A stretch of 64,000 nt of DNA. It comes from Candidatus Iainarchaeum sp. Its GTDB lineage: Archaea > Iainarchaeota > Iainarchaeia > Iainarchaeales > GCA-2688035. Under the pieces are notes generated by a model. That model had not been told where the DNA came from. It did no database searches and saw only the letters and a list, made by a program, of their open reading frames with translations. Shown here piece after piece: positions 1 to 64,000 of the stretch. The stretch covers positions 1-64,000 of the forward strand of contig JAFCCL010000009.1 of the NCBI GenBank assembly GCA_017610205.1, written 5' to 3'. Made by a program: the position numbers and the translations under genes. Numbering within the stretch: the stretch's first letter is position 1; the number at the start of each line of letters is the position of its first letter.

Positions 1-87
1 ACGCCTTTTGTATACATAACGATGTATATGCTATTTTTCTATATAACCACCCCACATATCTTCAGATGACCAAAGAGCGTAAATTTG

Positions 88-533
88 GTGATTTTGAAAG
101 GATATTCAAAAAACACAAAAAGCACAGGCTGCATTGGAATACCTTATAACTTACGGTTGGGCTCTTGTTGCAATTGCCACCATTGTAGGAGTTCTTGTTT
201 TTGTAGCAGGCGGAGGAGTAAACACAAACACAACCAACACCACCAACAATAGAATGCCCAACCCAACCAATAAACCAAAACTACCAATTCAACTGGAACA
301 AACAAAACTACAAATATGCCTACATGCAACTAAGCCACACACCAGAATTCACACCAGGAACCTACACATATCTCCTGCCAACAACAAACCCAACACCTGC
401 AAACACCCACTACAACACACTAACACAATACACAAACCTGTCCGCAAACAACAAAATATACACAAGAATACTCGCACTCACAAAAACATACCAAAAAGAA
501 TACAGTAACATCTGTCAGTTTGAAATAAAATAA
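88..533 (+). pseudogene. Disrupted class III signal peptide (archaeal pilin-like) gene joined to an out-of-frame C-terminal fragment
   Basis: KAQAALEYLITYGWALVAIATIVGVLVF is a class III signal peptide plus hydrophobic helix, but its frame has a stop at 95-97. The plausible start (GTG88/TTG94, MKGYSKNTK) is in another frame across A-runs. A protein-like frame (TIECPTQPINQNYQFNWN...CQFEIK*) runs 222-533 in the third frame. Confidence 0.55.
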
Positions 534-623
534 AAAAACAAACAAAACTCTTTTCTCAAAAAAAAGAACATAATAAAATAGCTGCAACAAATTTAAATCG
601 TAAAACAGAAATTTGTTGAGGAG

Positions 624-1577
624 CTACCAAGGTATTTTGTTTTGTTCCTTTAATGCTTTGTTTATTTCTTGGTTCATTTTAATTATTGCTTTTTCGCTTG
701 CCTGCTCAAACTCGGTTTCAGAGCATTGAAATTCTGGCTTTTTGTACGCAAATATTATTCCTCTTGACGAGTTTACTATTGCTCCCAAGCCATCGTCGTT
801 GAAACAGTTTAATGTGTCTTTGGCTGAGCCTCCTTGGGCACCATAGCCTGGAACCAAGAAAAATGATTTTTGCATTAGTGTTCTTAGAACTTTTGCCTGT
901 TCTGGATATGTTGCACCTACAACTGCGCCAACTGAGCTGTATCCATTACTTCCAATTTGTTCTTGTCCCCATTGGTTTACAAAAGAAGCCATCAGCTCAA
1001 AAACGGTTCTGCCATCGGCTAGTTTAACGTCTTGTAGGTCACCGGATGACTTGTTTGAGGTTTTAACCAGGACAAACATTCCTTTGCCAAATTCTTGGCA
1101 GGCGTTCACAAAAGGAGATACGCCATCTGTTCCAAGGTAGGCATTTACGGTAATTGCGTCAACATCAAACGAGTTCTCTTTTTTGGAGAAAACTTCAACG
1201 TTTCCAAGGTGTCCGTTTGAATAGGCTTTGGCTGTTGAGCCAATGTCGTTTCTTTTTGCATCCTCTATTACTAAAAGCCCTTTCTTTTTTCCGTATGCAA
1301 CTGTTTTTTTAAAAGCAGTTATTCCTTCAGGGCCATATGCTTCGTAAAAAGCCATTTGTGGTTTTATTACGGCTACGTGTGGAAAAACCTTGTCGATTAT
1401 TCTTTTATTGAACTCAAAAAACGAATAGCCAATTGCTTGAAATGTTTCGCCAAACTTGTCTTTTGCTTCTTTTGTAATGTGTTCTGGTATGCTTTCTATT
1501 CTCGGATCCAAACCAACAACCGCAACACTTTTTTTTCTGTTAATTTCACCTATTAACCTGTCTGCAAAATTTTTCAT
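624..1577 (-). CDS. pyrF: Orotidine 5'-phosphate decarboxylase, subfamily 2
   Basis: VGLDP, KPQMAFYE, DAKRNDIGST, VVGAT, LVPGYGAQGG and NSSRGI motifs. Confidence 0.95.
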   Translation of the reverse strand: MKNFADRLIGEINRKKSVAVVGLDPRIESIPEHITKEAKDKFGETFQAIGYSFFEFNKRIIDKVFPHVAVIKPQMAFYEAYGPEGITAFKKTVAYGKKKGLLVIEDAKRNDIGSTAKAYSNGHLGNVEVFSKKENSFDVDAITVNAYLGTDGVSPFVNACQEFGKGMFVLVKTSNKSSGDLQDVKLADGRTVFELMASFVNQWGQEQIGSNGYSSVGAVVGATYPEQAKVLRTLMQKSFFLVPGYGAQGGSAKDTLNCFNDDGLGAIVNSSRGIIFAYKKPEFQCSETEFEQASEKAIIKMNQEINKALKEQNKIPW

Positions 1578-2218
1578 TCAACCACCTCTTTTATTTTTCT
1601 AAGTTCTGCAAAATCAGTTATTTCAAAGTCTGCTTCAAGAACCTCTTTTTTTGGTGTATAATTTACTGCAATTGTTTTTATGCAAGCATTCTTTCCTGCA
1701 GCAATATCAAATTTGCTGTCACCAACCATTACAGTATTTTCTTTTTCTTCATTGAGTTTTGATATTGTTAGATTTATTCCTTCAGGATTTGGCTTGCCGT
1801 TTGAAACTTTGTCACCGCCTACAACAAAATCAAACAAGTCGTTTATTCCAAGGGCTTTTAGCAGCAGTAAAACAATTGAGGTCTTTTTTGTTGTAACCAC
1901 GGCCATTTTTATGCCTTTGGATTTAAGAAATGAAAGTGTTTCTTTCACATGCGGAAAAAGAATTGTTTTCTTGACACAAATTTCACAATACTGTTTCCTA
2001 TATATGCCACTGGCTTTTTTTACAAGACCTTTTTTGCTTTCAGGCAAAACTGTTTCAAACTGTTTTTCGAGAGGCATTCCTATAAGGGTTTTAAAAAAAA
2101 TTCTTGTTATTTTGCCACAGTCAAGTTCGCCAAGAACATAGTTTATTGTTTCAAAAATTCCTTGATTACTGTCAGCTATAGTTCCGTCAAAATCAAAAAT
2201 AAGCAGTTTTACATCCAT
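1574..2218 (-). CDS. HAD-superfamily phosphatase (phosphoglycolate phosphatase/PpaX-like)
   Basis: FDFDGT motif I, VVTTK, KPNPEG, VGDSKFD; overlaps the pyrF start by 4 nt. Confidence 0.9.
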   Translation of the reverse strand: MDVKLLIFDFDGTIADSNQGIFETINYVLGELDCGKITRIFFKTLIGMPLEKQFETVLPESKKGLVKKASGIYRKQYCEICVKKTILFPHVKETLSFLKSKGIKMAVVTTKKTSIVLLLLKALGINDLFDFVVGGDKVSNGKPNPEGINLTISKLNEEKENTVMVGDSKFDIAAGKNACIKTIAVNYTPKKEVLEADFEITDFAELRKIKEVVE

Positions 2219-2422
2219 GCTATTTGCATCCTTTTTTATAGATTTCTAGGGAAAGTAATTTCTTAATTTATTTTGTACTTTCTCTGCAGTAATTTTTTTA
2301 AGGTTCTTATTTTATTTTAAGCGGTAGAATTTTTCTTTCTTTTTTTGTTTTTCATTTTTGTTATACAATTACATTGTTTTGAGGCTCTATAGCAATTGAA
2401 TCCTTTTTTTGCAAATTCCTTT

Positions 2423-3664
2423 TTAGTAATTTAAAGGAAATTTGCTGCACAGTTCTTTTACCTGTTCTTTTGTTTTTTCTTTTAATTGCTTGTTTTCTGG
2501 GTCTTTTAGGATTTTTACCATCCAGTCTCCTACTTGTTTCATTTGCTCTTCTTTCATTCCCCTTGTTGTCAAAGCAGGGGTTCCGATTCTTATTCCAGAG
2601 GGGTCAAATGGCGACCTTGTTTCAAACGGAATGGTGTTTCTGTTTGTGTAAATTTCTGCTTCTGCCATGGCATCAGAGCCAATTCTTCCAGTTATGCCCA
2701 ATGAGGTTGCATCCATTAGTATTAGGTGGTTGTCTGTTCCACCGGAAACCAGCCTGATTCCTGCTTCCAAAAATGTTTCGGCAAGGGCTTTTGCATTTTT
2801 GACTATTTGTTTTTGGTATTCTTTGAATTCCGGCTTCATTGCCTCTTTGAAGCAGATTGCTTTTGCTGCAATAACATGTTCCATTGGCCCTCCCTGCTGG
2901 CCTGGGAAGACGCCTTTGTCAATTGCTTTTGCAATTTCTTCTTTGCACAAAATAAGAGCGCTTCTTGGTCCTCTTAGGGTTTTGTGCGTGGTGGTTGTTA
3001 TTACGTCGGTGTAAGGGGAACAGTTTGGGTGCACTCCTGCAAGAATTAGGCCAACTATGTGGGCTACGTCTGCCATGCTGTATGCTCCAACGTCTTTTGC
3101 AATTTCAGCAAATTCTTTAAAGTCTATTTCTCGAGGGTAGGCAGTTGCGCCTGAAACAATTAGCTTTGGTTTTTCTTTTTCAGCTATTTTTCTGACCTTG
3201 TCCATGTCAATTGTTTCGGTTTCCTTTTCCACGCCGTATGCTGCAAAGTCGTAGAGTGTTCCTGAAAAGTTTACAGGGTTGCCGTGTGTTAAATGCCCTC
3301 CGTGGGAAAGGTTTAGTCCAAGGACTTTGTCACCTGGCTTTAGCAAGGCAAAGTATACTTCTGCGTTTGCCTGGCTTCCGCTGTGAGGCTGAACGTTTGC
3401 ATGAGGCATGTTGAATAGCTTTTTTGCCCTTTCAATTGCCAGTGTTTCTATCTGGTCAACAAACTGGTTTCCTGTATAGTATCTTTTTCCAGGGTAGCCT
3501 TCACTGTATTTGTTGGATAAAGGCGTTGCCATTGCCTCCAAAACTGCTTTGCTTGCATGATTTTCACTTGCAATCATTACAAGGCCGTTCTTTTGCCTGT
3601 TTGTTTCTTTTTCAATCAGTGAGAAGACTTCAGGGTCTTCTTTTTTTACATCTTCCAAATACAA
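2423..3664 (-). CDS. glyA: Serine hydroxymethyltransferase (bacterial-type)
   Basis: [45 protein letters not shown] (PLP lysine), GTDNHL. Confidence 0.97.
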
Positions 3665-3702
3665 TTATTCCACCCCCAACAGAATGATAATAATTTGAAA
3701 GC

Positions 3703-3785
3703 AAATTAATTAAAAGTGCAACTGTTCAAATTCAATTGTTTGAAATTAATTAAAGTACAATTGTTTCAAATTCAATTGTTTGAAA
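3703..3785. repeat. Two imperfect 40-bp tandem copies with an identical dyad core TTCAAATTCAATTGTTTGAAA
   Basis: Core at 3725-3745 and 3765-3785, in the divergent intergenic region between glyA and giant gene 1. Confidence 0.85.
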
Positions 3786-3931
3786 GGGGAAAGCACAACC
3801 TATTTAAATAAGAAAACACTTTAGTCCTATAATTAAATGTGATGGGAATACGGTCGTATTTTTGTTATATAGATAGATTAATAAATAAAGAAATGAGAAA
3901 TAGTAACAGTGCTTAGGCAAGTGAATTGTTT

Positions 3932-6900
3932 ATGGCTTTGGGTGACTTTTACAAGGGAATTGAAGACAAGTACTATAATTTTGTTGACTGGCTTGACGGC
4001 AAGGGCTTAAACTTTTATCCGGTAATTGACAAAATTGAAGAGCACAATATTCCGTCGTTTCCAATTGCTGTTTTGGCACTTGTTCTAATAATTGCAGGAA
4101 TTGCAATTGGCATTAGCATGCTTGTAATTCCGCAAACAGGAATTACTTTTGCTGTTTTGGACGAAGACGGAATTGCTGTTGAAGGTGCACAAATTCTTGT
4201 TACAACAAATTCAGGCATAGAGCTTGGTGGCGTTACAGGAGTTGATGGAAGGGTAACAATTGTTATTCCGGCAGGAAGTGCTGAGGCTGAAATTTCAAAA
4301 GAAGGTTATGCAAACGAAATTGTTTCACTTGAAGTTTTGGGCATGACAGAGGAAGAGGTCTTGCTTAAAAGCGAAACCACGGTTTTGTCAAAAACAATTC
4401 AGCTTATGAAAAGCGGCACAAGCCAGCTTTTGGATGAGGACATTTCAGTAAGGTTTACTTGTTCTGACCCAGAGGCATCAGGCTTTGATGAAATAAAGGT
4501 TTCAAGCGGGGGCACAATTGCTCTTGATGTTCCAGGCAATTGCGGTTCACTTATTGCAACTCCTTTAACAGGTTACAGTGCACCAAACGGAGTAATTAGT
4601 TTGCAGGAAACTGCACCACAGCTTTTCTTACAGGCAGTTGAATCAAATACCGGAACAGTAAATGTTTTTGTTGAAACAGAGGAAGGAGAAGCACTTGCAG
4701 GAATTACGGTTATTGTTTACAGCCAGGACGGAATACAAAAAGGAACAAGTTATACAAGCGCTGCAGGAACTGCGGTCTTTGAAAGTATTCCAACAGGTTC
4801 GTATTATGTTATTGTACATGATTCACAGGGACATTATGCAGGATATGACAGCAGCACAGAGGGAGTTTTAGGAATAAAGGAACTTGTAAAGGATGGCAGC
4901 GTTTCTTTTAATGCAGAGCTTTCAGAGGCAACTGTTGGAACAATAAAGGCAATTGTAAAGGACAGTTCAACAAGCCTTCCAATTGAAAACGCTGCTGTTT
5001 ATCTTAAGAAGAACAATGCAACTGTTGACACAGCGTACACTGATTCAGAGGGAGTTGTTGAATTTAATGTTGGAGAAAATGTTGAATACTGTTTGGAGGT
5101 TGATTCAGGCGTTTACCTTATTGCAATTGTGAATAATGTTAGGGCAAGCCAGTCTTTTAATGAAATTTATCTTGAGGCAGCAACAGCTGGCAATACACAG
5201 GTTTTAAAGGTTGAAGTTGTTGACAACAGGCAGAAGCCAATTGATGGCGTTAGGCTTGTTTTGAAAAAGGCTGATGGGACAATTTATGCAAACAATGTTG
5301 TTACAGGAGCTGATGGAGTTGGCGAATTTACAAACCTTCCTTTGGAAACATACTATGTTTATGTTGTAAAAAAAGGTTTTGAGGGCAGGGACAGTGACCC
5401 AATAACACTTAGGTCAAGGCAGGAAAACAAAATAACGGTTGTTCTGCCAATTGGCTTTGGAAATTTAGAGGTATTGGTTTTGAATGACGAGTTGCAGCCA
5501 GTGCAGGGAGCGGTTATTGAGGCAATCAATGTTGTTGACGAAGAAAAGGAACAGGAAGCAATTACTGACCTTGATGGAAAGGCAATTTTTAATTTCAGGG
5601 CTGATAAAAAGGTTTTCTTTAAGGTTGATGCAGAAGAGTTTTTGCCATATTATAGCATTGCAGTAATGCCTGATGCAGACAGCACTGTGACAACAGAGAT
5701 ATTGCTTGCAAAAGACCCAGGGCAGGTAGAGGTAAAGCTTGTTGGAATGTATCTTGACGGAGAGGTTGCTCCAAAAGAGCTTGCTCCTGGACAAAAGTAT
5801 ACTGCAAGGCTTTTACTGCTTTTGCCAAAAAACAGCTATTTTGATGAAGCAGGATTGCATTTAAGAGTTGGAAATGCCAATGAAGGCAAGACAAATATTA
5901 TGGAGGAGGACAGTGTTTACATCAGGAATGTTATTGCGTCAACTGCAGGCATTTTGAGAGGAACAAGCTTTACTCCTCCAAGCGGTTATGCCATTGATTC
6001 AACACACCTTACAACAGGGGATAGCAAGTGGGCAAGCCTTGGTTGGAGTAATGCAGGGCAGGGAGCTTATGCTGTTGAAGCAGAAATTCAGGTAAAGGAT
6101 TCTGCACAACTTGGACAATTGTTGTATATTAATTACAGGGGATTTGGAAAGAAAGACACTTATACAAGATTCCCTGCAGACTCTGCACTTGGAGGAGCTG
6201 AGTCAACGGCTTCAAAGCAGGCGCTTTATGCAAATACAGAGCAGGAGGTTTATACTGCTGGCCCAAGCAGCCTTTGCGGAACCAGCTTTTGCAAGACTTT
6301 TGGAGTTGAGGACATTGTGCGCAATTTGAAGGTAGATGTGATTGACCAGTACAATGGAACTATTGGAACTGTTTACAGGCTGCATTTTACAATTACAAGC
6401 ATTGCAGAACAGGCGTTTACAAACAGCACTATTGAATTCGGAAGCCAGGGAGACGGCTTGAGGTTTGAAGATTATGCAATAACTGATGCCACAGGAAAAA
6501 GAAGCGAGGGCAGTGTTGAAGGATACTTGCTTTCAAAGGAAATTGGAACCATGAGCAAGGGAAGCAGTGTATTTGGGTTTGTTGATTTTAGAACGGAGAA
6601 AGAAGGAAGCAATCCGTTTACAATTGTAATAAAGTCAAACAGCCAGCCTGTTTTAAGCGAGGGAATTGACATAAGTGTTGAGGCAGCAGAGCAATTGCAG
6701 CTTGACGTTTTGCCAAAGGAAATAATTCCAATGATTGACAATCAGATTCTTGTAAGGGTAAGCGACGAAAGCGATGAGCCTGTAAGCAATGCAATTGTTA
6801 CTGCAACAATTGATGACGCAATAGTTGTTTCAACCGAAAGCAATGGCTTAGGAGTGATTGAGTTTAAGCTTGAGATGCCTGTTTCAGGAAGCGTGCTTGT

Positions 6901-9900
6901 GATTACTGCTGAAAAGACAGGGTATAAGGGAGCAGAGCTTGAGGAAAAAATTGACTCAAGCATTTTGACTGTTACACCGCCTGAAATAAATGAAAAGCTT
7001 GATGTTTTGCTGACAGAGGTTGAAAAGCAGATTTGGTTCAACAACCAGACTGTAACAGATTTGGTGATTTCAAAGCTAACGTTCAGCAGCGACTTTGAAG
7101 GCCTTGTTTCTTTTGAGTGGGATGAGGATTATATTGGTGAAGGAATTAATGCTGATACAGACATGAATGTGTTCCTGTTGATTGGATTAACAGAACAGGG
7201 AACTCTTGTGGAAACACCTGTAAAGTTGGAGGGTTCTTTGTCAATTTATTTGCTTAGTGCAGAATTGCAGGAAACCTTTGTGGAAAATTTGCCCATAGAA
7301 ATAAGAATAGGGCTTGGAGGAGAAGCAGACAGTGACGATTGCATTGAAATTGTTCCGGTAAAGTGGGATATTACAACATCTGCAGACGGAGCAATAACTG
7401 AAGAATTTTCAATAAAGAACAATTGTACTGTTGAAAATCAGGAAATTGCCCTTTCAAAACTTGAAGCCAAAGTAATTAATGGAAGCAGCGATTCACTTGG
7501 CCAGTTCAAAATAAGCAGTGATGATTTGGAAATTTCTTCAATAGTAATTGGAGAAGAATACACTTCACTTGCAGACCTGTTGCCGGTTGGGTTTGAAGGA
7601 GAACTTCAGATAGAATTTGTTCCAACTTCAACAATTGAATCAGGAACAGCAAAGCCAAAAATTGAATTCAAGGCAGTGCATCCAATAGTTGAAGGCGAGG
7701 AAAAAATTTCAGTAAAGCTTCCTGTTGAAATAAGTGTAAGCAATCTTGAAAAATGCATTGAGGTTATTGCAGACGAACCAATTGAGGTTGAAACAACTCC
7801 AATGAACACCGGATTTGGACAGTATGGAAATTATGGCGGAAGCTATAATCCAGGTTATCAGGGCGGTTACGGTGGCTACGGAGGATACAGCAGCATTCCA
7901 GGAGTTGGTGGAGGATATAGCAATTCTGGTTACGGGGGAATGACAGGCGGTTACGGAGGAAGCAGTTATGGCAGAAGCAGTGGTTATTATGGCGGAAGTG
8001 CATATCCTTACTCTAATTTTAGTTCACCTTATTACACAAACTATTATGATACTGACCATGATAATTCCTGGAAATACGGCCTTGGAGAAAACAGTTTTAT
8101 TGTCAAAAACAATTGTTCAGAGGCAGTTGAAATAGACATTGATGTTCCTGCACAAATCAGGGTAGACGAAGAAAATTTTGAGATTTTGCCAAATTCAGAT
8201 ACTAGAGTAAGGGTTGAATCAGGATACAGAATGGGCAAATATGAAGTTGATATTATGGCAAAAAGAAAAGGAAGCCTTGATAAGGCTTTGAAAATTGAGT
8301 CACTTGACGTTATTGTAAGAAGAGCAGGAGAAATGGACGAGGAATGCCTTCAGCTTAGCACAAACAAAATAAAGCTCAACAATTTTATAGGCAAGCCAGT
8401 AAAAACAGAAATATACAATTACTGTTATGATGTAGGAGTAAGGCTTCCAAGCGGCGGCAATATAATAGACTTTACCTGCAAGGTTGCAGGACAGCCGCAG
8501 AACACTTACAGGTTTGAAGGAAAAGAGGAAACAACTGCTTACTTCCAATACCAACAGTATGGCTACAATGACCCTTTTGCACAGCCAAGCTCTTACATAA
8601 ATCAGCCTCCTGGAAACTATGGGGGGGAAACTTTCCTTCCAACAGGGCCTTATGGCCCAAGCTATGGAAATGCCATTAGTTCAAGCCAGGGATACAATTA
8701 CCCTTATGGAAGCAGCCCTTACGGCAGCAACAACTGGGCTCAAAACCAGGTTGGAGGCTACACAGGCAGGTGTGAATTGATTGACTCTGTTTACGTTACA
8801 GATGAACACACAAGCGGAATGGACGATGGAAAAACAATCCAGACAGTAGAATTTGAAATAAAGCCTGCGTTAAATTATAGAAAAATGTTATGCGAATTCC
8901 AGGGCCAGATGCCGTTTCAAAGCATTTTTGGACTAAGAGTAATGCTAAGCCAGGCTTATTACAGGGTTTATGTTGATGCCTCAGCAAATGTCAAATACTA
9001 CAATCCGTTTGGAAGTGCAACAAACAAGTATTTCCACGTGACTTTGGAGGATATGTGGGGAATTGGCGACACACTTGACGAATGCATGCGCAATGCAGGC
9101 ATTGCAGGAATATCTGCCCAAAGGCTTCAAAAATGCAGGGAAGCAGGAAGCACTGCACCAATAATCTCGGTTGTGAATACCGCTGGTCTTGATTTTTCAA
9201 GAAAAGGATACCAAAAAGGCTTTGTTCCACAGGGCTTGTTTAATGCAAATGATGTTTATGAATATACTGCAGACCCTGATGTTTTGAATATTCCACCTGC
9301 TTCAGGAAAGGCAAGCATTGTTGAAATAATTCCGCGCGAAATAGTGCACGAAAGCGGTGTAAGAATTTCGTTTGAGACAGTTAAAACAGAGTGTCCTGCA
9401 CCATACCCTGGGGGAAATTGGACAATTAAAATGAACATTGACAGGTCAGGCATGGATGAAAGCATTGGCTGTGCAATAATTAACAACCAAATTGCCATAA
9501 AGGTTTCAAGGCCAATGTTTTGGGAAAGCCCAAAAGAAACAATTTTACCGGTAAGAGTTAACGTGCTTAACAGAAATGAAAGCATAGACAGTGTAGACCC
9601 AACCACCTGCAGCACGCCGGGTTCGATTACACCAACAAGTGTAAGGTGTGCAGCAGGCGGAGTATCAGGAAAAGGAACTAATGAAAAGTATGGCTTTGAC
9701 AGGCTTCCGTTTGACTGGATCTGGAACGGAATTGACATACAGCAATGTGATGAAAAAACAAACGGCGGAAAGGAAAGCTTTTGTGACGGAGTACAGTTCT
9801 CAATTGAATTGAACAAAAAGGCAGAAAAAGTAAAAGAGTTTGTCACAGAAAACAAGGCAATTATTGACGATTACGCAGAATTCACAGGCGTTGCAAAGGA

Positions 9901-11806
9901 GTCAAAAAATCTTTACAGGCTTGTAAAAAAGCAGATAAAGGTAAAAAGCCAGCCAATCGGAGTTGCAGATGACAAGGCAGTTGAAACAATATTCTACTTA
10001 AAGGCAGACAATGAAATTCTTGAAACTGAAAACAAGAAAAGCATAACAGACAAGCTCAAGAACCTTAAGAGCATGACCAAAGACGTAACTGAAAATAACA
10101 TGTATTCCATTGCAACACAAACTGTTAAGACACTAAATGCCATTTCATCGGAAGACAGGAAAAGGACTGTTGCAGTTGTAAGCAAAAGCTTTGCAGAAGA
10201 TTCAGAAAATGAGGATGTTGCTGAATTTGTTGGAGTAAGCAAGCCCGCAACCGGAGAAGGAGCAGTGTTTGACAAATATGTTTTTACACTTGACGAATAC
10301 AAAGCGTTTAATGAAAAGCTGGTTGACGCGCTTGGAACTCAGGGCAAATGCTCTAAGTACAATGAAGATGGAGTGTTAGAGGAAATTGATGTTACAGACG
10401 ACGATGACAAAAAGCTTGCTGTTATGTGTGAAATTACAGGCGGTGAACAGTCAGGTGGCGGGGCAAAAGAGGAATTTGTAAGCAACATTTTCCTTCAAAA
10501 CCTGTCCAATGCAATTAAGGCAGGTGGATTTATTGTAGGAGCAGTTTCAGAAGAAGGAAATGAAAATGACGGCGTTAAATATATAGTTAGCAATGCAAAA
10601 GATGCAAGCGGCTTGAAAAAGGTTGGGGGCAACAGTGACTTTAAAGCCTTTTACAATAAGGATGTTGACTTTGTTTCATTCCTTATAAAAGACGGTTACA
10701 ACAGCAGTTTGAGAACAGACTTTACTGCATTTTATACAAACGAGTCATTTGGAGAAACATCTGTGTCAAAGGCAACTTTGGAGGAAACAAAATACGGAAC
10801 AGGAAACTGGAAATTTGGAAACATAGGGCAGGAAAGTAAGGAATCATATTCTTTGGGAACATCAGGCCAGTACAGGATTTTGCTTGGTTTAAACTTTGCT
10901 GATGAGGACAACCTTGAATGGAATATTGGTTTTGAAAGAGAAAAAGTTCTTAAAGAAATTAAACCAGAATTTGAAAACAATTACATGTTAAGCATGCCGT
11001 TTGACGGAGAAATAGGGCTTGCTGCAGGCAGCGGAAGGGACGGATACGGTGTTCTTTTAACAGGCAACAAAAGCATACTGCTTGAGTATGATAATGATAA
11101 CACAGCAAAAAAAGCAACAGAGATTACAAAGCCAGCAACGGAAAACACAGGCAGTGCATTTGAACAATACAGTTTGCAAACTTCCAACGCACTTTCAGTA
11201 ACAAATACAGGGGTTGTGTTTAAGGTTATTGGAAGCACAATAACAAGCAATCCTTCAAAGCCTGCAAGAGTAAATCTGGAGCTTAACAAAAGAAGCGGTG
11301 CAGGAAACGAAGGACTGGTATACAATTTGGTTGAAGGCGGTTTTGGTACAGGATTAATTGGAGACCTTAACCCATGGTTTGTATGGCAGGAAGGCGAAAA
11401 AACCTTTTCAGACCAGGTTCTTTCAAGACCAATTTCACAAACACTTTGCCGCGAAATTGGCACAGCCGGCTACCACGGGTTTGTACAGGAAATCGGAACA
11501 AAAACAAATTTTAAAGGCCTTGTAATTCTTCCGTTTGAAAAAGAATATGTACTGCAACTTATCTGCAATCAGGGAAGCATTGGAAGTGCAACTGCACTAA
11601 ATACTATTTCTGCAAATGCAGGGTGGAGAGCAGGCACAAGCAACCAGCTTACCCTTAACACAAACACCGACACTTACAGCAGCAGCCTTGAGTACTTTGT
11701 TGAAAGCATTGACAATGGAAAGATGTGTTTTACACCAGGGCAGAATGGAATTACCCTGAATTGGAACAAGGAATACCTGCTTTCAAATGTTGGCACAAAC
11801 CAGTGA
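3932..11806 (+). CDS. Giant membrane-anchored surface protein 1 (carboxypeptidase-regulatory-like/Ig-like repeats, Gly/Tyr-rich inserts, conserved C-terminal domain)
   Basis: N-terminal TM helix (PSFPIAVLALVLIIAGIAIGI) and repeated V.V.D..G.P(I/V)..A.V...T..dG units; paralog of the next two ORFs; ATG 3932 preferred over TTG 3926. Confidence 0.85.
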   Translation: MALGDFYKGIEDKYYNFVDWLDGKGLNFYPVIDKIEEHNIPSFPIAVLALVLIIAGIAIGISMLVIPQTGITFAVLDEDGIAVEGAQILVTTNSGIELGGVTGVDGRVTIVIPAGSAEAEISKEGYANEIVSLEVLGMTEEEVLLKSETTVLSKTIQLMKSGTSQLLDEDISVRFTCSDPEASGFDEIKVSSGGTIALDVPGNCGSLIATPLTGYSAPNGVISLQETAPQLFLQAVESNTGTVNVFVETEEGEALAGITVIVYSQDGIQKGTSYTSAAGTAVFESIPTGSYYVIVHDSQGHYAGYDSSTEGVLGIKELVKDGSVSFNAELSEATVGTIKAIVKDSSTSLPIENAAVYLKKNNATVDTAYTDSEGVVEFNVGENVEYCLEVDSGVYLIAIVNNVRASQSFNEIYLEAATAGNTQVLKVEVVDNRQKPIDGVRLVLKKADGTIYANNVVTGADGVGEFTNLPLETYYVYVVKKGFEGRDSDPITLRSRQENKITVVLPIGFGNLEVLVLNDELQPVQGAVIEAINVVDEEKEQEAITDLDGKAIFNFRADKKVFFKVDAEEFLPYYSIAVMPDADSTVTTEILLAKDPGQVEVKLVGMYLDGEVAPKELAPGQKYTARLLLLLPKNSYFDEAGLHLRVGNANEGKTNIMEEDSVYIRNVIASTAGILRGTSFTPPSGYAIDSTHLTTGDSKWASLGWSNAGQGAYAVEAEIQVKDSAQLGQLLYINYRGFGKKDTYTRFPADSALGGAESTASKQALYANTEQEVYTAGPSSLCGTSFCKTFGVEDIVRNLKVDVIDQYNGTIGTVYRLHFTITSIAEQAFTNSTIEFGSQGDGLRFEDYAITDATGKRSEGSVEGYLLSKEIGTMSKGSSVFGFVDFRTEKEGSNPFTIVIKSNSQPVLSEGIDISVEAAEQLQLDVLPKEIIPMIDNQILVRVSDESDEPVSNAIVTATIDDAIVVSTESNGLGVIEFKLEMPVSGSVLVITAEKTGYKGAELEEKIDSSILTVTPPEINEKLDVLLTEVEKQIWFNNQTVTDLVISKLTFSSDFEGLVSFEWDEDYIGEGINADTDMNVFLLIGLTEQGTLVETPVKLEGSLSIYLLSAELQETFVENLPIEIRIGLGGEADSDDCIEIVPVKWDITTSADGAITEEFSIKNNCTVENQEIALSKLEAKVINGSSDSLGQFKISSDDLEISSIVIGEEYTSLADLLPVGFEGELQIEFVPTSTIESGTAKPKIEFKAVHPIVEGEEKISVKLPVEISVSNLEKCIEVIADEPIEVETTPMNTGFGQYGNYGGSYNPGYQGGYGGYGGYSSIPGVGGGYSNSGYGGMTGGYGGSSYGRSSGYYGGSAYPYSNFSSPYYTNYYDTDHDNSWKYGLGENSFIVKNNCSEAVEIDIDVPAQIRVDEENFEILPNSDTRVRVESGYRMGKYEVDIMAKRKGSLDKALKIESLDVIVRRAGEMDEECLQLSTNKIKLNNFIGKPVKTEIYNYCYDVGVRLPSGGNIIDFTCKVAGQPQNTYRFEGKEETTAYFQYQQYGYNDPFAQPSSYINQPPGNYGGETFLPTGPYGPSYGNAISSSQGYNYPYGSSPYGSNNWAQNQVGGYTGRCELIDSVYVTDEHTSGMDDGKTIQTVEFEIKPALNYRKMLCEFQGQMPFQSIFGLRVMLSQAYYRVYVDASANVKYYNPFGSATNKYFHVTLEDMWGIGDTLDECMRNAGIAGISAQRLQKCREAGSTAPIISVVNTAGLDFSRKGYQKGFVPQGLFNANDVYEYTADPDVLNIPPASGKASIVEIIPREIVHESGVRISFETVKTECPAPYPGGNWTIKMNIDRSGMDESIGCAIINNQIAIKVSRPMFWESPKETILPVRVNVLNRNESIDSVDPTTCSTPGSITPTSVRCAAGGVSGKGTNEKYGFDRLPFDWIWNGIDIQQCDEKTNGGKESFCDGVQFSIELNKKAEKVKEFVTENKAIIDDYAEFTGVAKESKNLYRLVKKQIKVKSQPIGVADDKAVETIFYLKADNEILETENKKSITDKLKNLKSMTKDVTENNMYSIATQTVKTLNAISSEDRKRTVAVVSKSFAEDSENEDVAEFVGVSKPATGEGAVFDKYVFTLDEYKAFNEKLVDALGTQGKCSKYNEDGVLEEIDVTDDDDKKLAVMCEITGGEQSGGGAKEEFVSNIFLQNLSNAIKAGGFIVGAVSEEGNENDGVKYIVSNAKDASGLKKVGGNSDFKAFYNKDVDFVSFLIKDGYNSSLRTDFTAFYTNESFGETSVSKATLEETKYGTGNWKFGNIGQESKESYSLGTSGQYRILLGLNFADEDNLEWNIGFEREKVLKEIKPEFENNYMLSMPFDGEIGLAAGSGRDGYGVLLTGNKSILLEYDNDNTAKKATEITKPATENTGSAFEQYSLQTSNALSVTNTGVVFKVIGSTITSNPSKPARVNLELNKRSGAGNEGLVYNLVEGGFGTGLIGDLNPWFVWQEGEKTFSDQVLSRPISQTLCREIGTAGYHGFVQEIGTKTNFKGLVILPFEKEYVLQLICNQGSIGSATALNTISANAGWRAGTSNQLTLNTNTDTYSSSLEYFVESIDNGKMCFTPGQNGITLNWNKEYLLSNVGTNQ

Positions 11807-11945
11807 AAAAAAAATTCACTAAAACTTTTTTAAACAGTAAAAGGTGGCTAAATAGTAGCATATTTAGCAAAGCAAAGTAATTTATATATAGAAAAGAAAT
11901 ATTCTAATAGCCTAAAAAAGTTTAAAGGCTTAAGCAGCAAACAGC

Positions 11946-12055
11946 AGGGGAAAAGCAAAACAGGCATTGAAAAAATTAGCAAAAGTTTGAAGGATTAAAT
12001 ATCAAGGGGAAAAGCAAAATGGGCATTGAAAAAATTAGCAAAAATTTGAAGGATT
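11946..12055 (+). repeat. 59-bp-period direct duplication of the RBS and first codons of giant gene 2
   Basis: AGGGGAAAAGCAAAACAGGCATTGAAAAAATTAGC at 11946 versus AGGGGAAAAGCAAAATGGGCATTGAAAAAATTAGC at 12005. Confidence 0.9.
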
Positions 12056-15000
12056 TCTATTTTGGCATAGAAGACAAATGGTATGGCTTAATTGACAAAA
12101 TCGATACAAAGATTCCTGTCCACGGGCTTGTTGACAGAATTGACAATGTTGTTCCAAGCTTTGCACTTTTTCTTGTAATAATTGCCCTAATTGTTCTTGC
12201 AATTGCCCTGCCTTTTTTAACTGCACCCACAGTGTTGTTTTCATTCAAGGTTACTGATGTAGATGATTCACCAATTGAAAATGCAAGCGTGCAGGTGTTT
12301 TTAGATGGTGCTGAAATTTTCGCAGGAACAACAAATGAAAACGGTGAAAGTGCAAATGCAAGAATTGAACCTGGTGAAACAATAAATGTTTCTGTTTCAA
12401 AAGACGGCTTTGTTGAATTTGAGGAAGAAATTGAGGCAAATGAATCAACATACCTTTACAGCATTATACTAAGGACACTTGAGGCAAACACTTATAATAT
12501 TTTATTAAAAGACGGATTTGGCCAGCCAATAAGAGAAGAACTTAGTCTTTCATTTACCTGCAGAAATACCAACGCAAGCCCGCCTGCAAGTATTATAACT
12601 TCAACAGGAACTGCAACAGTTGTAGAGCCAGCAAACTGCAACGGACTAATTGTAAGCGTTCAGGGGGAAGGATTTGATTTCAAAAGCTCGATTGAATTAG
12701 TGCAAACCGAACAGACAATTTACCTAATGGAAACTGTTGAAGAGCTGGCAAATGTAACCATTGAATTATACTACAACAATTCATTAATCAGCGAAAATGT
12801 TACTGTTTACCTTTATAAAGACAACGGAACTGTTTCAGGCATTGGGCCTGTTGAAACAGAAATAAGCCAAAATGGAATTGCGTTTTTTGAAAGACCTGCT
12901 GGAGAGTATTTTGCAAAAACATCGGGTTATGGAAGCTTTGCTGTAGCCGAATCTTCTGTTTTTACAGTGGTTGAAAATGAACTTACAACAATAAGAATTG
13001 ATTTGGAAGAAAGTGTTGTAGGCAGCATTAAAGTATTAATTGTTGACGGAGTAACAGGCGGCGAAGTTGAAGGTGCAAGAGTTGCCTTAATGCGCCAAGG
13101 AGAAGAAATTGACACAAAAACCTCAAGCGATTCACCGCTTGAATTTCCTGTTGCACAGGATACAACTTATACTGTTATTGTTGACCACAAAGCATATTGC
13201 TTAAAGTCAGTGCACAATATAACAATCAGCGAATCAGTGCAGGAAATAGAACTTACTCCGGTAAATGAGGAATGCGGAGGAACTTTGGAAACCAGAGTGC
13301 TTGACCAGTCAGGAAATCCGGTAATAAATGCAACAGTTGGCCTCTATAATTCAGACGGGTTTAGTGTCGGATTTGGAACCAGAATAACAGATATTAATGG
13401 AGTGGTTGAATTTTCAAGGGTTCCAAGCGGAGACTATAAAGCATTTGCATTTAAGGAAAACAGCAGTGGGTGGAGCGACTCAGAGCACTTTGTGCAAAGG
13501 GCTGCTGAAAGCACTGTTCTTACAGTAGTGCTTATTGCAGGGGATGGAACAATAAGAGTAAAGGTTTCTGACAAGGAAGGAATGCCAGTGCAGTTTGCAC
13601 AGGTTGCATTTGTTGACGCATTGACCAACATTCCAATCGGTGGAGGTTCAATGCCTGTTCAGGATGTTAATGGAACTGTAGAGCTTACCACAAGAGCTGA
13701 TAAAAAGATTTATATTATTGCAAGCAAGGACGGTTTTGCAAATTTTACTTCAACAATTGTTCCGGTTGTTGCAGACAGTGTCCAGTTTATTGATGCAATT
13801 CTTGAAAAAGAAATTTTGCAGGGAGAGGTTGAAATTGAATTTAAGGGAATGTACAGGGACAATAAGCGTGCAAAAAATATCGGACCAGGAGAAGATTATG
13901 AAGCCTTGTTTGAGTTAAGAATTCCAGCCAACAAAAATTATGATTCAATCGGAATGCATGTAAGAACAGGCGACAAGGAAACAATGGAGCTTGACAAAAT
14001 TGTATTAAAAAGCATTAATGCTTCGGGAAATGTTGAAATAATAAAGGCAACTTCCTACGGAAAAAATAATGGTTATGCAATTGATTCAGAGCATATTTCA
14101 AGCGGGAATGCAAAATGGGCAAATCTCAAATGGAGTGCGCCATCAACAGGAATTGTTCAGGTAAAAGCAGGCATTAGAGTAAAGGAAACTGCAAATTTGG
14201 GAGACCAGTTAAACCTTTTCTACAGGGCATTTGGAGAAGAAAATGGAAATTATAAACGCGACCCTGTTGACCTTGAATTGGGAGAAGCAGAATCAGTAGC
14301 AGGAAAAGCAGGGCTTTATGCATCAGCAAAGCAGGAAATTTTCCAGCTTGATATTGAAACAATCTGCGACGAAAGCTTTTGCTTTAGCGCAAGCATTTTA
14401 GATGAAGAAGATGGATTGGCATACAATGCCAATGAAAGCTTTTCAGGAAAAGTATTCAGACCATACAAATTTACGTTTTCAGTATTAAACAATTCAGAGT
14501 TTGAAGAAAATTCTTACATGGATTCGGAAATAAAGATTTCAAACGAGGACAATGCACTTTTGCTTCAGGAGTACACAATTTACGGGGCGCAAAATCAGAA
14601 AACTCAGGCAGTTGTTCAGGGAAAAACTACAGAGTGGATTGAAACAGGAGACTTTTTGCCAAACAACAGCATTTCAGGAACAATTGATTTTACTCCGCAA
14701 AAAAGCGAAATTGGCCTTCTAACAATAGAGGCAAGGAGCGGGCAAAGAATAAGGTTTACTAAAACAATTGCTGTGAGCATTGCTTCAGACAATGAAATGA
14801 ATGTTGTTGTTGTGCCTGAAATACTTCCAAGCGGAATTGAAAACACAATTACCATTACTGTAAAAGACAGTGTAACAGGAGCTGAAATTAACGGAGCGCT
14901 GGCAAAGGCAAAGGACAGGTTTGGAACAGTTGTTGATGAAAAAACCACAAACAGCAGGGGTGTTGCAATACTTAGCCTGCCTTCACTGCAGCCGGGAGAA

Positions 15001-18000
15001 AAAATAAGTCTTATTGTCGGAAAGCCTGATTATGCAAGCTTTGAAAAAATGCTTGACGTAAATCCGGATGTAGTAAAGGTTGCTCCTTCAACAATAGGGG
15101 TTGCATTGAATGCAAAAACAATTACTGAAACTCAGGACGATTTTACCCTTGAAAATATTACTTCCTTTGGCCTTGCAATAAAGGAAATGAGACTCAATGG
15201 CCAGCTTTATGGTTTAATTGATGAAGAAAGGGTAAAAAACTGGCTTTTTACTTATGATGGAGAAACAATTGGCCCAGGAAATGTTAAGGAACTTCAGCTT
15301 GCAACATTCCTATCAGAAAAAGGAAAAAAGCTTGAGAAAGCAAAGCAATTGCAGGCAGAGCTTGAAATTACTACAGAAGCACTTGGAAATGAATGGACAA
15401 TAATTGTTCCTGTAAAAATAAGCATTGGACTTGGAGGAGAAGTAGATGACCCTAATTGTTTTGTAATTACAAAAAAGGAGTGGAAGGCAAGTACTGAAGG
15501 AAATCCAATAGAAATAGAATTTGAAGTGCAAAACAACTGCAGTATTGGAGGCGCTGCTGTTTCATTGAGAAATATTTCAGCCCGGGCTAATTGGGAATCA
15601 AACCAAACAGGAACGTTTTCAATCAGGACTCCGGACAATTCAATGGAGTTAAGGTCAGGATATAGCAAAACGTTTTCAGGATTGCTTGGACCAGAGGAAA
15701 AGATTCCTTTGGTGTTAGAATTTTCACCAAACGGAGGAGTAAACGGCAAAGGAATTGCAGCAATTATATTTAAGGCAGAAAATCCAACAGAGCACGGTGC
15801 ACAAGAGCTTTCAAACGAGCTTATGGCAGAAATTGTTGTTGTAAATTTGATTGACTGCATTTCGTTTGACAAAGAAATTCTCAGAATAAAACCAGAGGAA
15901 ACCGATTCCTTTTCTGTTGAAACAAATGGCTGTGGAGTATTAAACGACATAAGGCTTGAATCAGAAATTGCTGTAAGCAATGAAAACTTTACTTTGGGAG
16001 AAACAGACTCAAGGGAAATTGAGGTTCTTGCCGAGAAAAACATTCCGGGACAGTATCCAATAAAGGTTTATGCAAAAGACTCAGACCAGGTTAGGGAAAA
16101 GCTAATCAAAACAATCAGGGTAAGAATTCTTGCATCAGGCTGCATTGAACTTTCAAGGTATGAATTTGACGTATTTGACAATCCAAACGACCAATATGAC
16201 GGATATGACACAGTGGAAGTAATAAACCACTGTTATAACAAGCCTGTTACTGCAAAGGTAAAGTTTGACGAAAAGGATTTAATGGGTGCCATAGAAGATG
16301 GTTTAATTTATGGCCTGATTACAGGAGTAATCGGAGGTTTTATGTCATCTGACGACGTAAGCCCTGTGACAGGAAAACCAATTACACAAAAAACAATTGA
16401 AACTGTAGGGGAAGCTGTTAAAACAGGAACTCCGCAAAGTGTAGGCATTAGCAGCATACAGATGGCACAACAGGCTGCAAGAACTTATGGCAGTCCAACT
16501 TCTTCAAACATTAGAGAGGAATATTTTATTCTTTATTATCCTGACAAGACAGTTACCGGAGAAAAAAGCGCTAGTGGACACTGGACAATAAATGCTACCT
16601 CAAACCGGTCGCAACTACCGACAGGTGAACTGCCAGCACCTAGGCCAGCTCCTGCACCTACTGGAACTTTTGCATTAGGTTCAGGCCCAACAGGCTTCAC
16701 TCCACTTTTTGGCGGTGGAGAAGGCTTTCTTGGAGGTATTGGGAAAAGTGTTTTGGGACCGCCTTCTTTCCTTGGATGGGGAACGCAGGGTCTTGTTATA
16801 GGAAGTGCGATTGCTTATATGAATCAGGATAAAGGCGAATTTGATTTTACAACAATTCAGGATGATTTGGTTTACAAGCAAACTAATCTTTTAATGCCAG
16901 GCGCTACACTTGAAGAGGATAGTTTGGTGGAAGTTCCTTCAGAGGACATAATTGTAAGAGACCTTGATGAAACAAGCACTGAGCCAAGGCATGATAATCC
17001 GCAGTTAAGCACGGAAAAAAGAATGCTTGGATTCCTGAATGTTGGAGGAGTGGTGCAGGAAGACCCAGCAACACCGTTGTACAGAATTCTTAAAATTGAA
17101 GGGGAAAGGCTTGGTTATGAAACAGAGTACGAGCTTGACGAAGAGGAGTATCCTGAACTTGAAGTAACTGAGAGAAATAAGCATGTTGAAAGGTTTAGAC
17201 TGCAGTTTAATTCATTTGACCCAATGGAAGAAAAGCAGGATTTAAAGCCTATTGCAAACTGCCAGTTGGGAAATGTTTCAGGTGTAACAGGACCTGATGC
17301 TGTTCCAAAAGTTAAATTTGACTGGAGCTGGGCTGCAATAAGTGAAGACAACTGTGATGAAGGAAATGAGGATTATATTTATTGTGATGCAACCCAGTTT
17401 AGCATTGAAATTTTGAAAAAAGTGCAGGAATTAAGGGAATTTGTTGAATTCAACAGGCCGTTTGATTGCCCTACCAGTGCAAGTGCTGTTGCAATAACGG
17501 AACAGGAGCTTATTGAAACAGGAGGCGATGTTGGAATTACAAGGATTCAGGCAAACAGAGTTGGGACAAGCGATGTAAACATTGTTGTAATGTCTGAAAG
17601 CAATAATGGCAAGATAATGGATGCAGAATTAATGGTTTATTTAAAGCAGGGAGGCAGCCTTGTAAAAAGCTGTACAAGGCAGTTCAGTATAGTAAGCAAA
17701 ACAATTGAATCATGCAATCTTGAAGGAGTTGCAGCTGGAGAATACACAATTGAAGCAGAGCTTGTTCCGGCACTTTGTGAGGACTGTGAAAACAATAATG
17801 CCGGAAATGATTTAATTGAAGCAGATTTTTTCCTTGGAGAAACAGGTGTTGCAGAATGTGAACCATATAATACAAAGAGGCTTGTAAACTTCCTTATTGC
17901 AGGAAATTATTCAGCAAGCCAGATTGAGGAAATTCAGAAGCTAATAAATTTTAATGCTAACCTTATTGAAGATGCTTACACAAATGATTTCAGGGCAGAT

Positions 18001-19173
18001 TTTGACGAATTCTGCAAAACCAAAAGCTTCTTTGACTGTCCTGAGTATTATACAGGCGAAGAAGGTTTGCAGCGCTTCTTTTCAGATTCTGAAAGGTTTG
18101 AATTTGACTATTCAATGGCACCACATGCAGCATTGGATGCAGGAAAGTATGCTGTAACAATAAATATAGAGTATGACAATGACAACTGGCAGCTCTTTGT
18201 TAACGGGCAGCCTGATGCAAAGATTGTAATTGAATTGACTGAGTTAAGCACTCCTGAACCAAACAGCCCGTTCTATTATCTGCCGTTTGACGGACTGGTG
18301 GGAATTGATTCAGAAAACGGAAGGCAGGGATATGGAGTAAATTTTAGGCAAACTTCAGAGGAAACAATAAAGATAAACAATTCTGCTTACCAGCCTGTTT
18401 TCACTACAAATATCGCAAACACTACGCCAATATTTAATGGATGGATTGATGCAGGATTTAGCAACAGCTTTGATATATTAAACATAGAAAACAGGGGAAT
18501 TCTTTTGGATGTTCAGGCAAAATCAGAGGCAACCTCAATTGTGCTTTCACCAAGCTATGCTACTCCAGTAATGATGGAGGTGGATTACAGTACAGGAAAT
18601 GATGCTTATGGATTTTACTCAATTGAAATTGACAACAGTCCACATACTGCTTCAACAAGAATGATTCCTTGGTCAGGTGTTGGAACAATATGCCGTGATT
18701 TTGAGGACAATCCGGTTACAGAAGCTTGGCAGGAAACATGGGATATTCATGGTGGAATTTCAGGCAATATTGAATGTGCAATTGGCACAGATATAACAGA
18801 TTATGGGGTTGAATGGTGCAATCCAATTAGGGTTGGAAAGACTTTCCTTCAAAGTGTTGTGTTTACGCCACAGGACAAAACCAGCCTTATGAAAAGGACA
18901 ATTTATTCAGATGGCATGACTTTGTACAATTCAGGCGAAAGCGGAAACCAGATTTCACTAAATGGTGTTCCTGGAATGGAAAACAACAGCTTTGGAACAA
19001 ACACAATTGACAGTTTGCAGGATATTTTTGACCTTGTTGAGGAAAATAAGGTTTGCCTTGTTGGACAGGGAAGCAGGATAAGCAATAAGTTTTTCTGGAA
19101 TCCGAAAGAGGTCCTTGAAGAAATTTCAACGCAGAGGGATATGGCGGATACGGAATGTATTACCTTAAATTAA
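12019..19173 (+). CDS. Giant membrane-anchored surface protein 2 (same scaffold; insert with two glycine-rich hydrophobic segments)
   Basis: Shared N-terminus (FY.GIEDKWY..IDKID...PSFALF), beta-sandwich repeats, and shared C-terminal motifs YCDATQFSI, PFDG.VG, GR.GYGV, WNPK. Confidence 0.85.
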   Translation: MGIEKISKNLKDFYFGIEDKWYGLIDKIDTKIPVHGLVDRIDNVVPSFALFLVIIALIVLAIALPFLTAPTVLFSFKVTDVDDSPIENASVQVFLDGAEIFAGTTNENGESANARIEPGETINVSVSKDGFVEFEEEIEANESTYLYSIILRTLEANTYNILLKDGFGQPIREELSLSFTCRNTNASPPASIITSTGTATVVEPANCNGLIVSVQGEGFDFKSSIELVQTEQTIYLMETVEELANVTIELYYNNSLISENVTVYLYKDNGTVSGIGPVETEISQNGIAFFERPAGEYFAKTSGYGSFAVAESSVFTVVENELTTIRIDLEESVVGSIKVLIVDGVTGGEVEGARVALMRQGEEIDTKTSSDSPLEFPVAQDTTYTVIVDHKAYCLKSVHNITISESVQEIELTPVNEECGGTLETRVLDQSGNPVINATVGLYNSDGFSVGFGTRITDINGVVEFSRVPSGDYKAFAFKENSSGWSDSEHFVQRAAESTVLTVVLIAGDGTIRVKVSDKEGMPVQFAQVAFVDALTNIPIGGGSMPVQDVNGTVELTTRADKKIYIIASKDGFANFTSTIVPVVADSVQFIDAILEKEILQGEVEIEFKGMYRDNKRAKNIGPGEDYEALFELRIPANKNYDSIGMHVRTGDKETMELDKIVLKSINASGNVEIIKATSYGKNNGYAIDSEHISSGNAKWANLKWSAPSTGIVQVKAGIRVKETANLGDQLNLFYRAFGEENGNYKRDPVDLELGEAESVAGKAGLYASAKQEIFQLDIETICDESFCFSASILDEEDGLAYNANESFSGKVFRPYKFTFSVLNNSEFEENSYMDSEIKISNEDNALLLQEYTIYGAQNQKTQAVVQGKTTEWIETGDFLPNNSISGTIDFTPQKSEIGLLTIEARSGQRIRFTKTIAVSIASDNEMNVVVVPEILPSGIENTITITVKDSVTGAEINGALAKAKDRFGTVVDEKTTNSRGVAILSLPSLQPGEKISLIVGKPDYASFEKMLDVNPDVVKVAPSTIGVALNAKTITETQDDFTLENITSFGLAIKEMRLNGQLYGLIDEERVKNWLFTYDGETIGPGNVKELQLATFLSEKGKKLEKAKQLQAELEITTEALGNEWTIIVPVKISIGLGGEVDDPNCFVITKKEWKASTEGNPIEIEFEVQNNCSIGGAAVSLRNISARANWESNQTGTFSIRTPDNSMELRSGYSKTFSGLLGPEEKIPLVLEFSPNGGVNGKGIAAIIFKAENPTEHGAQELSNELMAEIVVVNLIDCISFDKEILRIKPEETDSFSVETNGCGVLNDIRLESEIAVSNENFTLGETDSREIEVLAEKNIPGQYPIKVYAKDSDQVREKLIKTIRVRILASGCIELSRYEFDVFDNPNDQYDGYDTVEVINHCYNKPVTAKVKFDEKDLMGAIEDGLIYGLITGVIGGFMSSDDVSPVTGKPITQKTIETVGEAVKTGTPQSVGISSIQMAQQAARTYGSPTSSNIREEYFILYYPDKTVTGEKSASGHWTINATSNRSQLPTGELPAPRPAPAPTGTFALGSGPTGFTPLFGGGEGFLGGIGKSVLGPPSFLGWGTQGLVIGSAIAYMNQDKGEFDFTTIQDDLVYKQTNLLMPGATLEEDSLVEVPSEDIIVRDLDETSTEPRHDNPQLSTEKRMLGFLNVGGVVQEDPATPLYRILKIEGERLGYETEYELDEEEYPELEVTERNKHVERFRLQFNSFDPMEEKQDLKPIANCQLGNVSGVTGPDAVPKVKFDWSWAAISEDNCDEGNEDYIYCDATQFSIEILKKVQELREFVEFNRPFDCPTSASAVAITEQELIETGGDVGITRIQANRVGTSDVNIVVMSESNNGKIMDAELMVYLKQGGSLVKSCTRQFSIVSKTIESCNLEGVAAGEYTIEAELVPALCEDCENNNAGNDLIEADFFLGETGVAECEPYNTKRLVNFLIAGNYSASQIEEIQKLINFNANLIEDAYTNDFRADFDEFCKTKSFFDCPEYYTGEEGLQRFFSDSERFEFDYSMAPHAALDAGKYAVTINIEYDNDNWQLFVNGQPDAKIVIELTELSTPEPNSPFYYLPFDGLVGIDSENGRQGYGVNFRQTSEETIKINNSAYQPVFTTNIANTTPIFNGWIDAGFSNSFDILNIENRGILLDVQAKSEATSIVLSPSYATPVMMEVDYSTGNDAYGFYSIEIDNSPHTASTRMIPWSGVGTICRDFEDNPVTEAWQETWDIHGGISGNIECAIGTDITDYGVEWCNPIRVGKTFLQSVVFTPQDKTSLMKRTIYSDGMTLYNSGESGNQISLNGVPGMENNSFGTNTIDSLQDIFDLVEENKVCLVGQGSRISNKFFWNPKEVLEEISTQRDMADTECITLN

Positions 19174-19221
19174 ATAATTTTTTTACAAGTGATTTGAAAG
19201 AATTATTAATTTTTTTTTACA

Positions 19222-22200
19222 ATGGGTTTGAAAGAATTTTACTTAAAAGCAGAGGACAAGTGGTATGATGTTCTCGACAGGATAGATGCACACATACCTG
19301 TTTACAAAATTGTTGACAAAATAGATACAGCAGTACCAAGCTTTGCACTTTTTGTCGGAGTTGTTGTATTGCTTGCAGTTGCATTTGTTGTGCTTAATCT
19401 GAATTTTGCAGGAGGAGTAAGCCTTACTGTAACAATAGAGGATGCTGGCGGAAATTTGCTTGAAGGGGTTTCATTTGATTACACTGTTGGCAACAGCATT
19501 AATTCCGCAGTTACCAATAAGGATGGAAAGGCAGTTATTTTTGTTCCTGCAAATTCAACAGTTGAAATAATGGTTCCTGTGGCAAATGTTGACGGAGTTG
19601 TGTTTGAAGAGGCAAAGAAAACTATTTTTGTTGAAGATTTTGAAATATCTGAAAGTATTGTGTTAATGGAGGAAAGCCCTGCTTTTGTTGAAAGGACAAT
19701 TCTTTTCCAAAATGGTGCAGGTGAAAGGATTACCGGAAGGGCAATAAGGGTAAGGCTTAGCTGTGAAAACCCTTTGGTTTCCCCAAGCCCTCTTGAGGTA
19801 TCAGACCTTGACTTTGATGGAAGCATTACTGTAAAGGAGCCAAGGGATTGTGGAATATTCCAGGCAACTGTTTTGGAGCCTGAAGAATTCAGTCAAAAAA
19901 GATATATTTTAAATCAGGGAACGCAAACTCTGAGGCTTGAGGCATTGCCTGTTGCAAAAGGAACAGCCAGAATAAAAATAAAGGACTCTGGCGGAAATCT
20001 TGTGCTTTCAAACAATTTTAATGTAAAGCTTTTGGATTCAGATGGGCTTAAGGCAGCTGAAAAATATTCACAAAATTATGGAGAAGTTATTTTTTCAAAT
20101 ATTACGGCAGGAATTTATAGCGTTGTTGTAGAGGATGTTTCAGGAGATTATGGAATTGCAAACCAGTCAGGAATTAGTGTAAGCGTTGATGAAATCACAT
20201 CTGTTAATGTTACTGTAGGCAAAAGCATAAAGGTTACTCTTAATGTTTCGGTTGTTGAAAAGGAAACAGGAAATGAAATTACAGGCGTGACTTTGAAAGT
20301 AATTGATTTGGATGGCAAAACAATTGCGGAAAAAAGCACTGGTGAAGAAAACACCACTGTATTCAGGCTTACTGAAGACACAGGCCATCAGTTGTTTGCA
20401 GTGCACAATGATTACCTTTATGAAATTGTTAATTTGCCAAGTGCAGGAACATTGGATATTGAAGTTGAAATGGAAAAGATTACGGCTTCAAACAGCGGAA
20501 GGGTGGAAGTTAAAGTTGTTGACGAGGACAATTTTCCTGTAAAAAATGCAAGGGTTAAGCTTCGTTTTTTGGATACTGGAATGCTTGTTCCAATTGAGCC
20601 TGAAATGACTGACAGCAATGGTTTTGCAGGTTTTGCAGGAGTAAAGTCAGGGAGTTATTATGCTTATGTTGAAAAATATCCTGCTTCAGGCGACAACCAA
20701 AGTCAGGGAATGGAAATTGACATAAGGACTGTTACAAAATTCACAGTGGTAATGATTATTGGTGACAGTGTTGTACAGGTAAATGCATTTGATGAAGACT
20801 TATTGCCTGTTGCAGAGGCCGAAGCCGAATTTTTTGCCCTTTCAGGAGAAAGTTTGGGAAAGATTCCTTTAACTGACGGCACAGGGCAGTTTGACCTTAA
20901 GGCAGACAAAATGGTTTTTGTGGTTGTAACCCATTCCGATTTTATGGCTATTCAGGCAATGCCAAAACAGCTTTGGCCAAATGAAATTATACATTTTGAT
21001 GCTTTAATGGAACCAAAGCTTATTCTTGGAGAGCCAGAGCTTGAATTTGCCGGAATTTTTGACGAAACAGGAATTCAGGTTCAGGAAATGAATGCAGGAA
21101 AACGGTATATTGCAAAATTCAAGCTAAGCATTCCGGAAAGCGGGGATTATGGCAATGGAGGCATTCATTTTAGGGTAGGTGACGAGCGATTTTTGATAAA
21201 TGACCCCCTTGTAATAAAGGAAGCTGTTGCAGGCGGTATTGAAGAGCAGTTAAAGGGAACATCCTATAGCCCCCCAGCAGGCTATGATGAAGACCTGCAA
21301 AATGTTACTGTAGGGGATGCAAAATGGGCTAATATATTCTGGAACCAGCTTGAGCCAATGAATTATTATGTTGGCTTTGAAGTAAGGGTAAAAAGCCAGA
21401 TTACGCCTTATACAAGGCTTCCAATGCATTACAGGGCATGGGCTGTTAATGGAAGCAGGCAGTATATTAGAACCCCTGAGGATTCAGAGCTTGGGTTTTC
21501 TGAAAGCGTGTCAGGAAAGCAAAGCCTTTATGCAAAGACAAGGGATATTGCATTTTTGGAGGGACAGGCAGCAGAATGCCAGGAAGACTTTTGCTACAGT
21601 GGGGAAAGCATTCTTGATGAGGACCTTGGATTGTATATTTATAAACCATATGAGATGAGGGCAGGCAGTCCGCACAATTACACTTTCAGCATACTAAACA
21701 ACAGCGAACGCCAATACAGCAATAGCGAATTATACATAACTGTTGATGGGATTACTATTGATTCTTACGCAATACAAAATGCTTCAGCGCAGGAAATAAG
21801 CAATGTTGGAATTTCAACCAAAGAAATTGAGGCAATTAATTTAGGCACTTTTACAAAGGGCAAAAGTGTTTCAGGAAATGTTCATTTTACGCCAAACACA
21901 ATCGGGCTTGGAGAAATTGAGGTAAAGGTTATTGCCGACGGACGGGTTGTATTTCAAAAAAGCATTTTTGCCTCAATCCTTTCGGAAAACGAGATGGTTA
22001 TTGCAGCAAGCCCTGCGCATATTCCGTCATATGTTGCAACAGCGCTTGAAATTTCAATTTATGACCCGGTATATGAGTATGATATTGACGAGGCATTTGT
22101 AAGGGTTAATGTGAAAAATCCTGACAAGACAGAATTGTTTTACACTGCAACAACAAACGGTTTTGGAAAAGCAATAATTGATTTGCCTGCACTTGACCCA

Positions 22201-25200
22201 AGAACTGTTATAATTATTGAGGCTGAAAAGCCGGATTATTTTGCAAACCCTTTGGAGCTTGTTGTGGACTCAAATATACTTCGCTTTGAGCCCCCAAAAG
22301 TAGAGACCTTAATGGAAACAAGGGGGGCACGGGAACAGCTTTTTAATGAAAGGATTGAAAACACAACCGGCCTTGAAGTTGAAATCAAAAATGTTTCGCT
22401 TACAGGAAGGTTTAATGGGTTGCTTGACAGGCAAACAATGGAAAATTACTCAAAGCAGTTTATTGGAACAAAAATAAAAGCAAACGATTATGAAACATTT
22501 CAATTCTTTAAAACAAGGCTTTCAGAAAACATTGAATCAATTGCCCTTGGAAATGAAACATTATACGGCGAATATATTGTTACCTCGTACAATGAAGAAA
22601 CAGGAATTGAGTGGGATACAATTATTCCGTTGGAAGTTGCAATAAAAATAAGCAACTTGCCAGACAATGCACCCTGCATTGTAATCACAAGGCAGGAATG
22701 GTTAGGTTCAACACAGGAAAACAGGTCAACAATTGAATTCCAGGTTCAAAACAACTGCATTACTGGCGGGAGAGCGTCAGAACTTGACAGCCTTCAGGCA
22801 AAACTTTCATGGAATTCTGACATAATGGGCCAGGTTGAATTAAGCTTAACAGACCCTGAAAGCGGGCAAACCAATACCGAAACATTGAAGCCTGAAATGC
22901 GGACAAAAATCATTTCAGGGATAAGACCTGAAAGCACATTTTACGGAATGCTTACATTTACTCCAATGTCAGGATTTTTGGGAAAGGACGCAGTATTCTC
23001 AGTTGGCATTGACGGAGCAATCAAAACAAGTGCAGGGAAATCATTTGTAGGCTCAACACCAAACGAGATTTCATCAAGCATTAGAATAATTAACTTAAAT
23101 CAGTGCATACAATACCCTGGAGCAGAAGACATAATTGAAATGTCTGGAGACACAGCAAACTTTACTGTTGACACAAGCCAGTGCGGAGAGATTTCAATTG
23201 ACATAGAATTGTGCCAAAACGACACTGAATGCAGGAGCGGAACATCAGAGGGAGGCATTACAGTAACACCAACACAGTTTACTCTTAATGCAACTAATCC
23301 GGCAAAGGAAGTGCTTGTTGCAAGGCAAAGTATGGCAGGAATGTATGGAATTCATGTTTCGGCAAAAACACCTGGAAAAAGCTATAGAAAAGTTGCTTTA
23401 ATAGATGTACTTGTAAAGCCAGAGGGAGATGAGACATTTACTTTGGACAAATATGCATTTACTTTGGTGGGCACAGGAAGCCAGGACAACGCAACCCTTA
23501 CAAACAAGGATTTGGCAGAAACAATCAGTGTTGATGCAAGTGCATGTGACTGGGGAACAGCAGAAGAGAAAGGAATGTTTGATTTGGCAGGAGCAGGAAT
23601 GGGCGCGGCAGTAGGAGCAATAGTGGGAATGCAAAATGCAGCAAAGGCAACAAGTGCAGCAAGCCAGGCAATAAGTCTTGCAAGAACCGGGAATTTGACA
23701 GGCGCGGAAAGTGCGGTTAGCCACGCAAACCAGTTAACAAACGCTGCAAGCACAGCTGGAGACGCAGCACAACTTGCATCACAAACAGCCAGACAGGAAG
23801 CAATAACCACTGCAGCTGCTGCTACAAAAGCAGCTTTAACTGCAACAAATGCAATACTTCCACCTTGCGGAACAGCTGTTAAGGCAACTGTTATAGCTGC
23901 CAACAGCAAAATGGCAAGCGTTGAAACAACAGCCAATGGAACTTTTTGGGCAAAGGTTGGAAGAGCACTAAGCACTGTTGGACGAGGGGTTTCAAACATT
24001 GGCAGCGCTGTTGCAAGTGTTGGAAAGGCAAAAAATACAGCCACGCCAAGCAGTACAGGAATGGTAAGCGAGGGACCTTACAACTCGCAGGCAGACCTTG
24101 ACAACGCTATTAGTAGTACAGAATCGGCGTCTGCAGACTTGACTGAAACAGGAACAGAGTGGGGTACAAGCCTTACAGAGTCACAGGCAATGGCTGCCGA
24201 GCTTAAAGTTATTGTAGGAGAACTTGGAACAGCACAGGCTGAAATGGCTGAAGCACATACATGCTGTGGTTTTTGCAGCCCTGGACCGTGTTGCATTGCA
24301 CAAAGCACTGCAGCAGATATAGCTATAGAGGATGCTATAATTACTGTGGACAATGCAGTTGTAGCTGTAGAAGCTGCATCGGCAGAAATAACAGGCGCAC
24401 AAACTGCAGCAAATAATGCAGCTTCAGGTTTGACAACTGCAAACCAGTCTCTTGTACAGGCAAAAAGCTCAATGGGCAGTCTTGGAAATACCATGGCTAC
24501 AGCAGGAAAGGCAGCAGGGTCAGGAGGCACTAATTGGGGAACTCTTGGAACTTATGCTGCTTTGGGAGCTGTTGCAGGCGGTTTGTTGGGAGGAGTTATG
24601 GGAGAGGATCCATGCGCTCAAAGAGTTACCGGAAGCCTGATGGATTATATGATTAATTTGAAGGATGATGCACAGCCAATTTCTGTTGACAATGAACTTA
24701 TTTCAGGATGGTGGAATACTGATGACGCAAAGGTCTTTGGCAATTACAGCAGCCAGGAAGTAGGGCTTTACTTTGAGAACATGGGTTTGGAGGAAAGCAA
24801 TGCCATTTACGGTGTTGTAAGCCTTCCTGCTGAAAGGCATTATCATGCAAATCCTACAATGGCTTCAGGGTCAGGATTTGGGCCGTTTAATGTTCCAGAC
24901 CAAAGCCAGGAAAGTTATGCTCAAAAATTCCATTTGAAGTTTGTTACATCGCCGTCAACATCAAAAATTGAGCTTTTGCCACAGGAAACATACAGTTGTT
25001 TGCAGGGAAGCCTGTTTGGACAAACAGGAGCAGGAGCATTGCCTGATGTAAAACTCAACTGGAGTTGGGGTGAAACAACAGGAATTGCAATGGATGACTG
25101 TGATTACTATAATGAAAATGGAATTTACTGTGATGCAACCCAGTTTAGCATTGCATTGACAAAGAAAATGCAGAGTTTAAGGGAATTCCTTGAAGCAAAT

Positions 25201-26703
25201 CAGCAGATTTCATGCCCTGTAAATCCATCACTAACAGACATTGAAGAAATTACAGAAGAATTCCATGCAGAACTTGAAGAACTTGGAATGGACCCATTGC
25301 AGTTGTATTATCCAGGCTGCTGGATGCCTTTGTCTACAACGCTTTGGGATGGACAGCCGGTATTGCTTTACTTTGTGGAGGAGGCGGCTGAAAACAATAA
25401 TGTGAACTGGACAAGCAATGTACAGGATTTGGGAGATTTGAAGAATTTAATAAGCTTTAAAGCAAGGCTGATAAAAGACGGTTATAGTGAAGACTTCCAG
25501 AATGACTTTGCAGAATTTTACACAACACAATCATTTTACGATTCTCCAAATTACTTTGGAGAAGATGGTGCAGGAAAGTGGTCTGATTACTTTGAAGATA
25601 CTGAAAATTTAAGGTTTAAGCAGAAGTTTGTTGAAAATACTTCTTTGCCTGATGCAGGAGTTTACAATGTTCTTGTAAATGCAGGCTTTAACTCAGAAAA
25701 CTGGGAGTTCTTTGATGCAGACGGAAACCCTGATGCAGTGGTTGTTGTTGAATTCCTGTTTCTTGGTGAGCCATACCCTAACAGTGTGTTTTATTACCTT
25801 CCGTTTAATGGAAATGTTGGTGTTGATTCAGGAAATGGAAGAAATGGCTATGGTGTAGATTATGTAAACAGTGCAGAGCCAATTGCAATTGCAAGCAGTC
25901 CTGAAATGGTTTCAACAAGGGAAATTTACGGAAGCAATCCTGTTGCAGAAGCCAATATTGAGGTTGTTTCGGATTTTAAGACAATTAATTCCATTGCTTC
26001 AAAGCGTGGGTTTTTGCTTGAATTAGAGGGCTCTGATTTGGCTACTGTAAAAAACATTTCGTTCTATCCAAATTATGCCACTCCTGTAATTATGAAGATT
26101 CCGCATGAAAAAACAAATGAAAGCTTTAGTGCATTTTATGAAATAAAGGAAAGCCAGACACCTGTTGAGGCAGGTACAAGCCTTAGCTTTTGGACAGGAG
26201 CAGGGCAATGCCTTGATTTTTCAGGCCAGCCTGTTTATGAGGCATTTAGATTTAAGCCAGACAGGTCAGCAACACAAAATGACCCTCTTTCAGATTGGCT
26301 GTTTGCATATGCAACAGACTGGGACAGTGCAATTTTTGAAGGAGATGTTTACCTCAAAGCAGTGTTTTATTCACCTATTACAGGAAACTTTAACCTTAAG
26401 TCATTGCAGCCGTCTGGACTGCAGTTTATTTCACCTGATTCGCTTGAATCCAATTCCGTTGATTTGCACGGAATTGCAGGAATGCAGCATAACAGTGGTA
26501 GTGCACAGGATATTGTAAGCGAAGTTCAGGAAATTTTTGACTTGGTTGAAGGCCAGAATGTTTGCGTTACAGACACTGGTTCAAAAACCTCGTTTTGGTG
26601 GAATCCAAAGGCTTTGAATGATGCTGTTGGAAGCAAAACAAGCATTTCAAACTTTGAGTCAAATCTTGTTGAAGGAAGCACCTGTATAGGGTATGGAAGC
26701 TAA
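19222..26703 (+). CDS. Giant membrane-anchored surface protein 3 (same scaffold; ~355 aa Ala-rich helical insert flanked by glycine zippers)
   Basis: Same N- and C-terminal motifs; insert GAGMGAAVGAIVG...GAVAGGLLGGVMG. Confidence 0.85.
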   Translation: MGLKEFYLKAEDKWYDVLDRIDAHIPVYKIVDKIDTAVPSFALFVGVVVLLAVAFVVLNLNFAGGVSLTVTIEDAGGNLLEGVSFDYTVGNSINSAVTNKDGKAVIFVPANSTVEIMVPVANVDGVVFEEAKKTIFVEDFEISESIVLMEESPAFVERTILFQNGAGERITGRAIRVRLSCENPLVSPSPLEVSDLDFDGSITVKEPRDCGIFQATVLEPEEFSQKRYILNQGTQTLRLEALPVAKGTARIKIKDSGGNLVLSNNFNVKLLDSDGLKAAEKYSQNYGEVIFSNITAGIYSVVVEDVSGDYGIANQSGISVSVDEITSVNVTVGKSIKVTLNVSVVEKETGNEITGVTLKVIDLDGKTIAEKSTGEENTTVFRLTEDTGHQLFAVHNDYLYEIVNLPSAGTLDIEVEMEKITASNSGRVEVKVVDEDNFPVKNARVKLRFLDTGMLVPIEPEMTDSNGFAGFAGVKSGSYYAYVEKYPASGDNQSQGMEIDIRTVTKFTVVMIIGDSVVQVNAFDEDLLPVAEAEAEFFALSGESLGKIPLTDGTGQFDLKADKMVFVVVTHSDFMAIQAMPKQLWPNEIIHFDALMEPKLILGEPELEFAGIFDETGIQVQEMNAGKRYIAKFKLSIPESGDYGNGGIHFRVGDERFLINDPLVIKEAVAGGIEEQLKGTSYSPPAGYDEDLQNVTVGDAKWANIFWNQLEPMNYYVGFEVRVKSQITPYTRLPMHYRAWAVNGSRQYIRTPEDSELGFSESVSGKQSLYAKTRDIAFLEGQAAECQEDFCYSGESILDEDLGLYIYKPYEMRAGSPHNYTFSILNNSERQYSNSELYITVDGITIDSYAIQNASAQEISNVGISTKEIEAINLGTFTKGKSVSGNVHFTPNTIGLGEIEVKVIADGRVVFQKSIFASILSENEMVIAASPAHIPSYVATALEISIYDPVYEYDIDEAFVRVNVKNPDKTELFYTATTNGFGKAIIDLPALDPRTVIIIEAEKPDYFANPLELVVDSNILRFEPPKVETLMETRGAREQLFNERIENTTGLEVEIKNVSLTGRFNGLLDRQTMENYSKQFIGTKIKANDYETFQFFKTRLSENIESIALGNETLYGEYIVTSYNEETGIEWDTIIPLEVAIKISNLPDNAPCIVITRQEWLGSTQENRSTIEFQVQNNCITGGRASELDSLQAKLSWNSDIMGQVELSLTDPESGQTNTETLKPEMRTKIISGIRPESTFYGMLTFTPMSGFLGKDAVFSVGIDGAIKTSAGKSFVGSTPNEISSSIRIINLNQCIQYPGAEDIIEMSGDTANFTVDTSQCGEISIDIELCQNDTECRSGTSEGGITVTPTQFTLNATNPAKEVLVARQSMAGMYGIHVSAKTPGKSYRKVALIDVLVKPEGDETFTLDKYAFTLVGTGSQDNATLTNKDLAETISVDASACDWGTAEEKGMFDLAGAGMGAAVGAIVGMQNAAKATSAASQAISLARTGNLTGAESAVSHANQLTNAASTAGDAAQLASQTARQEAITTAAAATKAALTATNAILPPCGTAVKATVIAANSKMASVETTANGTFWAKVGRALSTVGRGVSNIGSAVASVGKAKNTATPSSTGMVSEGPYNSQADLDNAISSTESASADLTETGTEWGTSLTESQAMAAELKVIVGELGTAQAEMAEAHTCCGFCSPGPCCIAQSTAADIAIEDAIITVDNAVVAVEAASAEITGAQTAANNAASGLTTANQSLVQAKSSMGSLGNTMATAGKAAGSGGTNWGTLGTYAALGAVAGGLLGGVMGEDPCAQRVTGSLMDYMINLKDDAQPISVDNELISGWWNTDDAKVFGNYSSQEVGLYFENMGLEESNAIYGVVSLPAERHYHANPTMASGSGFGPFNVPDQSQESYAQKFHLKFVTSPSTSKIELLPQETYSCLQGSLFGQTGAGALPDVKLNWSWGETTGIAMDDCDYYNENGIYCDATQFSIALTKKMQSLREFLEANQQISCPVNPSLTDIEEITEEFHAELEELGMDPLQLYYPGCWMPLSTTLWDGQPVLLYFVEEAAENNNVNWTSNVQDLGDLKNLISFKARLIKDGYSEDFQNDFAEFYTTQSFYDSPNYFGEDGAGKWSDYFEDTENLRFKQKFVENTSLPDAGVYNVLVNAGFNSENWEFFDADGNPDAVVVVEFLFLGEPYPNSVFYYLPFNGNVGVDSGNGRNGYGVDYVNSAEPIAIASSPEMVSTREIYGSNPVAEANIEVVSDFKTINSIASKRGFLLELEGSDLATVKNISFYPNYATPVIMKIPHEKTNESFSAFYEIKESQTPVEAGTSLSFWTGAGQCLDFSGQPVYEAFRFKPDRSATQNDPLSDWLFAYATDWDSAIFEGDVYLKAVFYSPITGNFNLKSLQPSGLQFISPDSLESNSVDLHGIAGMQHNSGSAQDIVSEVQEIFDLVEGQNVCVTDTGSKTSFWWNPKALNDAVGSKTSISNFESNLVEGSTCIGYGS

Positions 26704-26751
26704 GGGCAAATAATTTAAAGCAGAAAGTTCCTACTATACCTTTAGTGTCTT

Positions 26752-27168
26752 ATGGTCTTTGAAATAATGCCACTAATGTTTGCTTTGCTTTCAATAGGCG
26801 AATTTTTTTCAGACATGGTTTTTGTGCTTAAAATATTTGTGCTGTTAACCATTATTTCGTGGGTTATAATGCATTTGGGAAAAGGGCCTTTGGCAATTGT
26901 TTTAATTGTTGGAATTTCGTGGTTTGTGTTGTTTGATGCCTTTTGGTTTTTTGGAGGAACATATGTTTTGATGATGCTTTTGACTCTTGGTATTGCAGGC
27001 ATTTTCATAGATTTGTTCTTTGTATTCCCAGGGTTTGCTGCAGGAGCAGGAGGTTCAGGCGGTCTTCCTGCTGAGGCAAAGATGAGCAGCCAGGGTGGGG
27101 TAAACCAGAGAATGCAGGCTTTCAAAGCAAAACCAGGCAGAGCCAGAAAGCTTCCTCCGCCAATGTAG
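26752..27168 (+). CDS. Small multi-pass membrane protein
   Basis: Several hydrophobic helices, HLGKGPLAIVLIVGISWF segment, Gly/Pro-rich basic tail. Confidence 0.75.
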   Translation: MVFEIMPLMFALLSIGEFFSDMVFVLKIFVLLTIISWVIMHLGKGPLAIVLIVGISWFVLFDAFWFFGGTYVLMMLLTLGIAGIFIDLFFVFPGFAAGAGGSGGLPAEAKMSSQGGVNQRMQAFKAKPGRARKLPPPM

Positions 27169-27186
27169 AAAAAAAAATGTACAATA

Positions 27187-27558
27187 ATGGGATTGTGTGT
27201 AAAGATGTTTGGAAACAGGTTTTTGGAATTAAATCAGCAGGGAATGCTGCAGATTTTTATTTTGATTGTAATAGCTCTGGTGGTTGTTGTTACAATTCCT
27301 GTTCTGGTAATGAAAGTTTTTCCTGCAGCAGATTGGATTATGCGAATTATTCTTATTTTCTTAATTTTTACAACAGTAAGAGGCTACTTGGGGTCGGGAA
27401 TTCCAACAATTCTTGTAACAGGTGTTTTGATATATTTTCTGGTAATTAAGTGGGCATACTTTACTGCCGCCGTATATATTGCGGTTTATTTCCTGCTTGC
27501 ATTGCAGGTGTTCAGCATAATTATTTTTGGAATTGGAATGGGAATGAGAAAAGGGTAA
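27187..27558 (+). CDS. Small multi-pass membrane protein
   Basis: About four hydrophobic helices; YLGSGIPTILVTGVLIYF resembles segments in its neighbours; start uncertain (27187/27205/27244). Confidence 0.75.
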   Translation: MGLCVKMFGNRFLELNQQGMLQIFILIVIALVVVVTIPVLVMKVFPAADWIMRIILIFLIFTTVRGYLGSGIPTILVTGVLIYFLVIKWAYFTAAVYIAVYFLLALQVFSIIIFGIGMGMRKG

Positions 27559-27666
27559 AGCAATGGAATTAAAATGGAAAAAGTGCAACGCGCCCATTTT
27601 ACTCCACTACAAATGCAAAAAGGTAGGTTTAATAAGCAAGAAATGGCATAATTTTTATATAGGCGT

Positions 27667-27915
27667 TTGAAAATGGCAATGGATCCCTTAATTCAAAATA
27701 TTGAAATAGTGCTTTCACTGTTCTACCTTGTGTGGATTTATGGATGGGCAAAAAAGAATCTTGGAAGCCCAAAGCTTGCAATCCTTTTTGCAGTAATTGT
27801 AGTATACCTTACATTCTTCCAGTTCCCGCAGCTTATCTGGATTCCTGTGCTGATATTCATTTTTGCAGTGTTTGGAAAAGGGTTTTTTGAAAAATTTAAC
27901 ATTTACAAAAAATAA
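27667..27915 (+). CDS. Small membrane protein
   Basis: NLGSPKLAILFAVIVVYLTF motif similar to the two preceding ORFs. Confidence 0.75.
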   Translation: MKMAMDPLIQNIEIVLSLFYLVWIYGWAKKNLGSPKLAILFAVIVVYLTFFQFPQLIWIPVLIFIFAVFGKGFFEKFNIYKK

Positions 27916-28062
27916 AACTAAAAAAATAAAAAAAAATGCAATTGAAAAAAAAATTCATTCATACAAAAAAATGCAATTTACAAAAATTGCCAATTGAAAA
28001 AAAAATGCAATTGAGAGAATTGACAATTGCAGCAATAAAAAAATAAAACAGAAGGGGAAAAA

Positions 28063-28371
28063 ATGGATACTTTTACTTTCATGATTGCCATCATTTTCAT
28101 GATGATGGCTGTTCAATTCAACCAGTATTGGCTGATTTTTGCAATTGTTGCCCTGATGGTTCTTTCAATGAGGGATTTGACTACAACAATACTTTTGATT
28201 ATTGCAACAGTCGTTCTTCTTTTTGGCAGAGAATATTTGACAGATTACTGGCCGTTTGTACTGTTTGGATTAATAATCTTAAGCCTTATAATTGGAGGAA
28301 AACAAAAGGCTGAACAGCCACCGGACATGTTTGGCGGAGACATGGGCGGAATAGGCTTTGGAGGATTTTAA
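28063..28371 (+). CDS. Small multi-pass membrane protein with Gly-rich tail
   Basis: Hydrophobic throughout; GGGG RBS-like motif upstream. Confidence 0.75.
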   Translation: MDTFTFMIAIIFMMMAVQFNQYWLIFAIVALMVLSMRDLTTTILLIIATVVLLFGREYLTDYWPFVLFGLIILSLIIGGKQKAEQPPDMFGGDMGGIGFGGF

Positions 28372-28373
28372 AA

Positions 28374-28736
28374 TTGCTTGCAATAATTCTTGCCCTAATA
28401 GCAGCAGGGCTTTTCTTTATCCTTATTAATCAGGGCTTTTTGGCAATATTGTGCATTATTGCAGCAGTAATTATGGGAATTGCCAACTTCTTTAAAGGAA
28501 CGAAAAGTGCTGTAAAAAAAGTCGGAAAAGGCGGAACAAGAGGAATGTGGAAAGATTTTCAGGAAGCTGAAACAGGACACCCTGATAAAGCAATTTTGGA
28601 CGACGCTGTTTCAGGCACAGGGCAAATTACTGGACAGGAAATGGGGTCGCCTGACAGCCACAAGTTTAAAACAACTGGTTCAATTGAAGGCGCTGCCGTC
28701 AAAATAATTGAAACATTCAAAAAAGCATTTAAGTAA
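28374..28736 (+). CDS. Small membrane protein (two TM helices plus soluble tail)
   Basis: Two N-terminal hydrophobic helices; 2 nt downstream of the previous stop. Confidence 0.7.
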   Translation: MLAIILALIAAGLFFILINQGFLAILCIIAAVIMGIANFFKGTKSAVKKVGKGGTRGMWKDFQEAETGHPDKAILDDAVSGTGQITGQEMGSPDSHKFKTTGSIEGAAVKIIETFKKAFK

Positions 28737-28784
28737 GGAAAGTTTAAGCGAATAGAAACATAGTGTTCACAAAACTTTTTAGAA

Positions 28785-29273
28785 TTAGAGTTTTCCCAAA
28801 ACCTTTCTGTCGGTTTCAAGAATTTTTTCCATTATTGATTTTGTTGCACCAAGCCCTGCTTTCAATTCCCTTAGGTCTTTTTCCATTGCTGCAAGCCGTT
28901 GGTTGATTGCAATAAGGTCTGTTGAAGGTGTTCCGTTGCCCTTTTTTTGAAGGTTTTTTTCAAGACCTGAAATTTTTGCAAGCAATTCATCTGTTTTGGC
29001 AGACTGGTCTTCCAATGCAACATGGGTTGTGGTGTGCATTGCAACATGTTCTGGCTTTTCTTCCGCAGCTATTTTTCTTGCCTCCAAAGGCTTTGGTTCA
29101 GACGGCAAAGTTTGAACTTGCTCGCCTTTTGCTTCAGCAATATACTGAACTATTTCCTTGTCATTTAAGCCAATGTCTTTTAGGGTTTGCGCTACTACGT
29201 CATCATCAATGCCGCTTTGATACATTTTTTTAACAGTATCAAGCACAATTTCCTTGTCAACCACAAAAATCAC
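28785..29273 (-). CDS. Hypothetical protein with C-terminal coiled coil
   Basis: Heptad-like INQRLAAMEKDLRELKAGL; small helical N-terminal domain. Confidence 0.7.
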   Translation of the reverse strand: MIFVVDKEIVLDTVKKMYQSGIDDDVVAQTLKDIGLNDKEIVQYIAEAKGEQVQTLPSEPKPLEARKIAAEEKPEHVAMHTTTHVALEDQSAKTDELLAKISGLEKNLQKKGNGTPSTDLIAINQRLAAMEKDLRELKAGLGATKSIMEKILETDRKVLGKL

Positions 29274-29359
29274 ACAAAGGGGTATTCTTTTATTTCACTT
29301 ATACTATAGTTATACTGCTTTAAATAACTTAGTTTCAAATAAAAGCATTGGTAATTCTT

Positions 29360-30862
29360 ATGAAATTTGAATTAAGAAATGGCCCTTGGAAAACTGTCTT
29401 TGAAGGAAATTTTCAAGGGCACGGAATGGAAATTTTGATAAACCCTGAACAGGTAATTCTTGTTGCAATTTATGAAAAAGAAGGACAGGAGATAACAGGA
29501 ATAGTATTGCAATCGTTTGCAGTATTCAGTGCTGTTGGCGAAGCAGAAACATTTATTGAAAGCATGCAAAAGGAAGCAATTATTCTTTCAAGGCATGATG
29601 GAAAGCACACTGTGCAGTTCCTTGCAATTGCAAGCAATCAGGTTTATGTAAAAAGTGAAGAGCAAAAGGTTTTGAAGTCAGTTGACAAATTGCTTGAAGA
29701 GGTTTCAGGTTCAGGAAACAAAATTGAATCCGTTGCAAAATCATTTGAATTACAGCTTACACCTCTTAAAAAATGCAGTTCTGCAATAAAACAATCTTTT
29801 TTCAGCCAGCCATTTATTATTCCAATGCTTGCAAAGGAAGCAAAAAGAATTGAAATAGAACAAGAGGAAGCAGAGCTTGAGTTAGGAGTCAGTGGAGCGG
29901 CAGTAATCCTTGGAATGACCAAGGCAGGCAAGCAGGTAAAAGAGCCGTTGCAAATGTTCCAAAGGACACTTGTTTCAGACGGAACCCTGCAGCAAAGGGA
30001 GGAATTTATCAGAATAGTTTCTGAAAGTTTTTTGCTTGCAAATACACCTGTTTTGATTTTTGACGAAGGAAACAGTTTTGAAGGCCTTGCACACCCTTCC
30101 AAAAATGCTTCCGAACTTCAAAGCCACGGAATCAAAATAGACCCAATGGGATTTCCAACAAAGGAATTCATAATTACAAAAAGCATTAAGATTAATGTAA
30201 ATGCCACAAGCCCAGAGGGCTTTATGCAATTATTCGGATGGAAAGACGAAGAAGCCGAAAAAATCATTTTGAATGCACTGAAAAAAAGCCAGGTTAAAGG
30301 GCTTGAACAGCTTTCAGACAATGTTGAATCGCTTGAAATCGAAAACCCTTTTCTAAAAAAAAGGATTGAGCGAGTACTAAATCTTATTGCAATAATTTAC
30401 CCCCAATTGTTTAACGGAAAAAACAATATTGAAGAAATTGTAAGAAGACCGTTCAAAAAAATTGGCAGGGCAAGCATTGTAAAAATGGGAGAAATTGACC
30501 CGAGAGCATTGACTCTTTTGCTTGAAAGCCTTTCAACAGAAATAATAAACTTTTTTAGCAAAAAAGGAGAGGCAAAAAACGCAAGGCTTTTGGTTGTAAT
30601 TCCAAGAATTGAAAGAATTTTTACAATAAAGGAAAACCTTGAATTGAAAGAATTCATTAGAATGCTTACTGAAATGAAAAGATTTGGAATAAGCTTCATA
30701 ATGGGAACAGAGAGAAGAAGCGATTTAAGCAAAGAGCTTATGCAAATATGCGAAACAAAGACAAGCATTATAAAAGAAAACGACGCAGCAATAGACTTTC
30801 CCGACAGCAAAAATTACAGAATTCTTGTAAGACCAAGCTTAAGCAGGGAAAAAATGGAATAA
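29360..30862 (+). CDS. HerA/FtsK/VirB4-like (DUF87-type) P-loop protein with degenerate Walker motifs
   Basis: PVLIFD and EMKRFGISFIMGTERRSDL match HerA context motifs; Walker A and B are not canonical. Confidence 0.65.
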   Translation: MKFELRNGPWKTVFEGNFQGHGMEILINPEQVILVAIYEKEGQEITGIVLQSFAVFSAVGEAETFIESMQKEAIILSRHDGKHTVQFLAIASNQVYVKSEEQKVLKSVDKLLEEVSGSGNKIESVAKSFELQLTPLKKCSSAIKQSFFSQPFIIPMLAKEAKRIEIEQEEAELELGVSGAAVILGMTKAGKQVKEPLQMFQRTLVSDGTLQQREEFIRIVSESFLLANTPVLIFDEGNSFEGLAHPSKNASELQSHGIKIDPMGFPTKEFIITKSIKINVNATSPEGFMQLFGWKDEEAEKIILNALKKSQVKGLEQLSDNVESLEIENPFLKKRIERVLNLIAIIYPQLFNGKNNIEEIVRRPFKKIGRASIVKMGEIDPRALTLLLESLSTEIINFFSKKGEAKNARLLVVIPRIERIFTIKENLELKEFIRMLTEMKRFGISFIMGTERRSDLSKELMQICETKTSIIKENDAAIDFPDSKNYRILVRPSLSREKME

Positions 30863-30897
30863 ACCCACCAAGAATTAAACAGCCTTCAGCTTTTTGA

Positions 30898-31374
30898 TTA
30901 AACTGCCTTAATTTTTTTTCCTTTTTTTACAGTTCTTGCCTTGACCTTTTTTCCTGCAAGCAGGTCTTTGGCCTGGTCTATTGTTACGAATTCCAGGGGA
31001 TTTATTGAGTCAACTACATAATGCATTTCCTGAACTTCTTCCTTGCTTGCAGTGTTTTCAGAAAGCTGCAGTACACTTGCTTCAAGTTCTGCAATTCTTT
31101 GAGTGCTTTCCTCAAGCCTGTCAACAAGCTCTTGAACCTGCTCGCTGTTAACTGCGCTCTGTCCGCCTATTTGGCCAGCGGCAATTTTTTCCTCAAATGC
31201 TTTGAGTTTTTTGTTTAAAACAATAAGGTTTCTGCCAAGAATTTTTTCATTTCTTACAACATACTTCATCTTTTGGGCAATTACAAGCAAACTGCTGTTT
31301 AGGGACCTTATATCCTGCTGTAATCTGCCTAAAAGGACTGATGCCTTAACTGTTTTTTTGCCATGAGAAGCCAA
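30898..31374 (-). CDS. Coiled-coil hypothetical protein
   Basis: Long heptad stretches; ends YVVDSINPLEF plus a basic tail. Confidence 0.7.
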   Translation of the reverse strand: MASHGKKTVKASVLLGRLQQDIRSLNSSLLVIAQKMKYVVRNEKILGRNLIVLNKKLKAFEEKIAAGQIGGQSAVNSEQVQELVDRLEESTQRIAELEASVLQLSENTASKEEVQEMHYVVDSINPLEFVTIDQAKDLLAGKKVKARTVKKGKKIKAV

Positions 31375-31481
31375 TGTTGTTTCACCTGTGTAATAGAACT
31401 ACAAACTAGTATTAAATAATTGGCAATACTGTTTAAAAGGTCAGGAAAGGTATAAAAAGTTCAGAGGAAGTAAATCTTTAC

Positions 31482-32345
31482 ATGGTAAAGCCTAGAAGGA
31501 TAACACAATGCAAGAAAGCAATTGCAGGGCAAATGATGCTGCAACACCCTAAGTTGTCACTATCAGCAATTATAGCAAATTTGAAACAAAAAAATCATAC
31601 AATGTCTCTTCCTTACCTATGCATTATTCGTAGCAAGCTAAGAAAGGAAGGCCATAACCTACCCAGAGGAGGGAAGATAAGAGAAGAATTGATGCAAAAT
31701 AAACCTGAAATAAAATTAATAAAATTAGGTTCCAAGACTGAAGCAGTAATAAAAGCTATTTATCATAATCCAAGAAAATCACCAAAAGAGATTAAGAAAA
31801 TGCTAGCAAATAAAAATATCAAGGTAGAACTTGGTATCATTTATAAAAATAGACCAAGCATGAAGCGCTGGTTTCCGGAAATTGATTTTTCTGTAAAACC
31901 AAAGCCAATTAAACTAACAAAACCACAGGAGGCAATGATTCCAGGATTTATAAGATTAGCTCGTAAAGCTATCTATTTCAAAGGCTCTAAAAAATGGACA
32001 TTGGAAACACAAAAGGAATTCAGAGAGTTTGTCCTCGCAAGAATAATACAAATGGTCAAAAAATTCAAATCAAAAAGGGCAAACGAAAAAACATTCATTA
32101 ACAAAGAAGTTGGATTCCTAAGAAAAGAATTCGTAAGGCAAAGCATTAAGAACGGAATGGGGATAACAGAACTGGAAGCAAAGCTAGTTATAAGAATTAT
32201 TAGAGAAAAAGCCAGAGGTAATAAAAACCACACAAAAATTGCCAAAAAACTAGAATGCGAAAAAGGAGAAGTAGACGAACTCTGGAGGGCATATCAGCTG
32301 TACCAGCGCATCCAGGGCAGAACAGGAAAAAAGAAAGAGCAGTGA
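31482..32345 (+). CDS. Highly basic protein with sigma-70 region 2-like and C-terminal HTH segments
   Basis: IIQMVKKFKSKRANEKTFINKEVGFLRKEFVR resembles region 2.2-2.4; TKIAKKLECEKGEV is HTH-like. Confidence 0.5.
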   Translation: MVKPRRITQCKKAIAGQMMLQHPKLSLSAIIANLKQKNHTMSLPYLCIIRSKLRKEGHNLPRGGKIREELMQNKPEIKLIKLGSKTEAVIKAIYHNPRKSPKEIKKMLANKNIKVELGIIYKNRPSMKRWFPEIDFSVKPKPIKLTKPQEAMIPGFIRLARKAIYFKGSKKWTLETQKEFREFVLARIIQMVKKFKSKRANEKTFINKEVGFLRKEFVRQSIKNGMGITELEAKLVIRIIREKARGNKNHTKIAKKLECEKGEVDELWRAYQLYQRIQGRTGKKKEQ

Positions 32346-32400
32346 ATTCTGCATTCTAATGTATTAAAATAATTTAGTTGATTGTAATTAAATAGAGCTT

Positions 32401-34803
32401 ATGACAAAAAAAGTTAAAGGCGTTCTTTTGGACGTTGATTATGTTTCAAGGGAAGGAAAAAGCACAATAAGGCTTTTTTTAAGGGAAGAAAAGGGAATTG
32501 GAATTTACAAGGATGTAAATTTTAAACCATACTTTTTTGTAAGGGTAAACCACCTTGAAAAGGCAAAAAAGACACTTAAGGAGAATGTGTTTGGTGAAGA
32601 CACAAAAATAGCGTCAATTGAAAGAGTTGAAAAGGCAAATTTTGGCAATGTTTTAAAGCTTGTATTTGAAAACGTACAGGACCTTATTATTGCAAGGGCA
32701 AATATAACAAGCCTGCCTGATATTATTGAAAAGTCAGAGTACGACATTCCTTTTGCAAAAAGATGGCTTTTGGACCACGAGCTTGAGCCAATGAACGGCG
32801 CAATTCTTGAAGTGGAAGGAGAAAAGGTTAGGAAAGCAGAGCTTTTTGAAATTGCCGAGCCAAAGTTTGCATCAGCTGCTTTTGACCTTGAAACCTACAG
32901 CCCTGGCCGTTTTAGTGATGCAAAAAAGGACCCTATTTTAATGGCGTCTTTTGCAACGCCAAAAAAAAGCATTGTGTTAAGCTATGGCAAGGGATTTTCT
33001 TCAAAAAAGGTTGAGTGCGTTGAAAACGAAAAAGAAACTATTAAGGCATTGACTGAAAGAATGAATGGAGGAAAGCTTGATGTTGTTGCAACATACAACG
33101 GCGACATGTTTGATTTTCCCTACATTAAGGAAAGGTCTGCAAAGTTTGGGTTAAGATTTGGCGTTGGAGCAGATGGTTCAGAGCCAAAAACAAGAAGCAA
33201 GGGACGGGACAATGCAGAAAGGCTTGTTGGAACACAGCATTTGGATGTTTATCAAATGCTTCGCTTTCTTTCAAGGTTTGGTGTTGTAAACCTTATAAAG
33301 TTTGATTTGGAAAGCGTTGTTGCAAGGCTTTACAATGTTGAAAAGGAAAAAATTAAGTTTGATGAAATCAACAGGCTTTGGGATGAAAGAAAAGACGTTG
33401 ACAGGCTTGCAGAATATTGTGCAGAGGATTCAGAGTATACGCTTAAGATTGCAGAACAGTATCTGCCACTTATTGTAGAACTTTGCAGGCTTGTAAAACA
33501 AAGCCTTTTTGAAGTTGGAAGGGCAAGTGCTTCAATGCTTGTTGAATATCTTATAATGGACAAGTGCAGGAAAACAAACATGCTGATTTCAAACAAGCCG
33601 GATGATGCCGCAATCCAGCAAAGGCTAATGCATCCGGTAAAAGGAGGCTATGTTAAAGAGCCGGAATCAGGTTTGCATGAAAACCTTGCTGTTTTGGATT
33701 TCAGTTCACTTTACCCAACCATTATTATCAGCCACAATGTCAGCCCTGATACAGTTGGCTGTGAGCACAAGGAATGCAGGGAGAAAAATTCTGCTCCGAA
33801 CGCACAGTGGTTTTGTTTAAAGGAAAGAGGGCTAATTCCAAAAATTTTGAAATCTTTGTTTGAAAAAAGAATGAAGATAAAAAAAGAAGCAAAGGCCCTT
33901 GACAAAAAGGACAAGAAATTTTTATTGTTGAATGCAAGGCAGCATGCATTAAAGATTTTGCTGAATTCGTTTTATGGTTACTTGTTGTACAGCAGAAGCA
34001 GGTTTTATTCAAGGGAAGCAGGTTCTGCAATTACTGCATGGGCAAGGCAGTATGTGCAATGGGTTGGAAAAGAGGCGGAGAAAGCAGGGTTTGGAGTTGT
34101 ATATGGCGACACTGATTCAGAATTTTTGTCCATCCCAAAAGGAAAGAACAGGCAGGATGTTGAAAAATTTGTTGAAAAGATTAACAAGCAGCTTCCAGGA
34201 GTAATGAACCTTGAACTCGAAGGCTTTTTTAAACGCGGAATTTTTGTCACAAAGGAAAGCGGAGAGGGTGCAAAGAAAAAGTATGCTTTAATAGATTACA
34301 AGGGCAATTTGAAAATTGTTGGCTTTGAATATGTAAGACGCGATTGGTCTACAATTGCAAAGGAAACCCAAAGGGAAGTAATTAGATTGGTTCTTGCAGA
34401 AGGAGACCCTGAAAAGGCATTGAAGAAAATAAGGAAAACAATTAATGCTTTGAGAAACGGAAAGGTAAGCAATTCAGAGCTTGTTGTTTTTACGCAGATT
34501 AAAAGAAAGCTTGACAAATATGAAGCTATTGGGCCACATGTTGCAGCTGCAAAAAAGGCAGTTGCAAAAGGCAGGGAAATTGATGTTGGAAGTGTTATTG
34601 GATACATTATTACCAAGAGCGGAAAAAGCATTAGTGACAAGGCACAATTGCAGGAATATGTAAAAGAAGGAAATTATGACGCAGATTATTATATTGAACA
34701 CCAGGTTGTTCCAGCAGTAATAAAAATAATGAGAGAACTTGGATACAGCAAGGAAGATTTAATTCAGGGCGGAAAACAGCACAAGCTTGCCTTTTTTGGC
34801 TAG
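32401..34803 (+). CDS. polB: Family B DNA polymerase (archaeal PolB)
   Basis: ExoI DLETY, ExoII YNGDMFDFPYI, ExoIII YCAED; motifs A DFSSLYPTII, B KILLNSFYGY, C YGDTDS. Confidence 0.97.
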   Translation: MTKKVKGVLLDVDYVSREGKSTIRLFLREEKGIGIYKDVNFKPYFFVRVNHLEKAKKTLKENVFGEDTKIASIERVEKANFGNVLKLVFENVQDLIIARANITSLPDIIEKSEYDIPFAKRWLLDHELEPMNGAILEVEGEKVRKAELFEIAEPKFASAAFDLETYSPGRFSDAKKDPILMASFATPKKSIVLSYGKGFSSKKVECVENEKETIKALTERMNGGKLDVVATYNGDMFDFPYIKERSAKFGLRFGVGADGSEPKTRSKGRDNAERLVGTQHLDVYQMLRFLSRFGVVNLIKFDLESVVARLYNVEKEKIKFDEINRLWDERKDVDRLAEYCAEDSEYTLKIAEQYLPLIVELCRLVKQSLFEVGRASASMLVEYLIMDKCRKTNMLISNKPDDAAIQQRLMHPVKGGYVKEPESGLHENLAVLDFSSLYPTIIISHNVSPDTVGCEHKECREKNSAPNAQWFCLKERGLIPKILKSLFEKRMKIKKEAKALDKKDKKFLLLNARQHALKILLNSFYGYLLYSRSRFYSREAGSAITAWARQYVQWVGKEAEKAGFGVVYGDTDSEFLSIPKGKNRQDVEKFVEKINKQLPGVMNLELEGFFKRGIFVTKESGEGAKKKYALIDYKGNLKIVGFEYVRRDWSTIAKETQREVIRLVLAEGDPEKALKKIRKTINALRNGKVSNSELVVFTQIKRKLDKYEAIGPHVAAAKKAVAKGREIDVGSVIGYIITKSGKSISDKAQLQEYVKEGNYDADYYIEHQVVPAVIKIMRELGYSKEDLIQGGKQHKLAFFG

Positions 34804-34842
34804 GGGAAAGCATTTTATTTGGAAAAGAACTAAAAGAATAGG

Positions 34843-37800
34843 ATGAAATTCGGAATTTTAATTTTGTGTTTATTTGCCTTGCTTTTGTTAAGCAATGCTA
34901 ATGCAGTATATGAGCTATGCGATTCTGTTGAAAGAGTTTCTGACCTAAACAACGTTACCTTTACATGCTATCTCACCACTTCAAAAATTGAATTTACACA
35001 GGATGACATAGACGACTTTTGGGAAGAAATACTTGCCGATGAAGATTATGTCAGTGAAAATCTGAAAATAGTTGAGTGGAAAATTGAAAGTGTTGTAGTA
35101 CAGGTTGCTGATGACATCAGATTTATTGAACCGCCTGGAATGGATATGCCGTGGGACATTATACTTACAGGAGATTCTAATACTACTCACGATTTTAATC
35201 AATCCGCTTCAACGCCTCTAAGGCCAGCAAACCAAACCGCAATCAAGAAAAGAATTGGCGGACTTCAAGAATTCTTTATTTCATTTGCACCACTTGGCGA
35301 AAGGAGAGGAGTAAGAAATATTACACTTGAAAAGCCAATAGAAGCGCTTGGTGTTTACATTTCAGGAAGTACTATAAAAAAAATGGATATAGATATTGAA
35401 GGAACACTTTCTCTTTCAGGCGGATACATTGAAAACTTGGATTTGTTAAAAGCAAAAAGCATTATCCTTTCAAACACAGCATATCTTCAAAATATTAATT
35501 CAATTAAAGCAGAAAATATTTCGCTGGAAAGCAACAGCTATATTAGAACTGTTGGAAGTTTTGATGAAACAGCAATAAAAATTGAAAACAGCGAAACAGG
35601 ACTTATTGTAAAAGGCAAAAGCTATATTGAAAACGTAAATGGATATATTGAAGTTGATTCTGACATTTATCTCGAAGAAGAATCAGGAATTAAAAACTTA
35701 TCATATACACCAAGCGAAACAATACAACTGATTCAAGCAGACAATCTTACATTAAAGGATGAAAGCTACATTCTTGGAATTGGGGGAAAGCCAGGGGAGA
35801 TAATACTTAGCGGAACACTTAGCCTTGAAAACAGCAAAATTATTGGCAGAGGCAACAACAAGCCATCAGGAGTAAAGGTAAATGGTATTTTAATGTCTGA
35901 CAATTCACTATTGCAGGGGTTTGAAGGCAATATAGAAGTTGAAGGAAAGGAAACATTTGTACTTGAAAGCGGAAGCATTATTGGAGAAGTTTTAGGAATA
36001 ATAAACAGCTGCAGCAAACTTTCAATGGATGGTAATGAAACAAAAATAAGGTTTTTGGAAAACAGTCCAAAGGAAGTTAAGGCAAATGGCATTGACCTAA
36101 ACAACGATGCAAAAATAGAATGCATTGGCGAAGCAGACTGCAATTATTTTTATATTTACCAAAGTTGTGACGTAGAACCAACAACAAATCTTGAAGTAAC
36201 AGAAAGCCAGTCAGGAAATGTCCCTTTTACTATTGGGTTTGTTGGAGAATGCAATGCAGAAGGAACACCAATAACATGCACAATTGATTTTGGAGACGGT
36301 TCAGGCTCAGAAGTGTTTGACACAAACGCAAGCCATACATATTTAACAGCAGGCTCTTTCAAAGCAGTGCTCACAGGGCAAACAACAGAAATGTCTACAA
36401 CAAGTGAAAAAACAATTGTGGTGGTTGAAGCAGGGGTAACCCCTCCAACAATTGAAGAAGTACAGGCTTCTCTTTCAGTACAAACTGTTCAAAATGGTGG
36501 CGAAGTAAATATAATACTGGAGTGCGATGACACTATTACGTCCTTTTCAATTGAAAACAATCTTGGACTTCCAGCAGTAACAACAATACCGAAACAGTGC
36601 CCGGCAACACTTGGACCTTTCAAAATACCTGAAACAACAGCCGCTGGAACTTACAGTTTTGTTGTAAAAGGAGCAACAAAAAATGGAACCGAATTTGCAC
36701 AAACACTGACAATTGCTGTTGAAACAAGGCCTCTTATTCCATGGCTTCCATTTGAGTTGGACGGCTTAATGATTTATGGAATTATTGGCATTGTTGGAAT
36801 TATTGCAGTAGTTGTAATAATAGTAATTATCAAAAAGAAAAAAGGAACCGGCAAAAAGAATGAAAAGAAAAACGAAGAAGATGAAAATAACATGGAAATA
36901 ACTGCCAAAGAACTTGGACAAAATCAGACACAAGTGCAATCAGGCAAAGAAAGACCACCATGGATGGTTAAAGAAACCGAAGACGAAGAGGAATACAAAG
37001 AAAAAACAGTGCAGGAAACAAAACCAGAACCAAAAGTGCAGAAAACAAAACCACAAGAAAAAGCAAAGCCAACAGAACAAAAACTAACAGAAATAAAACC
37101 TGCTAAACCAGTAGTTGGAAAAAAAGTTGAAATAAAACCAGTAGAAAAAAAAGGCGGGTTTTTGGGATTTTTAAAAAAGAAAAAAAAGCCTCCGGTTACA
37201 AAAGAAATTGAAGGAATTAAAGAACCAATGAAAATGCAGACAGCAACAAAACCAACAGCGGTAAAAAACCCGAAGAAAAAGCCAATAGTCGAAACTATTG
37301 CCAAACCAAAACCAATTGAAAAAATAAAACCAACGACAGAAGCAACAAAACCAATTGAAGTACCAAAACCAACCATTAAAAAAATTATTGAACCAAAACC
37401 AATTGAATCAACAAAACCAATTCAAGAAGAAACAAAACAAGTTGAATCAACAAAACCAATTCAAGAAGAAACAAAACAAGTTGAATCAACAAAACCAATT
37501 CAAGAAGAAACAAAACAAGTTGAATCAACAAAACCAAAATTTGAACAGGCGGAATCAACGCAGGTTGAATTGTCAAAACCTGCAGAAAAAAAGCCAGTGG
37601 AAGAAAAAGAAAGCCCTGGCTTTGCCAGACCAAAAATGACAAAGCCAGAGGACAAAAACCCTTCAAAAAGGTTTGAAAATTTGGTTGAACTAGTAAAAGG
37701 AACCGGCGGAAAAGTAAACGAAAAAACTGTTGAAATAAAGAAACCTGCAGTTGAAAGAAAGCCTGCAATACCTGTTTCAGAAAAACAGGCTTTGAAGCCA

Positions 37801-37977
37801 AACAAGCTAAAATCCGAAGAGAAGCATTATGCAACAGAAAAAAAGCAAGTTGGTGGAGAAATAAAAGAAACCGGAATGCAGGAAGCAGAAGACAAAAGTT
37901 GGTTTAAAAGAAAGAAAAAGGCTGTTGAAAAAAAGGAAGAAAAGCCCAAAGTACCTTCGTGGCTTAAGAAAAACTAA
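34843..37977 (+). CDS. Single-pass surface protein: signal peptide, beta-solenoid-like repeats, PKD domain, TM helix, long K/P/E-rich tail
   Basis: IDFGDGS...SHTYLTAGSF PKD signature; TM GIIGIVGIIAVVVIIVII followed by KKKK. Confidence 0.8.
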   Translation: MKFGILILCLFALLLLSNANAVYELCDSVERVSDLNNVTFTCYLTTSKIEFTQDDIDDFWEEILADEDYVSENLKIVEWKIESVVVQVADDIRFIEPPGMDMPWDIILTGDSNTTHDFNQSASTPLRPANQTAIKKRIGGLQEFFISFAPLGERRGVRNITLEKPIEALGVYISGSTIKKMDIDIEGTLSLSGGYIENLDLLKAKSIILSNTAYLQNINSIKAENISLESNSYIRTVGSFDETAIKIENSETGLIVKGKSYIENVNGYIEVDSDIYLEEESGIKNLSYTPSETIQLIQADNLTLKDESYILGIGGKPGEIILSGTLSLENSKIIGRGNNKPSGVKVNGILMSDNSLLQGFEGNIEVEGKETFVLESGSIIGEVLGIINSCSKLSMDGNETKIRFLENSPKEVKANGIDLNNDAKIECIGEADCNYFYIYQSCDVEPTTNLEVTESQSGNVPFTIGFVGECNAEGTPITCTIDFGDGSGSEVFDTNASHTYLTAGSFKAVLTGQTTEMSTTSEKTIVVVEAGVTPPTIEEVQASLSVQTVQNGGEVNIILECDDTITSFSIENNLGLPAVTTIPKQCPATLGPFKIPETTAAGTYSFVVKGATKNGTEFAQTLTIAVETRPLIPWLPFELDGLMIYGIIGIVGIIAVVVIIVIIKKKKGTGKKNEKKNEEDENNMEITAKELGQNQTQVQSGKERPPWMVKETEDEEEYKEKTVQETKPEPKVQKTKPQEKAKPTEQKLTEIKPAKPVVGKKVEIKPVEKKGGFLGFLKKKKKPPVTKEIEGIKEPMKMQTATKPTAVKNPKKKPIVETIAKPKPIEKIKPTTEATKPIEVPKPTIKKIIEPKPIESTKPIQEETKQVESTKPIQEETKQVESTKPIQEETKQVESTKPKFEQAESTQVELSKPAEKKPVEEKESPGFARPKMTKPEDKNPSKRFENLVELVKGTGGKVNEKTVEIKKPAVERKPAIPVSEKQALKPNKLKSEEKHYATEKKQVGGEIKETGMQEAEDKSWFKRKKKAVEKKEEKPKVPSWLKKN
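37403..37537 (+). repeat. Intragenic 39-bp tandem repeat, ~3.5 copies (ESTKPIQEETKQV)
   Basis: Copies start at 37403, 37442, 37481 and 37520 (partial). Confidence 0.95.
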
Positions 37978-38055
37978 AGGTTTGCTTTTTAAGGTGGTTT
38001 AAGGGCAAATATTTTACCTTTTTTGGAAAAAATAGGCTTTTTTGAGGTTTTTTTG

Positions 38056-38970
38056 ATGGAAAAAGAAGAAGCAGAAAAATACATTTTAGCGGGACAAATA
38101 GCAAAAAGCGTGGTTTCCAAAGCCAAAAAAGACATTAAACCAGGTCAAAAACTGCTTGAAATCGCGTTAAATATAGAAAAAAGCATTACATCTATAGCAG
38201 TGGATGGCAAAGAAAAGGCAAAACCTGCTTTTCCGGTAAATTTGAGTATTAACGAAAATGCTGCCCATTTTACTCCAGAAACAGGCTGTGAACTTGTTCT
38301 AAAGGAATCAGATGTTTTAAAGGTTGATTTAGGATGCCATATAGACGGCTTTATTTGCGACACGGCTTTTACACTAAATTTTGACAATTCTCATGCAAAA
38401 ATGATTGAGACAGCAGAACTTGCCCTGGAAGAAGGGCTAAAAATTGCTGTTGACAAAGCAGAATTGGGAAAAATTGGCACAGCAATAGAAAAGGCAATTA
38501 AAGGAAAAGGGTTTAATTCAATTCAAAACCTTTCAGGGCACGGACTTGGCCAATTTGAAACACACGCAAGCCCAAGCATTCCAAATATTGCTTCAGGAAA
38601 TTCAAAGCAATTAGAGGAAGGAAATGCCTATGCTCTGGAGCCGTTTGCAACAGACGGAGAAGGCTATGTAAGGGAAGGAATGCAAAGCGAAATTTTTGCA
38701 CTTGAAAAACCAGTTCTTGTAAGAAACCCACATGCAAGAAAAATGCTTGAAGTTATTGCCGAAGAATTCCAAACACTTCCATTTGCCTTAAGGTGGATTG
38801 AAGAAAAACTGAAAATGCCAGAATTCCAGCGCAAAGTAGCAGTAAGGGAACTGCTTAGAGCAAAGGCAATAAGATCCTTTCCAGTACTGCACGAACAACC
38901 AAGAAAAATCGTTGCACAAGCAGAAAAAAGCTTTATCCTATTTGACGGAAAGGCAACCGTACTTTGTTAA
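38056..38970 (+). CDS. map: Type II methionine aminopeptidase
   Basis: AFPVNLSINENAAHFTP, KVDLGCHIDGFICDTA, NLSGHG, ALEPFAT and the type II insert; ATG 38056 is the likely start. Confidence 0.95.
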   Translation: MEKEEAEKYILAGQIAKSVVSKAKKDIKPGQKLLEIALNIEKSITSIAVDGKEKAKPAFPVNLSINENAAHFTPETGCELVLKESDVLKVDLGCHIDGFICDTAFTLNFDNSHAKMIETAELALEEGLKIAVDKAELGKIGTAIEKAIKGKGFNSIQNLSGHGLGQFETHASPSIPNIASGNSKQLEEGNAYALEPFATDGEGYVREGMQSEIFALEKPVLVRNPHARKMLEVIAEEFQTLPFALRWIEEKLKMPEFQRKVAVRELLRAKAIRSFPVLHEQPRKIVAQAEKSFILFDGKATVLC

Positions 38971-39031
38971 TGCCTGCAAAAAAATAAGCAAAAGCAAGCT
39001 TTTTATACAAGAAAATTCATTAAATTGCAGA

Positions 39032-40120
39032 ATGGAACTAAACCTTGATGCAATTGAATTTGGAAAAATGCAGATTATTGCAGCAGTTTTAATATTTCTT
39101 TCAACATTGCTGGTTGCATGCATTTTTGGAATGACAGGGATTGGACTAAACGATTTGCTTACATTCAAATTTAACATAGTGCTTGAAAAAATTCTTGCAA
39201 ACTTGCCTACAATTATTTTGTTCTTTCTAGTGCTCTCATTGCCTGTTGCGCTAATAACAGTTTTTGCAAAAAGAATGGAAAAAATAAACCTTATAATTGT
39301 GGCAACGATTTCAAGCTTTCTGGCACTGATAATTGCAATGGTCCTGTTTCCAGCACTGCAAAGTTTCTGGATAGCAGGAATCTTCTACATAATTGCGGTC
39401 TTTTTGGCAATTGAAGAAGCTTTTACAAAATTCAAAGAAATAAAAAAAAGAATTATTGCAAGGGCAAGCTGGTCAACTATGGGAAAGGTTGCTTCGGTTA
39501 TTTCGATTAGCTTGGTTGTTCTGCTCCTTGCAAACATTGTTCCACAACAGGAGGAATACCTTGAAAAAGTTGATGACTTCAGCGCAGGAATTGTGGAAAC
39601 AGTAATGCCAAGCACTGGAGGAAATTCAGGAATTACCTCTGTTTTGGTTGATGCAATAGTGGATACACAGCTTGCTACTGTTAACGCCTTATTGAACAAC
39701 AGTGTTTACACAAAGCTTAGGGAAAAAACAGATCCTGATGTAATTCTTTTTGTTGCCACTGCAGACACTACAAGCGAATACTTTAAAGGCCCTGAATTCA
39801 GGAAAGAAATAGAAAAGCAAATAAACCAAACAGGAACAGGAGTAATGCAGGAAATCAGTTTGGTGAAAATAATAAGAGAGCAATTTCCAGCCATTGAAAC
39901 CATTGAAAAAACCGTTCCGCTTGGAGTTATAATGGGGCTTTTGCACGCACTGGCAATTGCAGGAATCTTTTCAATGCTGGCAATGTTTTTATGCAAGCCA
40001 ACAGCAGCAATTTACGGAATAATAGCAGAAAAAACATTGACAGCTTTACTGCCACAGGAACAGCAAAAAGCCCCACCACAGCAAACAGCCAAAGCCCCAC
40101 CACAGCAAACAGTTAAATAA
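39032..40120 (+). CDS. Multi-pass membrane protein of unknown function
   Basis: About 6 TM helices with a large soluble loop; start moved to ATG 39032 to avoid overlapping map. Confidence 0.75.
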   Translation: MELNLDAIEFGKMQIIAAVLIFLSTLLVACIFGMTGIGLNDLLTFKFNIVLEKILANLPTIILFFLVLSLPVALITVFAKRMEKINLIIVATISSFLALIIAMVLFPALQSFWIAGIFYIIAVFLAIEEAFTKFKEIKKRIIARASWSTMGKVASVISISLVVLLLANIVPQQEEYLEKVDDFSAGIVETVMPSTGGNSGITSVLVDAIVDTQLATVNALLNNSVYTKLREKTDPDVILFVATADTTSEYFKGPEFRKEIEKQINQTGTGVMQEISLVKIIREQFPAIETIEKTVPLGVIMGLLHALAIAGIFSMLAMFLCKPTAAIYGIIAEKTLTALLPQEQQKAPPQQTAKAPPQQTVK

Positions 40121-40153
40121 ACCGTCTAGGAAAAAATACTATATTCTTTGTTT

Positions 40154-40225
40154 GCTCCCGTCTTTCAACGGATAGGAAACTGGCTTGCGGAGCCAGCAAT
40201 CCGGGTTCAATTCCCGGCGGGGGCA
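40154..40225 (+). tRNA. tRNA-Arg(GCG)
   Basis: Acceptor GCTCCCG/CGGGGGC; anticodon arm CTGGC-TTGCGGA-GCCAG; T arm CCGGG-TTCAATT-CCCGG. Confidence 0.93.
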
Positions 40226-40292
40226 TCAGCTCTCCAATTCCGTGCCCTAAGGCCCTTCTTTAAAAAGGCTTCGGTTGAGGAGAGTGAAAAGT

Positions 40293-41465
40293 ATGGAAGA
40301 AGATTTCCATAACTACAAGAAAAGGCTAGAAGCCCAAATAAGGATTCTGAACGAGTCAGATGCATCCAAAGCCAACAGGCAAAAGATTCTGGAATACTAC
40401 AACTATATGCAGGCACGCGGACTTTCCTCCGCAAGGATGTTCAGGTCAATGATAACCCTCAGACAGTTTGCCTGCAGATTCAACAAACAACTTGGCAATG
40501 TAACAGAAAAGGAAATGCAGGCCTATGTTGCATCAAGAAGAGAAGAGGGAAGAAAAACTTCAAGCATTGAAACCGATGTAAAAATACTCAAAGTCTTTTA
40601 CAAATGGATTAATGGAGGAGAATACCCTGCCTGTATCAAAAACATTGTGTACCAAAAGGACAAAGGAAAAAACCTTCCAGAGGAAATGCTGAACGAAGAA
40701 GAGGTCAAAAAGCTTGTTAAGCATGCCCCCGGCGAAAAAGCAAAAGCCCTAATCTCACTGCTAGGGGAATCTGGCGCAAGAATAGGTGAAATTGGAACAC
40801 TGTGCATGAAAAACATAGAATTTGACGAGCACGGGTGTAAAATAACATTGAACGGCAAAACTGGCATGAGAAGAATAAGAGTAGTCAAATGCGCATCCTA
40901 TCTTCTGGAATGGATCAACGTGCACCCAGACTCCAATAATCCAAATGCCCCCATTTGGATTAATATGCAAATCAAACCCTACAAAAGACTATGCTACAAA
41001 TCACTTGAAAAAATTGTCAAAAGTGCAGCATACCGTGCTGGAATAAAAAAACCAGTAAACCCACACCAATTCAGACACAGCAGGGCAACATATCTTTCCC
41101 AATTCCTCACAGAAGCTCAAATGAAAGAATACTTTGACTGGTGCCAGGACAGCAGTATGGCTGCAAGATACATTCACCTTTCAGGCAAACAAGTTGACGA
41201 CGCAATCCTCAAACTCAATGGCATAATCAAAGAAGAACCAAAAGAAGACAATTGCCCGGAAATATATAACCCAGATCAAACAGACTCAGACTTTGATGGA
41301 TTTGGAGATGTTTGCGAACCAAAAATAATTTTAGGGTATGGAGGAGACAAATTGATCGGACAAGACTACAATATCACTTACTCAATACTACCACAGCCGA
41401 CTAAAAAGTTAATTGGACAAGATTACAATATACTACTTGGGTGGAATTGGTACTACACAAACTAA
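40293..41465 (+). CDS. Tyrosine recombinase/integrase with a foreign C-terminal extension (thrombospondin type 3-like repeat)
   Basis: GARIGE, GKTG, HQFRH, W and ARYIH catalytic set; tail DNCPEIYNPDQTDSDFDGFGDVCE. Confidence 0.88.
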   Translation: MEEDFHNYKKRLEAQIRILNESDASKANRQKILEYYNYMQARGLSSARMFRSMITLRQFACRFNKQLGNVTEKEMQAYVASRREEGRKTSSIETDVKILKVFYKWINGGEYPACIKNIVYQKDKGKNLPEEMLNEEEVKKLVKHAPGEKAKALISLLGESGARIGEIGTLCMKNIEFDEHGCKITLNGKTGMRRIRVVKCASYLLEWINVHPDSNNPNAPIWINMQIKPYKRLCYKSLEKIVKSAAYRAGIKKPVNPHQFRHSRATYLSQFLTEAQMKEYFDWCQDSSMAARYIHLSGKQVDDAILKLNGIIKEEPKEDNCPEIYNPDQTDSDFDGFGDVCEPKIILGYGGDKLIGQDYNITYSILPQPTKKLIGQDYNILLGWNWYYTN

Positions 41466-41514
41466 ACTAAATAAGCAGTTTTAAATAGTAGTTTAGCTCT
41501 TTTAAGTTGATTGA

Positions 41515-42000
41515 ATGAATCCTTATGTAAAAAATTTGGGGCCTGTTTTTCTGATTGCTTTGGCGCTTAATGTTGTGTTGAGTTTGAGCCATGCAATTAT
41601 TTTTCAAAATTTCTTCATGAGTGAGTTGATTTTTGCATTTTTGGTATTTTCTGCAGGATTGTTTCTTTTTATAGGAATGTCCCTTGTTTACACCAAGCTT
41701 GGTGGAAAAAAGCCAATCACGGTTTTCTCAATTATTGCAGTTATAATTGCAATAATGGCTTTAACTCTTCGAATGGATTGGCATATTGGATTACTTTTTA
41801 GCGAGCAAAGCTATCTTGTAAACACTTTTTATTTAGAACTTATTTTGCCAATTGGATTAATGATAGTTCTTAGTAAAGGCCTTAAAGAAAACAAATGGGT
41901 TGCCATTACTACAGGCCTAGGATTTGTAATTACTCTATTTTACTATTCTTTTTTCTCAATACTTTTAAAGTATGGCATTTTCATACTTGGCTCATCATAG
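41515..42000 (+). CDS. Membrane protein (~5 TM)
   Basis: Hydrophobic; similar layout to the next ORF. Confidence 0.7.
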   Translation: MNPYVKNLGPVFLIALALNVVLSLSHAIIFQNFFMSELIFAFLVFSAGLFLFIGMSLVYTKLGGKKPITVFSIIAVIIAIMALTLRMDWHIGLLFSEQSYLVNTFYLELILPIGLMIVLSKGLKENKWVAITTGLGFVITLFYYSFFSILLKYGIFILGSS

Positions 42001-42039
42001 CTGACTTTAAATATAAATTTGTTGTTTTAGGTTATTGAA

Positions 42040-42543
42040 ATGCATTCTTATCTGAAAGATTTTGGAAAAGGGTTGTTAGTTGGCTTAGGGGTTAACCTTA
42101 TTTTGACTATTTTGTTTATTAGCATTCTAAATTTTACTGGTTTTATTGAATTTAACTTTTTAACTTCTTTGTTTGCCGAGCCCCTAAGTTTTTTTGAATT
42201 TGCATTCTTGTTTTTTCTTACAGGAACTTTTCTTATAGGCGTATTATTTGTTCTTTTTGAAAAACTTAAAGTGCGGAAACTATTTTTTTGTTTTTTGGGT
42301 TTGCTTGCGGTAATAATTCTAGGCTACTATTTAATCCCCATTACTGAATCATTTTCAGGGCTTTATCTTCTTTTAATTGAGTTTTCTGTGCTTCTGCTAT
42401 TTTGCGGCCTAACATTTTTTCTTTTCAAACAAGCTAAAGGCAACAAAAAATTCGTTTTTATCACGGTTGCACTTTCTTTACTTACGCTAATTTATTATGC
42501 GTTTTTCCTGCTTATATTATCTGCAATGATTTACGGAAGATGA
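42040..42543 (+). CDS. Membrane protein (~5 TM), probable paralog of the preceding gene
   Basis: Y.K..G N-terminus and NK..v.IT...L.YY.FF C-terminal pattern shared. Confidence 0.7.
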   Translation: MHSYLKDFGKGLLVGLGVNLILTILFISILNFTGFIEFNFLTSLFAEPLSFFEFAFLFFLTGTFLIGVLFVLFEKLKVRKLFFCFLGLLAVIILGYYLIPITESFSGLYLLLIEFSVLLLFCGLTFFLFKQAKGNKKFVFITVALSLLTLIYYAFFLLILSAMIYGR

Positions 42544-42653
42544 CACGAAATAAAAATTAATTTTTTCTATTTCTTTCCCAAACCCCTTATCTTTTTGTCC
42601 CCTTTTTGTTTAACAAACAAAGCTCCGGGCTGGCTTTCGCAGGCCGTGTCTAA

Positions 42654-43103
42654 TCATTTTATTTCGTTTGGTCCCATTCCTTCTTTTTTTGTGCTGAAAA
42701 CAAGGCTTGTGTTTGTCCGTGCAATCAATTCGTCGCTAAACATTTTCTGGTTAAATTCATCCAGCTCTTTAGTGTTATGAAATTTTGCTATTAGCACTAG
42801 ATCATAGTCGCCGCTTATTCTGTAAAGTGCTGAAACGTTTGAAGCTTTAGCCCATTTACTGGCTACTGCTTCAAGCCGACCTCGTTCAGCCCGGGCTTTT
42901 ATTACAACGGTTACATCATAGCCAAGCTGATGCAAGTCAAGAACAGGTGTCATGCCCAAAAGGACTTTTTTATGTTTTAGACGCTGCAGCCTACTATTTA
43001 CTGCCGGCGGGGTGATGTCAAGTTTTTCAGCAATCTCTTTCTGCGTTATGTCAGATTTTTTGGAAAGCATACTCAGGATTTTTTTGTCAATTTCATCAAC
43101 CAT
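42654..43103 (-). CDS. Lrp/AsnC family transcriptional regulator
   Basis: DEIDKKILSML...EIAEKLDITPPAVNSRLQRL HTH; ISGDYD in the RAM domain. Confidence 0.92.
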   Translation of the reverse strand: MVDEIDKKILSMLSKKSDITQKEIAEKLDITPPAVNSRLQRLKHKKVLLGMTPVLDLHQLGYDVTVVIKARAERGRLEAVASKWAKASNVSALYRISGDYDLVLIAKFHNTKELDEFNQKMFSDELIARTNTSLVFSTKKEGMGPNEIK

Positions 43104-43375
43104 TGTCCAATCACCTGATAAAAAATTAAATCCAAACCATAAAAACGAAGGATTTATGATTAATTATTAAGCAAAAAAGCGTTTTTAATATAAACTGATT
43201 AACCAATTTGCTTGTTAAATTAACTTTTTAACCGTTTTATTCTTTAATACTTTACTAATTTTACAAGGTTAAAAGGGGAGAAGCGAAATGAATCAACCAT
43301 TTGGTTTAACTTATTTCAACCAAGTTCATATTAATCCTCAGAGGAAAATTATTTTGGGAAAAGAAGGAAGGGGAC

Positions 43376-43885
43376 ATGAAACACGCACTCGAACTTAAAA
43401 AAATATTCAACGGAATAGTCCAAGGCTTTGGATTAAACCACGCACGCGTATACTACACTCTGCTATCAAGCGAAGTAAAAACCACAAAACAACTAATAGA
43501 AGAAACAAACGTAAACCAGGCAACCACCTACGCAGTCCTAAGAGAGCTGCTCAAATGGGAACTAATCAAACACAGCAACACAAACCCAACAACCTATTTT
43601 ATTGACAATCCAATGAAAACCTTCGAACAACAAGTGAAAAAGAAGGAAAAAATAATCAACACCAAAAGAAAGCAACTAGAAAACCTAATAGCCTCTGACC
43701 TAGATGAAACAGAAAAATACCTAATCAAAATAGGAAAAGGCCAGCAAACAAAGCTAGTAAATGTGCTGACAAAAAAAGAAATAACATACCGAGAAGAACT
43801 TGTGAAAATAAGGGAATCACTCGACAAGATGTTAAAAGAGGCGCCGGAAAGAGGAAAATGCCACACTTATTCATTTTATAGATGA
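43376..43885 (+). CDS. TrmB-like winged-helix regulator
   Basis: FGLNHARVYYTLL...TTYAVLRELLKWELI...PTTY TrmB N-terminal pattern. Confidence 0.75.
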   Translation: MKHALELKKIFNGIVQGFGLNHARVYYTLLSSEVKTTKQLIEETNVNQATTYAVLRELLKWELIKHSNTNPTTYFIDNPMKTFEQQVKKKEKIINTKRKQLENLIASDLDETEKYLIKIGKGQQTKLVNVLTKKEITYREELVKIRESLDKMLKEAPERGKCHTYSFYR

Positions 43886-43932
43886 TAAATTTAACATAAA
43901 AAATTTAATTACATGCCTTTTCAACACTTCTT

Positions 43933-44343
43933 ATGAGATTAGATGATTCTACCGAAATAAAAAGTGCAACGCTAATCGATTTGAATAAAGGAAAAGAGTT
44001 GAAACTTTTTGAACGAACAGGATGTAGATGTCACTTCCATAAGGAATTTACTTTCAAAAACTACTTTATCCAACTGCGACTAGACTGGAGTGATATTCGA
44101 AATAATGAACCAACCTTGGACGCGGATATTTGGATTATGAAGGATTACGAGAAAAAATTTTTGAAAAAAGGAGAATGGCATCATACTGAAAGAAAAATTG
44201 ACCCTGAAATGGGAAGAAATATATACAAATTCAGATTCAAAGATTTGGAATTAAGATTAGTATCAAGGAAAACTGTTGCAAAGACTTTCTCTGCTGACGC
44301 TATACTTATAAGGGATTCTGTGGAAGTAGAAAAAAAGAAATAA
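43933..44343 (+). CDS. Hypothetical protein
   Basis: 136-aa ORF in the island; no recognised motif. Confidence 0.55.
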   Translation: MRLDDSTEIKSATLIDLNKGKELKLFERTGCRCHFHKEFTFKNYFIQLRLDWSDIRNNEPTLDADIWIMKDYEKKFLKKGEWHHTERKIDPEMGRNIYKFRFKDLELRLVSRKTVAKTFSADAILIRDSVEVEKKK

Positions 44344-44467
44344 CGAGCTAACAGATAACTTAATTAATCACCTTGCACTATACTGTTTCTGTATAAAAAG
44401 TTCAATCACACCTTTCTGAAGTGGTGAAGGGCATTGGATTTCTAGTTGTTGCCCGGCGGGGGCATGT

Positions 44468-44561
44468 GCCATTGAACCCAAGCAAAATGGCACCGGTTAT
44501 ATTGCAATTTTCCCAAGGCTTTTGCGCGAAGCAGAAAAGGCTTTTCAAATCCCGACAGGCA
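44468..44561. repeat. 94-bp direct repeat, copy 1 (hairpin-rich, contains GCGAAGC)
   Basis: Near-identical to 45073-45166. Confidence 0.95.
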
Positions 44562-44613
44562 ATAGGATATATTTTTATAGTTTTTCAGACATTAAACTTT
44601 TAGAGGCGATTTT

Positions 44614-44826
44614 GTGAAGTACAGAGTTATAGTTAAACATGATGAAGATAATGTATTTGTCGTTACAGTTCCTTCATTACCAGGATGTATTTCCCAGGGC
44701 AAGACAAGAGAAGAGGCCCTGAAAAATATTAAGGATGCAATAGACGGCTATTTGGCAAGCCTTAAAAAACACAATGAACCAATTCCACCAGCAATAGATG
44801 AAGAAGTGGTAGAAGTTTATGCCTAA
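44614..44826 (+). CDS. hicB: HicB-family antitoxin (short form)
   Basis: VPSLPGCISQGKTREEALKNIKDAI motif. Confidence 0.9.
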   Translation: MKYRVIVKHDEDNVFVVTVPSLPGCISQGKTREEALKNIKDAIDGYLASLKKHNEPIPPAIDEEVVEVYA

Positions 44827-45046
44827 GCTTCCGGTTGTTTCTGGCAAAAAAGTTGTAAAGGCACTTGCAAAGTTTGGATTCAAATTAGACCACCAAACAG
44901 GAAGCCATTTGATTCTAAGGCAAAGAAAATACCCTTACCGAAGAGTGAGTATTCCAAACCACAAAGTTATTGCAAAAGGCACACTAAACGAAATCATTAA
45001 AGAAACCGGATTGACAAGAGAGGCCTTCATCAAGGCACTGAAATAG
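44819..45046 (+). CDS. hicA: HicA-family toxin
   Basis: SGKKVVKAL...GF...QTGSH...IPNH...GTLNEI. Confidence 0.9.
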   Translation: MPKLPVVSGKKVVKALAKFGFKLDHQTGSHLILRQRKYPYRRVSIPNHKVIAKGTLNEIIKETGLTREAFIKALK

Positions 45047-45072
45047 TTTTTCAATTCCCAGGTGGAACATAA

Positions 45073-45166
45073 GCCATTGAGCCCAAGCAAAATGGCACCG
45101 GTTATATTGCAATTTTCCCAAGGCTTTTGCGCGAAGCGAAAAAGGCTTTTCAAATCCCGGCAGGCA
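45073..45166. repeat. 94-bp direct repeat, copy 2
   Basis: Near-identical to 44468-44561. Confidence 0.95.
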
Positions 45167-45227
45167 CCCTACTTTTACCAGGAAGAAACAAAAAGGTTTA
45201 TATGCTATACCAACTTATATAGTTACT

Positions 45228-45446
45228 ATGGAAACAACTATTCAGGTTAGTAAGGAGCTTCGCACGGAATTGCAGAACAGAAAGTTTAGCACAAAAGAAA
45301 GCTATGAGAACGTGATTTGGGACTTGATTGAGGACACAGCAGAACTTTCAGAGGAAACAAAAAGAGACATTGCAGAAGCAAGAAAAGAATTCAAGAAAGG
45401 GAAATTTAAAAGCTTGTCCCAGGTAAAAAAAGAGCTGGGTCTGTAA
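45228..45446 (+). CDS. Putative antitoxin (ribbon-helix-helix-like)
   Basis: TTIQVSKELRTEL...ESYENVIWDLI; stop overlaps the RelE start. Confidence 0.75.
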   Translation: METTIQVSKELRTELQNRKFSTKESYENVIWDLIEDTAELSEETKRDIAEARKEFKKGKFKSLSQVKKELGL

Positions 45447-45697
45447 TGCACCAAGTTGTTATTTCCAACAAAGCAGAGTGGCAGCTGAAAAAACTCGAAA
45501 GAAGCTTGCAGGAACGAATCATATCCGCTCTTGAAAGGGCAAGGATTAGACCTGAAGCACACTTCAAAAAACTTGTTGGAGAAGACGCTTACAGCCTAAG
45601 AGTTGGACATTACAGAATAATAGCCGACATTGAAAGAAAAAAACTAATTGTTCTGGTGATAAAAATTGGACACAGAAAAAAAGTTTATAAGAAATAA
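45446..45697 (+). CDS. relE: RelE/ParE-family toxin
   Basis: KKLVGEDAYSLRVGHYRII...VIKIGHRKKVY. Confidence 0.9.
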   Translation: MHQVVISNKAEWQLKKLERSLQERIISALERARIRPEAHFKKLVGEDAYSLRVGHYRIIADIERKKLIVLVIKIGHRKKVYKK

Positions 45698-45757
45698 TTC
45701 AAGAAGAAAACCTGTTTTAGCTGTTCAATTCCAGGCAAGGGCAAAAAACATTTAAAG

Positions 45758-46201
45758 ATGAAAAGAGCAATTGTTATAGAAGAGGTTTTTGAATTGATTG
45801 TAAGAACGTTAAAAAAAGCTGTTAGAGCAGTTGGACTAGTTAGACAAAGGGGCAAAAGCAAAAAGCAAGTTAAGGAAAACCATGAGGCCAAATTTTTAGC
45901 AGCTTTTAAGATAGTAGAAGACAAATGGGTGCAATTTGCAGGACATTACCCTGAAGCTGTTGGAATAATTAGAAAAGACGTTGGTCTTAATTTACAATTT
46001 ATACAAATAGGACACCAGATACACTCTGGTCCATCAATACGATTGCCTGAAGAAAAAAAGCACTTTGCAAACTTTTACGTTGCACTAAAACTTGCAAGAA
46101 CCAAGCTTGGAGAAAAAGAAATTAAGGCTCTTACATTAAGTGCAACAGAAATAAAAGCCTTGGACAAACTTATAGAAAGCTATGCACATTTAGCAAAATA
46201 A
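45758..46201 (+). CDS. Basic hypothetical protein
   Basis: ORF bounded by att-like sequences; start uncertain. Confidence 0.5.
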   Translation: MKRAIVIEEVFELIVRTLKKAVRAVGLVRQRGKSKKQVKENHEAKFLAAFKIVEDKWVQFAGHYPEAVGIIRKDVGLNLQFIQIGHQIHSGPSIRLPEEKKHFANFYVALKLARTKLGEKEIKALTLSATEIKALDKLIESYAHLAK

Positions 46202-46256
46202 ATCCCGACAATAAAAAGGCAACCCTAAAATAGAAGTTTGAACTTATTCAAACCAA

Positions 46257-46547
46257 ATGATTACAAAGGAAGAAATCAGGGATGGGCTTTTGTGCGCTGA
46301 TTGGGCGCTTGTTTCTTTTTTTCTTGTAAAGATGACTCCTTTGGAATTTCTTTCAAGCAGCTTTTTGCAAAACGTTGGAGGAGTAGGACTTTTTTTGGTG
46401 TTTATAATTCTTTTTGAATCGTTTGGAAAAAACATTCTGTGGAAAATAATGGGCAAAAGACACAGGATAAAAAGACAGATTTTTGGATTGGTTGTATTTG
46501 GAATAATAATTGCAGGGTTGTTTGCAATGACCCAGCAAACAGTCTAA
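46257..46547 (+). CDS. Small membrane protein
   Basis: About 3 hydrophobic helices. Confidence 0.6.
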   Translation: MITKEEIRDGLLCADWALVSFFLVKMTPLEFLSSSFLQNVGGVGLFLVFIILFESFGKNILWKIMGKRHRIKRQIFGLVVFGIIIAGLFAMTQQTV

Positions 46548-46607
46548 CTGCATTTTGGGAAATTAAGACAAGATATTAAATGATTTTGCAGGAAGAATTG
46601 TTTTGTA

Positions 46608-46691
46608 GCAGAGATAGGGAAGCGGTCAAACCTGCAGGCCTCAGACGCCTGTCGCTTAGTGCGTTCGGGGGTTCGAATCCTCCTCTCTGCA
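46608..46691 (+). tRNA. tRNA-Leu(CAG)
   Basis: Acceptor GCAGAGA/TCTCTGC; CAGGC-CTCAGAC-GCCTG anticodon arm; long variable arm; TTCGAAT T-loop. Confidence 0.93.
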
Positions 46692-46702
46692 AGGATAAAA
46701 TT

Positions 46703-47380
46703 ATGAAACTGGTACTTTTTGATGTTGACGGAATATTGCTGAAATTCGGAGCTGTTGGCCGTGACTACTGGAAAGTAATTATAAAAAAGCATTTTGGAAT
46801 TGAAACAAACAGGCACAATATTGATATGCAGGGAAAAACAGACAGGGCAATTTTGGCAGAACTCCTTGTGCTTGAAGGAATTAAAGACCCTGAAAGTGAT
46901 AAAAGATTTCTTATAGCATTGAATGATATTGGAAATGTTGTTGCTGAAATAATTAAGGACAAAAAGCTTGAAAAGATTCCAAACGTTGAAAACTTTGTAA
47001 AACAATTAATTCAAGAAAAACACATTGTAGGATTGCTTACAGGAAACACTCGCGAAAAAGCCAGGGCAAAACTTGAAAATGCAGGACTTTGGAAATATTT
47101 CAAAGCAGGGGGTTTTGGTAACAGGAGTCAAAAAAGAAGCGACCTTGTGCAAATAGCTCTTGAAGATGTAAAAGAAAAAACAGGCGTGGAATTTGAAAAA
47201 AAAGATGTTTTCTTAATTGGGGATACTATAAGAGATATTCGGTGTGCAAAAGAAACAGGGGTAAAAATTGTTGCGGTGGCAACAGGAGAGCAGACAGTTC
47301 AATATCTTGAGGAAGAAAAGCCAAATTATCTTTTTGAAAACTTTAATAACTTTGAAAAACTTATAGAAGTGTTTAAATAA
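46703..47380 (+). CDS. HAD-superfamily hydrolase
   Basis: MKLVLFDVDG, LLTGN, IGDTIRD; start corrected to lie downstream of tRNA-Leu. Confidence 0.9.
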   Translation: MKLVLFDVDGILLKFGAVGRDYWKVIIKKHFGIETNRHNIDMQGKTDRAILAELLVLEGIKDPESDKRFLIALNDIGNVVAEIIKDKKLEKIPNVENFVKQLIQEKHIVGLLTGNTREKARAKLENAGLWKYFKAGGFGNRSQKRSDLVQIALEDVKEKTGVEFEKKDVFLIGDTIRDIRCAKETGVKIVAVATGEQTVQYLEEEKPNYLFENFNNFEKLIEVFK

Positions 47381-47453
47381 ATGTTTTTGTAATCCACAAC
47401 GCTTTTTTTGATGCCAATAAACTTTTATAAAGATTGAAACAAATACTTATCTG

Positions 47454-47684
47454 GTGAAAGAAATGGAAAAGCACTTTTCAGCGGTTGTTACCAAAGGCAA
47501 AGTTGCATTTGTGGCATTGTGCCCAGAACTTGGTGTAACAAGTCAGGGAAACAGCGAAAAAACCGCTTTGGCAAATTTGAAAGAAGCAATAGAACTCTAT
47601 TTGGAAGACGAAGACGTTCAAAAAATGCTCAGGAAGAATCCAGCAAAAAAGGCAAAAATTTGTTCAATTGCTATAGGCAGCTGA
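47454..47684 (+). CDS. hicB: HicB-family antitoxin (short form)
   Basis: CPELGVTSQG...ALANLKEAIELYLE. Confidence 0.88.
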   Translation: MKEMEKHFSAVVTKGKVAFVALCPELGVTSQGNSEKTALANLKEAIELYLEDEDVQKMLRKNPAKKAKICSIAIGS

Positions 47685-47694
47685 CTGATTCAAA

Positions 47695-47922
47695 ATGAAA
47701 CTTCCGGTTATTTCAGGAAAACAACTGGTAAAATTTTTGAACAAAGAAGGCTTTGAGGTTGTTAGAAGAAAAGGAAGTCAGGTAAGGCTTAAAAAGAAAA
47801 GTTTGGGAAAAATAATTGTAACAATTGTTCCAATGCATAAAAGGCTTGACCAAGGAACTTTGCTTGGAATATTGAGACAATGCAAAATATCAAAAGAAAA
47901 GATGCAGGAGAATGTGAAATGA
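47695..47922 (+). CDS. hicA: HicA-family toxin with GSH changed to GSQ
   Basis: SGKQLVKFL..GF...RKGSQ...VPMH...GTLLGIL. Confidence 0.85.
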   Translation: MKLPVISGKQLVKFLNKEGFEVVRRKGSQVRLKKKSLGKIIVTIVPMHKRLDQGTLLGILRQCKISKEKMQENVK

Positions 47923-48473
47923 ACGCAATCATAATCCATGGAAGTTTTGGAAGCCCCGAGGAGAATTGGTTTCCATGGCTAAAGGCAGAGCTGGAAAAGG
48001 TTGGTGTTGAAGTTTTTGTACCTGCTTTTCCAACTCCGGAGGGGCAGAATTTGGAGAATTGGCTAAATGTGTTTGAAGAATTTGAAGGGCAGGTAAATGA
48101 GGAAACTGTTTTTGTTGGACACAGTTTGGGTCCTGTGTTTGTATTGAATGTTTTGGAGAAATTGGACAGCCCTGTAAAGGCTGCTTTTTTTGTAGCAGGT
48201 TTTGTTGGAAACCTTGGCAATGCTGAGTTTGATGAGATTAATGCAACGTTTGCAGATAGAATGTTTGACTGGGAGAAGATAAAGGAAAATTGTGGAAAAT
48301 TTTTTGTTTTTTACTCAGACAACGACCCCTATGTTTCAGGAGAGAAGGCTAAAGAACTTGCAAGAAATTTGGGTGTTGAAGCAGAATTGGTTCAGGGAGC
48401 AGGGCACTTTAATGAAAACTCAGGTTATACAAAGTTTGAGCTTTTGCTTGAAAGGATAAAAAGCCTGCTTTAG
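47919..48473 (+). CDS. RBBP9/YdeN-family alpha/beta hydrolase
   Basis: IIHG, NWFPWL, GHSLG nucleophile, SDNDPYV, AGHFN; ATGA overlap with hicA. Confidence 0.9.
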   Translation: MNAIIIHGSFGSPEENWFPWLKAELEKVGVEVFVPAFPTPEGQNLENWLNVFEEFEGQVNEETVFVGHSLGPVFVLNVLEKLDSPVKAAFFVAGFVGNLGNAEFDEINATFADRMFDWEKIKENCGKFFVFYSDNDPYVSGEKAKELARNLGVEAELVQGAGHFNENSGYTKFELLLERIKSLL

Positions 48474-48509
48474 AAGAATTATTAAATATTTCAACCCATT
48501 TTAATTATT

Positions 48510-49103
48510 ATGAAGGAAAGAAAAGTAACCTATTTTGAGGAGGCTGGGAAAGACAACACTGGCCAGGTAATAAATGCTGCTTTGGAAAGACTTGGAGAAA
48601 AGGATGTAAAGCATGTTGTTGTTTCAACCCACAGGGGCTTAACAGCTTTGAAGGCGGCTGAAGAATTCAAGGACTTGGATTTGAACATTGTTGCAGTTAC
48701 TGTTCCTGCCTCCACAAAGCCAGAGATTTTAAAAGAGTGGAATGAAAACCTGCCAAAAATGGAGAAGGCCGGAGTAAAGACTCATAGGGGAACTTCTTCT
48801 CTTTCAGGAACTGAAAGAGGCATTAGAGTGAGATGGGGCGGAGTTGGTCCAACAATGATTATAGCAGATACTTTGAGAACGTTTGGAGAGGGCACAAAGG
48901 TTTGTGTGGAAATTTTGCTTATGGCAACAGACGCAGGTCTTGTTCCGGCTGGAAAAAAGGCACTTGTTATTGCAGGAACTTCAAGGGGAGCAGACACCTG
49001 TCTTGTGATAAAGTCTACTTTTAGCAGCAAATTTTTTGACCTTGCAATTCAGGAAGTTGTTTGCAAGCCCTATTCAGATGGTATTGAACAGGAGGCAAGA
49101 TAA
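48510..49103 (+). CDS. Pyruvate kinase alpha/beta-domain-like protein (COG1751-type)
   Basis: YFEEAGKDNT, FGEGTKVCVEILLMATDAG, GTSRGADT. Confidence 0.8.
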   Translation: MKERKVTYFEEAGKDNTGQVINAALERLGEKDVKHVVVSTHRGLTALKAAEEFKDLDLNIVAVTVPASTKPEILKEWNENLPKMEKAGVKTHRGTSSLSGTERGIRVRWGGVGPTMIIADTLRTFGEGTKVCVEILLMATDAGLVPAGKKALVIAGTSRGADTCLVIKSTFSSKFFDLAIQEVVCKPYSDGIEQEAR

Positions 49104-49156
49104 TTTCTTGTCCTAAAAAAAAACCTTTATTAACCTCTTAATGCCTATTTGTTTGC

Positions 49157-50620
49157 ATGTTTATCAGAATTGGAGTTGAAGACTTAAAAGTAGTTTTGAA
49201 GGATGTTGGCATTGTTTTGGAGTACAGTGCTCTTACTTTTATTGCACCTATAATAATGGGGTTGATTTACTGGGAGCCTTTGGAAGTTCTTGCCATTTAC
49301 CTTTTTTGTGCAATTTTTACATTCCTTGCAGGCTTTGCAATAAAAAAGGCTTTTGTTTCAAAACAGAGCACTGGATTAAAACATGCGTTTCTTACGGCTA
49401 CAGTAATATGGCTTGTTTACTGCTTTGTTGCTTCTTTGCCATTTCATTTAATTGTAAACATGTCTTTCCTTGATTCATTTTTTGAGGCAATGTCTGCTCT
49501 TACAACAACAGGTCTTACAGTAATGAAGCAGGTAATTGACAGTTCTCCAAAAAGCCTGATTTTTTGGAGAAGTATTCTTTCATGGATTGGAGGTGTTGGA
49601 ATTGTTGTTCTGGCAATGGCAGGAGTTTTGACAACTTATTCAAAGGCAAGCAAGCTTATTCATGCAGAGGGCAGGGAGGAAAGGCTTAGACCAAACCTCA
49701 AAAACAGCATTAAGCATATTTGGAACATTTACATTGGCTTGACAATTTTGGGCGTTGTACTTTTGTACTTGAGCGGAATTGGAGCCTTTGATTCATTAAA
49801 TTACAGCATGAGTGCAATTAGCACAACAGGAATGGACACTACAAGCACTGGGCTTGTTGGAATGCACAATTTTGCTTTGGACATAAGCCTTATTGTAATA
49901 ATGCTTTTGGGTGCAATTTCTTTTTCTACACACTATCTTGTGTTAAAGAAAAGAAACTGGAGAATTTTGGTTCAGGACTCTGAATTCAAGGTTTTAATGC
50001 TTCTTGCATTGGTTTCAAGCGTAATAATTTTGCCAAAAATGATTCTGTTTTATGGCAGCAACATAATTGGCGTTGAAGAGGCTTTTTTCCATGTAGTTTC
50101 CGCCCTTACATGCGGTGGTTTTGCCATTGCTTCAATAGCAGATATAAGAGCATGGGGCGATTATGTAAAACTTGTGCTTGTTGGAGTAATGTTTGTTGGA
50201 GGAAGTGCAGGAAGCACTGCAGGCGGAATAAAGATAAGCCGGTTTATAATTTTTGTCAAATCGATTTATTGGAGAATAAAGGAAACCATTTTGCCTGAGA
50301 AAAGCTTTTTTAGCAGAAAGTTTGAAGGGCAGGAACTTGCAAGAAATGAGGTAAGAGAAATTAGCCAATTTATACTGCTTTACGCTTTGCTTATTCTTGC
50401 AGGCTGCCTTGTTCTTACACTTGCAGGAAATGATTTGGGCAACAGCCTTTTTGAGGTTGTTTCAGCTCAAAGCAATGCAGGCATTTCGGCAGGAATTGCA
50501 CATGCAGGAATGCCAATTTCTGTTGAAATAATGCTTATCTTAAACATGTGGATTGGAAGGCTTGAAATAATTCCAATCCTTTCAGCAGTAGGATTCTTTT
50601 TAAGCATGCGAAAAAGGTAG
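49157..50620 (+). CDS. trkH: TrkH potassium uptake membrane subunit
   Basis: FFEAMSALTTTG, WIGGVG, ISTTG, GGSAGSTAGGIK, MWIGRLE. Confidence 0.93.
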   Translation: MFIRIGVEDLKVVLKDVGIVLEYSALTFIAPIIMGLIYWEPLEVLAIYLFCAIFTFLAGFAIKKAFVSKQSTGLKHAFLTATVIWLVYCFVASLPFHLIVNMSFLDSFFEAMSALTTTGLTVMKQVIDSSPKSLIFWRSILSWIGGVGIVVLAMAGVLTTYSKASKLIHAEGREERLRPNLKNSIKHIWNIYIGLTILGVVLLYLSGIGAFDSLNYSMSAISTTGMDTTSTGLVGMHNFALDISLIVIMLLGAISFSTHYLVLKKRNWRILVQDSEFKVLMLLALVSSVIILPKMILFYGSNIIGVEEAFFHVVSALTCGGFAIASIADIRAWGDYVKLVLVGVMFVGGSAGSTAGGIKISRFIIFVKSIYWRIKETILPEKSFFSRKFEGQELARNEVREISQFILLYALLILAGCLVLTLAGNDLGNSLFEVVSAQSNAGISAGIAHAGMPISVEIMLILNMWIGRLEIIPILSAVGFFLSMRKR

Positions 50621-50629
50621 TGGATTAAA

Positions 50630-51058
50630 GTGTACAAGGTTAGGAAAAAGGCCGTGGAGAAAAAAACGAAGATTAAAAGAAAACAAACAGTGAGAAAGAA
50701 ACAAAAGCCAAAAGTTGTTTTTGTGTGTGTTACAGGAGGAATCTCACAAGGCTATTTTGTTAAAAAAATTAACGAGTTTTTAAAGAAAAAAGGCATCTCT
50801 AAAAAAATCAATGTTAAGTCAGCTGGATTTTCAAAAAATCGTAAAGAAATAAGTGGCGCAGATATAATTGTATCTCATCTTTTTAAAAATGCTTCAATGG
50901 AAATGACAAAAAAGATTGCTCCAACTATTAAAAATTTTGGACCAAAAGCAATAACTCAGGATATTTATTTTACAAACCGAGGCAGACGCATTGCCCTTAA
51001 ACGAACTTTTAATGCAATTTTAAAAAAAATAAGAATGGAACAAAGCTTAAAAAGGTGA
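50630..51058 (+). CDS. Lys/Arg-rich protein with a PTS-IIB/LMW-phosphatase-like fold
   Basis: KVVFVCVTGGISQ, VKSAG and ADIIV after a ~27-aa basic leader. Confidence 0.55.
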   Translation: MYKVRKKAVEKKTKIKRKQTVRKKQKPKVVFVCVTGGISQGYFVKKINEFLKKKGISKKINVKSAGFSKNRKEISGADIIVSHLFKNASMEMTKKIAPTIKNFGPKAITQDIYFTNRGRRIALKRTFNAILKKIRMEQSLKR

Positions 51059-51087
51059 AAAGAGTAAAGTTTTAGGAGTGAATTGAA

Positions 51088-51741
51088 ATGTATATCGTAA
51101 TTATTGGAGCAGGAGGGCTTGGTTTTTATCTTGCCCAGCTTTTGCTTGAAGAAGAGCATGACGCTGTTGTTGTAGACAAGGATGCTGCAAGGTGTGAAAA
51201 AATCAGCCAAGAGCTCGACATTGTGGCAACGCAGGGAGACGGAACAGAAACAGCTGTTTTGGAAAAGGTTGGAGTAAAGGAAGCTGACGCTGTTGTTGCC
51301 TTAACAGGCCAGGATGAAACAAATATGGTTGTAAGCCTTTTGGCAAAAGAACTTGGGGCAAAACAGGTTGCTGCAAGAATCTCAAAAGTAGAGTATGACG
51401 AAAGTGTTTTGAAAAAGCTTGGAATTGACATTGTAATTCACCCAGAGGCCGCAGCAGCAGGATACATTGAAGAGCTTATTACAAAGCCTGGTGTTTTAGA
51501 CCTTGCATTTATTTCAAGGGGGCAAGCAGAAATAATGGAAATGCAAATAAAGGAAAAAAGCCAAATTGCCGGAAAGAAAATAAATCAGATAAATCACCCC
51601 CCAGGAAGCGCAATAGTTGCATTGTACGAGGGAAAAAATCTTATAATTCCCGGACCAGAAGACACCATAAAGGTTGGGCAAAAAATTCTAATTCTTGCAA
51701 AAAGAGATGTTGCAGAAAAGGTCAGAAAAATGATTCGTTAA
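51088..51741 (+). CDS. trkA: TrkA/KtrA-type RCK regulatory subunit
   Basis: IIGAGGLG NAD-binding motif, GDGT, DETN, VIHPE and an RCK_C domain. Confidence 0.92.
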   Translation: MYIVIIGAGGLGFYLAQLLLEEEHDAVVVDKDAARCEKISQELDIVATQGDGTETAVLEKVGVKEADAVVALTGQDETNMVVSLLAKELGAKQVAARISKVEYDESVLKKLGIDIVIHPEAAAAGYIEELITKPGVLDLAFISRGQAEIMEMQIKEKSQIAGKKINQINHPPGSAIVALYEGKNLIIPGPEDTIKVGQKILILAKRDVAEKVRKMIR

Positions 51742-51743
51742 AA

Positions 51744-52262
51744 TCAGGCTGCCCTTTTTTGCCCAGGGTGTACTGGAACACCGCGAATTTTTCCACGCGC
51801 ATGCTGGGTTGCTATGGTATTTGGAAGTCCAGGTGTTCTGTTTCTGAGAACTTGAGTTCTCTCACTCGCATTCAAAGCCCTCTTTCTAATAACACTAAGC
51901 CCTGTTCCAACACTTTTTCTTTGCATAACCCTTAGATGAGATTTTGGGAAAAAAAAACCAGTAAGTAAATTAATTAAATTGGAAATTCCAGGAATGCGTA
52001 ACAATAAAGAAGTTCTTGGCTTTGCTCCTGCAGGCAATGCTCCAATTTGTGCTGCTGCCATTCCAGATCTGGCTAAAGTGTTTTGATTTCTCTGGCGAAT
52101 CTTTGGCTTTCTTGCCATTCCAACATTTCTTCTTTGCATCCCGGCATTTCTTGCCATTCCAACATTTCTTCTTTGCATCCCGGCATTTCTTACCATTCCA
52201 ACATTTCTTGCTATACTTGGCCCAATCATACCAGGTCTTTGTGTAACTTTTCTTCTAAGCAT
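51744..52262 (-). CDS. Arg-rich orphan protein with a 13-aa tandem repeat
   Basis: AGGTGA RBS upstream on the minus strand; fills the gap between trkA and the RSH gene. Confidence 0.6.
   Translation of the reverse strand: MLRRKVTQRPGMIGPSIARNVGMVRNAGMQRRNVGMARNAGMQRRNVGMARKPKIRQRNQNTLARSGMAAAQIGALPAGAKPRTSLLLRIPGISNLINLLTGFFFPKSHLRVMQRKSVGTGLSVIRKRALNASERTQVLRNRTPGLPNTIATQHARGKIRGVPVHPGQKRAA
52108..52209 (-). repeat. 39-bp tandem repeat, ~2.6 copies (RNVGMARNAGMQR)
   Basis: Copies start at 52108, 52147 and 52186 (partial). Confidence 0.93.
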
Positions 52263-52327
52263 TTTTTCACCTAAATAGATTGCTTTTTTGGATTATTTAA
52301 TTCTTTGTTTTGGCATTTGAAACAGGC

Positions 52328-53779
52328 TTACTTTGTTAATTTAAAGTGTTTTCTAAGAGCTTCTTTTGAAGTAAAATTATTCACGTCCTTTAGCCATGAT
52401 TTTTTTGCACAAAGATTTTTTTTAAAAAATAATTCAACAATTTTTCCAGAATCAAGTTTTTGTCCAAACACTGCCTTTTTGTTGTTTACTTTTACCTTAT
52501 GCAAGTGCAATGCCCAATTTTTTTCGGTTGCAAAAGCAAAATCAAGCACTGTGCTTTTATCAGGAAGCTCTATCAGTGTTCCATTTGTAGTAAAGACATA
52601 AATTGGATTTGTTAAAAAGTCAACTTTGAGGGCATCAATGAAATTTCTTTTACTTTTTCGATCAGCAAGCAAAGAAATAAGTATTGAAAGGTTTTGTTCA
52701 AGATATCCTGATATTTTTTTGCTAAAAAATTCCCTGTAAGCAATAATTCCCCTCCTGTTTATTGCATTCATTTTGTGGGTTGCGATTCTTACTTTTACAT
52801 TGCTTTTCCTTGGACCAAAAACAGTTGTCTGAAGAACCCTGTAAAGATTTGGTTTTGGTGCAGCAATAAAGTCTTTGACCTTGTTTGGCAAGGGTGGAAA
52901 AGTTTCGTGAACAATTCCAAGTGCAGAATAACACTCTTGTTTTTTGTCAAAAAGGATTTTGAGAAAAACAATGTCTGTCATTTCATCTATATTCTTTCCT
53001 GTTTTTTTCATTTTAGTAAAAAAATTGTAAACGCTTTTTTGTCGTTTGTAAAAAGAGGCTTTTGGAAGCTTTTTTCTTAAAATTGCAACCATCAAATTTA
53101 TTTCTTTTTCCTTTGCAGCCCTCAAAGGCGTTAGCCTTTTATTAAGCCTTTTAAAAATTCCAGGGTAGGCATGGCAAAAGGCAAGATCCCCCAATTCAAG
53201 TGAAAGTTTTACTAACCCAATTTTCTGGGCAATTGGCACATAAATTACAAGCGATTCAGTAGCAATTCTTTTTCGGTCTTTTTCAGGCAAATGCTGTAAT
53301 GTTCTCAAATTGTGAAGCTTGTCCGCAAGTTTTATTAGAATAACCCTTGGATCCTTGGTTGTTGCAAGAAGAAGGTTGTGAAGATTTTTCAAAGACTCAT
53401 GGTTTCTGCTTTCTTTTGTAAAAATGTCAAGTTTTGTTACACCCTCAACCAAGGAACAAATTTCTTTTCCAAACTCTTTTTTTAAACAAGATTTTTTTAT
53501 GTCAGTGTCTTCCAAAACATCATGCAAAAGACCTGCTGCAACAACCTTACTGCTTAATCTCATTCTTGCAAGAGTTGCAGCTGTTTCCAGCGGATGGGAA
53601 AAATACGGCTCTTTGTTTGCCCTAAGTTGGCCAAGATGGGCATCCCTTGCAAAGACAAATGCCTTTTCAAGAAGCCTTTTGTCTGCCTTGCCATAATTCT
53701 TTTTAACAAGGGAAACAAGCTTGTTTATGCTCTTTTTGGAAAACTTTGGAAAACCTACCAGACTTACAAAATGGCTCAC
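52328..53779 (-). CDS. RelA/SpoT homolog (HD hydrolase, degenerate synthetase, TGS domain)
   Basis: HPLET, LLHDVLED, IKLADKLHNLRTL; KDFIAAPKPNLY; TGS IYVFT..G....LP..STVLDFAF. Confidence 0.9.
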   Translation of the reverse strand: MSHFVSLVGFPKFSKKSINKLVSLVKKNYGKADKRLLEKAFVFARDAHLGQLRANKEPYFSHPLETAATLARMRLSSKVVAAGLLHDVLEDTDIKKSCLKKEFGKEICSLVEGVTKLDIFTKESRNHESLKNLHNLLLATTKDPRVILIKLADKLHNLRTLQHLPEKDRKRIATESLVIYVPIAQKIGLVKLSLELGDLAFCHAYPGIFKRLNKRLTPLRAAKEKEINLMVAILRKKLPKASFYKRQKSVYNFFTKMKKTGKNIDEMTDIVFLKILFDKKQECYSALGIVHETFPPLPNKVKDFIAAPKPNLYRVLQTTVFGPRKSNVKVRIATHKMNAINRRGIIAYREFFSKKISGYLEQNLSILISLLADRKSKRNFIDALKVDFLTNPIYVFTTNGTLIELPDKSTVLDFAFATEKNWALHLHKVKVNNKKAVFGQKLDSGKIVELFFKKNLCAKKSWLKDVNNFTSKEALRKHFKLTK

Positions 53780-53907
53780 TCATTAATTAATTGCCACAAA
53801 AGAAGTATTTAATGGTAAGCCCAAAAAAAGGCAAAACTTAGTCAAAAAGGGTTTTCGGGAAGCTTTTTAAAGAGTTGTATACATAATATTTATTGATAAC
53901 ATGATAA

Positions 53908-54226
53908 GTGATTTACTTCATCTTGAAGAAAACTAATTCTGAAGAATCGCTTAGTTATCTGAATAATTATCAAAATTTCCCAAATTGTGTAAAAGCAAAG
54001 GAATTTAATTGTTTTAAGACAAATTCTAATCTAGACATAAAGCTGAAAAATGGCTGGTATGGTGTAGTGGTTCGCATTAAGGCTTGTGGAGCCTTAGGCC
54101 CGGGTTCAATTCCCGGTACCGGCCCTCTTTCTAGTTCTTTGAGTGATTTAGTTCATCACTAAAAATGGAGGTTTGATATAATGAATTCAAAAATAGGCGT
54201 AAGTACAAAAGGTGATTCACTTCATC
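53908..54226. promoter_or_regulatory. Three copies of GTGATTYASTTCATC, a putative operator (53908, 54143, 54212)
   Basis: Direct reading; the middle copy is the dyad AGTGAT-N7-ATCACT. Confidence 0.55.
54052..54124 (+). tRNA. tRNA-His(GTG) with genomically encoded G-1
   Basis: G + GCTGGTA/TACCGGC + C73; AAGGC-TTGTGGA-GCCTT anticodon arm; TTCAATT T-loop. Confidence 0.93.
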
Positions 54227-55099
54227 TGCAGGGTTCTTTTGCCAAAGAATACTGGGCTTAGGGAAAAAGCAATTGATGCTTTGAAGTATGTAAAGCCTGG
54301 CAATTTTAAAGAAGGCATAAAGATTCTGCCATTTAGGGGAGAGGACATTCCTTGCCTCGTGGAAGAGTTTATTTCAAAGGGCAGCAATGCAATAGGATTT
54401 ACTGGAGAGGACCTGTTTGCAGAGTACTGTTTGAACAATCAAAGCAGTCTTTCAATAATTAAAAGAATTCCCTGGAAAGATGAAAGCTTTGTTTTCAAAA
54501 AGCCAGCCTTGTGCCTTCTTGGACCAAAAGAAAGGGATTTGAATTCCTACAAAGGAACTGTTGTCTGCACAGTGAACAGAAAGTACAGAGCTTTGAGTGA
54601 AAACTTTTTGGAGAAGCTAAGGCGAGATGGCTTAAAAGTAATAGTGAAAGAGGCTAGTGGAAATTTGGAGAAAACTGTTGAGCAAGGCATTGCTGATTTG
54701 TGCATTGACATTGTATGCAGTGGCAGGTCCTTGGAAGAATGTGATCTACAGATTTTGGACAAAGTTTTTGAAAGCGATATTGTTCTAATTGGAATAGTGC
54801 AAACAGAATTGTTTGAGCTAAAGGCTTTGGCTGAAATGTTAAGGAAAAGAATTGAGGGAAAAGACTGCAAAAGCTATACCTGGAAGCTCTTGCGCGACAA
54901 AAAGCTTTTGTGCAAAAAGATAAACGAAGAGGCCTTTGAGTTAATTGAAGCAGCTTTGGAAGGAAAAAAAAGTAAGGTTGTCTGGGAGGCTGCTGACCTA
55001 CTCTACTTTGTTTCAGTACTTCTAATGAAAGAGGGTGTGCCGGTAGACGCTGTGTTCAACGAATTAAGGAGGCGAAGCAATGAAAAGAAAGGAAATTGA
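54212..55099 (+). CDS. hisG: Short-form ATP phosphoribosyltransferase (HisG) fused to phosphoribosyl-ATP pyrophosphatase (HisE)
   Basis: RGEDIP, GFTGEDL, GIADLCIDIVCSGRSL (HisG); SYTWKLL...KINEE...WEAADLLY...ELRRR (HisE); start uncertain. Confidence 0.85.
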   Translation: MIHFICRVLLPKNTGLREKAIDALKYVKPGNFKEGIKILPFRGEDIPCLVEEFISKGSNAIGFTGEDLFAEYCLNNQSSLSIIKRIPWKDESFVFKKPALCLLGPKERDLNSYKGTVVCTVNRKYRALSENFLEKLRRDGLKVIVKEASGNLEKTVEQGIADLCIDIVCSGRSLEECDLQILDKVFESDIVLIGIVQTELFELKALAEMLRKRIEGKDCKSYTWKLLRDKKLLCKKINEEAFELIEAALEGKKSKVVWEAADLLYFVSVLLMKEGVPVDAVFNELRRRSNEKKGN

Positions 55100-55400
55100 C
55101 TGGAAGAAAAGCGGCGGAATTGTTCCAACAATAGTGCAGGAAGCTGAAGGTAAGGAAGTGCTAATGCTTGCCTATTCAACCAAGGAGTCGTTGCGCAAAG
55201 CTCTTGAAACAAATCAGGGGTGGTACTACAGCAGAAGCAGAAAAAGGCTGTGGAGGAAAGGCGAGACAAGTTGCAACACACAGGAAATAATGCAGGTCTT
55301 TGCGGACTGTGATGCTGACACATTACTTTTTGTTGTAAGACAGAAAGGCAATGCTTGTCATTTGAACAAGAAAAGTTGTTTCTACACGGAGGTGGATTAA
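55080..55400 (+). CDS. hisI: Phosphoribosyl-AMP cyclohydrolase
   Basis: VLMLAY, YSRSRKRLWRKGETS, DCDADTL, ACH...SCF. Confidence 0.95.
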   Translation: MKRKEIDWKKSGGIVPTIVQEAEGKEVLMLAYSTKESLRKALETNQGWYYSRSRKRLWRKGETSCNTQEIMQVFADCDADTLLFVVRQKGNACHLNKKSCFYTEVD

Positions 55401-56171
55401 ATGGATAAAACAAAGAAAGTGATTCCTTGCCTGGATTGCAATCTAAGCAAGGGAAAAACTGAATTAGTAAAAGGAAAGAAATTCAGAGAAGTGGAAGCAG
55501 TGGGAAGCCCTGTGGAACAGGTTAGGAAATACTGTAAACAGGGAGCAGACGAAATTGTGGTATTAGATATCAATGCAACAGTTGAAGGAAGAAATACAGG
55601 GGTTGCTGCAGTGGAAAAGATAGCTGCTGCATGCAGTGTTCCCCTGTCAGTTGGCGGTGGAATCAAAAGCCTTGCAGAAGCCAAAGAGATAATAGGGGCA
55701 GGAGCTGCAAAAGTAGGCATAAATAGCGCTGCAGTCAAAAACCCTGAATTAATACTGCAACTTTCCCAGAAACTCGGAAGAAACGCTGTTGTCTCAGCAA
55801 TTGATGCACAGAAAGTTAGAAATACGTGGAGTGTCTTCATCAACGCCGGCACAAAGGACAGTGGACTGGATGCCGTTGAATGGGCAAAAAAAGTTGAACA
55901 GCTTGGTGCAGGCAGCATTTTGCTGACATCGATTGACAGAGACGGCATGCAAACAGGATTTGATATTGCTTTGACAAAGACAGTATCAGAAGCAGTTAAA
56001 ATACCGGTGATTGCATCAGGAGGAGCAGGCAGTTTGGAAGACATGTACAGGGTTCTGGCTGAAGGGAAAGCAAGCGCTGTGCTTGGAGCAAGCGTTTTCC
56101 ACTATGGAAAGCTTACTGTTGCCCAGGTAAAACAATACTTGCAAAAAAAGGGATTGGAGGTGTTGCAATGA
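55401..56171 (+). CDS. hisF: Imidazole glycerol phosphate synthase cyclase subunit
   Basis: VIPCLD, GADEIVVLDI, VGGGI, LLTSIDRDG, IASGGAG, ASVFH. Confidence 0.95.
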   Translation: MDKTKKVIPCLDCNLSKGKTELVKGKKFREVEAVGSPVEQVRKYCKQGADEIVVLDINATVEGRNTGVAAVEKIAAACSVPLSVGGGIKSLAEAKEIIGAGAAKVGINSAAVKNPELILQLSQKLGRNAVVSAIDAQKVRNTWSVFINAGTKDSGLDAVEWAKKVEQLGAGSILLTSIDRDGMQTGFDIALTKTVSEAVKIPVIASGGAGSLEDMYRVLAEGKASAVLGASVFHYGKLTVAQVKQYLQKKGLEVLQ

Positions 56172-56839
56172 TTGTTCCAAGCATTGACCTGCTTGAAGGA
56201 AGAGTGGTTCAGTTGCAGCAAGGAAAAGAGGTCAAAATTTCAGTTGAGGAGAAGCCGCTTGCATTTGCAAAGCGGTTCTCTTCCTTTGTAGAAACACAGG
56301 TAATTGACCTCAATGCAGCTATTGGTACAGGCAACAATTTTGAAACTGTAAAGAAAATTTGCCAAATTGTCAATGCAAGAGTTGGAGGAGGCATTAGAAG
56401 CACTGAGAAGGCAAGGCAATTGTTTGAAGCAGGAGCAAGAAAAATAATTGTTGGAACAATGGCAAAGGAAGGATTTTTGCTTGAATTATGCAAAGAGTTT
56501 GGAAAAGAAAGAATAATTGTTGCCTTGGACAGCAAAAACGGAAAAGTAGCAGTAAAAGGATGGCAGGAAACAGCGGAGGAAACACCAGTTGAAAGAGCCA
56601 AAAGACTTGAAGGATTGTGTAGTGAATTCCTTTACACCTGCATTGAAAAAGAGGGTTTGATGAAAGGGGTCGATTGGCAAACAATTAAAAACTTAAAAAG
56701 AGTTTCTAAGAATAAACTTAGTATAGCTGGAGGAATTTCAAGCATTAAAGAAGTAAAAAAATTGGAGAAAATGGGAATAAAATCCGTTGTAGGAATGGCA
56801 ATATACACTGGAAAAATAAAATTGAGGGAATTAAAATGA
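56168..56839 (+). CDS. hisA: ProFAR isomerase
   Basis: IVPSIDLLEGRVVQL.QG, IDLNAA, GGGIRS, EGLMKG, AGGISS. Confidence 0.9.
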   Translation: MIVPSIDLLEGRVVQLQQGKEVKISVEEKPLAFAKRFSSFVETQVIDLNAAIGTGNNFETVKKICQIVNARVGGGIRSTEKARQLFEAGARKIIVGTMAKEGFLLELCKEFGKERIIVALDSKNGKVAVKGWQETAEETPVERAKRLEGLCSEFLYTCIEKEGLMKGVDWQTIKNLKRVSKNKLSIAGGISSIKEVKKLEKMGIKSVVGMAIYTGKIKLRELK

Positions 56840-58089
56840 ACGAAAAATTCAAAACTGTTCGAGGAATGCGGGACTTTTTGCCAGAACAGGCTGTGAAAAA
56901 GCAGTTTGTTGAAGATGTCTGCAGGCAGGTTTTTGAAAACTATGGCTTTTTACCGTTGGAAACTCCTGTTGTTGAAGAGTTCAAATTGCTTGCAAAAAAG
57001 GGCTCTGGCGGGGAAGCAATAAAGGACGAAATTTATTACTTTAAGGATAAGAGTGAACGAGAGCTTGGACTGCGTTTTGATTTGACTGTTCCGCTTGCAA
57101 GAATTGTTGCGTCAAATCCACAGTTGCCAAAGCCGTTTAAGAGATACCAGATTGCAGATGTTTACAGGTATGACAGACCTGGCGCCTCAAGGTATAGGAA
57201 ATTCACTCAGGCAGATATTGACATTGTCGGGTCAAGTTCAATGCTTGCTGATTTTGAATGCATTGCTGCGCCAATTGAAATTTTGCAAAAGCTCGGGTTA
57301 AAATTCAAGGTAAGAATTTCCAACAGAAATCTTTTGGAGGAAATTGCAGTGTGCTGCGGTGTTGAAAAGGAAAGCGTAAAGGAATGCTTTAGGTGTATTG
57401 ACAAGCTTGACAAAATAGGCAGGGAAGGGGTTGCAAAGGAATTGAAGGAAAAGGGAATTGCTTCAAAGATTCTTGACACAATTGAAAAAAACAGCATTGC
57501 AGAGGTTGTAAAAAAGGTTAAGAAAAAGGAGGGAATTTCAGAGTTGAAAGAATTAATGGCTTTGCTTAAAAAAGCAGGGCTTGACAAATTTGTTAAAATT
57601 GACCTTTCACTTGCCAGAGGGCTTGAGTATTATACTGGAAATGTTTTTGAAATTGCAATTGCAAACGGACCAAGTATTGCAGGCGGAGGTCGTTACGACA
57701 ACCTTGTTGCTTCATACGGTGGCCAGCAGACTCCGGCTGTTGGCATAAGTCTTGGAGTTGACAGAATTCTTGACATACTACAGGATAAGCTAAATCCAGA
57801 GGCAGGAACAAAGATTTTTGTTGTGCCAATTGGAAAAGAAATGCAGGTGCCTGCTTTGGAACTTGTACAAAAAATAAGAGCGCTTGGAATTAATGCTTCA
57901 ATGGATTTGAATTCAAGGGGAATTAGCAAGAATTTGGATTATGCCAACAAGGTTGGAATTCCGTTTGTTGCAATTCTTGGAGAAAAGGAGTTGAAGAAAA
58001 AGGAATTCAGTTTGAAGAATATGAAAACTGGAAAAGAACAAAAAGTAAAAATTATCGATTTAAAAAAGCTGAAAGACAAATTAAAATAG
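56836..58089 (+). CDS. hisS: Histidyl-tRNA synthetase
   Basis: RGMRDFLP, LRFDLTVPLAR, RGLEYYTG, GGGRYD and a C-terminal anticodon-binding domain. Confidence 0.96.
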   Translation: MNEKFKTVRGMRDFLPEQAVKKQFVEDVCRQVFENYGFLPLETPVVEEFKLLAKKGSGGEAIKDEIYYFKDKSERELGLRFDLTVPLARIVASNPQLPKPFKRYQIADVYRYDRPGASRYRKFTQADIDIVGSSSMLADFECIAAPIEILQKLGLKFKVRISNRNLLEEIAVCCGVEKESVKECFRCIDKLDKIGREGVAKELKEKGIASKILDTIEKNSIAEVVKKVKKKEGISELKELMALLKKAGLDKFVKIDLSLARGLEYYTGNVFEIAIANGPSIAGGGRYDNLVASYGGQQTPAVGISLGVDRILDILQDKLNPEAGTKIFVVPIGKEMQVPALELVQKIRALGINASMDLNSRGISKNLDYANKVGIPFVAILGEKELKKKEFSLKNMKTGKEQKVKIIDLKKLKDKLK

Positions 58090-58114
58090 TTTTCTTTAGC
58101 TAAATTGTTTTAAT

Positions 58115-58206
58115 GCTCCAGTAGCTCAGTTTGGTTTAGAGCGCAACATTGGTATCTTCTATGGCCAATGATGTTGAGGCCCCGAGTTCAAATCTCGGCT
58201 GGAGCT
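58115..58206 (+). tRNA. tRNA-Thr(GGT) with a 16-nt intron at 37/38 (58155-58170)
   Basis: Acceptor GCTCCAG/CTGGAGC; CAACA/TGTTG stem; TTGG:CCAA central helix with 3-nt bulges (BHB). Confidence 0.9.
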
Positions 58207-58285
58207 CTCTTTTTTTAAGACTAAACCAGTGTTTTAATTCGAAAAGGAAAGGTTTTTATTCCAGAATTGCCTTATTGGTTGGACA

Positions 58286-60070
58286 ATGAACAGGTCAGTT
58301 TTGTCTTTGATAGTGGTTTCTTTAATTGCCTTAGTTATTGCTAGCGGCTGCATTTTTCCAGACGTTGGTGCAATAGACAAGGTAAAGGCACACCCTGCTG
58401 CTGCTGATTTTCTTGCAGAGCATCCTACTGCACAACTCACGGTTGTTTCATGGAGTGAAGCAGACAGCAAAGTAAATATGTTAGAGCTTGTTGAAAAATG
58501 CGGAACACAGATTCAACCAACAAATTACTACAAGATCGTGTTTTTGGAAGGCGATGCAAGGCTTGAAGGATGGGTTTATCAAAGTACAATGAATGTTGCA
58601 TGTGTTTATAGGAATGATGATCAGTGCAGTACTGATATTGATTGTGAAGACAATTCTCTTTGTACAAGGAATACTTGCGGAGGAATTCCAAAAACCTGCA
58701 GTACTGTTGAAATAAGGGAATGTATTGGCGGTGACGGATGCTGTCCAACAGGGTGTACTTTTGCGGTTGACTTTGATTGTGATTTGGATGAATGCAGCAT
58801 AAATTCTGATTGTGACGATGACAATCCGGCAACCATAGGCACTTGTGTTGGTTTGCCAAAAAGATGCCAGTATGAATACACAGATGAATGTGTTGATGGA
58901 GACGAATATTGTCCTGCCGGTTGCGAGTTTGAAAATGACAATGACTGCAGTGAAACCACATGTGAAACTGATTCTGACTGCAATGACAGAAGGAATCAAA
59001 CCCTTGATTTTTGTGTTGGTGTTCCAGGAGTATGTGTGCATCAGGAAATAACAGAGTGTGTAAGTGAAGACAACTATTGCCCGCCAGGGTGCACTTATAA
59101 GGAAGATACAGACTGTGTTGCACAGGCTGGAAATTTTGAAAGGTTTATTGTGGAATGCAATGGTTTTACGGCAAATGTTGATGCCACACTTGAAAATGAC
59201 GGAGAAGAACTTGTGGCAAGTTTTGATGGAGTAGCCAATAATTCAAATAATGCTGGATTGGTATTTGATAATTTCAAAAAATATAAATTTGATGGAATTG
59301 AAGCATATAATTCTGGAACTTCAGTAAAGGAAAGAATTGTAATTCAGGGCAAGGCTGTTTTTGACAAAGAAGCAAAGAAAAGCTATTTTTATGTAAATAG
59401 GAATGGGTTGCGTTATGAAATTGAATTTACACAGGGTCTTCCTGCAGTAAACACAATTGAGGGAAGCAAGCCATTTGTCGCAGGAAATAAAGACAAAATT
59501 CCAACAATACTTTTTGGAAAGAGTAGCCTTCTTATTGGAGCAAATCAAAATACGCAAGAGATTAAAATTCTGTCCAGTTATTATGAACTTTCTGTTAATG
59601 CAGGAGCTGTTGTGCAAAACCTTGAAGGAAAAAATGCCTCGATATACAATATGAGGGTTGCAAGATGTGACGAGGGAAGTGCTATTTTTTCACTTTATTC
59701 AGGAGGCAATCTTGTTACAAGCCAGGAAGCTAAAACAGGGGACATTCTTTTCCCTGAAAAACTTAAGAAAGTTATCAGATTGAATTATCTGAACAAAAGT
59801 AACATTACGGGAAGATGCGATTACAAGTATGCAAGAGGTGATTACGTTGAAACTTTTGTGCAGGGAGAAACATATCCTGCAGATGAAACCAGTCCATGGA
59901 AGACAATACTTGAATTTAGTGACAACAGGCTAAAAAAACTTGGGCTTAGCAATTATATTTTGCCAAATTCCAACCCATTAGAAAGCAGTGAAAATATATT
60001 GATTTTGCAGGAAGGGAAAAGCGTTGGCGTTGGGTTCTGCAAAGTTACATTTTATGGCCTTGTAAGGTAA
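58286..60070 (+). CDS. Secreted lipoprotein with Cys/Asp-rich repeats and a beta-rich C-terminal region
   Basis: Lipobox IASGC; three C...DC.D...T...C.G.P..C...C...D..CP.GC....D.DC units. Confidence 0.8.
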   Translation: MNRSVLSLIVVSLIALVIASGCIFPDVGAIDKVKAHPAAADFLAEHPTAQLTVVSWSEADSKVNMLELVEKCGTQIQPTNYYKIVFLEGDARLEGWVYQSTMNVACVYRNDDQCSTDIDCEDNSLCTRNTCGGIPKTCSTVEIRECIGGDGCCPTGCTFAVDFDCDLDECSINSDCDDDNPATIGTCVGLPKRCQYEYTDECVDGDEYCPAGCEFENDNDCSETTCETDSDCNDRRNQTLDFCVGVPGVCVHQEITECVSEDNYCPPGCTYKEDTDCVAQAGNFERFIVECNGFTANVDATLENDGEELVASFDGVANNSNNAGLVFDNFKKYKFDGIEAYNSGTSVKERIVIQGKAVFDKEAKKSYFYVNRNGLRYEIEFTQGLPAVNTIEGSKPFVAGNKDKIPTILFGKSSLLIGANQNTQEIKILSSYYELSVNAGAVVQNLEGKNASIYNMRVARCDEGSAIFSLYSGGNLVTSQEAKTGDILFPEKLKKVIRLNYLNKSNITGRCDYKYARGDYVETFVQGETYPADETSPWKTILEFSDNRLKKLGLSNYILPNSNPLESSENILILQEGKSVGVGFCKVTFYGLVR

Positions 60071-60135
60071 AAAAAAAGAATTTTTTGCAAAGCAAAAAAA
60101 TAAATAAACCAAACTACTAATAATAACTGGTTTTT

Positions 60136-60852
60136 ATGGTACTACACGACGAGGCTGTTGAAGCACTGGTTGCAAAATATGTTTCAAACAATATGGTGCT
60201 CTCATTTGGAACAAGCCCTGAAGGCATAAGGTTTATAAAAAAACTTGCGCTGAAAATTGAAGAAGAAGAAATTAACATAAGTGTTGTTCCAACAAACAAC
60301 AGGATTGCAGAACTTTTGACAGACCTTGACATAAAGACAACTTCAATAAACGATAAAGAAATTGACCTTGCAATTGAATTTGTTGACCTTGTTGACAAAG
60401 AATTTAATTTTGTTGAAAGAGAGTCAGGAAGCTTTGTAAGGGACAAAATGATTGCACAAAGTGCTGCAGAACTTATTGTAATAACAGAAGCAAAAAATTA
60501 CGGAAAACCATTAAAGGGATTGATTCCGTTTGAAGTCTGTCATTTTGGATGGAAAAGAACATTGCTCCAGCTTGAAAAGCTTGGCACTGCAAAAATAAGG
60601 GAAAAAAATAGAAAGCTGTTCAAAACAGAAACAGGCCATTATGTTATTGATGTAAATGTTGACGAAATATACTCATTGGAAGATTTGGAATTTCAGGCAA
60701 AGGACATTCCAGGCGTGCTTGAAACAGGTCTTTTTATAGGTTATGCCGACCGTGTTTTGCTTCACAACGGAGGACTTGACATGCTTTCAAGGCTTGACTA
60801 CAGCAAGCAAAATAGTGTTTCTGAAAAAGAAAAAGATATTATGACACTGTAA
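60136..60852 (+). CDS. rpiA: Ribose-5-phosphate isomerase A-like protein with a degenerate active site
   Basis: IPFEV, TETGHYVIDV and IPGVLETGLF are conserved; DGADE, KGGG and REK are altered. Confidence 0.75.
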   Translation: MVLHDEAVEALVAKYVSNNMVLSFGTSPEGIRFIKKLALKIEEEEINISVVPTNNRIAELLTDLDIKTTSINDKEIDLAIEFVDLVDKEFNFVERESGSFVRDKMIAQSAAELIVITEAKNYGKPLKGLIPFEVCHFGWKRTLLQLEKLGTAKIREKNRKLFKTETGHYVIDVNVDEIYSLEDLEFQAKDIPGVLETGLFIGYADRVLLHNGGLDMLSRLDYSKQNSVSEKEKDIMTL

Positions 60853-60905
60853 AAAAAGAAGGCAGTCACTATTTAAAGGTTAATTGAACTAAAAATTCTT
60901 ACAAC

Positions 60906-60980
60906 GCCGGAGTAGCTCAGCCTGGTTAGAGCGTTCGACTCATAATCGAAAGGCCGAGGGCTCATATCCCTCCTCCGGCA
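60906..60980 (+). tRNA. tRNA with CAT anticodon (probably elongator Met)
   Basis: GCCGGAG/CTCCGGC acceptor; TTCGA-CTCATAA-TCGAA; T arm GAGGG-CTCATAT-CCCTC. Confidence 0.88.
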
Positions 60981-61066
60981 TAAATATAATAATTAATTAA
61001 AAACAACCGGTGCAAAATCAAGCAATTAAGTTTAAAAACAGAAAAGCCGTTAATTGATTGAGAAAA

Positions 61067-61600
61067 ATGAAAATTTTGAAATATGTTTTAAGCATTCTTT
61101 TCTGCAACGCCTATAGGCTTTTGCGTTTTATTCCAAACAATGACCCAATAATGGGCTGCATGCTTCCATTTGCAAGGCAGGACAGTTGGTGGAAAGCACC
61201 ATTGTTTGCTTTTGTGACAATGGTTTCGTTTGATTTTATCACAATGAGGGTTGGTGTTTGGACAGGGGTTACTGCAGTTACTTATGCAGGCCTTGCAATA
61301 ATGTTCCACTTTTCCTACAAAAAAATCGGAACAGTAAAACTAAGGCACTATGTTGGCTCAGGCATTGCAGGCGTATTAATATTTGACTTTGTTACAGGCG
61401 TTGTTGCAGGACCAGCAATGTTTGGAATGAACATTGCACAGGCAGCAATTGGACAAATTCCTTTTACAGTAATGCATTTGCTTACAGTAACATTCTTTGT
61501 ACTGTTGATTACACCAATACTTGACAGAGCAGTAATAAACAATCCGACTCTTGAAGACACAAACGTAATCAGCAAGCTTAAGTTTTTGGCAAGGGCTTAA
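61067..61600 (+). CDS. ECF S-component-like membrane protein (DUF6580/CbrT-like), putative corrinoid uptake
   Basis: RLLRFIPNNDPI N-terminal motif, ~6 TM helices, QIPFTVMHL; DUF4430 neighbours. Confidence 0.6.
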   Translation: MKILKYVLSILFCNAYRLLRFIPNNDPIMGCMLPFARQDSWWKAPLFAFVTMVSFDFITMRVGVWTGVTAVTYAGLAIMFHFSYKKIGTVKLRHYVGSGIAGVLIFDFVTGVVAGPAMFGMNIAQAAIGQIPFTVMHLLTVTFFVLLITPILDRAVINNPTLEDTNVISKLKFLARA

Positions 61601-61602
61601 AA

Positions 61603-62034
61603 ATGGAAACACTGCCTTCAACAAAAAAAAGACTTTTTGACCCAAAGCTTGCACTTTTGCTTTTAGGACTTCTTGTGTTATGGCTTGTTTTTATAAGCAC
61701 TATTCCTGCAGAATACAATTCACCGTATGAAAAAGTAAATGTTTCATTCAAAGCAATTGTAAACGAAGAAACAATTTTGGACACAACTGCGGAGATTGCA
61801 AAAGGAACAAATGCCTTTGAAGCCATGCAGGAAATTACAGAAATAGAATTTACTGATTATGGAGAAATGGGAGTAATGATTGATTCAATCAATAGAGTAA
61901 CACCAAAAGCAAATGAATTTTGGAAGCTTTTTGTAAACGGCGAAGAGGCAGCAGTTGGAATAAGCAGTATTACAATTGAAGAAGATACAGAAATAAAATG
62001 GAAAACCGAATCAATTGACTCATATACAGGCTAA
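61603..62034 (+). CDS. Membrane-anchored DUF4430 (transcobalamin beta-domain-like) protein
   Basis: MGVMIDSIN...FWKLFVNGEEAAVGISS...DTEIKW. Confidence 0.8.
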   Translation: METLPSTKKRLFDPKLALLLLGLLVLWLVFISTIPAEYNSPYEKVNVSFKAIVNEETILDTTAEIAKGTNAFEAMQEITEIEFTDYGEMGVMIDSINRVTPKANEFWKLFVNGEEAAVGISSITIEEDTEIKWKTESIDSYTG

Positions 62035-62540
62035 TTCTTAATTTTGACAACTATTTTTTTACCAACAACCGGCAAAAGGCGCTTGAACTCTACTTCCAAA
62101 GACTTGTTAACAAGAAATTGGTCAACAGGCTTTTCAGAAAGCTTGCCATCAACCTCATAAATATAATAGCCCTGTTTGCCGTCAACACTTGAAATAAAAG
62201 AACCATCAGAAGTTTTCTTAAGGTTCAAGCTAACAGCCTTCTTTAAAGCATTGGCTAAAGAAGTTCCCTTTTCAACTTCAACAATAAGCGGCTTTTCAAG
62301 CAAATCATAGGCATTCTTAATCTTGTACAAGGCGCTTTTGTTAATAGCCAGTAGATGAGTATTACCCATCTTTGTCCTTTCAACAAAACCAGCTTCCTCC
62401 AAAACCCTGACATGCTTTAAGGCAACAGGCACAGAAATATCAAGCTCTTTTGCCAAAGCAGAAATATGCATGCTTTTATAAGTCAAAATCCTAAGCATGC
62501 TTCGCCTGTTCTCATTTCCAAAAACCCTAAAAATATCCAT
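62031..62540 (-). CDS. ArsR-family HTH regulator fused to a DUF4430-like domain
   Basis: NENRRSML...ISALAKEL..S.P.ALKHVRVLEEAGFV; C-terminal GSFISSVDG...YIYEVDGK. Confidence 0.8.
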   Translation of the reverse strand: MDIFRVFGNENRRSMLRILTYKSMHISALAKELDISVPVALKHVRVLEEAGFVERTKMGNTHLLAINKSALYKIKNAYDLLEKPLIVEVEKGTSLANALKKAVSLNLKKTSDGSFISSVDGKQGYYIYEVDGKLSEKPVDQFLVNKSLEVEFKRLLPVVGKKIVVKIKN

Positions 62541-62640
62541 TAAAACCAGCTATTATCCTTTTGGCTAATAACTATTATCTCTTTAGGAAACCATTTAAAA
62601 ACCTGTTTCTTAAATTCATAAAAAACATCGGGGGCTTTTC

Positions 62641-64000
62641 TTGAAAAAAACCATTATCGCAATTCTTATACTAAGCCTTTTGGCACAATCTGCAGCAGCA
62701 AAAGATATAACAGTAATATTCAATTTTCCAGACGGAACCAGTACTGACGTGGAAGAACTTGCTTCACTTCCATACGACGCAAACTCATTCAACGCATTTG
62801 CAACAGTTGCAAACAACAACAGCCTTAACCTTGATATGGCATATTACCCAGATTTTGACAGCTGGTTCATAAACGGAATAAACGAAGTTTATGGAAACGA
62901 AGAAAATGAGTATCAGTGGTGGCATTTCTGGGTAAACAACCAGGAATCAATGATTGGAATAAGTGCTCACATTCCAGAAGACGGCGACATAATAGAACTT
63001 GGTTTTGCAGACGAACCACTTGGACTGCAGACAACTGCAATTGAAAATGCAGTAAACTGGCTTGTTGAAAACCAACAGGGAGACGGAGAAATAGGCGAGC
63101 ACAAGGTCTGGGGAAACGCTTTTGCATTAATGGCACTAAACCTATTTGAAGGAAATGGCACAGTAAAAGATTTGGCATCAGACTACCTGTTAGAAAATCA
63201 GGGTGAAGATGCAGGCTTTGGCTGGCCAGGCTGGGGATCTGACGCATTGCACACAGCCGCAGTAATTATGGCAATGATTGCAAACCAAATTGAAATTCCG
63301 GAAGTTGGCGGAGAAAGCGCCATGGACTTCATGCTATCAAGGCAAGAGTCTGATGGGGGCTTTTCCGGCTGGGGTCAAGGAGACGTTGACACAACCTCCT
63401 GGGCAATGATGGCATTGGCCGCATCAAACCATGCAATGCCATCAAACAACGGCAACAGCCCTGTTGACTACCTGTCTTCAGCTCAAAATGCAGACGGGGG
63501 CTTTGGCTACCAAGCAGGAGGGGACAGTTCAGAGGACTATACAGCAGAAGCACTTTTGGCATTGTCTGCAATGAACCAAGAAAACAGCAACGAAGCAGAA
63601 AATGCATTGGTTTGGCTAAAGGAACAGCAGGAATCAGACGGGTGCTTTTCAAATGCCTACACAACGGCTTTGGCAACAATTGCTATGGCGGAATTTGAAG
63701 AGGACACAACAGATACGACACAATGCCTTGAAGAACTCCAGCTTTTAGACAACGGCTTTGGAAGAGATGGCAAAACAAGCAATGCAGTTGACACTGCCCT
63801 GGCAGTAATCGCCCTTTCAGGAAATAAGATTCCAACAATTGTTTTGGAAGGAGAAGAAAACCCGGGAATTGTTGCTGTTGGAAGCATTGTAAAATTCACT
63901 GTTGAAATCACAAACTATGGCGAGGTTTCAGCCAAAAATGTTTCAATTGGCTTTCAAGGAATTCCATTTTTGTGGATTCAGCAGGAAACAAGTGATATAA
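62641..64000 (+). CDS. Secreted protein: DUF4430 domain, prenyltransferase/squalene-oxidase-like alpha-barrel repeats, start of an Ig-like domain (runs past the window end)
   Basis: Manually translated, absent from the ORF track: MKKTIIAILILSLLAQSAAA signal; FINGIN...WWHFWVNNQESMIGIS; repeats L...Q..DGGFG. Confidence 0.85.
   Translation, partial: MKKTIIAILILSLLAQSAAAKDITVIFNFPDGTSTDVEELASLPYDANSFNAFATVANNNSLNLDMAYYPDFDSWFINGINEVYGNEENEYQWWHFWVNNQESMIGISAHIPEDGDIIELGFADEPLGLQTTAIENAVNWLVENQQGDGEIGEHKVWGNAFALMALNLFEGNGTVKDLASDYLLENQGEDAGFGWPGWGSDALHTAAVIMAMIANQIEIPEVGGESAMDFMLSRQESDGGFSGWGQGDVDTTSWAMMALAASNHAMPSNNGNSPVDYLSSAQNADGGFGYQAGGDSSEDYTAEALLALSAMNQENSNEAENALVWLKEQQESDGCFSNAYTTALATIAMAEFEEDTTDTTQCLEELQLLDNGFGRDGKTSNAVDTALAVIALSGNKIPTIVLEGEENPGIVAVGSIVKFTVEITNYGEVSAKNVSIGFQGIPFLWIQQETSDI

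Follow-up and report, generated by a model that had tools for sequence, protein, structure and literature searches.

The window, a stretch of 64,000 nucleotides, belongs to a small, Iainarchaeota-like (DPANN) genome of 1.37 Mb. It carries three of the five giant paralogs of this genome (2,285-2,825 aa each, ~12,600 codons in sum), arranged in tandem, and the third of them, giant protein 3 (g3), contains the insert described here. The paralogs g1 and g2 were assigned by BLASTP.

3926..11806, + strand: paralog g1, 2,626 aa
12019..19173, + strand: paralog g2, 2,384 aa
19222..26703, + strand: giant protein 3 (g3), an ORF of 2,493 aa with six orthologs
19318..19437, + strand: N-terminal hydrophobic anchor of g3, aa 33-72, with a Kyte-Doolittle 19-aa maximum (KD19) of 3.0

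The layout of g3 comprises an N-terminal signal-anchor, Ig-like/CarboxypepD_reg domains (Pfam PF13620/PF17802), the central insert and a 695-aa C-terminal region; AF2 predicts aa 1301-2493 with a mean pLDDT of 90.6. The leader motif and the N-terminal anchor are also found in g1 and g2. With its signal-anchor/leader motif, its Ig-like/CarboxypepD_reg array, the conserved flanks of the junction that holds the insert and the conserved C-terminal ~700 aa, g3 fits an unnamed family of giant surface proteins of the Iainarchaeota type. Of the 201 genomes sampled from the phylum, 174 contain the C-terminal region of this family (E ≤ 1e-10); within the order, the family is near-universal and occurs in multiple copies. 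It has the look of core equipment of the envelope and not of an apparatus dedicated to injection. The neighbours of g3 are small membrane ORFs, a 504-aa ORF and PolB; Pfam searches with the small membrane ORFs downstream and with the 504-aa ORF returned nothing usable, so that no "apparatus" can be defined around g3, and the suggestion of the first-pass annotation that the insert belongs to one is not borne out.

Literature searches on giant surface proteins of DPANN, Iainarchaeota and Diapherotrites and on glycine zippers yielded no description of the junction. A precedent is Ca. Forterrea, a Diapherotrite with a small DPANN genome, in which five membrane-anchored proteins of >1,800 aa are encoded in one 42-kb region; a role in cell-cell interaction has been proposed for them, and host dependence has been inferred (10.1101/249516). 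The arrangement resembles the one described here, where three of five paralogs stand in tandem. However, the available portion of that account mentions no mid-protein hairpin, glycine zippers or helical insert (10.1101/249516).

The insert extends over aa 1442-1798 of g3 (357 aa; 23545..24615, + strand), and ACDW (aa 1441-1444) and DPCA (aa 1796-1799) mark its two ends. The Cys brackets, glycine zippers, FWAK helix and CCGFCSPGPCC turn that the first-pass annotation had picked out all lie where it placed them within the 19222-26703 ORF.

23545..23547, + strand: C1442, first half of the Cys clasp at the insert base
23584..23631, + strand: zipper 1, aa 1455-1470, with ladder G1457/1461/1465/1469 and a KD19 maximum of 1.51
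23632..23850, + strand: bundle helix 1, aa 1471-1543 (AF2, pLDDT >90)
23851..23871, + strand: distal turn 1 with PPCG (C1549), from AF2 secondary structure
23872..24039, + strand: bundle helix 2, aa 1551-1606 (AF2)
24070..24267, + strand: bundle helix 3, aa 1617-1682 (AF2)
24262..24294, + strand: distal Cys-rich turn CCGFCSPGPCC, aa 1681-1691, joining bundle helices 3 and 4
24295..24522, + strand: bundle helix 4, aa 1692-1767 (AF2)
24526..24603, + strand: zipper-2 helix, aa 1769-1794, with ladder G1782/1786/1790/1794 and a KD19 maximum of 1.49
24613..24615, + strand: C1798, second half of the Cys clasp, within the DPC motif

Ala, Gly, Thr and Ser (80, 41, 40 and 32 residues, respectively) account for 54% of the 357 residues. 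Charged residues make up 11%, compared with a mean of 22% in windows of the giant ectodomains (none of 353 as low) and 28.6% in windows of soluble ORFs of the genome (1 of 1,292 as low). The composition is an outlier with respect to both compartments, cytoplasm and ectodomain. N-glycosylation sequons number 3 in the insert (3.4 expected) and 27 in the rest of the ectodomain (19 expected), numbers that are too small for placement.

The core of zipper 1 is GAGMGAAVGAIVG (aa 1457-1469, nt 23590-23628) and that of zipper 2 is GAVAGGLLGGVMG (aa 1782-1794, nt 24565-24603). These are the only GxxxGxxxGxxxG ladders in the whole of g3, each forms an uncharged stretch of ~20 residues, and shuffling the insert 20,000 times produced two such Gly-rich uncharged windows 103 times. 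The KD19 values of the zippers (1.49-1.51) fall just below the classical mark of 1.6. Elsewhere in the insert, windows with a KD19 of at least 1.2 are confined to aa 1697-1724 and contain D/E. The FWAK segment, FWAKVGRALSTVGRGVSNIG (aa 1575-1594, nt 23944-24003), is located in the C-terminal part of bundle helix 2; it is basic, Gly-rich and amphipathic, with a hydrophobic moment in the top 0.3% of the 20-aa windows of g3, and lies level with the zippers.

AF2 was run with a 7-row and with a 46-row alignment (the latter giving a mean pLDDT of 90.6 and a pTM of 0.76). Both models contain the same helices (aa 1462-1469, 1471-1543, 1551-1606, 1617-1682, 1692-1767 and 1769-1790), of which the four long ones, with pLDDT >90 in both runs, fold into a single antiparallel four-helix bundle. 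The chain enters and leaves the bundle through the two zipper helices, which are separated by 312 aa and attached to large domains on either side; zipper 1 (pLDDT ~76-86 in the large model) continues into bundle helix 1. The far end is closed by the PPCG turn and the Cys-rich turn, while the proximal end, the collar, brings together three Gly-rich helices, namely zipper 1, the end of helix 2 and zipper 2. Since the helices are 56-76 residues long, the modelled rod would measure roughly 10 nm, an estimate. The helical hairpin of the first-pass annotation is thereby recovered in part: a Cys-rich turn does join two long helices, but the fold is a four-helix bundle of two hairpins with the zippers at its base. 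In view of the confident fold and the invariant ladders, a simple low-complexity linker is rejected.

Conservation of the zippers in orthologs had been named beforehand as the point on which the original reading could fall, and the ladder glycines, together with C1442, C1798, C1682 and C1691, are invariant in 7/7 orthologs, whose identity across the insert is 36-61%. The Gly/Ala face of each zipper is invariant, and on the hydrophobic face I/L/V/M/F replace one another. At the far end, the Cys of the PPCG turn aligns in six of the seven, and the Cys count in the CCGFCSPGPCC turn varies between orthologs. Among 46 family rows, C1442 and C1798 are both present in 30 and both absent in 8, and five of the six rows with only the first Cys have a Cys 1-3 residues off the aligned column. 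On the side facing the body, this co-varying pair closes the insert at its base.

The interior of the bundle follows a different regime. Window identity is 33-45% within the insert versus 62-70% in its flanks. Compared with the closest ortholog, the N-terminal part, bundle and C-terminal part show amino acid identities of 83, 49 and 84%, dN of 0.096, 0.434 and 0.092, and dS of 0.57, 0.99 and 0.48, respectively, meaning that the bundle interior evolves ~4.6 times faster (dN) than the flanks. Such divergence is as expected for an exposed, possibly recombining cassette, and the raised dS of the bundle hints that it is swapped between near-identical strains.

The same junction was surveyed in related giants, where 71 of 125 sequences matched both flank HMMs and filtering left 15 short (≤80 aa) and 29 long (≥250 aa) inserts. 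The relatives carry there either a strongly hydrophobic hairpin of 50-76 aa, with KD17 up to 3.16, or long inserts of quite different composition. In the short forms the C-segment has a median KD17 of 2.58 (at least 2.2 in 14 of the 15), compared with a median of 1.34 and a maximum of 1.93 in the long forms and 1.28-1.68 for the zippers of the g3 orthologs. The brackets are therefore weaker exactly where independent insertion needs stronger ones. In some relatives they are polar, and four of the 15 long inserts examined contain no 19-aa window with a KD of at least 1.3, which places these inserts on the ectodomain side; they nevertheless have 6-8 Cys. In some relatives (P0012, P0016) one more hydrophobic segment is present in the middle loop, which comes back to the level of the collar. 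Long and short forms are interspersed in a flank-based tree, where a hairpin form of 61 aa (P0020) is sister to the g3 group. A profile of the bundle interior (aa 1475-1770), run at whole-library size, retrieved the close orthologs P0001-P0009 and nothing else, so that the g3 bundle and the bracket-less long inserts are not linked by sequence. Within the genome itself, the junction of g2 holds a Pro/Gly/Ser-rich filling of ~140 aa between two weaker Gly-rich hydrophobic segments, that of g1 holds Gly/Tyr-rich low-complexity sequence and extra domains, and no hydrophobic hairpin is found in g1 or in the paralogs on contigs C19 and C12.

Because this junction holds either a hairpin or varied long inserts, the zippers of g3 correspond to the membrane-grade hairpin of the family in split form, with the bundle as an exchangeable filler of the hairpin loop. 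As the zippers occupy the site of that hairpin, their contact with a membrane can fairly be inferred, and to this extent the overall reading of the first-pass annotation holds, although not its extension to pore formation or translocator insertion. The zippers resemble the SlyB/Pcp-type Glycine zipper 2TM families (PF13488, PF13441) in being paired, Gly/Ala-rich, weakly hydrophobic GxxxG helices. In those families, however, the helices are joined by a short turn and the protein is a small bacterial lipoprotein, whereas the g3 zippers are split by 312 aa in the central part of an archaeal protein of 2,493 aa; a short turn is present in the 15 short-insert relatives. The bare hairpin of one relative (P0073) matches PF13441 at E 0.0023 (18 bits, below the cut-off of 28.9) and PF13488 at E 0.08; of the seven relatives scanned, it is the one that matches PF13441. 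The glycine-zipper domain of SlyB is a transmembrane helical hairpin, according to the part of the source available (PMC12955049).

On a purely structural reading that gives the collar no membrane role, the GxxxG ladders would let helices pack tightly where a soluble rod has its neck, and the hydrophobic face would pack on the body of g3 or in a homo-oligomer of giants. The three Gly-rich helices gathered at the proximal end fit such a neck, as do the polar brackets of some relatives and the collar pLDDT, which rises from <50 to 76-87 once the body and a deeper alignment are added. However, the hairpins of the relatives are far too hydrophobic for a soluble neck, and the hydrophobic face of the zippers is not fixed as in a packed core. 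Packing also leaves the charge asymmetry of the collar, described below, unexplained, and this reading is quite unlikely.

Summed over seven orthologs, the body-side flanks of the zippers contain 8 K+R and 57 D+E, and the bundle-side flanks 20 K+R and 8 D+E. This positive-inside pattern is that of a transmembrane (TM) hairpin with a cytoplasmic bundle and counts against an exported rod. The zippers would then be a true TM hairpin, forming a second anchor in the cell's own membrane, and the bundle, ending in a metal-binding Cys tip, would project ~10 nm into the cytoplasm as a possible scaffold or a signalling rod coupled to the ectodomains. The uncharged zippers, which combine an invariant Gly face with a variable hydrophobic face as in lipid-facing helices, point to the same arrangement and again count against export. 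It is also consistent with the basic amphipathic helix level with the collar, with the continuity of zipper 1 and bundle helix 1 and with the returning segment of P0012 and P0016. Furthermore, relatives including the sister P0020 have true membrane hairpins at this junction, and g3 would derive from them most simply by the gain of a domain in a cytoplasmic loop, a further point against the exported rod.

Several observations nevertheless make the TM hairpin, the chief competitor of the exported rod, unlikely. The hydrophobicity of the zippers is about half that of the N-terminal anchor, and with 312 aa between them each would have to stop or restart translocation alone. The low charge of the bundle sets it apart from the soluble ORFs of the genome, its dN relative to the ectodomain flanks is unusual for a cytoplasmic domain, and relatives have long, Cys-bearing inserts without any hydrophobic segment.

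The reading preferred here, which is possible and held tentatively, is that the insert forms an exported, exposed rod with a hydrophobic collar that does not span the membrane. All of the chain beyond the N-terminal signal-anchor would be exported, the zippers alone probably being too weakly hydrophobic for stopping and restarting translocation. The insert would represent a glycine-zipper hairpin that is split, its loop having grown into an antiparallel, single-chain rod of four helices with small-residue, "Alacoil"-like packing. If the chain is exported, it follows that the rod folds outside the cell as an exposed, variable mast, with a likely role in recognition, spacing or antigenic variation. 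The zippers may pair through their glycine faces to form a thin collar, in which the variable Leu/Ile/Val/Met face and the basic FWAK helix would be buried at the membrane surface or against neighbouring copies. This collar would be a weakened version of the family's second membrane anchor, one that does not span the membrane, and not a pore. An exported collar exposes ~12 large hydrophobic side chains in need of burial, which is counted against this arrangement. The insert is probably a surface or membrane-contact module and not a proven pore-former.

A known extracellular bundle offers a partial parallel. The extracellular domain of TTYH is a four-helix bundle that runs straight on from membrane helices and is disulfide-stapled at its far end. 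Foldseek aligns it with the insert over 363-394 columns (TM 0.36-0.40 by target length), and VIA-align gives Z 13.0. However, all four bundle helices of TTYH enter TM helices, compared with only the first and last in g3, the two share no sequence similarity, and the outside location known for TTYH is only inferred for g3.

The original description of the insert as a translocator, pore-forming or fusogenic element corresponds to a latent membrane-active device (an alpha-pore-former, a translocator or a class-I-fusion-like protein) that contact would open, letting the Gly/Ala-rich segments enter a partner membrane. Invariant, moderately hydrophobic Gly/Ala-rich segments do adjoin long helices, and several toxins insert into membranes and form pores by means of glycine zippers, as stated in the accessible part of the source (PMC12955049). 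The small, DPANN-type genome and the host dependence inferred for a related Diapherotrite in the part of that report available (10.1101/249516) would also suit such a device. In the structure-based search, ClyA-family toxins occupy 11 of the best 38 rows. The pore form of AhlB reaches Z 15.2 in VIA-align (223 aligned, rmsd 3.2), followed by HblL1 (13.3), SmhA (12.4), Hbl-B (12.3), MakE and Cry6Aa (both 12.1), MakA (11.8), AhlC (11.7), XaxA (10.4), PaxB (10.2) and NheA (9.7). The likeness to alpha-pore-forming toxins is thus present among the best matches but generic, as a designed four-helix bundle gives the top score (Z 15.6), above every toxin, and the search tool itself cautions that arrangement alone takes helical bundles to Z ~13.

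Foldseek with both AF2 models against the PDB, the fold check proposed in the first-pass annotation, returned no matches at E ≤ 1e-3; ClyA-type matches have E 2e-3 or worse with TM-scores of 0.2-0.4, and the large model retrieves only generic Ig-like folds and the same helical bundles. Pfam searches with the insert at E ≤ 10 gave chance-level rows only, with no toxin, translocator or Gly-zipper family. The best PDB sequence match with a profile is the EmrA coiled coil (E 0.017), and the ESM Atlas feature search led only to unnamed clusters (best score 0.77) and gave no lead.

The architecture also differs. ClyA-family toxins and g3 share an elongated antiparallel helical bundle of similar length, but the toxins have their head, a beta-tongue or hydrophobic hairpin, at the far end, where g3 has PPCG and CCGFCSPGPCC and neither head nor tongue. 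The bundle helices of g3 have Ala/Thr/Ser faces and no greasy face; its greasy segments lie at the base, tethered on both sides, and no sequence relationship exists. The idea of a membrane-penetrating tip is accordingly contradicted, with the hydrophobic elements at the base of the rod and Cys/Pro/Gly turns at its far end. T3SS translocators (IpaB/SipB/YopB) have two adjacent central TM helices flanked by coiled coils, whereas in g3 the hydrophobic helices stand 312 aa apart and flank the helical region; there is neither a T3SS gene context nor a Pfam match, and the proposed likeness fails. With a folded bundle of 312 aa between them and tethers on both sides, the zippers cannot enter a foreign membrane as a spanning hairpin, although they may lie on one. 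Taken with the near-universal, multi-copy occurrence of the family in the order, this makes a membrane-active device quite unlikely.

Class I fusion subunits (gp41-type) consist of a hydrophobic Gly/Ala segment, a long helix, a Cys reversal, a long helix and a second hydrophobic segment. The g3 insert has a similar order of elements, its two hydrophobic parts share one end of the bundle, and single-chain HR1/HR2 mimics are among the fold matches (Z 11.0-11.8). By contrast, class I fusion relies on a trimer of hairpins with a free fusion peptide and a terminal anchor, whereas g3 is a single-chain four-helix bundle whose hydrophobic segments are both internal and run into large ectodomains; nor is there evidence in g3 for a metastable pre-fusion state. 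A contact-triggered version, in which the hypervariable rod recognises a partner, splays and frees the zippers and the basic amphipathic helix to wedge into the membrane of the partner (or of both cells) like a fusion peptide, is a long shot.

DPANN archaea devote a striking share of very small genomes to giant surface proteins. In one family of these, a defined junction has now been pinned down, at which hairpins that fast-evolving, swappable modules have split can take the place of a membrane-grade glycine-zipper hairpin and vice versa, and one such module now has a confident predicted fold. The analysis also tempers the label "pore-forming toxin", which fold searches throw up for any long helical bundle. 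Whether the bundle lies inside or outside the cell decides between a transmembrane coupling rod and an exposed recognition mast. The contact-triggered device, if true, would give a first molecular handle on the cytoplasmic bridges from such archaea to their hosts.

The window encodes three giant paralogs in tandem, the last of which holds the insert (aa 1442-1798):

3926-11806, 2,626-aa ORF, tandem giant (g1)
12019-19173, 2,384-aa ORF, tandem giant (g2)
19222-26703, + strand, 2,493-aa ORF, third of the tandem giants (g3)

All three start with a shared leader and a strong hydrophobic anchor (Kyte-Doolittle window KD19 ~3.0) and contain CarboxypepD_reg/SpaA-type Ig-like domains. By BLASTP they align over the first ~1,200-1,450 residues and again in parts of the sequence C-terminal of the insert, and their middle region gives no alignment. 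The source genome (1.37 Mb, 24 contigs, 92% complete) carries two more paralogs of 2,285 and 2,825 aa on other contigs (C19, C12); the five giants amount to ~12,600 codons, ~2.8% of the genome, and the bracketed insert is found among them in g3 only, plus weakly in g2. Archaeal markers in the window include a family-B polymerase and TrmB, and g3 orthologs come from Candidatus Iainarchaeum or Diapherotrites MAGs. Clear orthologs of the Iainarchaeota-type giant also lie on two contigs (L001, L002) of MAGs titled Chloroflexi and Thaumarchaeota, titles that probably reflect mis-binning.

Downstream of the giants (26752-30862) lie five short ORFs for polytopic membrane proteins (82-138 aa), along with a 504-aa ORF that has no Pfam assignment. 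Compared by ORF sizes and order only, two ortholog-bearing contigs (L004, L005) show another giant preceding the g3-type giant, with ORFs of ~130 aa and then one of ~500 aa after it; in L004 an 809-aa ORF occupies the place of PolB. Elsewhere in the window, a tyrosine-integrase gene directly follows tRNA-Arg (gcg) and precedes several ORFs without assignment (40153-41465), a stretch that may be an integrated element. A RelA/SpoT-type protein with HD_4, RelA_SpoT and TGS domains is encoded on the minus strand (52328-53779) of this archaeal genome. A predicted tRNA-Leu (46608-46691) falls inside the 5′ end of a HAD hydrolase ORF call (46580-47380), whose true start probably lies further downstream.

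Over its 357 residues the insert is 54% Ala/Gly/Thr/Ser, and each motif named in the first-pass annotation was found in place. A perfect GxxxGxxxGxxxG ladder occurs in each bracket (zipper 1, aa 1455-1470; zipper 2, aa 1769-1794) and no third one elsewhere in the protein. When the insert was shuffled 20,000 times, a pair of Gly-rich, uncharged windows of this kind turned up 103 times. The zippers are indeed conserved: across six orthologs (36-61% identity over the insert) the ladder glycines are invariant, as are the basal cysteines C1442 and C1798 and, in the distal turn CCGFCSPGPCC, C1682 and C1691. Measured in 50-aa windows, identity is 62-70% across the flanks and drops to 33-45% within the insert.

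The fold was modelled with AlphaFold2 twice, from aa 1395-1860 (7-row alignment) and from aa 1301-2493 (46 rows; mean pLDDT 90.6, pTM 0.76). The insert is predicted to be a single-chain antiparallel four-helix bundle, since both models agree on the helices (aa 1471-1543, 1551-1606, 1617-1682 and 1692-1767; pLDDT >90). Zipper 1 runs into the first bundle helix, and zipper 2 forms a distinct 22-residue helix following the last. The hairpin with a Cys turn described earlier is present, but as one half of this bundle. The far end brings together a PPCG turn and the Cys-rich turn; at the near end, the two zippers, termed the collar, lie with the Gly-rich, basic, amphipathic FWAK stretch of helix 2. 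That the zippers are purely a structural neck at this end is improbable.

In Foldseek searches neither model gave a match at E <= 1e-3, alpha-pore-forming toxins included. The top rows, at TM-scores of 0.2-0.4, were AhlC, ClyA, AhlB, Hbl-B, TTYH, a trypanosome receptor and ciliary inner proteins. An exhaustive VIA-align search was topped by a designed four-helix protein (Z 15.6), followed by the AhlB pore (15.2), HblL1 (13.3), TTYH3 (13.0) and eight further ClyA-family toxins (9.7-12.4). Because helical bundles reach Z ~13 by arrangement alone, as the tool itself states, these matches are best read as “long four-helix bundle” rather than kinship. Searched by sequence, Pfam, PDB chains and the ESM Atlas yielded no match. 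These results bear on the proposal that the insert is a pore-forming, translocator or fusion device. Several toxins, and SlyB-type hairpins too, insert into membranes by means of glycine zippers (PMC12955049), which speaks for such a device; however, the bundle helices lack a greasy face, the hydrophobic parts lie at the base, not at a membrane-penetrating tip, and no family of toxins or translocators matches. With a large folded part attached at either end, each zipper could, from outside, rest on the surface of a foreign membrane without being able to cross it. The proposal is quite improbable.

A profile of g3 aa 1395-1860, searched against 1.84 billion representatives, retrieved 118 proteins at E <= 1e-3, mostly of 2,200-2,650 aa, many matching the flanks only. 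Junction contents were excised between two flanks placed by small HMMs, both of which matched in 71 of 125 sequences. Among proteins of at least 2,000 aa and four fragments (excluding a ~1,200-1,900-aa group with its N-flank match near residue 500 and two inserts <40 aa), 15 inserts measured 50-76 aa, 29 at least 250 aa and one 176 aa, counts that include kin and are not independent. The short inserts consist solely of two hydrophobic Gly-rich helices joined by a tight turn; by simple scales, the second helix has a median KD17 of 2.58 (>=2.2 in 14/15). In the long inserts the brackets are weaker (median 1.34, maximum 1.93), with both below 1.0 in 3/29, and 4 of the 15 examined contain no KD19 window >=1.3. 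Their fillings, grouped by junction position and not by sequence homology, differ wholesale: Ala/Thr/Ser bundles as in g3, Gln/Ser-rich, or Lys/Glu-rich with Met/Pro-rich brackets; the paralogs hold Pro/Gly-rich (g2) and Gly/Tyr-rich (g1) fillings. In a flank-only FastTree short and long forms are intermixed, and the g3 group pairs with a 61-aa hairpin form as its sister (support 93). The basal Cys pair co-varies over 46 rows (both present in 30, both absent in 8); in 5 of 6 “first only” rows the partner lies 1-3 residues off the aligned column, and rows without either mostly have polar or Met-rich brackets. Of 201 genomes sampled from the phylum, 174 carry the C-terminal region (55/58 high-quality ones), all of one order and usually with several matches each; it occurs in 0/19 genomes from the five families outside that order.

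Several relatives deserve separate description. A CPxC motif (CPPC, CPAC, CPVC, CAPC) often opens the second hydrophobic helix of short hairpins (P0020, P0039, P0069, P0080, P0098) and may serve the turn as a redox or metal site. One subgroup of relatives (P0026, P0029, P0041, P0063, P0070, P0090) has Lys/Glu-rich coiled-coil fillings of 388-857 aa, with Met/Pro/Leu-rich segments replacing the glycine zippers. The long inserts of P0012 and P0016 carry a third hydrophobic segment mid-filling (KD19 2.1-2.3, prolines on either side), which should sit where the chain returns to collar level. The g1 junction has Gly/Tyr/Ser-rich low-complexity runs (GYGGY-like), then extra Cys-containing domains (7810-8050, aa ~1296-1375; ~8600-8730). 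A preprint on the Diapherotrite Ca. Forterrea (10.1101/249516) reports five membrane-anchored proteins of >1,800 aa within a single 42-kb region and proposes a role for them in cell-cell interaction. Its available part does not mention the junction, nor was a description found in the literature searched.

The conserved junction element is a two-helix glycine-zipper hairpin, and in g3 this hairpin is split, with the folded bundle occupying its loop. On its way through the translocon, a hairpin as greasy as that of the short forms must lodge in the membrane of the cell itself. From this established behaviour, it would therefore form a second anchor in the relatives carrying it.

For g3, the bundle is tentatively placed outside, as a rod that is exported and exposed and whose collar does not span the membrane. 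Its brackets reach KD19 1.49-1.51 vs 3.0 for the anchor and are weaker exactly where each would need to insert alone, and long Cys-bearing inserts persist in relatives without any hydrophobic segment. Charged residues make up 11% of the insert, vs a mean of 22% in giant ectodomain windows (0/353 as low) and 28.6% in soluble-ORF windows (1/1,292 as low). The opposite topology, with the zippers as a transmembrane hairpin and the bundle cytoplasmic, would account for the positive-inside charges across the collar in seven orthologs (body side, 8 K+R and 57 D+E; bundle side, 20 K+R and 8 D+E), and agrees with ~20 uncharged residues per zipper, a fixed glycine face beside a variable greasy one, and the basic amphipathic helix at collar level. 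It is nevertheless unlikely, as the weak brackets, low charge, bracket-less Cys-bearing inserts and fast divergence all count for the outside. Identity to the closest ortholog, from the same genus, is 49% in the bundle vs 83-84% in the flanks, with dN 0.434 vs 0.09 and dS 0.99 vs 0.5. Such fast divergence is the signature of an exposed, perhaps exchanged cassette.

Follow-up and report, generated by a model that had tools for sequence, protein, structure and literature searches.

Successive integration at a tRNA-Arg gene as the probable origin of a fossil module array in a Candidatus Iainarchaeum genome

The window, by which we mean the whole stretch of 64,000 nucleotides that was analysed, probably holds an accretion of successive integrative elements at one tRNA-Arg gene, which is now fossil. 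Copies of the tRNA tail separate its modules and are orthologous to intact cores in related genomes, the locus is hypervariable, and in two elements the integrase gene is split. Successive integration at a tRNA followed by decay is a known process, and it explains the window without integron-like capture. An earlier note on this DNA had proposed that a non-IntI tyrosine recombinase captures mini-cassettes at tRNA-derived sites; the tRNA-derived sites, the variability, the toxin-antitoxin cargo and the non-IntI integrase have held up, but not the capture of mini-cassettes.

The chromosomal attachment site would be the stretch of tRNA-Arg from the T-loop through the discriminator base. Each incoming element would bring its own copy of this stretch and recombine within that copy, so that the tRNA is rebuilt, and the displaced old tail and everything behind it would shift one step downstream. 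The latest arrival in the window would be an element of 4.25 kb, placed directly behind the tRNA and provided with an intact integrase, and the older modules would follow in the order hairpin unit, hicBA, hairpin unit, relBE and orphan. Some of the modules would have come in as mini-elements without an integrase of their own, aided in trans. Among the congeners, many of the boundaries are N-terminal stubs of an integrase gene that was split upon integrating at its internal site. We infer this order of events, and the decay of the cores in the genome of the window suggests that the newest modules lie nearest to the tRNA.

The interval between tRNA-Arg and tRNA-Leu

The tRNA-Arg(GCG) gene is found on the plus strand at 40153..40227 (ARAGORN; Rfam tRNA, 54.2 bits), and the attachment core is its final 21 nt (40205-40225). 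At the other end lies a conserved flank (46226..46691, plus strand) with a 96-aa membrane ORF (46257-46547, plus strand; protein 73-96% identical in G002, G004 and G003) and tRNA-Leu(CAG) (46608-46691, plus strand; ARAGORN). The interval between the two tRNA genes is a hypervariable hot spot within the genus. Five genomes (G000-G004, of which G000 is that of the window) have both flanks conserved and an interior of about 1.5 to 11 kb with differing content; the contig of G005 begins within the array, and G005 therefore stands outside this set. Six congeners entered the comparison of cassette content and order, and both differ among them, as the earlier note had expected and as is the case for integrons of close relatives. 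An invariant locus, with matches no better than those in shuffled sequence, had been named as the outcome that would speak against the idea; the locus is instead hypervariable, and 0 of 100 shuffles matched.

The newest integrated element (about 4.25 kb; 40228..44451, plus strand) was delimited by Pfam and by exact 14-nt direct repeats at its borders. Its left border (attL) is the tRNA-Arg(GCG) gene itself, and its attR is an exact 14-nt copy of the tRNA end (44452..44465, plus strand), a 14-mer with two exact matches in the window that none of 100 shuffles gave at all. The element carries an intact, unsplit tyrosine integrase (40275/40293-41465; Pfam), two membrane ORFs (41515-42000 and 42040-42543), an Lrp/AsnC regulator on the minus strand (42654-43103; Pfam), a TrmB-like regulator (43376-43885; Pfam) and a 136-aa ORF of unassigned function (43933-44343). 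The empty state is seen in G002, where the tRNA is followed by a hairpin unit and then a core without interruption. An in-frame stop codon cuts the window integrase off from the tRNA, so that attP does not lie inside its ORF, and by the definition given in PMC3293823 the island fits a pNOB8-type (type II) integrative element. The integrase of the island and the stubs that mark the clean arrays of the sister genomes are from different families.

Decayed tRNA tails and the older modules

Behind the island comes U1, a gene-less unit that runs from core to core (44466..44561, plus strand) and in which the hairpin HP1 (44467-44494) is followed by a REP-like hairpin at about 44515-44545. The unit closes with a decayed core (44544-44561), to which the intact core on the left side of hicBA can be aligned in both G004 and G005. 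The hicB antitoxin (44614-44826, plus strand; Pfam HicB_lk_antitox, 2.3e-13) and the hicA toxin (44819-45046, plus strand; HicA_toxin, 4.9e-16) follow; their DNA is 92% identical to the core-flanked hicBA of G004 and 88% identical to that of G005. To their right there is a decayed core (45049..45069, plus strand; 15/21), aligned with an intact core in G004 and with a 1-mismatch core in G005. U2 (45070..45166, plus strand) is a copy of U1 that ends in a decayed core of its own (45148-45166, plus strand; 15/21); the two units are 94-110 nt long and 90-96% identical to each other. The relBE module consists of an antitoxin-like ORF (45228-45446, plus strand), which gave no significant Pfam match, and a RelE/ParE toxin (45446-45697, plus strand; ParE_toxin, 6e-10), and in G005 a core-flanked cassette is 80% identical to it in DNA. 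After the best-kept old core (45723..45743, plus strand; 18/21) only one module is left ahead of the conserved flank that begins near 46226, an orphan 147-aa ORF (45758..46201, plus strand) with no Pfam match and no homologue in five congener loci or elsewhere in the genome. The boundaries of all these modules are those given in the earlier note, and every string that it quoted is present where it was said to be. Pfam matches in the window and in the congener cassettes also bear out that the cargo is rich in toxin-antitoxin pairs; in the window they are adjacent small genes matching the family models HicB, HicA and ParE_toxin, as expected of type II systems. Such pairs probably persist because their loss is costly.

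That the sites descend from the 3' end of tRNA-Arg follows from significant matches and from alignment with intact congener cores. Allowing at most three mismatches, the 21-mer has two matches in the window (40205 and 45723), and 0 of 100 shuffles had any. Without gaps, four matches of at least 15/21 are found on the plus strand of 44400-46250 (at 44444, 45049, 45148 and 45723), all in the orientation of tRNA-Arg, as against 0.037 expected in that 1.85 kb from a genome-wide background of 55 such matches in 2,739,668 positions (both strands, tRNA genes included). Window positions 44547-44561 and 45050-45069 align column for column with the intact cores flanking the orthologous hicBA of G004 and G005. 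The boundary cores of the older modules are degraded to 13-18/21. Five of the six tail copies that had been listed are real. The sixth, the 11-mer AAATCCCGACA at 46200, is unsupported; it falls below 13/21 in the genome-wide ungapped scan and has no more in common with the decayed core than the 11 nt that occur there at 44548.

No integrase of the stub-leaving family was found in G000, which is consistent with its decayed cores. Since the genome thus has no member of the integrase family responsible for the older modules, these are most likely fixed, and the window modules appear to be immobile at present.

Copying without any site-specific recombination, where duplication, slippage and homologous recombination among hairpins and tRNA-like stretches made the tails, is a very improbable origin. 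The near-identity of U1 and U2 is what it would produce, as are the two identical 95-nt units that stand behind tRNA-Ala on contig C16, and circles of 85-130 bp would seem too small as a double-stranded recombination substrate. Short units of the same kind do occur at other tRNAs, where the earlier note suggested looking for similar arrays, but at four different tRNAs the repeat always spans the T-loop to the discriminator base. This span is the typical duplication made by tRNA-targeting integrases. Against copying also stand the integrases located exactly at the tRNA in G000 and G004, and stubs that are in frame with integrase genes. A second tRNA-tail copy was sought in G039, where the tRNA alone is present.

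Other readings of the hairpin units were rejected. They are not especially stable folds, since those of the window are no more stable than shuffles (z from +0.2 to +0.5). A pseudo-tRNA or tRNA-half is contradicted by negative ARAGORN and Rfam results and by a T-stem 5' strand that is absent by eye, and over 39000-48000 Rfam gave only tRNA above threshold. ORFs across the units show no conservation of frame, which speaks against coding for peptides. The 40-nt repeats spaced 51-60 nt apart in relatives are not CRISPR-like; L009-L011 and L016 show REP-like elements, hairpins with constant flanks and variable self-complementary centres.

Clean arrays and a split integrase in sister genomes

Two congeners, G004 and G005, have clean arrays at the same tRNA, seen as assembled on contigs of metagenome-derived genomes. 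The cores of G004 comprise five exact 15-mers; those of G005 number ten, with five exact, two with one mismatch and three that score two. Up to nine small cassettes, mostly toxin-antitoxin, are stacked there. Ahead of many cores stand a ribosome-binding site, an ATG and some 28 codons, and these pre-core sequences are N-terminal stubs of an integrase with the attachment site inside its own gene; the stub ORFs measure 43-60 codons. In G004 one can read without a stop from the core into an integrase ORF of 272 aa, and at the far end of the 7.7-kb element a ribosome-binding site and an ATG precede 24 codons that lead into the core in that same frame. The same architecture is found in G047, a genome from another family, at tRNA-Ala and across 15.9 kb, so that both elements have attP inside an ORF that is split on integration. 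Among 16 homologue N-termini examined, 11 have peptides that we read, going by the genetic code, as translated T-loops and two more look unsplit.

The integrase family has 418 database matches, and its relatives carry DPANN names. PF00589 is the sole integrase model matched by P0001, P0005 and P0013, and PF16795 (Phage_integr_3) stays without a match when E is relaxed to 10. Among solved structures XerA comes nearest, and the structure search brought up no SSV1 integrase. As the earlier note held, the recombinase is a tyrosine integrase and not IntI: the integron-integrase model NCBIfam TIGR02249, whose cut-off is 265 bits, gave P0001 34.5 bits and the integrase of the window 54.6 bits.

A more dynamic reading is that the locus is an active integron-like platform, where a tyrosine integrase acting in trans captures, excises and reorders integrase-less cassettes singly. 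The attachment module would be a pre-core arm, the tRNA-Arg core and a post-core hairpin, and the sites the tRNA and the internal cores. We consider it unlikely, but several observations are in its favour. At least four cassettes have both ends in common, with a post-core hairpin to the left and an N-terminal stub to the right, and different cargo between them (a 91-aa ORF, a methyltransferase, Fic/Doc and a methyltransferase-like gene). The nine complete cassettes of G005 have no C-terminal integrase remnant (0/9), yet an N-terminal stub is present in six or seven, which whole-element decay does not predict; entry as mini-elements fits this asymmetry better. A ribosome-binding site, ATG and open frame are kept in 7/9 stubs. 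Over the 150-nt windows that were compared, identity among the stubs is no more than 45-86%, which points to several lineages of origin, yet the cores are near-perfect. Cores of G004 and G005 are better kept than the adjoining cassettes (85-92% identical between the genomes), which may reflect continuing use. The neighbours of the Doc cassette are not the same in G005 as in G001, and hicBA and relBE are adjacent in G000 and apart in G005. In the fold of the G005 module the core pairs with a downstream inverted copy (z = -2.67, with 1 of 200 shuffles as good).

Other results weigh against the platform. The cognate integrase is absent from the G005 assembly, which has the largest array and is 88% complete, and only one of the five congeners searched has one. 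The fold is not significant in the G004 module (z = -0.85) or in the window units, where the sites are also decayed. Deletion by homologous recombination between repeats of 15-130 nt could yield much of the variation. Scans of metagenomes and viral contigs gave no circular or free cassette forms and no case of capture or excision of a single mini-cassette, the point on which the earlier note was not borne out, and no public sequencing runs were listed for the locus; the nine metagenome matches to the stub 19-mer were all unrelated, and the integrase alignment found no relative among viral contigs. A scan of a genome collection with core and arm returned arrays only in the G004 and G005 records, and its other matches were single and in unrelated records. 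Accretion at the tRNA explains the window as it stands, and the comparison with integrons is apt for the architecture and hypothetical for the mechanism.

Relation to known systems and significance

Several same-orientation modules, bounded by att sites and mostly without a recombinase, lie at one tRNA in the manner of an accretion island. The CIMEs and accretion-mobilisation of Streptococcus are similar in that att-flanked modules lacking a recombinase share a site, in tandem, with an element that does have an integrase. They are bacterial, many kilobases long and derived from conjugative elements, whereas the units here go down to 95 nt. In the tycheposons of Prochlorococcus, as described in bioRxiv 10.1101/2020.12.28.424599, newcomers push older elements deeper into the island and leave partial tRNAs behind. 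Integration at a tRNA, displacement of older elements and partial tRNA copies or degenerate remnants between modules are thus shared; the differences are an archaeal host, modules of only 0.1-1 kb that are mostly toxin-antitoxin, and many boundaries that are integrase stubs.

With the SSV-type (suicidal, type I) integrases, as PMC8371274, PMC7253208 and PMC3293823 present them, the family shares an attachment site within the integrase ORF and, in G004 and G047, the outcome of integration, in which the C-terminal part remains beside the tRNA and the far border receives an N-terminal stub. It differs in having PF00589 only and lacking PF16795, the domain of known suicidal integrases (PMC8371274), and in relatives with DPANN and not thermophile names. 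Known split integrases show no tandem integration according to Badel et al. 2020 (PMC7253208), unlike the stubs stacked at a single tRNA here, and the arrays are therefore not simply predicted by that literature. The likeness to integrons and integrase-less attC clusters, archaeal ones included, lies in a proximal site, small cassettes, a repeated closing site, abundant toxin-antitoxin cargo and content that varies among close relatives (PMC9668308). There is no IntI, however, and the sites are tRNA tails and apparently not attC, the imperfect palindromes that act as folded single-stranded DNA. Judged by eye, at least one cassette seems to have a promoter-like AT box of its own, and the part of "attI" is played by a functional tRNA gene.

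Gene-splitting integrases have been described before, and so has tandem accretion at tRNA genes. Our literature search did not find described a large DPANN-named family with an internal attachment site and without the known suicidal Pfam domain, integrase stubs stacked at one tRNA with up to nine complete cassettes, or cassettes of 0.5-1 kb that retain only the attachment module. A wider reading, which we offer tentatively and as a whole hold somewhat doubtful, is that a DPANN-like archaeal family might run a tRNA-anchored analogue of the integron. Its portable attachment module of about 150 bp would run from the opening 24-28 codons of a split integrase gene through the tRNA-Arg core to the short post-core hairpin. 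With integrases supplied in trans from passing elements, integrase-less cassettes of one or two genes, mostly toxin-antitoxin pairs, would be added to the stack, dropped from it and rearranged behind a tRNA gene that stays functional, and suicidal gene-splitting would have arisen separately in this integrase family, outside the known thermophile clade.

For annotation, a short ORF that runs across a copy of the tail behind a tRNA is to be taken as an integrase stub, and not as a new gene or RNA element. If the cassettes move, they would be a second, independent route to an integron-like gene store, in very small genomes.

The tRNA-Arg locus of the window

The tRNA-Arg(GCG) gene (40153-40227) is directly followed by the gene of a tyrosine integrase of 390-396 aa, in which Pfam recognises SAM-like and catalytic domains (2.6e-18); an in-frame stop codon stands between the two genes. 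Two membrane ORFs, an Lrp/AsnC regulator, a TrmB-like regulator, an unknown ORF and an exact 14-nt repeat follow in that order. Together they make up an integrated element of 4.25 kb, in the arrangement that PMC3293823 names pNOB8-type. In the C-terminal tail of the integrase (41240-41465), Pfam finds a calcium-binding repeat like thrombospondin type 3 (E = 0.003), and a segment of 19 residues is duplicated, with the direct DNA repeat at 41349 and 41406. A paralogue with 47% identity is found immediately 3' of tRNA-Ser(TGA) in the parent genome, G000 (contig C3, 179013-180182), and no copy of the tail of that tRNA with three mismatches or fewer in 19 nt was found.

Beyond the island, two copies of a hairpin unit, the first 97 nt long, enclose hicBA. 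Next are an antitoxin and a RelE/ParE toxin, an 18/21 core (a copy of the tRNA-Arg 3' tail, from T-loop to discriminator base) and an orphan ORF. The conserved flank, from ~46226, holds a small membrane ORF, a tRNA-Leu and a HAD hydrolase. A second pair, HicB-like (DUF7387) and HicA, is situated outside the array, past the tRNA-Leu and the HAD gene (47454-47922), and its position is conserved in the congener G005. On the other side, 34843-37977 encodes a predicted surface protein of 1044 aa, whose Lys/Glu-rich tail has a 13-residue unit three times.

The tail strings listed in the earlier note are all present where it placed them, but the 11-mer at 46200 drops out as a tail copy when the last 21 nt of the tRNA (40205-40225) are scanned without gaps at 15/21 or better. 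That scan gives four matches on the plus strand of 44400-46250 (44444, 45049, 45148 and 45723), and 55 in the 2.74 million positions of the genome on both strands, from which 0.037 would be expected in the same interval. The copy of the 21-mer at 45723 has three mismatches, and 44452 is an exact second copy of the last 14 nt; each was matched by 0 of 100 shuffles. When the window is aligned with the cores of two congeners, G004 and G005 (alignments A2 and A3), 44547-44561 and 45050-45069 fall exactly on the intact cores that flank hicBA, which identifies these sites of the window as real junctions that have decayed. The hicBA pair of the window is 92% identical to the core-flanked pair of G004 and 88% to that of G005.

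The same locus in congeners

The flanks are common to the window and to G001-G004, while the G005 contig starts inside the array, which leaves its left flank outside view. The earlier note had proposed a comparison of cassette content and order across strains. Among these metagenome-derived genomes, which are 79-92% complete, the interior between the flanks differs in every one. G003 has no extra core and G001 has two; in G002 a hydrolase follows a single hairpin unit that has an exact core. G004 carries a 7.7-kb element followed by hicBA, a methyltransferase-like gene and a PemK pair, with five exact cores, and G005 has ten cores within 6.5 kb that bound nine complete cassettes. The only parts that these last two have in common are hicBA, the site modules and the flank; the Doc cassette of G005 is found again in G001, partially deleted and with other neighbours. 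In a pattern search across the family, a 15-mer core with at most one mismatch occurred in 11 of 23 genomes (0 matches in the reversed control), and more than two copies were found only in G004 (5) and G005 (7).

In locus L020 of G005 (7938-8822), two stretches that match tRNA-Leu(CAG), 8689-8718 and 8781-8822, lie apart from each other beside a LAGLIDADG-type ORF. ARAGORN called no tRNA at this place, which may be a tRNA-Leu that has an intron or is disrupted.

Hairpin units

A hairpin unit is a core-to-core stretch of 85-130 bp without a gene. Its first hairpin has the same position as the post-core hairpin of G004 and G005 (A3), and a REP-like hairpin, frequent in related genomes, makes up its second half. 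Units built alike occur 3' of tRNA-Ala (two identical copies), tRNA-Leu(TAG) and tRNA-Leu(CAA) in G000, and of tRNA-Pro in a further relative, G007. At these tRNAs and at a tRNA-Gln-like gene, gene-less units of 66-130 nt are bounded on one side by the tRNA and on the other by a copy, exact or nearly so, of its stretch from T-loop to discriminator (G000 contigs C16 89400-89660, minus strand, C10 103540-103710 and C17 89827-89987; loci L016 443-650 and L005 ~2200-2410); they look too small for ordinary double-stranded circles.

The REP-like intergenic hairpin has constant flanks, TTTTCCCAAGGCTTTT ... AAAAGGCTT, around variable complementary centres (window 44510-44547; loci L009, L010, L011 and L016 of G007, G014 and G006). 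It is often in tandem at a spacing of 51-60 nt, and several of the family's genomes contain it in abundance. Another dispersed hairpin family has a conserved 13-nt loop (consensus GAGYCCAARCGAA). No fewer than four kinds of stem carry this loop; each is self-complementary, and some include G-T pairs. The hairpin family is seen in the window (44467-44494 and 45072-45099) and elsewhere in G000 (C16 ~89300-89580; C17 ~3381, 89878 and 121975; C19 ~96853; C20 ~7711; C22 ~12770). With at most two mismatches the loop gave 36 matches against 11 in the reversed control, about a dozen of them clear hairpins. With its tandem G-A at the base, the loop is reminiscent of a kink-loop.

A split integrase and the origin of the cassettes

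Many cores in G004, G005 and G001 have ~85 conserved A/C-rich bases just upstream; a ribosome-binding site and an ATG stand at the start of these, and the reading frame enters the core. At the tRNA-adjacent core of G004 the frame stays open through the core into an integrase ORF of 272 aa, and the far end of the element, which also contains a terminase-like gene, has an ATG, 24 codons and a core in the same frame. A second element of this split design, 15.9 kb long, is found at tRNA-Ala in a genome of another family (G047). The protein search gave 418 relatives; among 16 N-termini examined, 11 are taken, by the genetic code, to hold translated T-loop peptides, and two more are apparently unsplit and similar to the stubs, the N-terminal fragments of an integrase whose gene contains its attachment site. 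Such architecture is described for SSV-type or "suicidal" integrases in PMC8371274, PMC3293823 and PMC7253208, but the present family matches PF00589 only, and PF16795 gave no match even at E up to 10. The nearest solved structure is XerA, and the family scores far below the cut-off of the integron integrase model. Of 151 genomes in a sample of the order, 8 were found to have the family, as was one of five congeners searched; it is absent from G000. Among the papers found, none connects split integrases, or cassette stacks anchored at a tRNA, with DPANN archaea, a label whose sole basis here is the names given to the integrase relatives.

Five of the nine G005 cassettes hold a toxin-antitoxin gene by a Pfam match better than 1e-3 (ParE, ParE-like, HicAB, Fic/Doc and ParE); the others have a weak PIN match (one), a methyltransferase (one) or unknown content (two). 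Several have identical end types, a post-core hairpin and a stub, around differing cargo. This one conserved module with varied cargo, the well-preserved cores and the missing C-terminal integrase remnants (0 of 9 cassettes) speak, in the genus as a whole, for an integron-like system such as the earlier note had suggested for the window. Against it, no integrase was found in the G005 assembly, viral and metagenome scans gave no free forms, and the folding results were mixed; we regard such a system as rather unlikely. Identity among the stubs is only 45-86% (150-nt windows compared), and hence they come from several lineages and not from local duplication. The explanation that we favour, and hold to be quite probable, is that elements have integrated successively at the tRNA and then decayed, and that the old part of the window is a fossil of this process.
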